DNA of 57,409 nt, filler included, from Dugesia japonica (lineage: Eukaryota), in NCBI GenBank assembly GCA_001938525.1. It is 5 parts of 5 records of this genome, joined end to end, with 100 filler letters (N's around TTAATTAATTAA, not from the genome) between each part and the next. Parts side by side here need not be neighbours in the genome. Positions count along the whole stretch, not along the records: positions 34,998 to 47,220 come from MQRL01617702.1; 4 more parts are not named here. One strand, given 5' to 3'. Of this stretch, positions 1-57,409 are shown piece after piece. Under the pieces are notes generated by a model. That model saw only the letters and a program-made list of their open reading frames with translations. It was not told the origin of the DNA and searched no databases. Within the stretch, counting starts at the first letter, position 1, and every line of letters begins with the position of its first letter. The position numbers and the translations under genes were made by a program.

Positions 1-373
1 TATATAGCGTTTGTAAGGACTGTCGGAAAAATGAAGGTGTCTGATTATAAAGATTTCAGATTAGAGACGTGCAATTGTATTAGTAATAAAAATATTTAAA
101 AATGAAATTATGGCTTTTAAGGCTGTTACTATGACAAATCAAATATTGTGCTTATTATATACTCTAAAAAACAAATTAAAAAATTATTATTAGTAAATTT
201 GTTTATCTGTATTTTATAAAATAATCAACACAATTCAGTAAAATCAATATAACTTANNNNNNNNNNNNNNNNNNNNNNNNNNNNNNNNNNNNNNNNNNNN
301 NNNNNNNNNNNNNNNNNNNNNNNNNNNNNNNNNNNNNNNTAAACTGAAATAACGCAAAGACAACTAAACTTTA

Positions 374-1365
374 TTAATTAAAATAGCAACCATTACAATT
401 AGCACATGTTTGCAAACGGGAAATAAACTTTCTCATTCCAGTTTTATAGAAATCCTCTCTTTGCATTCTATAATGTCACGGAAGGCACTTTCGTTAGAAC
501 CTTGGCTTTTAAAGATTTTTAAACACCCATCCATGAAAAAGGCAAGATGTTTAAAAAGTAATAGTTAGTAGGGAAGAGGTCTGGCAAGTATGAAGGGTTA
601 CTTTCACAGCCTAAGTCATGTAACCGTCGTATTGTCATTTGTGCATTGTCGCGGAGAACAATTGAACGTTTTCTGTTGTGAAAAAGTTGCAACTATTTAT
701 GAATCTCGTCGATTTCTACACAGTATTTGTCCTCTGTAATAGTTCCACCCGGAGACAAAGTTGTAATAGATAATGCCTCCAGAATACCAGTAATACCAAA
801 TAACCTTCTTTGGATGAAGTCGATAGTTTGGCAATTGTTGTGGAGCTTGACAGTAGTCCAATTTCTGTGCGGAACGCTTGCGGTGATCTTATAAAACCCA
901 TATTTTATCGCATGTCACTATTCGTTCGATGAAAGAGTCGTACATATTCAGGAGAAAATGCGGCAAGCAGACTTCAAAACGTCGACCTTTTTGTTTTTCA
1001 CTTAAGTCATGCAGCATCTATTTATCAAGCTTCTTCATCTTGTCCACTTGTTTGAGATTATTCAGAATTGTTCCATGGCTGATATTTAGTCTTGGGAATG
1101 CTGTCGAATAGTTATGTGCGGATCTGTTTAACCAAGTCGTTCAATTTTTTATTATCCACAGAAACTGAACATCAAATACATTCATCTTCTAAGCTCTCAT
1201 TCCAATTTCTAAAATTTTGAAACCTCTTCATCAAGCGCTTATTTATCGACCATTAGCAAAATGCGCGATCGATATTTTGACTAGTCCCTGCAGCCTTGTG
1301 GCCCANTTTGGTTTCTCCATAATTGAAATCGATAAATTGAAATTGAGATGACGGAATTTTTTGAA
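374..1365 (-). mobile_element. Degenerate mariner (DD34D) transposase remnant
   Basis: Manual minus-strand translation across stops and frameshifts gives GHKAAGTSQNIDRAF, KKLDK*MLHDLSEKQKGRRFEVC, RIVTCDKIWVL, LHPKKV, GGTITEDKYC, VLRDNA, PSYLPDLFPTNYYF and a final NGCYFN*. These are the canonical mariner motifs in order. Confidence 0.9.
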
Positions 1366-2678
1366 ATATTAAAACAAACACGAAATTAATACAGACCAAT
1401 CTTTTAAATAATAATTACAATAATTTAATAAAGTGTAATTGTCTTTAAGTTATTGCAGTTTAAACTTCTACATTTTCTTTTCAAGAACGATTTTCCGTTA
1501 AATAAATTCACACGAGGGAGCTTGCCCAAAAACAGAAAAGAAAAGAAACAAGAGTTTTTGGTTGAAAACTAAAGAGCTACCTCTAAGCCCATTGGCGATA
1601 TGACAGTGAACGACAAAAAAGTCGCCAAACTGACAATGAACAAAGTAGTCATATCACTTTGTGCGGAATATTGCTGGAGTCCAATCGCACTCGACGTACG
1701 TTACATGTAACCATAGTCACCTACTTTAGTTCATTGAAATTGACCAAAGACATGAAGTCAATCAACTGGGTGATCACCATCAAATTACTAATACAAGACT
1801 GCTTGAACGAGTTTTAAGTAAGTTTTATGTCTTCTTATTCTGCCAACGTCAGTATATTAACTAGAGATGCACCAAACACAATGAGAAGACCAGTTTTACA
1901 GAATGAGTACTAGTAATTAAATAGCAAAGACATTTTNAAGTCAAAAACGGACATTATTTTCTTACCTACCTATTAAATAAACATAGATAAACAAATTTAT
2001 TAATAAGAAATTTGATTTATCTGTGTTTTATAAAGTATATAATAAAGGAAATTTTTTGCAATTTTTAAGAGCAATATTTGAATTTCCCTAGTTATTTCTG
2101 AAAATATTGATATCGATTTTAATCAAGGCAAATTAGTATACAGAAAAATATTTATTACAAAATTTTGTTAAAATAAATTTCGTTTGAGAATGAAAAATCT
2201 TTAGCATTCTTTTAATTAAAAAAATTCTTAAGATGTGTATTATATTTTAAAAATTAATTGTAATCAAAAATTATTTCACAATTTCAATAATATTTAAGAT
2301 TCTAATTACATCCTTAAAATATATAAATATTTAAATTAACATTTGTACTTAGATTTTGTCATTGAATTAATTTTTAAAAATTAATTAAAATAATAACTTT
2401 TAGGATTGCAATTTTAAAGATTATTAGCAAGAAAAACACTATCCTCATCAATTATTTATTTAAGACAAAGTTACTATAAATTGAAAAAAATGAATTAGAA
2501 TAGTTTTAATATTCAAACAAATATGCGAAATAATTATTTTAATTATTTTCTTGAAATATTTTAAATTCCAAAAATTTTATAAATATTTAAATTGTGCATG
2601 TAAATTTGAAATTAAACAATTCAAATATCATTCTCACAAAGATAATTATTGTACTTAACCAATGATATCAATTTTCAA

Positions 2679-2877
2679 TATACTAATCCCTCGCTTTACG
2701 GAAACTCTTTATACGGAATTTCGCTATAACGGAATTGAAAAATTAACTTTTGTTTTCAGGAGTTTTGTCGTAAATCGAAATTTTATTCCGTAAACAGAGG
2801 TAATGGTTTAATTTTTCAATTTCGTTATTACGAAATTCCGTATAAAGAGTTTCCGTAAAACGAGGGATGAGTGTATA
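2679..2877. mobile_element. ~200-bp MITE with ~65-bp terminal inverted repeats, TA-flanked (Tc1/mariner-pogo type)
   Basis: Left end tatactaatccctcgctttacggaaactctttatacggaatttcg...gaaaaatta is the near-perfect reverse complement of the right end taatttttcaatttcg...ccgtataaagagtttccgtaaaacgagggatgagtgtata. Confidence 0.85.
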
Positions 2878-2929
2878 AGTAAAAATCAGTTNAAAAAATT
2901 TTACTTTTTTCATACATTTGAACTAGATA

Positions 2930-3919
2930 ATGTTTTGTAAAATGAATTCCAGAGTTATTCCAAAATATAAGTACATGTATTTCTCACGACAACTGCTTAG
3001 CGGATCGTGTTACATATTTAAAGGCGAATATTAAAGAGCTAAATCTTTGATCTTTGAGTTTTCTTTTTAGGGTTGACAGGAACTAGCTGCCCATTTCACT
3101 ACGTTGATTCTCCTAATTTGTGAATAAAAATATGAGAATAGAATTCTCATCAAGAAAGTTCTAATTTTGAGAGCCTTAATGATAACCTCGGAATGCTTTT
3201 CTTCAGTATCAGTAGTGGCCATAAATGTTAAATTGAGCGTACCAAGTGCTTTACAGACGTACTTGCTGGTGTGTATGTATTTAGCCAGCATTGATCCAAG
3301 ATTATTCCAACGTGTCCTGCAGTCTAATATCAAGTATATCTCTTTTTTCTCAACCTTTTTATATAATTCTGCAAGATAGCATTTCGTACTGGCGAGTTCT
3401 TGAATTTCAAAATAATCTTTGCTTACGATTTTAAATGCTGACTTTAAAGTGGCAGGTTTGTCATGAACAAATACGATATCGTCGTCCTCGTCATAGGAAT
3501 CGTTTTCCACGTCGACGACAAAAAGAGACGTACCAACTGCATTGTCTTCATCCTCATTGATTTACCTGCCTGCATCATCCGAGTCCTCCAGGCAATATGC
3601 ATCATTATAATTTATATTTTCTCCATTGATTACGTCACTGTTGCTTATCATGTTTGCTNCATTGCCCTTCTGATGTATTACCTCCATAACCGCGAGATGT
3701 ATGCCGTGATTGTAGCATAGTTGTTGACGCGCAGGTGATAGTATACCAAATTGTTTAATTTAAGGCTAACAATAAAAATAACTGTATTTCTCGAGAATTC
3801 TAGAGAAATTCTTGGGATTCGAGATTTCCCGATTTCAAAAAATTCTCGGGATTCAGGAATACATAACCTCGAGAATTTCTCGATAATTCCCTTCAGAAAA
3901 TTCTTGAAACACATCCCTA
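2930..3919 (-). mobile_element. Internally deleted hAT transposon (5' end plus transposase fragment)
   Basis: The minus strand begins TAGGGATG at 3919, followed by repeated subterminal (c/t)cgagaa motifs. Translation gives the hAT CxxH motif LCYNHGIHLAV and LILDCRTRWNNLGSML (ORF 3067..3510). Confidence 0.85.
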
Positions 3920-4239
3920 ACTGCAGCTGAATCTAATTGAAGAAATTTTTGGTGAGCATAAGGCCAATTACAGAACGATGAGACCTATACCTACAACCAG
4001 AGAAGAAATAAAAGCAGGAATTAGAGACTTAATGGGTTCAAGTGCTGGAAATTTTAAACAGTTATGAGAGAGTTTCAAGGTTACCATTGGCTATTGCCAG
4101 AAATGATTTTATTTAATAAAGTAAAATATGATTTTATTTGTGAACTATTTATTTAAAGTAAAAAAATTCTTATTTTCTTTTAATAGTTGTCTTTCGAGAA
4201 CTGATTTGTGCTTATCTCATAAGACAAAACTGGAATGTA
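3920..4239 (+). mobile_element. 3' end of an IS630/Tc1-like element, interrupted by the hAT
   Basis: Translation QLNLIEEIFGEHK resembles the SPxLNPIE catalytic-E motif. The segment ends in a TIR-like ...aaaactggaatg followed by TA. Confidence 0.45.
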
Positions 4240-6396
4240 TTTTTCATTAGGAAATTTTGTTTATTCTTTAAACTTATTTTTATTATTCATATTAAATTGC
4301 ATTTGATGATTGTGAGGTCGATTCATGAATTTCAAATGTCTGAGATTTTTTAATTTTTATATATATTACGTATATATTATTTAAAAATTTATTTCTGAAA
4401 CTTTTAAATATTACTGAAAAAAGTAAAAGATAATTTTTTAAAAATTTTTAAAGTGTTTTTTTGAAATTAAATTATTTTAAAATCAAAATAGATATTTTAT
4501 ATTAGATAAAAGTATAAAATTATAAAAATTGTTTTATGATATTAAAATGTTTTAAAATCAAGATCGATATTTTTTATTATNNNNNNNNNNNNNNNNNNNN
4601 NNNNNTTGTTTTATAAAATTATCATAAATAAAATATTTTAAAAAGGAAAACCGATATTTATAAAAAATATATTTTATTAAAAGTTCTCAGATTATTTGTT
4701 TGAATACTGTGAATTGTTCTTCATCATTTTTCATTGTAATAAAAGACTTGTAATAATCAATAAAAATTTATGGAGACTTGTGAGATTTTGAATTTTAACT
4801 AATCATGATAAACCACGAATTATTTATATTTGGCATAAATTAACTTTCATTTTAAATATTTTGTTTTATATTCTAATTAAATTTACTTATATTTTGGAAT
4901 AATTCTATAAAATCTAGTCGTTATTTCCAATATTTTTCGATATTGTTACATTTTAAATATTTCAGTAGTTAATTAAAATTTTGAATGCATACGTCCTATT
5001 TACAGGACAATTAGTAAATTTATTTTTTGAACTATCATTTAAAATGAAATCCACTAAGCTACCATGACAGCTAAACAAGCGAATAAAGTACATAATATAA
5101 CTCTTAATTTTATAAATATCGTAGGTTAACTTAAATCACATTTTAATTTTAAATCACGTTGCTTTAAAATTAATTATACTTTTCATTGCAGATTTTCTAT
5201 TTATAATTATTACTTTGCTTGTATTTTCAAGTAGAAATAATACAAGAAATAAAACAAATCATGAGTAGTGTTGGTAGAGAATTCGTTAGTATTTATAAGT
5301 ATCTAATTATTTTTATAAAAGATATTTCATATAAATCATAATAAACGTGGATTGTCAATTAACAGCTAAAAATTTGAATAAAAAGCGAATTTTAATGTGA
5401 TCTTGTCACGTAGTTAATTTGAAGAATTTCTCGATCAAAAATTCCAAAAATTAATATTGATATTTTATATTTACATTTTATAATTAATAAAAATATTATT
5501 ATCATATTAGAATATTATTTACTTTGTTCTGTTACTCTCAAAATTCAGATTTTAATTGATTTCTTATTCTCATTTTATAATAGAATGAAATTATACAAGT
5601 TAACAGGTTATTTTCAGTGATAATTTTATATAATGAGACTATTCATTTCTATTCTGAGATATTTGTGTACGTGAATTAATAATTACTAGATTATATGTTA
5701 CAGACAACATTAATTATGATTGGTTTCAGTTATAATTAATTAATATATTGTTTGAATATTAATTTAAAACCCAGAATTTTGAAGATATACAGTAGAGCTG
5801 TCGGACTTCTTGTGTATGCGAAATATGTTTTCAACTTTGTTATTTACCTTTATATGAAATGAAAATTACAATTTATAATCAGATTTCAATATTTATTAAC
5901 CATATCAAATGAGACCATGAAAGTATCAAAATAAACCAGATAAATACCAAAATTATAAGCACAGAAAATTTGAATTTATATTAAAATTTTTTTTACAAAT
6001 AGTTTAACGCGATAAGTAGATGTTTGTTTTCAGTTTCAAATACTACTGATATCAAATAATTATAATATTATCAAATAAGACAATCATTATAAGTATATGT
6101 AATTAAGGGGATAAGAAATATCTACCAAAAAACAACTCGTGATAGACTGATTGGTCAAAATTAGCAGTTTATTAGGATAAATTATATTCGATCAAATCGT
6201 TGCGTTTTCAGATGAATTTTAAATAATCAAAAGTATAATTTTGAAGCAGTTCAAAAATTTAATGAATTTACTGAAAATTGAAGCATTATATAAGATTGTT
6301 TCGGAATTTTAAAGTGAAACTACTGTAAAAATTTTAAACAATAAAGAGATGAATATAATTGAGAAATAAGCAAGTGGCATACTGAAACTATAAAAG

Positions 6397-7419
6397 CAAG
6401 GGTGCGCAACTATTTGGTTATTGACGGCTGCACAACAATTTTTTTTCTTATATAACGGCCACACGATAAGAACAATGTTTTTTTAAATATAAACACCAAA
6501 CTTCTCATTATCTTATAAAAATTAATTGTAATACTATTTAACAAATATTTAAATAGAAATACTCAAATTTTATTAAAAATAATTATTTTTTATTTAGGTT
6601 AAGTACGAAAATCAATGGCTGCTTTGGTTTTGAAAATCTGATGATAAACTTGTAAAATTTAGAATTTCATTAGTAACCCCAAGTTGCATTGCAGATAGCA
6701 GACTTTATTTACAGATTAAAACAAATCGATATTTCATTATTCAGTTACAATATTATTTTCAAATAAATTTAATCAGTTACGACAATATGACCAAACTATC
6801 TTTTATTGATAATAATATAAATTAAAAACTATGTATAGCTTAAATAATCAAAAAACAATGGCAATCTTTTAATAAAAACTTTGAAACGCCATTTCAATAT
6901 ATATTTCTGCATTANNNNNNNNNNNNNNNNNNNNNNNNNNNNNNNNNNNNNNNNNNNNNNNTTTTTTTTGAAAATTCTTTATTTAAACAATATTTATTTC
7001 GTTTTTTCATTTTTTTTAAAATTTATTATACATAAAAAATTCTGATTACGTAAACAATTATGCAATCTCTCCAATAAATCAAATTAATTAAAAACATTAA
7101 ATAAAGATTTAGAAAGACCAGTTNNNNNNNNNNNNNNNNNNNNNNNNNNNNNNNNNNNNNNNNNNNNNNNNNNNNNNNNNNNNNNNNNNNNNNNNNNNNN
7201 NNNNNNNNNNNNNNNNNNNNNNNNNNNNNNNNNNNNGCAATTAATATTATGTTCAGCAATATTACTTCCACTACCAACTCGACGATGCTCTTGAATTCTT
7301 GTACAGAGATAAATGTATAGCTTGTTTATTATATTTTATAACTACAGATTTAAGTACAAGATCGAGATTTTCCACGGCCGCCAAACTCATTAGCCACGGC
7401 GGCAGGTTGCACACCCCTG
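6397..7419 (-). mobile_element. Non-autonomous hAT (Buster/Charlie-type) element
   Basis: TIRs are CAAGGGTGCGCAAC (6397) and GTTGCACACCCCTG (ending 7419). The 8-bp flanks tataaaag/aattaaag match at 6 of 8 positions. The minus strand at ~6610-6720 reads SLLSAMQLGVTNEILNFTSLSSDFQNQSSH*, like a Buster transposase C-terminus. Confidence 0.8.
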
Positions 7420-7632
7420 AATTAAAGAATAATAAAAAGTCCCGGCGTGCAAAACTTGGATAAAATGTTCCTGGAGTTTCATATTTTTATGACAGTGGTA
7501 AAATATTTATTTTTAACCCCTATAAATTACGATTTAACGAAGGAATGAGTAAGTTAGTAATTATTATGGCGATTTGTTGCAAAAAAATGCAAAATTGAAA
7601 TAGGTAGATAATTCATTTATCTTGTAAAATAA

Positions 7633-8350
7633 ATACAAAAAACCATTGAAGAAGGCTATGCCGAAATATTAAAAATAGAAGAACGGCAACTTGGTTTTTA
7701 GCTTGTTAAAAACAAATTTATTTATTGATAGTTAAATGGTTAAAAAAAATAATTTTCAAGTTTTAAAAAAATTTTAAAAATAGATTTATCATAATGTTTT
7801 GTAGCAATTAACCAAGAAAATGTTCATTTAATTTTATATTACAATTAAAGTCCAATGAAAATTGAATTAATCAGATTTATTTAAAATCTGTCTTTATGTC
7901 AAAGTTTGCAATAAAAATTTACTGAACAACAGTTCCTGAAGAAGGCTATGTCGAAATATTGAAAATAGTAGAACGGCAACTTTGATCTTTGCTTGTTAAA
8001 AAAAATTTTTAAATAAAATTTTTTTGTTGTTAAAAACGAATTTTTAAACTGATATTTGTTTAAATGTTCGTTTTGAAAATTTGGTTGAAAAAGAAAAATT
8101 TTGGAAAAAGTGTTGATTTCCTTATTCCATCGATGAGCACTTCAAACAAAAAACCATTATATTAAAAAAAACCATTGAAGAAGGCTATGCCGAAATATTG
8201 AAAATAGAAGAACAACAACTTTAATCTTAGCTAAAAAAAATTTTTAATAAAAAATTTTTGTTAAAAACGAATTTATTTATTGACAGATCAAATGGTTAAA
8301 AAAATAAATTTTAAGTTTTAAAAATATTTAAAAAATAGATTTTATCATTA
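7633..8350 (+). repeat. Three tandem Penelope-like pseudo-LTR units, each with a minimal hammerhead-like motif
   Basis: Direct repeats start near 7640, 7930 and 8170. They share (c/t)TGAAGAAGGCTATG(c/t)CGAAATATT..AAAATAG..GAAC plus downstream sequence. Confidence 0.7.
7931..7964 (+). ncRNA. Minimal type I hammerhead ribozyme motif (best copy)
   Basis: ttc-CTGAAGA-a-GGC-tat-GTC-GAAA-TAT-T-gaa. Both catalytic boxes (CUGANGA and GAAA) are present, with a short stem II, a palindromic ATAT stem III and ttc/gaa stem I pairing. Confidence 0.65.
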
Positions 8351-9219
8351 TATTAATTTTATTTTTAAATTGTTAGATTAAAAAAAAATTAATTCGAATT
8401 TGGAGCATAATTGATCATTTCTTTAAATTTAGAGTTCAATACTTCTATTACGACTTTTGCAAATTAAAAAGTATCCTAAACAAGTATATAATTTCTCCCG
8501 TTCAAATGGAATGATGTTTATTCTTTGCAATATTTTTATTGATTCTTTCAGAAAATCTTTAGTTGAAAAACATCAAAAATCAATGACTTCTACAATAACA
8601 CTAAAAAATCCCCACCAACGTTTTTTATGTAAAAATAATAAATTTACTGTAAAGATTTTGAAAGCATTTACTTCCGCGGACATTTCTTTTTCATTTCATT
8701 ATTTTCTTTAGATTTTATAAATGAAAAATTTTCGTAAAATTATTTTAACGTAAATGCAAATTTTTTCAATATAGTTACAAAATCAATGTTGCTCTAGTAA
8801 TTATAGAAAAAAATTTACATAAATGGTAGTTTAGAAAAGGTAAAGTAGGTAAAAATTGAGTAAACATAAAAATTGATTAATAAAATAATAATTTTCACAT
8901 TACGTAAACATTGAAAATATTTCACATTATTACTTGATAACAATAATTTTATTAAATAACGACATTTGTTTTATCGATTCCTTAATCTGAAGGTTTTAAG
9001 AAGTTTGTTGTTGGAAAATCATGTTTAACTATTGATGTTATAATTTAATATAGTTCGTTGAGGATTGAGTTCCATGTTTTAAAGAATCTAGTCTACCTGT
9101 AGAGGCCAAATATTTTTCTAAAATGGTGTCACGTTCGATATGGATTAAAGCATTATTTCATGATTTATGTGCAGTTAAAGTTTTAATAATTATCCAATAA
9201 GTTAGATTTTGATTTATTC

Positions 9220-9790
9220 GATGACTTTTTATCCGATGACCTTTTATCCGATGACCTTTTATCCGATAACCTTTTATCCGATGACCTTTTATCCAATGAC
9301 CTTTTATCCAATGACCTTTTATCCAATGACCTTTTATCCGATTACCTTTTATCCGATGACCTTTTATCCGATGACCTTTTATCCGATGACCTTTTATCCA
9401 GTGACCTTTTATCCAATGACCTTTTATCCAATGACCTTTTATCCAATGACCTTTTATCCGATGACCTTTTATCCGATGACCTTTTATCNNNNNNNNNNNN
9501 NNNNNNNNNNNNNNNNNNNNNNNNNNNNNNNNNNNNNNTTATCCAATGACCTTTTATCCGATGACCTTTTATCCGATGACCTTTTATCCGATGACCTTTT
9601 ATCCGATGACCTATTATCCAATGACCTTTTATCTAATGACCTTTTATCCAATGACCTTTTATCCAATGACCTTTTATCCGATGACCTTTTATCCGATGAC
9701 CTTTTATCCGATCACTTTTATACGATCAGTTTTTATACGATCACTTTTTAAACGATCACTTTTATCTCAGGACTTTTCATCCAGAGACTT
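9220..9790. repeat. 15-bp minisatellite (atgaccttttatcc[g/a]), ~30+ copies, degenerating toward 9790
   Basis: Directly visible tandem array with an internal N gap. It is probably a subterminal array of a DNA transposon (inference). Confidence 0.95.
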
Positions 9791-10029
9791 GGTGTCCTAC
9801 ACTCTAATTTAAAGTGAAGGTGTCCATTAATATTAAATTAATTACTTTTATTATGTTATATTAAGCATAAAAAATCATTTTTTTCATTAAAACTATTTCA
9901 TATATATAAATTAATAGTTTATTATAGTTTATTAATTTAGTTTAGTTAGTAGTTTAGTAGTTTATTAATAGTTTATTTATTATTTATTTATTTGTATATT
10001 TATGCTCATTTAAAATGCAAATTAAGTAC

Positions 10030-10304
10030 CTGAATGTTCTTATAAAATTCAGTTATCAAATTTTCTGATATTTGTGCTTCTTTTTGTAAATGTTGAATAC
10101 AGCCCATAGATTCTTGTAGTTGTTGAATGTAAATCACAGAATTTTTCAATATACCACCTTTGTTACGTTTTGATTCTCTTAAAATAATTCGAAATACTTC
10201 ACTATTTACGCATGACACTTACGTGCTTAGAAATAATTTCTCTGGTAACAACTGACCAAGTTCTTGGATCTGATTATTGATATAATCTCTCCTTTTTCTT
10301 TCAA
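10030..10304 (-). CDS. Two exons (10304-10223, 10177-10030) of an MiT/TFE-family (MITF/TFEB-like) bHLH-ZIP gene, partial
   Basis: Spliced translation is ERKRRDYINNQIQELGQLLPEKLFLST|ESKRNKGGILKNSVIYIQQLQ...FYKNIQ|. It has a 45-bp GT-AG intron (10178-10222). Intron positions and phases (1, 2, 0) match those of MITF (before ERRRR, before WNKGTILK, after RIQ). Confidence 0.85.
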
Positions 10305-10329
10305 CTAATTATTGAAAATAAAAATATAA

Positions 10330-10345
10330 TAATATTATTATTATA

Positions 10346-10404
<59 letters not shown>

Positions 10405-10672
10405 NNNNNNNNNNNNNNNNNNNNNNNNNNNNNNNNNNNNNNNNNNNNNNNNNNNNNNNNNNNNNNNNNATTTTGAAATAGTAAATACTAAATTGACAGC
10501 AAACTTCATAAAACGTAGAAATTGTAGGCAATATAAATTGAAGGAAATAATAAAAAATGTGTATTTCAATGAAATACGACATATTATTTCAAATTGACAT
10601 AAATAATAGATCATTCGGAATGTAGTGGCAGATTTATCAATAGTCGGGAATTTCCATATCTTTTTCCCATCG

Positions 10673-10726
<54 letters not shown>
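10330..10726. repeat. (AAT)n microsatellites (~10347-10404 and 10675-10726)
   Basis: Directly visible. Confidence 0.95.
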
Positions 10727-10826
10727 NNNNNNNNNNNNNNNNNNNNNNNNNNNNNNNNNNNNNNNNNNNNTTAATTAATTAANNNNNNNNNNNNNNNNNN
10801 NNNNNNNNNNNNNNNNNNNNNNNNNN
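10727..10826. other. Artificial contig linker (44N-TTAATTAATTAA-44N)
   Basis: The same six-frame-stop spacer occurs four times in the window. Confidence 0.95.
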
Positions 10827-12560
10827 TTTTGGAAGGAAAATGTTTTGGCGGGAAATTTAAAATTTTTTTTGAGAAGACTTTATATTTATGTATAAGATGG
10901 ACAGTCTTGATATTTTGCATGGGATCGGAGGGAGTCTCTATATTTTGCATGGAAAAGTCTCTATATTTACCATTGGGGAGTCTCTATATTTTGCATGGAA
11001 GAATCTCCATATTTTGCATGGAATGGGACAGTCTTGATAAAATTGATTTTAATTAAAAATGATTAATTTATTTAAATTGATTATTTTAATTAAAAATGAT
11101 TAATTTTTTTATATTTTGTAGTAGATGGGACAGTCTTGATATTTTTGTAAGAGATTGGGGCAGTCTAAAATTCCTATGCACGCGATTTTCTGAGAATGTG
11201 TGTTACATTCGTGTTGCATCTGAGTTGCATACCTATTGCATTCATTAAAAATTTATTAAAAAAATCATTAAAAATTCCCAGGCACGTTTTGCTGTATTGC
11301 ATACATACTACATCCCAATTGCATTCGTTATTTAAAAACATTTGGGTAGTCTTTATATTTTGTAGTATACGGGTCACTCTTCATATTTTTGCAATAGATT
11401 GGTCAGTATTGATTTTTTTTAAGTCTTGATATTTATGTATGATATTGAGCAGTCTTGATATTTTTTGCAAGAGATTGGACAGTCTTTATATGTTTCGGAC
11501 AGTCTAAAATTTAAATAAGTTAATTAAAATTAATTACATTTAATTAACATGATAAAATAATTGAAATATTTATATGATAAAATATAATTATTAAAAATAA
11601 CCATAGAGGAGAGTCTATGAAATATTTACATGATGAAATATTCAAACTATAACTTTTCTTTACAAAATAATAAAAACATAGAACTTCTTTTTTCTATAAA
11701 AGCATATAAGTAGTAACATTTTTTCATAAAAACCATATTATTACTAACAATGTTTCTTAAAAACATTATTACTAACAATGTTTCTTAAAAACATATTAGT
11801 AGTGACAATGTTTCATAAAAAACATATTAGCTGAGAACTTTTCTTTACAAAATAATAAAAACAGAACTTTTTCATAAAAATCATAAATTCATGGAACCTT
11901 TTCATATATAACTAATAAGTCTATAAAAAAAATTATAAAAAAATATTTTTATGATTGTATAGGGTTAATGAGTGTATTATTTACATAGTTAACTTGCATT
12001 ATTAACATAGGGTTAATGAATGTATGGTGTTTATATGTGTGTAGGGTTTATGAGTGTATTATTTGCATATTTACCATGTATTATTTACATAGCAACCGTG
12101 TAATATAAGGTTTATGAATGTATTATTTGCATAATTATCTTATATTATTTACACAGTAAACCTGTATTATAGGANNNNNNNNNNNNNNNNNNNNNNNNNN
12201 NNNNNNNNNNNNNNNNNNNNNNNNTTTCTTTACAAAATGATAAAAACAGAACTTTTTCATAAAAATCATAAATTCATGGAACCTTTCCATATATAACTAA
12301 TAAGTCTGGAAAAAAAATTATAAAAAAATATTTTAATGATTGTATAGGGTTAATGAGTGTATTATTTACATAGTTAACTTGCATTATTAACATAGGGTTA
12401 ATGAATGTTTGGGGTTTATATGTGTGTAGGGTTTATGAGTGTATTATTTGCATATTTACCATGTATTATTTACATAGCAACCGTTTAATATAAGGTTTAT
12501 GAATGTATTATTTGCATAATTATCTTATATTATTTACACAGTAAACCTGTATTATAGGAA
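10827..12560. repeat. Complex repeat region, probably the terminal/subterminal region of the adjacent Polinton
   Basis: Contains interspersed ggacagtcttgatatttt and gtctctatattttgcatgg motifs, tandem tactaacaatgtttcttaaaaaca units, and a ~335-bp duplication (11840-12174 / 12224-12558). It lies upstream of Polinton genes. Confidence 0.55.
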
Positions 12561-12643
12561 AGAAATATTAACAAATCATATTAATTATAGCAAATATTAA
12601 CCAATAGAAACTCACAAATAACGAAAATGTATGTATCACAACT

Positions 12644-12680
12644 AGTATATAAGCAAAGGCTCACATAAAAGTAATCATTT
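12644..12680 (+). promoter_or_regulatory. TATA + Inr core promoter (AGTATATAAGC ... TCATT)
   Basis: TATA at 12646, Inr A at 12677 (31 nt later), CCAAT at 12601, ATG at 12694. The same motif and spacing occur at 46631-46666. Confidence 0.6.
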
Positions 12681-12693
12681 TTACAACTCAAAA

Positions 12694-13160
12694 ATGCAAG
12701 AAAACCAACTAACTAAGAAAAACGTGGAGCTAGGGAAAATTACTGATCTCCTTAATTACAAGTAGTTCTATTTGAAGACTCCAATTATCTATGGCTTCAA
12801 AGTAATTCATTTTTATTTCATTATAAATTAATATTTTTTTAGAAACCAGTTTCAATAAAAAAATCCAAATTTAGTCTGCTTCTATCTGGAATTCATGAGA
12901 AGGATAGAAATATACTGGAAACCATTTTTACCAGATTAAGCAGATAAATTGAAGTCAGTGAGGCTATTTATATAGCCTTTAAAGAAAGAGATGAAAACTA
13001 TTATGATGACAACAGTTATTGAATGATTCAAGTGAAGATTAAAGGCTTTAAGAAATCAATTATTCGGTAGGAGTCATTTAAAAAGTTAAAAACATCGAAA
13101 AGAAAAATTAAATTTGTTTTAGAACTTAATGTTTACTTGGTATTTTTCTTTATTTAAATA
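12694..13160 (+). pseudogene. Decayed spliced gene of unknown function, probably a Polinton early gene
   Basis: MQENQLTKKNVELGKITDLLNYK*FYLKTPIIYGFK, then a 41-bp GT-AG intron (12802-12842), then in-frame KPVSIKKSKFSLLLSGIHEKDRNILETIF. Further stops follow. Confidence 0.4.
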
Positions 13161-13555
13161 AATCTTTAAGAAGTAAATCTTGTTAGTCTTAATTATTTAA
13201 AAAACATTTTTAATACAATATTTAAAAACTAAATAATAATAATACATTTATTTGTTTTAACAAAAATTCAATGGAAACAACAATAATTGTTGTAATTCTA
13301 TAGTTCATTCTGATGTTTTTCCATAGCGACCATCAGATTAAACTTTGCACACTCAATACAGTCAAATGTGCAAAATTCAGCTGTTATATACTGGTTAACA
13401 ATCACGTCTGAAAGCATTGGTTTTTTTTCTTTGCCAATTTTTCCCCGTTTTCCCAAAATATCTGTCAGCATTCCTAAATTAAATTTATTAAAGAAAAATT
13501 ACAAATAAATAACAGACAAACCAGTTTTCAAAAAATTGTCTGCAAAATCTTTCGT

Positions 13556-13798
13556 AATTTAAACGTGCAATACTTGATTCCATTCAAAAATCTTAGACAT
13601 CAGACTGTTGTTGATTTTCTAGAAAGACAAACATATCCAAATAATAGAAAATTTCTTATTGAATCTTTTCAAGATGCAACAGAAATACCACATGGATATA
13701 TATTTCTTGACTTTACACAACAATGTCCAGATGATTATAGAGTAAGAACAGATATATTGAATCCAAATGGTATCACAGTATATAAACAAAATAGGTAA
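13556..13798 (+). pseudogene. Polinton A32-like packaging ATPase, C-terminal fragment
   Basis: NLNVQYLIPFKNLRHQTVVDFLERQTYP...PHGYIFLDFTQQCPDDYRVRTD, homologous to the copy at 45966-46590. Confidence 0.85.
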
Positions 13799-14279
13799 TT
13801 TTTCCTATTACAAAATGACAAAGTTAAAGAAATTTGTAGTTGATCAAGTAACTGATGATGTGTTAAACTTCGAAAATATCTTTTGAGATGAAAAAGTATG
13901 GAAAAAAGAAGAAACAACATTTAAATAAGAAGCAACAAGTAAATAAAATGAATATGTTTAAAAAACTTTCAAAAAGAAGTGGAAAGAAGCTGAGAATGTT
14001 GTACAGTAAAAATATTATAATAAACAAATAAATTGTATGTATTATTTTAATAAATAAAAATGAAATTAAAAAGAAGCATTCCGTTTTTCACAGATTTAAT
14101 TAAATCACCAAAACCTTTTAGAATAAGAATTTTACAATCATTTCCACCATATATTATAGACGATTTACTTGAAATTATTATAATATTGTTCATAGTAATG
14201 TTGATTTGAGTGCATTCAAAATGAAAACATTGAAAAACATAAAAAACTTTATTAACGCTTGTCAACAATGGTTTACTTT

Positions 14280-14790
14280 AATATTAATAATTAAAATAAT
14301 ACTGCTAGTAGTTACATTGTTGAGCTTCAAAATCCAATTTACATGGTCGATAGTAAGGAAGTTGCCATGATGGATTTCACCTTTGTATATTCAGCCATGC
14401 TGATTTACAGTCAATCTAGGATTGTGTATGAATTATTTAAACTAATTGAGATGGAACTAACAATTGTTGTTAACAATAAAGAAAAAAAAATTTAACAGTT
14501 ACTAGTAAAGACAAATATCACAATAATAGAGAAACAGTTATACAATTAACGAACGAAAATATGTTATACTTTAGTAGTGATATTAAATTCCATAATTTAT
14601 CATTTGATACTTTAGAAAACTTGAAAAGATTTTCGTATGATAGAGCTAAAGTAACACAATCGGACAATATTGTAAATCTTGATACTAGTAAACATTTTGG
14701 TGATAAAATTTTTACTATTTGCTTTTATATCTTTAAAAACGATGATTCCGTTGAACAAATAAATATTAAATATTATTATGCAATGATTTA
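14280..14790 (+). pseudogene. Polinton minor capsid (penton, PX), N-terminal part
   Basis: NNTASSYIVELQNPIYM...EVAMMDFTF matches the penton N-termini at 39826 and 45249. Confidence 0.75.
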
Positions 14791-17700
14791 GAAACGTTTA
14801 TCAAACGGTTTGAAATATACTTTGAGGCAAAGAATATCGTTGTTAAGAAAGATCAGGAACGTTGGATAACATGTATACTTCATGAATATTGAATGGAAGC
14901 ATATGTAAAGACATTGAAGAAAGCGGATGGGTATCAAGAGAGAGATTGCGATTAGCTTTTGAGAGCAAGAGAGACATAACAAAAGATTTACATAATCTTT
15001 TAAGCTTTCAAAGTAGTAATGAAGAACTTGAGGTGTATTTTAAAAATGTGGAAGATTTGTTCGATAAATGGAAAGTTGACGAAAGAAAAACTCTTATAAA
15101 AAATGCTTATAATTTGTGCAAATAGTAAAAAAGCAGAGTAAGAGATTATCATGCGAAAATTTGAGAAAGTAGAGAATATAAAACAAACGTTATCATTAGT
15201 TGGAAAAATAGAAAGAAGAGAACCTATTAATGTAGTAAAATCTTACACTAGTGTAACACTCGGAGAACGTTTCGGAGAAAATAGACAAAATATTGAAAGA
15301 GTTACAAAAAGAACAGAACCACAGTGTTGGACATGCCAGATATATGGGCATACAAAAAGAGAGTGTCCAAAAAATTCTCATGTGGAATGTTAGACTTGTC
15401 ACAAAAAAGGGCATTTAAGTAGAAATTGTCCCGACAAGAAATCACCAAAATGTTTTGGGTGTGGTAAAATTGGTCATGCCAGAAGGATGTGCACAGATAT
15501 TGTAGGTGGTAGATGTAAAAGACCAGGTCACAGAGCAGAAGAATGTTATTCAAACATTAGTAAACGTAGACTAGAAGATACAACTTTAAAAGCAGACAAC
15601 AAACAAAAGATTGGAGTCGAACAAAACCGAATCATTCCATTCGAGAAGCATTTGATGATGAGAATAAAGAGAGATTTTCTGAGAGCATAATAAAAAATGA
15701 AGATTCAAGAAGAGAAAACCCAAAAGGCAGGGCTCGGTCAATAGAGGAGTTAGTCGGAGCCATCCATTAAACGAGATACCGTTTGAATATCCTAAAGAGG
15801 CTGAGAAATGGGGTGAGACGAGTAAAGTGAGAGAAAAGCTTTATAGATTCATAAAAATAGAAAGTTTCAATGATGCGGAAGTTAACAAAGCAGAAGTGAT
15901 AGGAATAATTAAAGAAAAACAGAATGCAAAAATTTAGTATGATAAAATGCAAGGGAGACCTAGCTTTTCAGTGAGGATCAATGGTGAACAGTTTGATTGT
16001 TTCTTGGATACAGGAGCAAGAATAAATGTGATGAGCATGAAAGGATTTAAAAGACTCGGAGAAACAATGTCAGAGAAAAGCGAGAAACGATTACATTGCG
16101 CGAATAACAGCTCATTGGAAACGATTGGAAAGTTGTAGTTTCAGAGGTGTGCGAGGAAGTAACATTTATAATAGTAAAGAAATTAATACCAGATCTAATT
16201 GATGGAGTAAAATTTCAGAATACATTTGGGTATCATCTGCAAAAAAGTGCAGGGTAGACATCAATAATCATGGAGGAAGATTTGTTTGCAACATCGAGGC
16301 AAAATTTGGAAGACAAATACAGACAGGTGAACAATTCAGACATGCAATGAAGATTCTAGAAATTAACAAATATCATGGATTGACAGAGATTATTCAAAAT
16401 AATGAGGATGTATTTATGACGGATAAATGGGGCATTGAATGTACACACTTAACGAAGCATCGAATAATCACTAAATGAGGTTCAAGCAACATAAAACCGT
16501 ATCGCCTACCAATGAATCTAGAGGAAAAGATTGAAGAGACCATCAAGAATCTATATGATAATGTTATTATCCGGAAGTGTAACTTGCAATGGAATACGCC
16601 ATTAATCTGTGTTTAGAAAAAGGAAACAAAGGATATACAATTATGCTTAGACTTTAGACAGCTCAATGCAATAACAGAAAGACAAGCGTTTCCTATGCAA
16701 AATGTGGACGAGGTGCTAGATGCTTTGGAAGGTACGCAATAAAATAGCTCAATAGACTTGGGAAATGCACACTACCAACTGAAACTCAGAGAAGATTCTC
16801 AAGAAAAGACGGCTTTTTCAACCAAACAAGGGCTATGTTGTTTCAATAGAATGCCTTTTGGAATTGCAGCAGCACTAGGTACGTTCCAGGAAATGATGAT
16901 TAAAGTAATAGTAAAAATAAAAAGAGCGATGGTTTATCTAGATGATATTCTCATATTTACCGAAACAAAGGAGCAACACTATGAAATAATCAATAAAGTA
17001 TTAACAGAAATTAAGAAGGCTGGTNNNNNNNNNNNNNNNNNNNNNNNNNNNNNNNNNNNNNAGGAGATCAAATTTTTGGGACACGTTATCAGTAAAGGTG
17101 TCAAAACAGATCAAACTCAAATAGAAGCAATTGATAACTTTGGTAAACCAAACTGAGTTAAGAAAATTAGAAGCTTTTTAAGAATTTGCAATTACTATCG
17201 AAAGTTTATTAAAGATTATTCGAAAAAAGCTAGATTGCTGGAACTATTTAGTGGGCCAAGTAGCAAGAAAATTGAATGGGCAAATGAATTAGAAGAAGTT
17301 TTTAATGGAATAAAAGAAGCTCAAATATTATGTTTTACATCCCAGTTTCAAACCTGGATTAATTATTTGAGCAGTTTAGATATAAAATTAGAATTTAGAA
17401 AAAGATCGATTTATACAATTGTGGATATGTTGTCAAAAAATGAATGCGGTTACATGTGCACAATGTCTAATGTCACATGAAGATCCCAAAAGTGGAAAAT
17501 TAAAAACAAGAATGTTAAATACAGTAGATATTCAAGAAAAACAAGGTAATTTTGGTGAGAATGAGGAGGGAACATGGATACCTGATGATAAAGTAGAAGA
17601 AGTTATAATGAGGATACAGCATCTTTTGTGCCATGTTGAAGCAGAAAAAGTAGCAGCGTATATAAAGCATAATTATAACGCGAAAAATTTGTAGAGCAAA

Positions 17701-17820
17701 GAACAAGAGGTTGTGCAAAGCTGTATAACATGTCAGAAAGTTAAAGTGCTGACAACAAAAACGAAGGAAGAAACAAAAAAGACGCAGCCAGCTAAAATGT
17801 TTGAACTGTTATTTATAGAT
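14781..17820 (+). mobile_element. Degenerate Gypsy LTR-retrotransposon internal region (gag-PR-RT-partial RH-partial IN) nested in the Polinton penton gene
   Basis: Gag has CCHC knuckles (15325-15550). Protease reads FLDTGA. RT reads LCLDFRQLN, KTAFST, MPFG, VYLDDILI, FLGH. The integrase zinc finger H...H...CITCQ is present. No LTRs are visible. Confidence 0.92.
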
Positions 17821-18009
17821 ATAAAATTTAAGGATTTTTAAAATAGAAAATTGAATAAATAAAAGATGTTTATTTTAATTAATTTTTTTAAAAATCAAAT
17901 ATATTTTAAAAGAATAAAATATATCTATTTTATTGTATTTTTTTAATCAAAATATAATTTAAATATAATAAAATATAAAAATATATGAAATTAAATATTT
18001 TCAGTTTTA

Positions 18010-18404
18010 AATGTGGATTTTTAAATTTGTTAGTTTAAACAATTAATGATGTTATAAGTTTTATTTTAATAAAGCGTTGTTATGAATTCAAATTTGATAT
18101 TGATGATAAGATAAGTTTTCCAAACTCAACTAACAGTAGTATTGTTGATCCTATAATTGTTGGGGATGTAAATGTTCCTTTATTGATAGCCGCATGGATA
18201 GAACAACATAAGGGGGATGAAATAGTTNNNNNNNNNNNNNNNNNNNNNNNNNNNNNNNNNNNNNNNNNNNNNNNNNNATTTACCTATTTCTTCATCATTT
18301 ATAAACAATATAGAAATCAATATACGTGATGATAGTGAAAAACTAGATATTATGCTGAATACTTAAAAACTCATTTAACGTTACATTTTAGAAAAATTGT
18401 ATAG
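18010..18404 (+). pseudogene. Polinton penton, C-terminal part
   Basis: SSIVDPIIVGDVNVPLL...LPISSSFINNIEINIRDDS...THLTLHFRKIV*. Confidence 0.85.
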
Positions 18405-18819
18405 TACTAGTTAAGCAAGTGAAGAATAACCTCACTTTCTAGGAAAACAGTATGGATCTAGTTGGTTACGAACAATATGTAGTTTTGCTTTACCTATTCT
18501 TAAACGTATTGGTTCTTTAGGTATGAAAACAGCTCAGGATGTACTTGCTAATGATGGAAAAATACTACCCACATTAAAATCTAATTCATTAGCAGAACTA
18601 GGAAATGTAGTTTCTTCGTTACATCGTGAAGTTACCAGCATGATTTCAAAAGTAGCAGGTATATTTCCTCAAAGTATAACAAATAAAATACCATCTAAAA
18701 TAACTAATATGCTAACAAATCAACCTAAAGCAATACCAACTAATAAAAAACGTAAAGAATCACATGCATCACGTATAAATAAACGAATGAGAGGACACGT
18801 AACAATATTTGAAAAATGA
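18400..18819 (+). pseudogene. Polinton small basic core/PW-type protein
   Basis: PHFLGKQYGSSWLRTICSFALPILKRIG followed by a basic C-terminus. It lies between penton and major capsid, and its stop codon overlaps the MCP ATG (ATGA). Confidence 0.7.
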
Positions 18820-19850
18820 TTTGTGGTAAAACTGAATTATGTATTTTGGACCGACCATCTTCACAAGCTGTAATTTCGAAGATGTCTTTCTTATGAATTT
18901 TCAATTTCAGAATCAAGACGTGATGTAGAGTTTTTTATAAATGGATCTCAAACCGAATATTAGGATTTAAATGATACTTTCGTTTAATAATTTCAAAATT
19001 GAAATAAATCTTATCTTCACAAAGCATTGATTGAAACTATAATAAATTATAATGGTGATATTAAGAATATATGTCTTACAGCAATGAGATATGGATCAAA
19101 AGCAAAAAGAAAAAAGTCTATTAAAACATCAAAACAATTATCTCTATGTGGCTCATTACAACTTGATTTCTTGGATCAGCNGAAATACCTTATTCCAGGT
19201 GTCAATGTTCCTATTCGATTGAAATGAGCATCTTCTAAGATTTGTTTGGAAAATGCAGCCAATGCATTTAAATATGTATTACTAAATGCAAAATTAATAA
19301 ATAGACGTGTACGAGTTGAACCATTGGTACTTGCTGCTCATTAAATGGGACTAATAAAGCAAAATGTTATTTATCTGATAAGAACTAAGGAGGTTGTTGC
19401 ATTTGCAATTAGTAAAGACAGTTCATCTTTTTATAAGAAACAAATATTTGGTGATCGTCGATTACCTAGCTTTATTCTAGTTACATTTCAAAGTGGTGAA
19501 CAATATAACTGTAGTTTTAAAGCTCGAGTTCAACATTTCAAAATCTAGATACTGTTTTCGTTTTGTTGACAAAAAACACTAATTATCGAGAAATATGTAC
19601 TCCAGATTTTACAAACGATAATTATACCACAACATATATAACACGTAGTGATTTTAAGGATAATTATACATTCTTTACATTTGTTCTTGCTCCAGATTTT
19701 GATATAAGTCAGAGTCAATTACCTCATCAAAGAAATTTGAGATTGGATATCAAGTTTGCGAAAGCCTTAACAACATCAGCATATGTTATAATTTATGGAG
19801 TATTTGAAAATGAAATTCAGTTTAATGCCAACGGAACAGTATTGGTGTAT
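18816..19850 (+). pseudogene. Polinton major capsid protein (PY), frameshifted
   Basis: MICGKTELCILDRP...VEFFINGSQTEYLDLNDT, LDFLDQxKYLIPGVNV, RRVRV, YTFFTFVLAPD, NLRLDIKFAKAL. Confidence 0.88.
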
Positions 19851-19852
19851 AC

Positions 19853-20060
19853 AATGCTATGTATTCTTGAAATAATAGCAATAAAGTAAGAGTTACTGTT
19901 TAATTTATTAGTTCTATTTAGACTGAACGGACTGCATCAATGTTACATGGAACAGCATATTTCAGTAAACAATGCATTAATCATCAATACTCATACAACA
20001 CATACATGTGGAGAACATTTGATAGATATTTAAAATAAAATTTGATATCAAGATCCATTT
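19853..20060 (+). pseudogene. Adenain-like cysteine protease remnant
   Basis: NALIINTHT...GEH immediately after the MCP. Compare FVINTHTSNLDG at 47080. Confidence 0.55.
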
Positions 20061-20224
20061 ACTGTTTAATAAAAAGAAGCAACATTACAGATGAAATATT
20101 TATTTGCATGTATTTTTAGTTTACAAAATATATGTTTTATTGATCAAACCCAATCTTGTAAATTTATTTTTCTTTACTAAGACGATAGAAAAACATTAAT
20201 TTTGTATAATCCTATATTATAATA

Positions 20225-20324
20225 NNNNNNNNNNNNNNNNNNNNNNNNNNNNNNNNNNNNNNNNNNNNTTAATTAATTAANNNNNNNNNNNNNNNNNNNN
20301 NNNNNNNNNNNNNNNNNNNNNNNN
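20225..20324. other. Artificial contig linker
   Basis: 44N-TTAATTAATTAA-44N. Confidence 0.95.
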
Positions 20325-20715
20325 CCTAAGCACTGAATTCTCACAAGGCTCTTCTTCTAACAACTCTAACACTTTATTTACAACTTTTTTCTCTTTGTTT
20401 GTTCTCTTACTCCGGAACCAGCAGCCTAGGTGGTTTCTGCCATTCTTTTTCATAACTTCGGTATAATTTCTTACTGTTTTAACATATTCATTTTTCTCAT
20501 CAGCTCTATCTAATAATATCAAGGTTCATGTGATTTCTGCTATTGTAGTAAGTTTTCTTGGAATCTCTTCTTCCTGCAATCTAGTATATTCTGATGTGCT
20601 TACCGTAATTTTTGCTAATATCCCTTATTTCTTGAGATTCTTACTCGTAAAATCACTATCCACCAATGCCTCCGCTTTCTTGACAAACATGTCAATCTTC
20701 TGATTGAATGTNTAA
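20325..20715 (-). mobile_element. Possible Gypsy gag-like remnant
   Basis: Semi-open frame NQKIDMFVKKAEALVD...YVKTVRNYTEVMKK with retroelement-like A-rich composition, but no decisive motif. Confidence 0.3.
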
Positions 20716-21119
20716 TTGCAATAATTAGTTTTTTATAGTGGTAGATACTCCTTATCGACCAACAAATTTCTATTTATTATTTTTAAATACTTCTTCAAAG
20801 TTCATAAAAACCCTTTAGAAAGTTTTAATATTTACTTAAAATTTTTTCTTAAAATAATTTACAGAATTTCATTTATAAATTTAAAAATATCATAATAAAT
20901 CTATTATTTTTGAAAATTAAAGAATTTTTACATTGTATATTGATATAACGGCATGAATGTAAATTATTTAATTTGTTTATATATGTAGTAATTTTTCGAA
21001 CTTGGTTTAAAAGTAATTTTAAATTTAAAATAAAACGCTTTTTTTTAATAAATGTTATTCTATATTTATTTTTAGATTTTTAAATTATTTTCTTATTATT
21101 TTTCATTTTTAGAACTAAA

Positions 21120-21764
21120 ATGATTCAATTAAATGATTTATATCAGTCTGTATCACTTACAGCAAAAATCAAATTAATTAAAGAATACAAGAGATTACGA
21201 AATAAACCGTATTCATCAGATCCAAACGATATTTATAGTTATGTAAAATATGTTTCGAAAAATGTTGAGTCTTTGCCTATAACGAAAAATATGGAAAATA
21301 GTTTATTTGTCATTCCTAAACTTCCAAGACAAATTCGAAGGACTAGAAAACCAAAAATAAATCCTGAAAATGTAACAGAAAGCAATAAACCAACGAAAAG
21401 AAAGTATACGAAACGAAATACAAATGAGGGATGTAAAAAAGGCACAGACTGGCAAACTTTTATTAATGAAGTTGAAACTGCAACAAATGAAAAGCGAATT
21501 AAAACTGAAAGTAATGATAATTCTAAACTGATGGAAACCGATCTTTCTGACCAAGAGAATATTTTGCCAACTTATAATGAAGAAGAAGATAATCAGAAAG
21601 ATAAAATGATCAGAGAAGAGAATAATGAGAAAACACCAGAAATTTCTGAATCAAAAGTTTCACCATTTGCGGATATTTATTTGTCAAATAATTTGGAAAT
21701 TATTAACTTGTCGGATTTCATTACAAAAGAAGAAAGCTTCACTGAAAATTATACCCCCGAATAG
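21120..21764 (+). CDS. Intact 214-aa ORF of unknown function (basic NLS-like middle, acidic C-terminus)
   Basis: 645 bp open in very AT-rich surroundings. A polypyrimidine-AG acceptor lies just before the ATG. Basic clusters are RRTRKPK and KRKYTKR. Confidence 0.55.
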   Translation: MIQLNDLYQSVSLTAKIKLIKEYKRLRNKPYSSDPNDIYSYVKYVSKNVESLPITKNMENSLFVIPKLPRQIRRTRKPKINPENVTESNKPTKRKYTKRNTNEGCKKGTDWQTFINEVETATNEKRIKTESNDNSKLMETDLSDQENILPTYNEEEDNQKDKMIREENNEKTPEISESKVSPFADIYLSNNLEIINLSDFITKEESFTENYTPE

Positions 21765-24700
21765 TTTATTTCCATTTTCTCTTAAAAAGATGTATTTAAT
21801 GAAGATTTAAATTTTGTATTTTTTGTATAATCCGATTTTTTAGTAGTAAAATTTAAATATCGATTTCCAATTTAGAATTATTTCTATTTTGGAAATATTT
21901 TATTGAATTTTCTTTCTGATAATAATAATCAGTATTAAAATAAATTATTTACATTTTGTCGACGGTAAAGAAATTTTGTTGGTTTTTATTACTATTTAAC
22001 AATTATTAGGAGTTAATAGGAACATTTTTGTTTCTTTTTAGTTTGTGTTTTGTTTTTCATTGGAATTAGTTTTTTTCGGGATTTGAGGATGCCGTAAAAT
22101 GCTTACAATTTATCGAGAGCAGATTTCGACAAAAATTTTTATTAGAATTTATTTTTGAATAAAGTACTTAGAGGAACTTCGTAAATAACATACCTCCCGC
22201 CACCAGATGCATTTCGTACATTTCTGAACTTCCTTGTGTCAGAGGTTCTCAAACTGTTCACCGCAGCACTCCATGAGTTCTTATGGGTACCCGGAGAATC
22301 ATACATCTTCTATAAAGGATACAAATCCAAAGGACTATAAAATCGATTGAGCTTTATTGGGAATCTATTGTGACAGCAAATTGTAATCGAGGAATAAATA
22401 GCTGGGTAGAGCATAACTGATTCATGTGTTGGATTTTTTATGTTAGATATTCATTATCTCGCTTTCGCATATAATAAACAAATTCATAATCTAGGAGCAT
22501 ACCTAAAAACCACAAGCGTTTATGGTACCATGCCCCTCTTTCCACAGGTTCAGCGCGACTTTATGGTATCGCGTCTTGGACTCTATTACCCCCCGAATCA
22601 TGGTGAACATCTACTCAGTATTTCTTGTCATTTCAAGAAAAATTTAAAATTATTAGAACGGTTAGGTAAAAAAATTCTAACGAGTTTATTCAGAAAAGTA
22701 TGGTTGTAAAATTTATTTGTCGGCTACTACAATTTTATTACACCAGCAAAATCCACCCGTTTGTCAGAACTATCTTTGTTTGTCTCGGGCCATCAATAAT
22801 TTACCCACAATGTTTGGAGGATAATAAACATTGTAGCTTTTCAATCGGCATTTTCAAATGATCTGCCATCAGACGATTTGCTTGCCACAAGATAATTCTT
22901 TTTCTTTGACCTGTTGATATTTTGCAGTGCCTTTTAACAACTGCCCTTTAAGCCGCAAGATCTCGTTGTGAAATTCTTTACGCTCCTCTACCCATCTTTT
23001 CTGTGCGATTACCAGTTCTTTATTACGTGATTGTTACTCAACAGATTTTTTCACTAAAACATTTCTAAAGTAATTAATTAGTAGAAAATAATGAAAATGA
23101 ATTAATAATAATTTAGATTGTAGTTAGAACTCTAATTTTTTATTCAATTTAAATAAGAAACCACTGCATATGCCACCAATTTAAGTAATGACAATCGCCT
23201 ATCATTATTCTCACTATCGCCGCCTCTGCAGCTCACAATTTTATAATGAAACACTATCTTGACCTACATANCACTTTACCAAACATCCGAAGACAGAAAA
23301 ATTTCCGAACATAAATTCATTTATTTTTTTCGACTCGATCTTGACGATCACTGGGTCCGGCTTCTAGGTAGTGACCTCAGTGTCATCAATAAGCTCTCTC
23401 AGCACTCTTTTCTATATGCGTTCAATCAGTAGACGGTAATCGATCATTTGCTGGGTGGTCACTGAGATGTCGTGGGATGTTGTTTACAAGTCTAAACGCC
23501 ACTGCACTAGACGAATATTCAATTTTTCGTTCTCATCTCGGAGTACCTTCAACTGTCATTTCAATTCGAAATTCTGCTTGACTAACTCCTGCTGGCCCAA
23601 TTTTATTTCCTGACTGTCTTTCTTATGCGGTTTCTTCTGTTCTTTCAATAATTCGACTGCGTTTCTCCACGGAATCCAGAATGTCCGCAATTTTTGAATA
23701 TCATTCACTTTTCAGCTGGTTACCTTGTATAACTCCTGGCTAATTTATATGTCGCTATTCTAAGTCTTTGTCTGACTGGGAGTGATTTGCTTGTTTTGTT
23801 ACTATTTTTGTGTTCAGTAGATAAAGCACTAGTGACTGGACCAGAATGGCGTTATATCAATTAAAATATAATAATAATATCAAATGTGTTTTAGCATAAG
23901 CATAGTAAATAAAATGGATCGTAGATACTCTTCTAATATATTATTATATTATGCTATATCATTTTATTATTTAGTTAAATATTTTCTTCATAATTTTCGA
24001 AAAAAAACTATTTCTTTTCTCCAAATTTGGGTCAGTTTTATATAATAATTCCATAAGAATTATAATAATAATAATTATATAATAATAATCATAATAATAC
24101 TAATCATGATAATCAGCTTTCTAGTCCAGCACTAATAAATTTCTTTATTTTTTGCTAGACTTTCGTGTTTGTTGTCTATTTGTCTGTAAACTTTTGGACT
24201 CTTTATTACTCAAATTTTTAAGCGTTCTAGACCAACAAATACGTATGACTATTTCTGACCATTCACAAATATTTCGAGGACAAGTCTGATTATCCTTTTT
24301 TGGCTCTGATTTTCGTTACTTGATCTTTCTTTAGAATGACATGGTTGTTTGTCTGAGCTTTGGCATATATTCTTATACTTTTATTTTACTGTTAGCAATT
24401 GTCTTAGTATTTCTTTAGCTCTTCTTCCATGGTTTGTTCCTCCGCCACTGACCACTCTTTCTCTGTTAGATGATATTATCATATTGATTCGTGGTCATTT
24501 ATTTTGTAGGATTTTATTCAATTTCTTTCAAGACTGCTTTTTAGGTTTTTTCCCGTTGCTGAATCGCAAATTTTATGGCTTCTGAATTCGTTCATTGCAC
24601 GCCATTTTGTTCCGTTTTTGTGCACAATTAGAATACTATTTTATTTCTTGCATTTTCCAGATGTTCTTTTCTTTTGAGATTATTAAGATGTCAAATAGAT

Positions 24701-27700
24701 TCGATGTGCTGCTTGTTCCTCTGCATTGATACTTATACTTACTTACTTATTCTTGATACTTATTTGTTGATCTCACACGTTCTCCTTCCTCATTTCCTTT
24801 TTTATGACATTTTTTGCAGTATTTATATGTTATTCTGCATCACTCGGTTGTATGTGTTCGTTTACAATAATTTTCACATCTTTTTTCTGCCGACTTTAAA
24901 TATTNCCTCGTGTTGTCAGTTTCACTTTTTTCCAGGTTTTTAGTTGGTTTGTTTTTTATTTCTTTTCCTATCCGTGTTGTTCTATTAAGATAGCAAACAG
25001 ATTTTTTGGTTTTTTGTACCTTTAAAGTACCTTTCATTTTGGATTCCTGATACCTCTCATTTGGTCTGGCAGTTTAGTTTTTCATGTTTTTTTCCATTTT
25101 TACATTTCTATTTTTACATTTTCCCCTGTTATCGGCTTGTTTGTTCTAAGTCTTTGTGTTTCCAGTTCATCTATTGTTTTCTTCGTCGTTAGAACTATCA
25201 CCCTCTAGTGGCTTCCTTTCATTTTTTGCTACTTTATTAAGGATAACGCTATTGCCTCTACACACTCTCAATAGGTATTACATCTGGTACCATTGTATGT
25301 AGTCATTGTTTTTGGCTTGACGAGTTTTAATTGTTTTCGTTCTTTTTACTCCTATAAATAAGTCCAGTATCATTGCCTCTACTCTGTTTGTTAGTGCTAC
25401 TCTTTTGCTCAATCGGTTGAGTTCCAAGTGAAATACAATTTCAGATTCACACTTCCTTTGTTTTCTTTAAATCTTTGGTCTTTTTGTAATTTAATCAAGA
25501 ATTGATGGCTTATAGACCATTTCGATTTTTTAATATTGATACTCCAAATTATGTGTACACCTGGTACTCCCTTATTCAATTTGCTTGCAAAGCAGCCTTT
25601 AAATTATTAATATTGTTGAGTTGAAACACCTGGTACAGAGAATAAGAATGACGGTAGGTAAAGCCAAAAGTGAAATGATAGTCACCAAAATGAGGAAACC
25701 AAGAATTCAGACAAAGGAAAGTCACAGTTTATTGAAAGAAGAAAATAATTAAAGGAAAAACCAAGAGTGACAGTTAAAACCAACGTAAGAACCAGCAAAA
25801 TCTAAATTTACAGAAAGAAAAAACTCAGAAATAAGAAAGCCAAAATCAGGAAAAGAAGTAATAGAAGCTATCAGCCAGATAAAGAAAATAATGAATAACA
25901 ATTAGTTCATTAGGCAAAACTAAGAAAATTATATTGAACTAATAATGGGAGAAAGAGAAAATAAATTACAGGAATTTATTAAATTAATTAATGAAAGAAA
26001 AACGACAAAATTAAATTAAATTTAGATGAGAAAAGCAAATAAATGAACATGTAATTAATAATTGAGAAGAAAATAAAATAAATAATTTAATTATTTAAAT
26101 AAAATAAATCGTACAAATTAAAATAATTTTTTTAAGGAAAATTAAATATTTTATGAAAATATGGCAAAAACGATGACTTCCTATGGTGAAAAATTATCAA
26201 TTAAGAAGATTCTGGTCAAGAAAACGTCGGAAATTTCGAAAATTTAAGTTAAAAAGTCATAGCAAGACTAGGAAAGAAGATACAAGGGTTTGAAGATTGA
26301 CCATTGGTTTTGGAATCCAAAAATATGAACCAATAAGAAGGACTCATGTGACGATCAAGCCAATAAAAGCATTAGAAAAATCGTATGATATCAAATAATA
26401 ATGGAAGAAATGAGGGTGTGAAGATAAGCCGGTATAAATACCGATGTAATTTTCGCCGAAAAAATAAAGCTTTGTCACAATAAAATACTGAAATCGAACG
26501 GAAATCTCTAATTTTACGAAAAAAGAACGGAAATCTCTAATATTACTAAAATTGATTATTTTGCAATCTGAATTTTTGAAACAATGATTTCCGACTTGAA
26601 CCGAATATGGAAAATTATGGTGGACCCCTTGAATCATTAATATCCACCGAGGTTATAACAATTCAAATATTGGGATTGCTCCGGATCGGGATCCAGACCA
26701 CGTTAGTTTTATTGATTGTCTTAATTATTAAATTTATGTATAACAAGTGAAAGTTTTAGTAATTGAATATATTTTTCATTTGTTAAATTCTTTTGTTCTT
26801 TATAACTGTAAAAATATAGGGTATTGATTTTTAAACTAAAAGTAATAATTAAACGAACTCAGTTAAATATACATAACCACGAATTAGAAAATTTATAGTT
26901 AATTAGGATTGAACTAACTGATAAAATGAAATCTAATAACTAAATAAATAGTTCATAAACTGAAATTTAATACGTTAATTATTGATAGTAATAAGTATGC
27001 CTCGAAAATTGAGCGAGAATCATAAAATATTAACCCGAACTAAAGGAATGCGAGCACGCACTCGAACTACGGGTGTTGAGTCAATGGCTCCATTCAGAAG
27101 ATCTGGATTTTTGGGGACACCAGATTAAATTCTTCGTGGGGTTTTTTTTAGGCTGACTACCCTAGACTTGATTATTAAAAAATCAACCAAAATAGTTAAA
27201 ACCACAACAATATTAAGTCAATCAAGTAGCAATACTCTGAACAATCAAACTGATCAGGCTTAGATGTCACATGTGATCGCATTTGTTGCACAGTTTATAT
27301 GCAAATCTTGATTTCATCGACAAAAACCATTTTTTGCAAATTTATAAATAATGTCCACGGAAAAATTTTCAGAAAAATAATATCTCGTGAACTTTGCCTA
27401 AAAAATTATGTCCTGATACAAAATTAAGAAGTACTCAATCATTTTAATTACAATTTGTTGACTCATTTTTTCTGATTGTTTCGTTTTCATATGCTTTATT
27501 AATCAAGTTGTCCTACATCCTTTGCTCTAATTCCACCTTCATCCCTTTCTCAGTTTCAAATAAAATTAGCAGCCATTATTGTGTAATATTTCATTTGCGT
27601 TTCAATTTGTAGCCATATTTCAGTAAAGTTTCTTTGTTTTTCAACTTGTAGTCATATGTTTGTAACGTTTCATTGTTTTCACTCCTTCACATTACTTAAA

Positions 27701-27801
27701 TTACACTNNNNNNNNNNNNNNNNNNNNNNNNNNNNNNNNNNNNNNNNNNNNNNNNNNNNNNNNNNNNNNNNNNNNNNNNNNNNNNNNNNNNNNNNNNNNN
27801 N

Positions 27802-28436
27802 AAAATAATTATGAACAGCTGGATTTATAAATTTGGAAGATCAATAAGTATTTTAACATAAAGAGGAAAGAATATTGAGAGCACATGAATACAATAGAAA
27901 TTAAAAAAATTGTCTAATTGACATGAATACAGTTCTTCGTACAAATACGAGTCTAATAGTCTAGAAGAAAGATTGATAAGAACAATCTGTGACACCATCA
28001 TTACTTCTTAAAAAGGAGGTTGAGAAGAGAAAAACTGGCATGAGTTTTTTCCAAAGATTGAGATTAATATTAATGCAACTCAACAAAGTTCGACGGGATT
28101 CTCACCTTTTGAAATTGCATTTGGTTACAAGATAAACCTACATTCAGGAATGAATCACCAAAACTCATCATATATCGAAATTAGAAAGGAAGTCAGGAAA
28201 AATTTAAAAACTGTTACTAACAGAGTCACCAGTTTCTAAAATAATAAACAGGGCCAACGCGATTTCAAAATCAGGAAAGAACTCAAAGTAGGAAGAAAAT
28301 GATTTCCAATATGATGGTCATTTCATAATTACTGAGTTTGTATCACCCCATCAGATTAAACTGAGTGCTCCAAAAGGAACAATATGAGAAGGATCGAATG
28401 ACTTAGAGGATGAGATTATTTTTTTTGAGAGAGGAG
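27802..28436 (+). mobile_element. Gypsy integrase C-terminal remnant with polypurine tract
   Basis: SNSLEERLIRTI...WHEFFPKIEININATQQSSTGFSPFEIAFG, ending in the PPT gagagaggag at ~28427-28436. Confidence 0.8.
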
Positions 28437-28809
28437 TTATGTATTACATAATTCGGTTTTGTTTTATTAAATAGATTTTGGTTTTTAGCGTGATTATTTA
28501 ATTTCTGAATCAAATATTAAGAATAGTTTTACTATAACAATTAATGGCAAATAATAAGTAATGAGCATCAATTTTCCCCTTGAGGCAAAATAGTTAATAA
28601 TATAGATTANAAAAATTAAAACAAAGATTTTTCTACTAAAATTTATTAACTAATCAAAATCGAAAATTTGTTCTACACACATGTATCATTCAATAAAATT
28701 GCAAAAGTTGAAGATCACCAAAGTCTCTACATCACGTCGTCAGCGGAGGAAGCATCAGACGGTGCGCCAATATATAACTATTTTTGCGCGATTTAGAATT
28801 GACCTATGT

Positions 28810-29192
28810 CTTATTTGAAGATATAATAGAACTTTTAGAAGCCCATAATTAGTCACTTTCTAATGAAGACTTAGTAGAATTAACCAAAGCATTACCTCGT
28901 CAACAGTCAGAAGAAGAAAAGGTTAATAAAGAAATAAGAAACTCTCAGAGTTATATAAATTTCACATCTAAAGCGTAATCTTTCAACCATGGAAAGTATG
29001 ACGGTTAAACTTTGTAAGTTAGATATGATTAAGAATGGAAAAAAAATCTAAACAATTAAAGCTTGATAGATTTTCCAGGAAAATGCAAGAGATCGTCAAA
29101 CATTGGAATTTCACTTCTTTTACGTATGATTTATTATTGAAAAATTTTCGCTTTTTATAAACGAAACTGTGGATTAATCGAGGGTTTGTTTG
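28810..29192 (+). mobile_element. pogo/Tigger transposase C-terminal remnant and 3' end
   Basis: EDIIELLEAHN*SLSNEDLVEL resembles a Tigger acidic C-terminus. The segment ends in ...aatcgagggtttg, a pogo-like TIR. Confidence 0.5.
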
Positions 29193-29627
29193 TTTGAATG
29201 CGTAAAATTTTATTATATATTTATATTATTTTAAAATATTTAAAATATTGTAATCAAATTAATAATCGATATATCAATTAAAAAAATATTAGTATTGAAA
29301 AGGTAATGGTTAAAAAGAAATAATATAAAAATAATATTTTAAATTAAAAATAGAAAATTAAAGAAAAAATTTAAATTTTCTATTAATAATTAAAGAAATA
29401 CTTTTTTGTATTGAGGTATAAAACTTTCATTTTGATCGATAATCAGTTAATTACACTTGTTAGAAAATTACACACTATTTAAGAGCTTTGTGAATTNTAG
29501 CTATTTATAAGTCACAATTTGATTGGTTTAAGTTGGTTTTTAATGTTATTGATTTTCAGCGTATACATAAAATCTGAATTTTCAAAATAGTTTACGTTTT
29601 CATTCTTAATAAAGTCTTTTAGTCAAA

Positions 29628-30425
29628 ATGGGAGTAGCTATGGTGAAAGCATTAATCAAGAATTATGACGATATTGAAGAATGGTATCCATTAACAACTG
29701 CAATAAAAGATCTGAAAAAAAACGATGAAAAGAAAATGGTTGATGAAATCTGTAACGACGATTTCATAGAGTGGATGTATTTAAAAATTCAGCAAATTAT
29801 AGAAATGCAAGACGAGACTTTAATTCAAAATGTAAGCACTATGTTTTCATTTCTGATTAGTCTCACTGATAAAAGTGTTTANTTTTGTGAAAAAATTATT
29901 AAAAATGAAAGTTTATTGAATTTTATAAAATTTATCATTCAAAATGAATATCTAAAGGAATTTTGTCACAGAAATGCTATTTTTATTATAAACAATATTG
30001 AATTTCAATTGGAAAAAATGTATTTCAATGATGAGGATGTTAAAAATTTCCTTATCAAGCAATTTTCAGTTCATGAAAAACTTATGTGTTTGGTTACTTT
30101 AATGAGATTATCTTCACTTGATGAAATTAAACAGTTTGAAGATGAAATCTTTACAATCATTCCAGATTTGATTAAAAATTTTGAATCATGTTGTAAAACT
30201 TCTGAAATGGTCGTAGAGGGTATCGGAATAGAGGAACTTTTAAAGAATATAAATGTAATTTGTAAAAGTGAAAAAGTGAAAGACGTATTAAAGGAAAATA
30301 ATGAGTTAATTGTTACTTTGAATAAAATAAGTTCAGACCAAAAATTCACGAATTATAAATGGTTGTCAGATGAAATTTTATCATTGTTAGGAAAAAGTGA
30401 TAATTCAAGTGAATTAGAACAATAA
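29628..30425 (+). CDS. Intact single-exon 265-aa alpha-helical (ARM/HEAT-like) protein
   Basis: 798-bp ORF with amphipathic helical repeats. A TATA-like tatttataag lies at ~29502 and AATAAA at ~30468. Confidence 0.75.
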   Translation: MGVAMVKALIKNYDDIEEWYPLTTAIKDLKKNDEKKMVDEICNDDFIEWMYLKIQQIIEMQDETLIQNVSTMFSFLISLTDKSVXFCEKIIKNESLLNFIKFIIQNEYLKEFCHRNAIFIINNIEFQLEKMYFNDEDVKNFLIKQFSVHEKLMCLVTLMRLSSLDEIKQFEDEIFTIIPDLIKNFESCCKTSEMVVEGIGIEELLKNINVICKSEKVKDVLKENNELIVTLNKISSDQKFTNYKWLSDEILSLLGKSDNSSELEQ

Positions 30426-30949
30426 GGTATATTATTCTGTAGATTCAAGTATTTGTATTTTTTTAATTAATAAATAATAACAATTTTCAGTTCTCATAGA
30501 ATTGATAGCTCAAATAATGTATGAAAATAAGTTNNNNNNNNNNNNNNNNNNNNNNNNNNNNNNNNNNNNNNNNNNNNNNNNNNNNNNNNNNNNNNNNNNN
30601 NNNNNNNNNNNNNNNNNNNNNNNNNNNNNNNNNNNNNNNNNNNNNNNNNNNNNNNNNNNNNNNNNNNNNNNNNNNNNNNNNNNNNNNNNNNNNNNNNNNN
30701 NNNNNNNNNNNNNNNNNNNNNNNNNNNNNNNNNNNNNNNNNNNNNNNNNNNNNNNNNNNNNNNNNNNNNNNNNNNGTCGTTGATTCTACAACAGAGTTTC
30801 CCGATAATAGATAAAAAAATTTATTTTTTAAATTGGAAAAAATTTATAGGCTAAATTTCAGATAATTGAAAAATTAAATTCGAAAATTTACTAAAATCTC
30901 TTGATTTATATAGCTAACATTTTATCTGGCCATCTATTTTTATTGGTTA

Positions 30950-31880
30950 GAACATCACATGTTCTTTACTGATTAGCCTATTAATTATAGTATAACATGG
31001 TTCGATATCGTAAGATGTCTCTGATTAGTTCTTCTTTAACGGGATTTTACTCCTTTCCGCGTTGGTTTAGGATCNTTTGTTCGTGAAAGCGATTCCTGTT
31101 CTTTCAACTTTGAATTTTTCTACCAATTAAAATAGAAATTTACTAACTTTGCTAGGTTAATCTCAAATAATTTTATTATTAGTTGCTAATTACTTCCTTT
31201 TATTTTAATTTTCCTCTATATTTGTCAATTAATTTTAAATTAATAAAATTAAATAAAGCAAGTTAATGGGGTTGAACATAAGTAGAGATTAAAGCTATAA
31301 AATATATTTTCAGAGATCATGTCGAGACATCCACAAAGCGAATATATATTCAAATAAGGAACTAAAATAAAATAAATTAAAATCTTCTGAACTTTCAAAA
31401 CAAAATTGTCATTTCCAAAAATTTTAATTTCTTAATTAATTTGTGATTTTGAATTTTTTTAAAAAATATTTTTTAAAACACAATTTCCAACCAGAACACA
31501 AAAAATTTTTACTCGCTTCTAAACTACTCACATTCCCCCTTTGAAAATTTTACAATTAAATTTATTTTGGTTCATTAAGACAAAAACTTCAATTAAATCT
31601 AAGTTTTTAATTAAAAGTCGCGTGCGTAATTTAATCAATTACAATCGAGTATACTGTACCAGTTATAAATAGTAACAAGCTCTCGACCAATCATAATCGA
31701 GTAAAAAGGTCAAAACATCAAATACATAAACAGGTCCAAAGTCTAAACCAGGATAATTAAAACAAAAAATAAATTAAAATCCAAACCCGGAAATGCTTAA
31801 ACAGGTCCAAAGGTCAAACCCTTACATTTACATATGGATCAAAATACATAAATATGTCCAAAGTTTTAAACACTAAATTC
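30950..31880 (-). mobile_element. 3' end of an LTR retrotransposon (repetitive 3'UTR, PPT, start of the 3' LTR)
   Basis: On the minus strand aagggggaa (31541-31533) is directly followed by TGT (31532). Upstream are repeated aaacaggtccaaa units (31700-31870). The far LTR boundary is not determined. Confidence 0.5.
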
Positions 31881-31889
31881 ATAAACCAT

Positions 31890-32282
31890 TTGACTGGTGT
31901 TAATGTGGTAATTCGTTAGATCTTAATAAGGAAATAGGTGATGAAGATGCTGTTTTGTATAGGATTTTTGAAGACGAAAACTAAGTTGGTGGTTATCTTA
32001 ATCTTGATAATCCTGTTATTGAAACACATTTGCATAAATATTATCAAGTATTAAAATCAGATATTTCTAATTATTATATGAAAGAAATTGTGCTGACTGA
32101 AAAATTATTAAAGAAATTGTTTCATTTAATTAAAGAAACGAAAAATGTTAAATTTTAATTTGGTATTGAAGTAGATTTTGTTAAGGATGAGGAGGTTAAG
32201 ACGTGTAGGCTATCAAATAGGGCTATTCCTTTGACTGATGATTTCTTTGATAATGGCATGCAGCATTTAAACGAGAAAATAG
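31890..32282 (+). pseudogene. Polinton pPolB N-terminal fragment
   Basis: VGGYLNLDNPVIETHLHKYYQVLK...NVKF*FGIEVDFVKDEEVK...SNRAIPLTDDFF...LNEKI aligns with 42040-42335. Confidence 0.65.
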
Positions 32283-33199
32283 TTTAAAAACATCGACAAC
32301 GTTTTCAAAAAATAAAAGAACTCTGTTTAATAAAATAATTTTTGACAATTATTTCGAAGAAATAACTGTCATTATCAGGCAATTAAAAATCATTAAAATA
32401 CTATTTATAAAGTTAAAATGATTATGTAACTTCAATTACGTAATCTCAATAAATAGTCTATAAAATAATTTATTTTAGATCTGTCAACTGAACATTAATA
32501 TTTAAATTTAATGTCCTTATTAACAAAGTTTCACACATCACTATCACCCAATAATTATTAAGTCCATTGCACAAGATCTTTAAACCAGAAAATACTATTG
32601 AATTTAAACTTTTTCTTCATGGTTTTCATAAAATGTCTCTAAATGTTCATTTGTTTGAATATTTTGAATAGTCATATTTTTAACTTCTGATAAAAAACAA
32701 CTCAACTTGTATTTCAACAAATTTATTATGAAGCGTTTTGACATTGTTAATCTAACTAGTAATGATAATTGAAGTAAGAGATTAAGTAAAGGTGATGTAA
32801 ATGAATTGATGGTTGGTATAAGGAAATAAAAAATAATGAAGAATTTCAACCAATAGAAATTGAGTAAAATAATTATAATTATACAAATAGTTCTATTTCC
32901 AATAAGTTTATTTAGTTGCTTATCTTCCTTAATTGTGAATAAAAATATGTCTCAAATTAGCAGTTTTGATTTTGAAAATAAATTATATCTGTGGACGATT
33001 TACTCAAATTTCAAATTTATTGAACATAATTTCGGTATGAAAATAGAAAAACATCGTTTTGATCTTTGCAATTGAAAATAATTTTTTTAAAATTTTTTTT
33101 TAAAAATATTTGTTTAATACACAGATCAAGGATAAAGTTAATTTTTATGAAATTAAATTTTAAAACGAAAGTTTTAAGATTAAAATTTTTAAAAACAAA

Positions 33200-34616
33200 T
33201 AATAAATATAAATACGTCTTCTGAACCTAAGAAATGTTTTGTCTGAAATTTCTCTAACGATAGTTTCAATGACTGGCTTGATATTAGTTTTCTTATACGG
33301 TACACTTTACCTTTCAACTTGTGATTTATCTGACTCTGTCAAGACCTCTGAGAGTCGATGCTCTATCATTTCTATTAATTGAATTTGTCATTTCTTCGAA
33401 GAAAATTTCCGCGGTATATTTGATTAATTAACCGTTTCCGGTTCATCTAAATTCACAGATATTCCACTGATTCCACTTAGGCAAATTTACATTCACCCTG
33501 TTTACTACTTTGCCCTCTTGATTTGCTTGATTGAAATCAGATATAATTTCTGACAACCTCAATATCGAAAAATGATAATCAGACGGTTCCACCATCAATA
33601 AAGTAGTATTGAATGGTTGGCATCCAACATCAATTAAGTATTTGTAGTCATCTAATAGATTGCTGCAAAGTACTAATAAACATACATTTGCGTAATTTAT
33701 TCCAATATCTATTCTCATTTTTACCTTTGTAAAAACAAGAATATCTTGTAATTCTAAGCATAATATCAGGCTTTATTATTATCAAATGGTAATATCAATG
33801 GTATTACCTTTTTTAAATGTTCACTCGGAATTTGTAAGGTTAACATCCAACTTAAAATGCTTTTTTATATTCTCATCTCTCCTGAATTATTAAATATTAC
33901 TTTTCTCAATTGGCTGCTTGGCCATTTTTGTTTCGTCGTTGAGGACACACCGTCTCTTTATATGCCGGAGTTTTCCACATTCTTAGTATTTAACTTTTCT
34001 ATTAGAATTAATTTCATCTTTAACTCCAGTATTTTCCATTTAGTCCTACAAACTTTGGCTAAATGGTCCTTCCGTTTGTATTTAACCCATTGTAAATCTT
34101 TTTTTCTATGTAATTTTCTCTTTGAGTGGTTATTCCTACCACATTTGGTAAACTATGCATTCTTATTATTTTGATCAGAACTCTTTTTAGTTAGATAATC
34201 CTTGGACACGTGTACTTTTCTATGACAGTTGAAACATTCAACTACTTTGGATTTTTTTGAGTTTTGCAATAAATTAATTTTTTTCTTAACTTAACTATTT
34301 TCTATCAACACAGCCTTGCTGATTAATTCATCAAAGCCTTCCACTTCCAAAAGCTTAAAGTATTTATAATGTTTTGTTTCAATCTTCACTAAAATTGATT
34401 GATTGACAATTAATCTGACGGTTTTATTACACCCTGCTTTATTTCAAAATGCTCTTTTGGCTAATATTGATAGGTTATAAAATTGCTGTCTTAAGACACA
34501 AAAAGTATCTCCTCGTAAAATCGATTTGTTAGCACAATCCTCAAAAATACAATGCTGCATGTCGTTGTACTACATGTGCGGGATTCATCATATTACTGCA
34601 GATATCCTTTGCCATG
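33200..34616 (-). mobile_element. Degenerate Gypsy gag-protease region
   Basis: A gag-like frame ends in a decayed knuckle ECFNCHRKVHVSKDY (~34195-34240). Pol-like fragments follow (ORF 33443..33718, PYKK...). The 5' side is cut abruptly at 34616. Confidence 0.55.
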
Positions 34617-34897
34617 AGTAGTGGGAAGGGAGGAGTCGAGGACAGACGGGGGGTAACCGTTGCCATGGAAACGGTTCCGCGACCGTGATCGCGACTGAAA
34701 TCGCGACCGTTTCCATGATGGCGATATCGGGACTGTAATCGGGACCGTTTCCATGGCAACCGTCGCGATGAGAGAAAATTGATTTTGTTCGGTAACCAAT
34801 GACGTAACCATGACAACAATGAATGCGTTGTGTGTGTCGCAAGTGCCCGTATCTATGGCAACTGTTGTCATGGCAACCAAAAATTTTTATATATTTT
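34617..34897 (+). mobile_element. Probable Polinton terminal inverted repeat start (AGTAGT...) containing an RFX X-box cluster
   Basis: An abrupt GC-rich segment begins AGTAGT, a typical Polinton terminus, exactly where the Gypsy gag frame is interrupted. It runs to the contig end. Confidence 0.55.
34659..34877. promoter_or_regulatory. Five RFX X-box motifs
   Basis: gttgccatggaaac (34659), gtttccatggcaac (34747), gtaaccatgacaac (34804), gtatctatggcaac (34849), gttgtcatggcaac (34864). Confidence 0.7.
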
Positions 34898-34997
34898 NNN
34901 NNNNNNNNNNNNNNNNNNNNNNNNNNNNNNNNNNNNNNNNNTTAATTAATTAANNNNNNNNNNNNNNNNNNNNNNNNNNNNNNNNNNNNNNNNNNNN
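34898..34997. other. Artificial contig linker
   Basis: 44N-TTAATTAATTAA-44N. Confidence 0.95.
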
Positions 34998-35422
34998 TTT
35001 TAAAATATTTATTTCATAAAAAATGATTTCCAATTTTTTTTTGATATTTTCAAAGAAAATGAAAAATTTTATTTATTAAATTTTTGGCTGAGAAATTCAC
35101 ATTATTAAATTTTATACTCGATTTTCATTTTAATGGAAAATTACATAAATTCATTTGATATTCAAAATGGATTTTATTTGTTGAAACTATAAATCAAATT
35201 TAAAATATTTGACATTTAATTTCTATCATAATTTATATAAATATAAAATTAAATAAATATTTTCCGTAAATAATATTGAGGTTGCTTTCGATAAAACATA
35301 ATATAATAATATAACAGAGTAATATATATTACTTAATATATAGATGAAGGAATAATAGCAATTATTCCAACAAGTAAATGCCATATATGATTTATTAATG
35401 TACTATATAAGTTTTTTTTTAA

Positions 35423-37388
35423 CCCTTTATCTACTGCATTATGAACTACTGAAAATTTCTTCATAAATATATTTTTTTGCTGCCATATTAATAATTAAAG
35501 AATACACAAGAAAAATAATCTCCCCGGTGCGAAATTTAATTTGTTAGAACTAATTAATTAAAGTGGTACTTAAAAGTACCGTCAGTACACTATGTATAAA
35601 TTTCCGCATAATAGAAAAAAATAACGGATGATATTACGATGCACCTCTACATATGCAATATATAAATTTACACATGCCATTTCTAGCATAGCAAAAAATG
35701 ACTGTGCCACCATTTTTTCGATTTCCTGTCCCTATCATAAATAGCACGTAATCTGTCGACTTTATCAATTCCCCCATGTGTCCATTGTAATCTTTTACAG
35801 CAATGGCTGTAACGTTAATTTTTGTATCACTTTTGAGTTTCCTTTGGAATTTGCAAGTGTCGTTTCCATGATAATTCGAAAGAAAGTGTACGGATCGATT
35901 TTCCTTCGATTTGAAGAAGTATATTCCTTGATCAGATATTTGATAATCTAAGTCCCCTCGTTTAATTTTTTTATCATCAATAAGTTTGAGTAACCCAAGT
36001 CTATCAGGACGAATGGTGTCGACTGCATATATATTTTTCGTTTTCAAATACTCTAATAGTACCACGGAAGAGAAAATTGTCCATGATGATGATTTAGTTT
36101 TTGCGTACAAGACTATTTATCAACTCATCAACTACTGTCCCGCCTAGTCCAAATCCTTTCTTTGAGCTGTCACTATTGACCTGCTTCCCTTGATAAACGT
36201 CAAATTCATATATAAATGTATATATAAATATATATCCGGACATATCTGTCCGGCACTAAAGTTTGAAACCACGCTTGATGGTTTTTTTTGGGTTGTATTG
36301 TTTTAGAGTAGACCTCCCCTTGAATACCACCATACTTTCATCAATTGACTGGATTTGAGTGCCTATCCTAAAGTTCTAAAAATTCTCATTCAATCTAGAT
36401 ATAAAGGGCCTCAGCCTGTACATTTTATCAGAGTTATTTTCCGGTATTGATAAATTTTCATTTAGAAAAAATATAAACCCATATATCTCTTCTGTAGTTA
36501 TTGGCGTAATGTGTTTGTTATTTTGGTTTATATATAAATTCGTCTGAAAAAATATATTTTCAACAATAAGGTCATCAAAAACTTTTAGAAAGAAATCTGT
36601 TGGAGTAAGCAAAGAATCAAAAATATTATCTACAAATCCAATTTTAGAGAAAAAATGGGAACCTGAGATTAAACATCTCTTTTCTTCCAACGTCTATCAA
36701 TTTTACATTTTCGAGGTAGGGACTACTTTTTTCCAGGACCTGACTCCTGATTTTCCTTATCACTGCACCCAGGGTCTTCTTCCGTTACTTCAGAATCTGA
36801 CGAAAACTTCTTAATATATTGTCTTAAAATTCTTCATCAGATGAATCATCAGTGATATCACTATTTTCTAATGGCAAATCTTTCAACATATCCAAAGCCT
36901 CCTGAATGGTGAGACCTTTCTTTCGGGGCATTCTAAAAAAAGGAAAGAATATTTTACTATTGCTTGAAAACTTTTTATGTGAAGTACGTGTACTGGCAGT
37001 ACTTATAAGTACCACAGAATAATTCGACCGTTAATCACATTACATATTTAGTTATCTTACAAGGATTGGGCAAATAATATTCTAAGACAATACAGAATGA
37101 ATAAAAAAAATACAACACTTACCATTGGTTTGATATTATATATTTATAGCAAAGAAAAGATAAGAGCGCAATCCGAACAAAATGGTATCAAAAGAACATA
37201 ATGTCCGTTCGAAAATAGCTTTCTTCCTGGCGAAATTCATCAGCCTAGAACAATTACTGCCATCTTTCATGAAAAAGTAGAGTTAAAAGACTGTTTCTAA
37301 AACGTACCATCAGAATATAAGTAATTGTTGCTGTGCTATAAAGTTTTAAAGTGACTGCTACTTATAAGTACCGTCAGTAGATAAAGGG
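35423..37388 (-). mobile_element. piggyBac element with both ends and TTAA target duplications; transposase decayed
   Basis: TTAA-CCCTTTATCTACTG ... CAGTAGATAAAGGG-TTAA, with internal subterminal repeats at ~35563-35590 and ~36990-37013. Transposase fragments read MPRKKGLT...DEEF, QTNLY, DKMYRLRP, IDESMV, KQYNPKK, DYNGHMG. Confidence 0.93.
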
Positions 37389-37565
37389 TTAAATTTGTTA
37401 ACTACACGCAATTTTTTATAAGTAAAAACTACCGTGTTTCCTTAAATTAATTTTTTCTCTAATTTACTTATCCTTGTGAATTTATGAGTTCTACATTAAA
37501 ATTTTAAAATTAAATTTAAAAATTAAAAATACTTTTTCTTTGAGACAATCATTATATTTATAATG

Positions 37566-37762
37566 AATAAATACAATAATCTATAAATACATTACCAACA
37601 ATCAATAAATACAATATAAATAATCTATAAATACATTACCAACAATCAATAAATACAATATAAATAATCTATAAATACATTACCAACAATCAATAAATAC
37701 AATATAAATAATCTATAAATACATTACCAACAATCAATAAATACAATATCAATAATCAATAA
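37566..37762. repeat. 44-bp tandem repeat, ~4 copies
   Basis: atcaataaatacaatataaataatctataaatacattaccaaca repeated. Confidence 0.9.
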
Positions 37763-38874
37763 ATTCGTTTTGTATATTCTCAGACAAGTAATTTACTTGT
37801 TGGGATTTTAGGGTTTTGATGTTTAAGATTTGCGCTTTAATCTCACTATCATTTATCATTCTCGCAATCAATTAGCACTTCATTTCCACTTCTGTCAAGG
37901 GGTATACCTAAAATACTAATTGTGACCCCTCTCTGTCATGCCGTTTCTTTTTATTGTTTCGGTACCACTCAGTAAGATTACTATGTCATTATTTCAAAAC
38001 TAATTTACACACAGAAATACTTTCTCTTTACTGACCATACATGGTCAATTTATTAACAACTACTAAAAAGATAATAAAAATGATTTCACTAATGGCCATA
38101 CAAAGACGAAATTTAACTACAAAATAGCAACAATAAACATTTTCGGTATAATAACTCTACTATTCTAGCAGCATGTAAAGAAGTCCTAGCACGAATTTTA
38201 ATAATTAACCAATTAGCATTATATTCTCCGTGTGCTTGTCGTAGTTTAACTTCATGTGGTATTAACTTCATTGTATTTATTGATTATTGATATTATTGAT
38301 TTATTGATTTATCATTTAGAAATATAACAACTATTGTCCTAAAGAAAGTCGTTTTTAATATTTTAACTAAATGTTAATATCTCTTGAAGAAAACTCATCA
38401 AACTTTACTCATTATCCAAAGACGCATATATATATTATATTATATTATTATGTTTTATCAAAATCAACATCAATATTACATACAGAATATACTTTAAATA
38501 TTTATATTGGTTAAATATAATACTTAAACTTATATATATAAATATTTTTGATTTATTTAAAGTAAATCTTTAACTTACCATTAATATTAACATTTAATAT
38601 ACAAAATTGACTGTTTAAATAATCACTACTTTCTAACTTCCCTCTCCATTGAAATTAAAACTGGTTCTGACTTTGGTTTATCTGGAAAATTCAGTAAAAC
38701 TTGAACTGGAGTTAAGACTAAATAATCGTATACGACCTTCAATTCTTCCATATTTTCGTCATAAAATACATTTTCATTTAAACTGTTTATAAATCAAACT
38801 TTATATTTGGTTCCTTTACCATCATGGTGTTTAGTTAAACATTGAGCACACTGCGTTTAATAATAATTTGAAAA

Positions 38875-39810
38875 GCGAGACGAAAAAGTGGTTATCCAAC
38901 CAGTTAGCGTACAGTCTGAACAAGATAATGTTGAAAAGATTCCTAACAAGACCGTAAAAAACCTTTGGTATTGATGATTTATGGCAAATGGATTTGATGG
39001 AAATGATGCCTTATTTGAGAATTAATAAAGGATACAAGTATATTTTGACCTGTGTTGATGTATTTAGTAGATTTGCAAAAGTTGTACCGAAAAAATCAAA
39101 ATCTACTAATAAAATGGAAGCTGCAATCAAAACTATCTTTAAAGAGGGGCATCTAGATAATTTGCAAACTGATTTTGGAAAAGAATTCTTTAATTCAAAA
39201 TTCAAGAATATTATTAATCATATCAAAATAAACCATTATTCGGTGTTTTCACAATACAAAGCAGAATGCGTTAAAAGATTTTATCAAACATTGAGAGATG
39301 CATTGAAAAAGTACTTTGTACATACTGGTAAAAAAACCTGGATACATGTATTACCGAAAGTAATTGATTGTTATAATCATACAAGTCACAAGGAATTAAA
39401 TGAAGCAGGACCAGTTAATGTATTATTTATACATTCAATGAAATTATGGCTTTTGAGACAACAACCAAAAGTAATCAAGAAACTAAAATATAAAGTTGGT
39501 GATCATATTAAAATCTCAAAGATATAGCTTCACCATTCATCAAGAATTTCGATAGTAATTGAAGTGATTAAGTGTTTCAAATATTAAAAATCAATACAAA
39601 ACAGAATCGAATCATTTATGCAATTCAAGATCATGAAGAAAATATCATTGTTAGAAAATTCTATGAACAAGAATTACAAGTTATTCCACAACCAACAGTA
39701 TTTAGAATAGAAAAGATTATCAGATCAAAGGGAATTGGAAAGTATATACAATTATATGTAAAGTTTGCAAAGGCCAAGTTGGATATAGGCATCTCAAGTA
39801 ATAAATTATG
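38875..39810 (+). pseudogene. Polinton retroviral-like (RVE) integrase with chromodomain-like tail
   Basis: GIDDLWQMDLMEM, YKYILTCVDVFSRFA, LQTDFGKEF, YNHT, KYKVGDHIKISK, FYEQELQ, FRIEKII. Confidence 0.93.
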
Positions 39811-39825
39811 CAAAGATGAAGAAAA

Positions 39826-40826
39826 TTGAGCAAAACGAATAATTTCTATACACTATTACCGAGTAATAGTTGTCCATGTATTTATCCAGATAATAAAGCA
39901 AGTAGATTTATTGTTGGACCTGAAAATCTTATTTACTTGAATGAACAATGGGAAGTAGCCTTGATGGACTTTACCTTGATAAATTCTGCCTTTCAATTAT
40001 ATAACAAATCATACATCAAGTATATAACAGGTGATGATTATGANAGGAATGTATAAATCATAATCAATAACAAAGAAAAATCATTGATGGTTCATGATGT
40101 TGGTTTTGAGGTGATTGATGAAAGATTATTGTCAATCATATTAAAACATCATGATTATGTTGTCATATTTTACAATTTAAAAGATCCCAAAAGATTTGGA
40201 TTTAATCCTTTAAGGACTAATATAGAATCGAATTCTACCATACTTTAAAAATGATCATTCAATTGATGTTGTGAAAATAAAATTAGTGTTTTCAATAGAA
40301 ACTAATAGATTCATATCTTTACAAAACGAATATTAAATATCTAATTTGGATCAATTTAGTCGTTTCATCATAAAATGTGTAAGTCTGTTTTCAAAACACT
40401 TTCTACAAAAAATGATGAACCATTCCGATTTTCGTTGTTAGAAAATGTTAAAAGTGTTACGTTCGACAATTTCTTGGCAAAATCATTGGGATTAGACAGA
40501 TAAACATATACTCATGATTATAGAAATATAGTCCATACTGAATACATGGTGTTAAATATTCAAAATTAATCACTAATCCTATTCAAATTTTCCTCCATAG
40601 TAATATTGTTGAACCTATAATTGTTGGTGATCTTAATGTTTCTTTATTGAAATCTGTATGGTTGGAGATGAAGATAATAATCAAGAATCCAATGTATTTA
40701 TCAGTTGCCACTTCATGTATAAACAATATAGAAATCAATATACGAAGTGATAGTGGAGAGTTAGTCGACTTTGCTAAAGACTCAAAATCTCATTTAACTT
40801 GACATTTTCGAAAAGTAAATGTCTAA
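39826..40826 (+). pseudogene. Polinton penton (PX)
   Basis: FYTLLPSNSCPCIYPDNKAS...WEVALMDF; SNIVEPIIVGDLNVSLL; INNIEINIRSDSG...HLT.HFRKV. Confidence 0.85.
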
Positions 40827-41100
40827 TCCTGACTTTAAACTTTAAACTTTATAGTACTAGGCAAGCTGGTGGAGAATTGCCATACTTTGTAGGAAAACAG
40901 TTTGGATCTGGATGGTTGCAAACAATTGGTTGATTTGCTTTGCCTATTCTTAGACATATTGTAGTTATTGGAATGAAAACAGCACATGATGTAATAAACA
41001 ATAAAGCAAATATTTTACCTTCTTTCAAAACAAATGCTGTGATTGGATTCTTAGATTTTGTGGTTTCTTCAGAAGTAACGAATAATAATAATAAACCATG
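40819..41100 (+). pseudogene. Polinton PW/core protein remnant
   Basis: YSTRQAGGELPYFVGKQFGSGWLQTIG*FALPILRH, close to 18400-18600. Confidence 0.7.
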
Positions 41101-41568
41101 AAAAGAAAAACCCCCGATAATATCAATAATTATATTTCGATAACAACTATATTTATTTATTCTTTTTCATATTGTATAATCTTTTGTTGTAAATTCCTTT
41201 ACTTCAGTTAATATCTTTGCAAGGTATTCATTAATCATCTGTAGAGGATTCTTAAAATTAGAAAAATGAAAATGAATAATAATAAATAAATACCATTATT
41301 TCTTGTTTTCTGTAATAACAAAAATAAGATGTATTATATAAAATGAAACTATGTCATTACAATACCATTGTATCATTTAAATTTTTTAACATTTCATTTA
41401 TTTTTTTACCTTTGATTACATGTTTCTAACCTTGTATAATAATTTGATTAAAATTCTATATTTCGTAATAATTTAATTAGAATTATTAATTTCATAATAA
41501 TATCTTTATTTTAAATCATAAATATGATTATTTTGATAATATTTTCTTTATAAATATATTTTATTTAG

Positions 41569-42445
41569 CAAATATGCGTTCAATATAAAAATTATTGCGC
41601 AAATTATGCCCACAAATTAGAATGCCAAATAATTATGGAAATACATTATGGTGAGAAATTCTCTGTTACAAAGTACTACATCTGTCCTAATTGTAAAACA
41701 TTAAGTGTAGGTACATATGAAAGTTTTTATAAGGAGCTTGTCGACCACATTAAGCAATTTGGTATGATTAAAAAAACGAGTATTAGTAAGAGACATCCTT
41801 TCCAATACCTAAAACTAAGAGACCTAGACAATAGTCATTATTAATTGATGAACCATTAGTAATTAATGAACCAGTAGTTGATTTTGTAGGAAATGTTGAA
41901 AATAAGGCTATAGTTGAAATTGACAAAGAAGAAGATAAAGTTTTTAAGAATTATTTGGATGATGGAATTATGACGGAATTGATGACGATGACAAAATTTT
42001 CCAAAAATACTTTGAAGAAAGGAAGAGTTTTTAGGATGAGTACAAGTTGGTGGATCATTAGATGAACCCACTATTGAAACGGATTTATATAGGTGTCATC
42101 AGATTCTTAAGCTTAATGTATCGAGTTATAACATTAGTGAAATAAGTTTATCAGATGTGCTCAAACACAAATTAAATAAAGTTATTAAAGAATTGGAACA
42201 TGTAAAGATTCAAATTGGAATCCATTTCGAGTTTATAAGCAATGAGGAGATTAAGCCAGAATTTCAAATTCTGCTGTTCCCTTTAGTGAACAATTCTTTG
42301 AAAAAGAAATAAAAACTTTACATGAAAAAATAGTCATAAGAAAGGAAATGGGGTCTAGTTGGAAACTTAGTCGTATTCGTGAAATAAATTTTAAGGTGAC
42401 AAAAATAAGTAACATAAGTAGATTATCAGAGAGCAGTTTATCAAA
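41569..42445 (+). pseudogene. Polinton protein-primed PolB, N-terminal region only (Cys cluster, QVGG, GSxW motif)
   Basis: YICPNCK; QVGG (adenain-type cleavage site); VKIQIGIHFEF; EMGSSWKLSRIREINFKV...SSFIK, typical of the pre-exonuclease part of Polinton pPolB. Confidence 0.65.
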
Positions 42446-43527
42446 TGTCAGGAGCTAATACAAAGGTGAAAAACGTATATGAGTCATAAAATTCCTTCAA
42501 TGTAATACCATTGTTTCGATCTACATTTAACAGATCCATATTACGAATAATCAATTAAACATATTCCTCAGTAAAGCCAGTATCAAATTCAGTATTATAT
42601 GTTTCTCGATAATCAACATTTCTCGCCAAGCATATCGACTTTACACCGAAATTTTAAAATGTCGAACAAAATGAACCATTATCACAACTTGCTTGTTTTG
42701 ATGATTGGAAAGCAATCAAAACAAATTTCCTTAATCGTTAATCAGAAAAAAGATTCTTTATATTCTCCATGCGAGTTTTTCAGAATTTTAAAATGCACGA
42801 TTTTTATTTTCTGGAAAGTGTAAATGGCATTTTGATGTTCCAATCCGTAACGATGTACAATCATAACCGACTGATCAACACGAACACGTAGCACTACTAA
42901 TTTAGCTTCTATAATGTATGGTTGTGGATTCATCTCAACTGTTTCTGCAGCGTCTTTAGTATATTTGTAAATTACCGAACCAACTTTTCTCTTCAATTTA
43001 ATTGTCACATTGACCCCTGGCAACAAATATTTTGGTTGGTCAAAGAAATCCAAAAGAAGTGCACCACAGAGCGTTAGCTTTGTAGACGCTTTAATCCAAC
43101 ACTTCCTCTTGACATCTTCCTTATGATAACCAATAGCTTCAAGAAAAATGTTTTTTTATCCGATCCAAAATTCAATGCGGCTTCAAATACCGCCTTTTGC
43201 ATATACGTATCATTTGTATCTTCTACCTTTACATTATTTAGTGTTGATGATGCTTCTTTGTATAGAGTGTGTAGCAAGTAATTTGAAATAATCATGTTGG
43301 TAGCATCAGTTGATGCAAAATTTGTTCCATCATGCTTTACCGTTTTCATTTTAATAATGAGCAACGTATCATTCAAATCCGAGTAATCATTATCTGAACC
43401 AATAATATTGAATTCAATTTGTTGTCCAGCATACTCAATTATAGAATCTTTTCGGTAGATTCCTTCAAACAACAACCTGTGGAATATTATGGTCAAAAAG
43501 CGATTATTCAGTTTTTCCGGCATACAT
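42445..43527 (-). pseudogene. Polinton major capsid protein, 3'-truncated
   Basis: MYAGKTE*SLFD; IEFNIIGSDNDYSDLNDT; DFFDQPKYLLPGVNV; LRVRV; YTFFTFVLAPD. Confidence 0.9.
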
Positions 43528-43529
43528 GC

Positions 43530-43877
43530 TTATTTTGCAAAGATGGTCCCATCTAATCGTCGTCTTTTGTTTATATTCGATGTTATTTTATTTTTCCGTT
43601 TACGTATTCAACTGCCATGCTGTTCACATCCGACAACATATTCATTGCTTGGTTAATGACTACTTCTTGCTTAAAAAATCATCAACAGTTTTTAGTGCTG
43701 CTTTCCCACCGACTTTGCAATTGGAAGTTCATATTTCTGCAAAATTGAAATTGCAAATCGTCCAATTCTATGCAGCTAATTTCCGCCACCTTGATGTTGT
43801 TGACTATCGATAATATATGACAAGTCTCAACCCATTTGTGGACGACTATACATTGTAATAATAGCTTGATCAACCAT
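43530..43877 (-). pseudogene. Polinton PW/core protein
   Basis: MVDQAIITMYSRPQMG...QHQGGGN*LHRIGRFAISIL...AKSVGKAALK with a basic tail ending GTIFAK*. Confidence 0.7.
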
Positions 43878-43909
43878 TTCAATAATAAATTACATGGTAA
43901 TCAAATTGT

Positions 43910-45249
43910 TTATACTAGTCGAAAATGTAGAGTTAAACTTGTTTCTTATCCATATGGAAAATCAATCAATCTTTCCGTATCATTACGTATGTTTACTTCA
44001 ATTTTGTTGATTGAAGATGATGATACAAGTAAATACATTGGATTTTAAAGTTTTACATGAACAACATCACTAAATGAATGCTTGTTACTGTCAACCCATA
44101 TACTCCTCAAAAGTGGCACGCATACATCACCAACAAGAAATGGATCGACTATCAATGAGTAAATATATAGTTGTCTGATACCACCATGTAATAATGGTTT
44201 ATGCNNNNNNNNNNNNNNNNNNNNNNNNNNNNNNNNNNNNNNNNNNNNNNNNNNNNNNNNNNNNNNNNNNNNNNNNNNNNNNNNNNNNNNNNNNNNNNNN
44301 NNNNNNNNNNNNNNNNNNNNNNNNNNNNNNNNNNNNNNNNNNNNNNNNNNNNNNNNNNNNNNNNNNNNNNNNNNNNNNNNNNNNNNNNNNNNNNNNNNNN
44401 NNNNNNNNNNNNNNNNNNNNNNNNNNNNNNNNNNNNNNTGATTTCAGTAAATTTTAATTTAACATCAGTTTTGGCAATATTATTCAGCATTTTATTATCT
44501 GATTCGATAAATGAATCCATCGGTTTGTTTTTCGTCTTTTGTGAATTAAACCCCAGTAACCGAGCATCAAACAATTAATTAAACTACAATTCCATATCGC
44601 AATCAGATTTAATAATTATTTTCTTTTCAGCAATAATACTGATTTTGCAATTAGTTTTATTTTTCAATCCAGAAACAACAGGTTTTCCATTTTTTATCTC
44701 AACATTTACATTTTCTTCAATTTCCTTTCCTCTAGCCTTTCCTTCCTCAATAGTATAAAACTTTAATTTTAAAGATATTGATGAAATATTTTCCAGAATC
44801 AACTGTTCATCAGATTCAATAACTGAAACTAATGGCTTATTATTTTTGGTATTGATTAAATTGAAACCAAAATTCTTTGCCTCTGATAACGATTTAAACT
44901 CTATTTCTACTTGACAATCTGTTTTTATTATTACTTTCTTTTCATCGGAAAATATATACTGATTATATTTATTCATAGGAACGGTATTATGAAGTTGAAG
45001 ACTACCATTTACAATACTTAATTGAAATTTATATTCAATTTCAATCACTTCCCTTATTTTATATTCAATTTTTGAACCTTTCCGTATAGTCTGTGGACAT
45101 TAATTGAAAACAAATTCTGTCGTGGCAACTTCCCAATGGTCATCTTTTAAATTGATGGCATTCTCATAGTCAACCAAATACTTGCTCGCATTATTATCAG
45201 GTCGAGTTCTTGGACAACTATTGCTTGGCAAAACCATATAGAAACTCAT
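43910..45249 (-). pseudogene. Polinton penton with an enlarged, internally duplicated insert
   Basis: MSFYMVLPSNSCPRTRPDNNAS...WEVATTEF; IVDPFLVGDVCVPLLRSIW; INKIEVNIRNDT...TLHFRLV*. Confidence 0.88.
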
Positions 45250-45269
45250 TATTGGATTTGAGATGTTTG

Positions 45270-45845
45270 AATTCACGTAGGCTTTGAATAGCCATGCGCT
45301 CAACTAGATATTGTTTATGTTGGCCTTGACCTTTGGTTTTAAGAATTGATTTGATTCGATGTATACTTGGTTTTTCCGGCGACACTTGCAATTCCTCCTC
45401 ATAAAATTTGCCTTGAATAATATTACCATCTTCATCACGTATTACATACCTGACTGGGGTTTGTCTCGTATTTATTTCTGAGATTTTAAAGACTTCATCA
45501 CTCCAATTATTATCAAAGTTTTAAATGAATGGCGTAGTAATAATTCGAGAAATCCGTACATGTTGTCCAATTTTATATTTTGGTTTTGGTTTTTTATTGA
45601 TGAAATAAAGTGTATCATCATCATAATCTGTAACATCTTCAGGTTTTTGTCCTCCAATACCTCTGTGCTCAGAATGGTTGTATGCATAAATCATTTTTGG
45701 TAAAATATGTATCCATTTTTGTTACCTTGTTTGGTAAAAAACTGGTTTAAACGTGTGCGTAGTGTTCGATTAAATCGCTCAACTAGAGCAGCCTTGAAAT
45801 GAGAAAATAATGAATAATGTAGTATACCATATTGTTTCAAATTGC
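45270..45845 (-). pseudogene. Polinton integrase, C-terminal half
   Basis: HYSLFSHFKAALVERFNRTL; GNKKWIHILP; PFIKNFDNNWSDEVF; IQGKFYEEELQ. Confidence 0.88.
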
Positions 45846-45849
45846 CTTA

Positions 45850-45935
45850 AAGTATGGAATACTTAGTGAAAATCGGCTCAAATTACCACCACCACCACCC
45901 TTTTGTTTTATGACAACTTTTTTAAATCGATTCAT
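45850..45935 (-). pseudogene. Remnant of a Polinton QxGG-motif (PZ-type) protein
   Basis: MNRFKKVVIKQKGGGGNL between ATPase and integrase; an internal deletion follows. Confidence 0.4.
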
Positions 45936-45965
45936 TTCTTTTTTTTTATTAAGTACTAATTTTGT

Positions 45966-46590
45966 TTATACCAATGGTTTGTAAACTTTTATTTCTTCCG
46001 AATTGAATTTATCGGTTTTTACTCGTTCATCATCAGGACATTGTTGGGTAAAATCAATAAATATCCATGGGGTTTGTAGTAACATCTCGAAATGCATCTG
46101 ATAAAAATCCTTTATGTTGAGGAAATGCTTGACGAGAAATATAATCAACCACAGTTTGATCTCGTGAAATTTTGATTAAAACCGAATAATGTACATTTAG
46201 ATTACGTGTACGATGTATGCCACCATGATGGAAAAGATTTTGGGTGATGAAGATGACAGTTACATTACCATGACGAGCGGTTTTTGTAAAGAGATTATTA
46301 AAATCAGCCAGCTTAATTGCCTCTTGAAACAAGTCATCGATTACAATAACATCATCACTATTTAATCGCTTTAACCAATCATCATCAAATCCATCAATTA
46401 TCGTAAACTTTCTCAACTTGCAAAATTTACCATTAGTCAAGCCGGCTTCACCTCCACAACATTGATGCCAGTAAATATGTTTGAACTTTGTCCGAAACAA
46501 TTTGCTTTGTAGTAATTTGCAAACAAATAATGTTTGGCCGCTTCCACTGGGACCGAATATTTGAAAAACAGCGTTGTTTTGTAGCAACAT
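45966..46590 (-). pseudogene. Polinton A32/FtsK-like packaging ATPase
   Basis: Walker A GPSGSGQT (K>Q), Walker B VIVIDDL, RHGNVTVIFITQNLF, DFTQQCPDD; one frameshift. Confidence 0.93.
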
Positions 46591-46630
46591 TTTAACGAAA
46601 CCATAGAAAGAATTTTGTTTATACAAAAGG

Positions 46631-46666
46631 AGTATATAAGCTCATGATTATTGCTCATTCGTCATT
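46631..46666 (+). promoter_or_regulatory. TATA + Inr core promoter of the TBP-like gene
   Basis: AGTATATAAGC with TATA at 46633 and TCATT with its A at 46664 (31 nt), the same as at 12644-12680. Confidence 0.6.
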
Positions 46667-46671
46667 AAACA

Positions 46672-47088
46672 ATATTATCAAATATTAATTACGGGGCTCA
46701 TGTTATTGATTATGAATCTCATAGTCTCCAATTTAATACCTGGAAGAAACCCAGACAGTGTGTAACGAAAATTAAAGATTATTCACTAATCATTTTTGAA
46801 TCGGGAAAATGTCGAATCATCGGATGCAAAAAACCAATCATGGATAAATCACTTGCAAAAATCTCAATATCCAAATAGATGGTATTCAATCAATTACTGT
46901 AACATGCGATCTTGGACAATAAGTGAATTTATATAAACTGAGCAATTTATTAGATTGTTGGTTTGAACCGGAATTATTTCCAGCATTAAGAATCAACAAA
47001 TACAAGCCATTGTGTCAATGTTTTTGCAAGTGGGAAAGTGGTGATTCTCGGATTAAAGACATTGAATTACAAAATCGATCTTTTGTAA
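46672..47088 (+). pseudogene. TATA-binding-protein (TBP)-like gene carried by the Polinton; three frameshifts and one stop
   Basis: Reconstructed sequence: (M)LSNINYGAHVIDYESHSLQFNTWKKPRQCVTKIKD/SLIIFESGKCRIIGCKKPIMDKSLAK/NLNIQIDGIQSITVTCDLGQ*VNLYKLSNLLDCWFEPELFPALRINKYKPLC/VNVFASGKVVILGLKTLN. Both TBP repeat signatures (LIFxSGK..G.K and YEPELFPGL...FxSGKVV.G.K) are present. Confidence 0.85.
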
Positions 47089-47220
47089 TCAATACACATA
47101 CGTCAAATTTAGATGGTGTGTATTGGATTGCTATTCATGTCGAATCAAATATTATTCGTATATTTGATCCAATGGGTATGTTTTATCCGCCATTGTTAGT
47201 ATCAAAATTGGAGCATATGC
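47066..47220 (+). pseudogene. Adenain-like cysteine protease, partial (runs off the contig end)
   Basis: FVINTHTSNLDGVYWIAI...IRIFDPMG (INT...GxHW...FDxxG pattern; catalytic His replaced by Tyr). Confidence 0.8.
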
Positions 47221-47320
47221 NNNNNNNNNNNNNNNNNNNNNNNNNNNNNNNNNNNNNNNNNNNNTTAATTAATTAANNNNNNNNNNNNNNNNNNNNNNNN
47301 NNNNNNNNNNNNNNNNNNNN
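47221..47320. other. Artificial contig linker
   Basis: 44N-TTAATTAATTAA-44N. Confidence 0.95.
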
Positions 47321-48237
47321 GCTTTATTGAAAATTTTATTTAATTAATATTTTGTTACTGTGCAAACATACAAATACTTTTATTTATCATAAAATGTTTG
47401 ATATTTTATATGAATTCCAAAAATAATAACAAGTTTAAATCAAATCATTTGGAAAAAAATAGTTAAACGTAATGTGAACCTTTAGATTTTTGCTCGTTTC
47501 ACTGAAAGATTCTAAGAAATACAATTAAATTTATTAAGTAAATCTTGGTGTAAATATTGGAGCTTATTAAAATTAAATTTGTGAATCAGAATTTTTTTTC
47601 TTCTAGAATTGCTTCAGTTTCTAATTTTAATTCATATTTTTTTCAAAGTTAATTTTATTCTGTTTTTTAATTTTATCAAAATATTTTTTGATAATCTTTG
47701 CCACAATAGTAATTAAATAATTATAAAATTAAAATTACAAATACTTGATTAAAAAAAATAATAAATGAAAGTAAATTAAGGCAACAACTTTTGTAATGAA
47801 ATATTAAAAACGAAATAAAATATTTTTGATGATTTATTTTTAAGCCACTGAAACCAGATTTATGTACTTTGAAATAAATAAATTTTTTTCTAGAAACCAA
47901 CTGTAAATTTCGTAATATTTACTTCATATTTCAAAATAGTTTTTTTCATCAATAATTTTTCCATTTTTAAAGATATTAATTGATTAAATTGAGAACTTTA
48001 CAATTTTCCATAAGTTTTATTTATTACCACAAGTTTTTTATTAAAGTTAAAAAGATGCAAGAATAATCCATCATATTTGAATAAATAATCGATATCAGAG
48101 AATTTAAAATTTTATATTAAAAAATATCGATTTTCAAAAAAATACATATACGATAATTTTTTTAGTAATCTTTCAAATAGTTTTATAATTCTTCAAAATA
48201 ATTTTCCAATTAATTTTTACTATTTTTAAAAAAGTCC

Positions 48238-48270
48238 ATTCCTGACGAAGACAAAGTCGAAATATAGATT
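48238..48270 (+). ncRNA. Minimal hammerhead motif, second family
   Basis: ttc-CTGACGA-a-GAC-aaa-GTC-GAAA-TAT-A-ga; stem II co-varies relative to the 7.6-8.2 kb copies. Confidence 0.55.
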
Positions 48271-48870
48271 TATTATCAAAATCCAAAAAACAAATTTTGA
48301 TCGAAGGTTTTATTTGAAATGAATTCTGAAAAACGATCAATGGTTATAATAATTGCAATTCATATATATTAATATATGAAAAATTATTCAGAAATATATT
48401 AAAAATTAGTCATTGCAAATTTTACAAATGAATTAAAATTATTTATTTTACATAACTAATTAAATTATGTGTTACACCAGAAAAAAAATTAATTCAGATT
48501 TATGATTAGGATTTTAAAATAAATTTAATTTAATTACTTTCTATTGATTAAAATTTTCAGTATGGTTTTAATTAAAAAGTCTCCCGTTAATAACACTAGC
48601 TATGAAGTTAATCATTAAATATAATTAATTTAAGTTTTTCAGTGACAGTTCAATGCTTCATAAAATTAAAAAATAAAGGAAAAAAAATTAAATTATACTT
48701 ACGAATTTTAATGAAATATAACAAATTTCAGATCAATCACAAATAATTATAAAAAAAAGATAAATAAATAATTCAAAAATAAATGTCTTTTCCTATTAAT
48801 TATACATCAACCCTGCAAACTTATTTCTGTAAATTTCTTGTTAAATCAATTGTATTCCAATGGCTTTGGG

Positions 48871-48923
<53 letters not shown>

Positions 48924-48975
48924 GATAATGATAATAATAATAGTAATCATTATTACTATTTTTGATAATAATAAT
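48871..48975. repeat. (AAT)n microsatellite
   Basis: Directly visible. Confidence 0.95.

Positions 48976-57409: not shown

Follow-up and report, generated by a model that had tools for sequence, protein, structure and literature searches.

The question considered here is whether animal Polintons behave as viruses, and how they would time the expression of their capsid genes without a polymerase of their own. The stretch of Dugesia japonica DNA analysed here (57,409 nucleotides, assembly GCA_001938525.1; the window) raises it through a decayed gene for a TATA-binding protein (TBP) that lies among Polinton genes. The initial annotation proposed that a Polinton encodes an asymmetric, reduced TBP with altered DNA specificity that could act at virion promoters. 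The copy in the window is dead and serves only as a pointer to an intact family, whose members we call mini-TBPs. The element and its surroundings contain the following genes:

38853..41062, plus strand: second decayed Polinton block with integrase, penton-like and pV-like genes (Pfam and relatives)
42264..42416, plus strand: short stretch resembling the N-terminus of a polymerase-sized ORF in a relative; the remainder of the ORF is missing (39% over 51 aa, E 5.6e-05)
42447..43527, minus strand: putative major capsid protein (MCP) gene, frameshifted, labelled from size and position without a Pfam match, with TATAAACA 48 nt upstream
43734..43874, minus strand: small basic core-protein-like gene (working label pV), with TATAAACA 40 nt upstream
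43913..45249, minus strand: penton-like gene containing an N gap, a working label from position without a Pfam match
45221..45846, minus strand: C-terminal half of a retroviral-type integrase, spread over several frames and lacking its N-terminal half (likeness to relatives)
45969..46590, minus strand: A32-type packaging ATPase, broken near 46069 (Pox_A32, E 3.7e-07)
46672..47070, plus strand: decayed mini-TBP gene (three-frame translation, Pfam, family profile and contig comparison)
47079..47219, plus strand: internal fragment of an adenain (C5) protease that has lost its 5' part and runs up to an N gap (Peptidase_C5 and a relative)

The window contains the Polinton hallmarks retroviral-type integrase, A32/FtsK packaging ATPase and adenain protease. 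An integrase domain (rve) is found at 38958-39524 (E 2.4e-11) in the second decayed block, which spans 38853-42416 when the polymerase-like match is included. The protease fragment falls below the Peptidase_C5 threshold (E 0.046) and is 48% identical to an intact relative that passes it. The capsid candidates are conserved genes of 400 and 340 aa at the expected places, without a Pfam match, and their labels are putative. A Pfam scan of the penton, pX, pV, MCP and DEDD-like genes matched none of them, and these are working names based on position. The polymerase-sized ORFs of relatives (1070-1090 aa) lack PF03175, which fits the divergent Beta class of Starrett et al. The element containing the TBP copy is rearranged and runs into an N gap at 47221. 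Gaps at 10727-10826, 20225-20324, 34898-34997 and 47221-47320 have an identical form (44 N, 12 bases, 44 N) that looks like a scaffolding linker, so the right end of the element is an assembly break.

Elsewhere in the window is a third decayed Polinton block (13553-19847) with an ATPase end and pX, penton-like, pV-like and putative MCP genes; it is broken at about 15400-17700 by what reads as the remnant of a Ty3/gypsy-like retrotransposon, with zinc-knuckle and RT-like ORFs. Fragments at 35600-37030 on the minus strand read like piggyBac transposase. Intact-looking ORFs of 270 and 226 aa occur at 29613-30425 and 21084-21764 (both plus strand), and a tandem array of 15-bp units surrounds an N gap at 9158-9812.

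In a three-frame translation of 46600-47220, repeat 1 of the TBP occupies a single frame (46669-46875); repeat 2 begins in another frame, passes a stop at 46920-46922 and shifts frame again at 47010-47015. The peptides quoted in the initial annotation are present where it had placed them. It had counted three frameshifts; the gene is indeed broken, but what it carries is a pair of frameshifts (one near 46845, the other at 47010-47015), the in-frame stop at 46920-46922 and a broken start at 46672-46674. Family members start at the position equivalent to 46672, where the window copy has no start codon. The out-of-frame ATG at 46644 follows the start of the TATA box (46633-46640) by just 11 nt, which we infer to be too early for the expected transcript. 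Two separate pieces of the window match Pfam TBP with sub-threshold scores (E 0.037 and 0.0086). When the six frames of the window are searched with a profile built from the intact family, only the TBP locus is found (E 5.8e-27 and 4.2e-21), with E 0.33 for the next best of the 10 domains listed. Read through with X at the breaks, the copy has 134 aligned positions and is 77% and 70% identical to two intact relatives. A sequencing artefact was considered as the source of the TBP likeness and rejected.

Four DNA runs yielded 3111, 2225, 2182 and 936 Logan contigs on 45900-47220, mostly at 85-99% identity; therefore the element is a high-copy family in Dugesia japonica. At each of its lesions (start, stop and the two frameshifts) the window copy differs from other copies. 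RNA reads matching at 85% (9, 358, 280 and 399; total 1046) occur in both orientations and derive from other copies, with none 99% alike to the window copy, and lend that copy no support; no RNA dataset was listed as sharing half of the query words.

Two claims about gene arrangement hold in part. The head-to-head order of TBP and ATPase (ATG 46590) is present here and, since contigs of other copies bridge the gap between the two genes, is shared within Dugesia japonica. Among related loci gene order varies: the ATPase is on the same strand as TBP in 14 of the 16 loci that have both genes, and we reject the head-to-head order, found in the other 2, as a conserved feature. The TBP does adjoin the adenain protease in the window, but the junction was made by a deletion that removed the 5' part of the protease. 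The last TBP helix is cut off near 47069, beyond which 16, 9 and 9 contigs (three runs) continue into unlike sequence, and the protease match begins only at about residue 35 (47079). Because of this divergence and late protease start we regard the abutment as a deletion junction and reject a functional meaning for it.

A 69-aa piece of the window copy matched one intact relative, P0001 (155 aa, 67%), which contains Pfam PF00352 (E 2.6e-13). Searching with P0001 gave at least 205 of 214 candidates at E<=0.001 (protein clusters). The 120 relatives listed are 109-192 aa long, mostly 144-165, and all have Pfam TBP; a profile of these 120 finds 58 representatives at a cutoff of E<=1e-30; relaxing it to E<=0.001 gives 3567, cellular TBPs included, and the profile also reaches further proteins of 150-190 aa in which the same residues are altered. 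Among proteins of 337-2000 aa (8000 candidates scored, best 120 of 379 considered) there is one family-like match, P0287 (357 aa), and the named matches are cellular TBPs. Scans of IMG/VR with TBP and ATPase sequences and alignments, a putative MCP alignment and a DNA pattern gave no match, nor did the phage collection. An AlphaFold2 model of P0001 (120-row alignment; pLDDT 94, pTM 0.85) is a TBP saddle without a helix between the repeat-1 strand 52-58 and repeat 2. Foldseek returned 44 PDB matches to this model at E<=0.001, and all those listed are TBP chains (TM 0.60-0.73).

The family lies in Polintons. At least one Polinton core gene is present in 26 of 56 TBP-anchored metagenomic loci and in 15 of the 20 that reach 3 kb, and at least one of ten recurring neighbour genes in 43 of the 56; some loci have TBP beside protease and DEDD-like genes. 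Of the 4 loci from an ATPase-anchored scan that was blind to TBP, the two near-complete ones both have a TBP gene. These context counts, like the motif counts below, come from the 56 TBP-anchored and 4 ATPase-anchored loci, with no sizeable control of TBP-less Polintons. The family is also under purifying selection: the median dN/dS is 0.23 (range 0.06-1.03) over the 52 unsaturated of 1128 pairs from 48 intact ORFs, the pairs not being independent; the ATPase, with 5 of its 91 pairs unsaturated, has 0.04.

Host-like accessory genes are found near TBP in some loci: a ubiquitin-conjugating enzyme, a dual-specificity phosphatase, an LRR protein and a RING finger protein (positions L004:225-719, L015:4008-4316, L024:1918-3327 and L040:1710-2168). 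Another ORF (L019:1690-2135 and relatives) is present in 18 of 56 TBP loci and appears to lie behind a short GT..AG intron; it had no Pfam match and no reliable ESM Atlas match (leads below 0.9).

Residues were counted in 114 of the 120 rows (135-200 aa), with yeast-equivalent numbering anchored on a plant-type TBP. Three of the four intercalating phenylalanines remain (F116 100%, F190 99%, F207 100%), and F99 is replaced by Pro in 98%. P191, N69 and the S-G-K turns are kept, and so, by sequence, is the acidic C-terminal stirrup that binds TFIIB (E186 96%, E188 100%, L or I at 189 in 99%). On the DNA face, repeat 1 carries V71N (97%), V122R (99%) and T124M (100%), and repeat 2 carries N159S (97%), V161T (87%), I194R (98%), V203C (100%) and L205N (100%); T215 is mostly Leu and V213 mostly kept. 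In the wider clade R122, M124 and N205 are found in 55, 56 and 57 of 57 rows. Repeat 1 has lost most of helix 1, its stirrup Phe and all of helix 2, which in cellular TBP is the surface for TFIIA, TAF1, Mot1 and Brf1. The residues between positions 125 and 158 number 18-24 in 30 mini rows versus 33-36 in canonical rows. I194, V203 and L205 are the sites altered in the specificity mutant TBPm3 (PMC1636458), and the family, which changes the same three residues as this laboratory mutant and more, is a natural experiment on TBP specificity.

In a tree of 69 hand-picked rows (176 columns, midpoint root), which leaves out animal TBP and TRF and cannot name a donor, 57 altered-surface proteins are separated from 12 canonical-type ones with support 100/99. 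Three rows that had been labelled 'full_other' beforehand grouped within the altered clade and share its residues. An intermediate class of 150-190 aa (P0175, P0209, P0211, P0216 and part of P0220-P0256) has R122, M124, N205 and P99 together with more of repeat 1, which suggests that remodelling of the DNA face came first and shortening of the protein later. The proposal of a Polinton-encoded, asymmetric, reduced TBP is borne out by the residue changes, the Polinton loci, the selection and the tree: the protein has a TBP fold, and its homologues, distant from host TBP, are found repeatedly in Polintons, with sequences under purifying selection.

The region between the TBP and ATPase genes contains two kinds of promoter-like sequence, placed back to back, and a further variant box lies at the other end of the ATPase:

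45963-45970, minus strand: further TATAAACA at the 3' end of the ATPase (motif scan)
46616..46623, minus strand: variant box TATAAACA, 33 nt upstream of the ATG of the ATPase
46633..46640, plus strand: canonical TATA box TATATAAG, 39 nt upstream of where TBP starts
46662..46666, plus strand: TCATT, about 30 nt behind the TATA box, which we take to be initiator-like

The same two classes are found across the family. We compared 80 nt before 11 gene classes in the 56 loci, with near-duplicates removed, counting from -80 to -11. ATAAAC precedes the ATPase in 12/12 cases, pX in 8/8, the putative MCP in 6/7, the protease in 4/5 and the DEDD-like gene in 10/12. Together this is 40 of 44 upstream regions for five classes that were picked after seeing the data, versus 3 of 39 for TBP (Fisher p 1.6e-15). 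The background is 4.8% of 4794 tiles, and the opposite strand has the motif in 0/44. [TC]ATAAAC is mostly 32-41 nt from the ATG. In a held-out class, the small MG..CC ORF that precedes the integrase and is present in 7 of the 8 loci scanned, [TC]ATAAACA occurs at 32-37 nt in 7/7. Frequencies of ATAAAC in other classes are low: integrase 1/6, penton-like 2/6, pV-like 1/6, polymerase 0/1 and ORF 'o1788' 3/14; the window's own penton-like and pV-like genes do have the motif. Many instances of [TC]ATAAAC overlap the 3' end of the coding sequence before them, so selection on the encoded protein may contribute to keeping them conserved.

The canonical TATAWAWR precedes TBP in 20 of 39 cases (4.2 expected by shuffling) and genes of the five classes in 8 of 44. 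TCA[TC][TA] is near the ATG of TBP in 32/39 versus 8/44 for the five motif-bearing classes. The TBP gene thus has canonical TATA and TCAT-like sequences, and the ATPase, pX, putative MCP, protease, DEDD-like and MG..CC genes have [TC]ATAAAC. GTTTTA is present in 12 of the 19 TBP upstream regions that lack a canonical TATA (e.g. L029, L034, L036, L037 and L042) and in 0 of the 20 that have one, and it is a possible second early or autoregulatory element. The small Met-Gly ORF with a Cys-Cys or similar motif (L004:4536, L040:3410, L006:5299, L023:3021, L019:4691, L057:6131 and L043) possibly encodes a myristoylated virion or membrane protein.

Near-complete loci allow a comparison of Polinton clades. 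L057 (12.7 kb) belongs to the mini-TBP clade and has a mini-TBP; it has the motif before pX, the putative MCP, the protease (78 nt) and the penton-like gene (77 nt), but lacks it before the ATPase, pV-like and DEDD-like genes, the last of which has a canonical box. L058 (also 12.7 kb) has an ATPase that is 41% identical and a polymerase of the PF03175 type (Alpha). Its TBP (11568-12122, minus strand) is full-length (185 aa) with four Phe and both helices, and groups apart from the mini-TBP clade. ATAAAC precedes none of the 9 L058 genes examined; a single chance-like match was seen separately, before the integrase. TATAAAAG precedes the polymerase, pX and one more gene. At the 3' end of the ATPase, [TC]ATAAAC is present in 12/12 mini-TBP-clade loci and both window copies (14 loci given). 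There L058 and the partial L059 have TATAAAAG, and L060, whose ATPase is 70% identical to that of the mini-TBP clade, has TATAAAAA. L059 also has a PF03175 polymerase (Alpha), and no TBP was seen in its 7.9 kb. L058 and L059 versus the mini-TBP clade form a single, suggestive contrast of two polymerase clades with exceptions, for which lineage drift accounts equally well. TBP may have been acquired by Polintons on more than one occasion; alternatively, the full-length TBP of L058 may represent the ancestral state. L057-L060 are Polinton contigs filed inside bacterial MAGs and are probably misbinned eukaryotic viral DNA.

The reading that we favour, with a probability of roughly 0.6, is that mini-TBP is an element-encoded specificity factor for late promoters, a putative [TC]ATAAAC binder that would recruit host TFIIB and RNA polymerase II. 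[TC]ATAAAC would be the candidate target site for the altered specificity at virion promoters that the initial annotation had guessed. Host TBP would transcribe the mini-TBP gene early, from its canonical promoter, and mini-TBP would then read TATAAAC, a site that host TBP may use poorly. The half of the protein that would contact the 3' half of the box is the one in which the stirrup Phe is missing and Arg122 and Met124 are new; in cellular TBP the N-proximal repeat reads the 3' half (PMC1636458). The retained acidic stirrup would dock TFIIB, and loss of the basic helix of repeat 1 would free mini-TBP from host TBP regulators. The outcome would be a one-gene early-to-late switch.

Host TBP fits G-C in some TATA variants only via C-G Hoogsteen pairs that avoid a leucine clash (Patikoglou et al. 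1999, as cited by PMC4402545). Judging from the PDB title of 1qn3 ('C(-25)'), this presumably concerns position 7. In plant protoplasts TATAAACG gave 27% of the activity of TATAAATA (PMC10005294). The Hoogsteen requirement and the reduced activity together make TATAAAC a weak host site, although with 27% residual activity host TBP may manage alone.

That residual activity on TATAAACG leaves room for a different use of the protein, in which mini-TBP is a decoy that binds TFIIB or another TBP partner via its acidic stirrup and dampens host transcription, with TATAAAC read by host TBP or another factor. The stirrup is the most canonical surface left, and most minor-groove residues of cellular TBP are replaced. 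The replacements at positions 122, 124 and 205 are fixed rather than drifting, however, and three intercalating Phe are retained; both fit a new ligand better than a lost one, and we consider a decoy unlikely. To a similar degree we doubt another role on DNA, such as repression or autoregulation at early promoters, or bending at the termini or in packaging, with the promoter classes independent of the protein. The upstream region of TBP is unlike those of the virion genes and includes GTTTTA as a second motif in 12/39, and mini-TBP lacks the separate polymerase-binding domain of herpesviral TBP mimics (PMC7498053); on the other side, an invariant TFIIB stirrup would then be needless, and a motif at a fixed distance from start codons points to initiation.

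A general booster of unchanged or relaxed specificity, which supplements host TBP on all element promoters while TATAAAC is a habit of the lineage, would explain the L058 clade, where a near-canonical TBP goes with canonical boxes and TBP need not mean a private code, as well as the exceptions L057 and L060. It is hard to reconcile with the sharp split of the motif inside the same elements (40/44 vs 3/39) and with a DNA face changed wholesale and fixed, and we judge it quite improbable. Least probable by far is that a processed pseudogene derived from host TBP or TRF came to lie in one Polinton by chance. The window copy is broken and intronless, as such a pseudogene would be, but it is about 31% identical to plant-type TBP versus 57-77% to element-type proteins; there are hundreds of intact relatives in recurrent Polinton context under purifying selection and thousands of variant contigs in Dugesia japonica, and the family forms a 100/99 branch apart from cellular TBPs. 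On identity, relatives, context, selection and tree we reject it.

Read at its strongest, with mini-TBP as a late-promoter switch of its own, TBP and promoter would be a co-evolving pair in Polintons, with an unrelated near-canonical TBP and canonical boxes in the second clade. The family would then be direct evidence of a staged, virus-like expression programme and would supply a natural orthogonal TBP-promoter pair. A TBP variant and its matching box bring the question of capsid timing within reach of a test that needs a single small protein and a site of 8 bp. We regard this strongest reading as about an even bet: a lone TBP of 150 aa with the orthogonal code TATAAAC, still able to dock TFIIB and rid of the host-regulation helix, would give Polintons the smallest early-to-late transcription switch known from viruses.

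Mini-TBP resembles cellular TBP and TRFs (PF00352; 1ytb, 1cdw, 1qn3, 2z8u) in its two-repeat saddle, Phe116, Phe190 and Phe207, the E-P-E stirrup and the S-G-K turns. It is shorter (about 150 versus about 180 aa), with no long N-terminal tail, a shortened first helix, and neither the stirrup Phe nor the second helix of repeat 1, and nine DNA-face positions are changed, most of them fixed at 97-100%. Three canonical TBP features are incomplete or absent: the four Phe, repeat-1 helix 2 and the minor-groove residue set (N69/N159, V71/V161, V122/V213, T124/T215, L114/L205), in which N69 and mostly V213 are kept while V71, V122, T124, N159, V161, L205 and mostly T215 are replaced. TBP-like factors of giant viruses (BFVD) are also viral TBP folds (best E 5e-9, TM 0.66); they are mostly longer (186-550 aa among the best 22) and 9-21% identical to mini-TBP. 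Giant viruses with such factors carry their own RNA polymerase, and none was seen in the Polinton loci examined.

In the literature that we searched on Polintons and adintoviruses with TBP, TATA or promoters, the sole TBP label on Polinton-type elements is that of Starrett et al. 2021 (PMC8502044; bioRxiv 10.1101/697771). The MELD viruses with adintovirus-like PolB described there are alike in having a TBP-like gene in a mid-size Polinton-type virus; in the available text 'TBP' is an abbreviation in a figure legend, which gives neither the virus nor the type of TBP, and the word 'promoter' is absent from the journal main text. PMC12220804 was discarded as a source, 'TATA' being an author name in its available text. 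Neither a reduced TBP family nor a promoter pairing was found in this search; Repbase, figures, subscription journals and bioRxiv supplements lay outside it and may hold a description. A TBP label on Polinton-type viruses is thus already known, and the reduced, re-surfaced family and its promoter pairing appear, within the literature covered, to be new.

The proposed functional parallel is the vTBP of beta- and gammaherpesviruses (ORF24, BcRF1, UL87), which acts at TATT late promoters (PMC7498053). There a viral TBP and a variant TATA box at structural genes are combined with host polymerase II, and the logic that we propose for Polintons would be the same. The structural match of mini-TBP to BcRF1 is weak (E 0.03, TM 0.31). 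ORF24 binds the polymerase CTD by its own N-terminal domain, within a six-protein complex (PMC7498053). Mini-TBPs, mostly 144-165 aa long, have no such domain and are a bare core that keeps the TFIIB stirrup. By analogy, mini-TBP would work like the herpesviral vTBP/TATT system, yet it is not a member of it.
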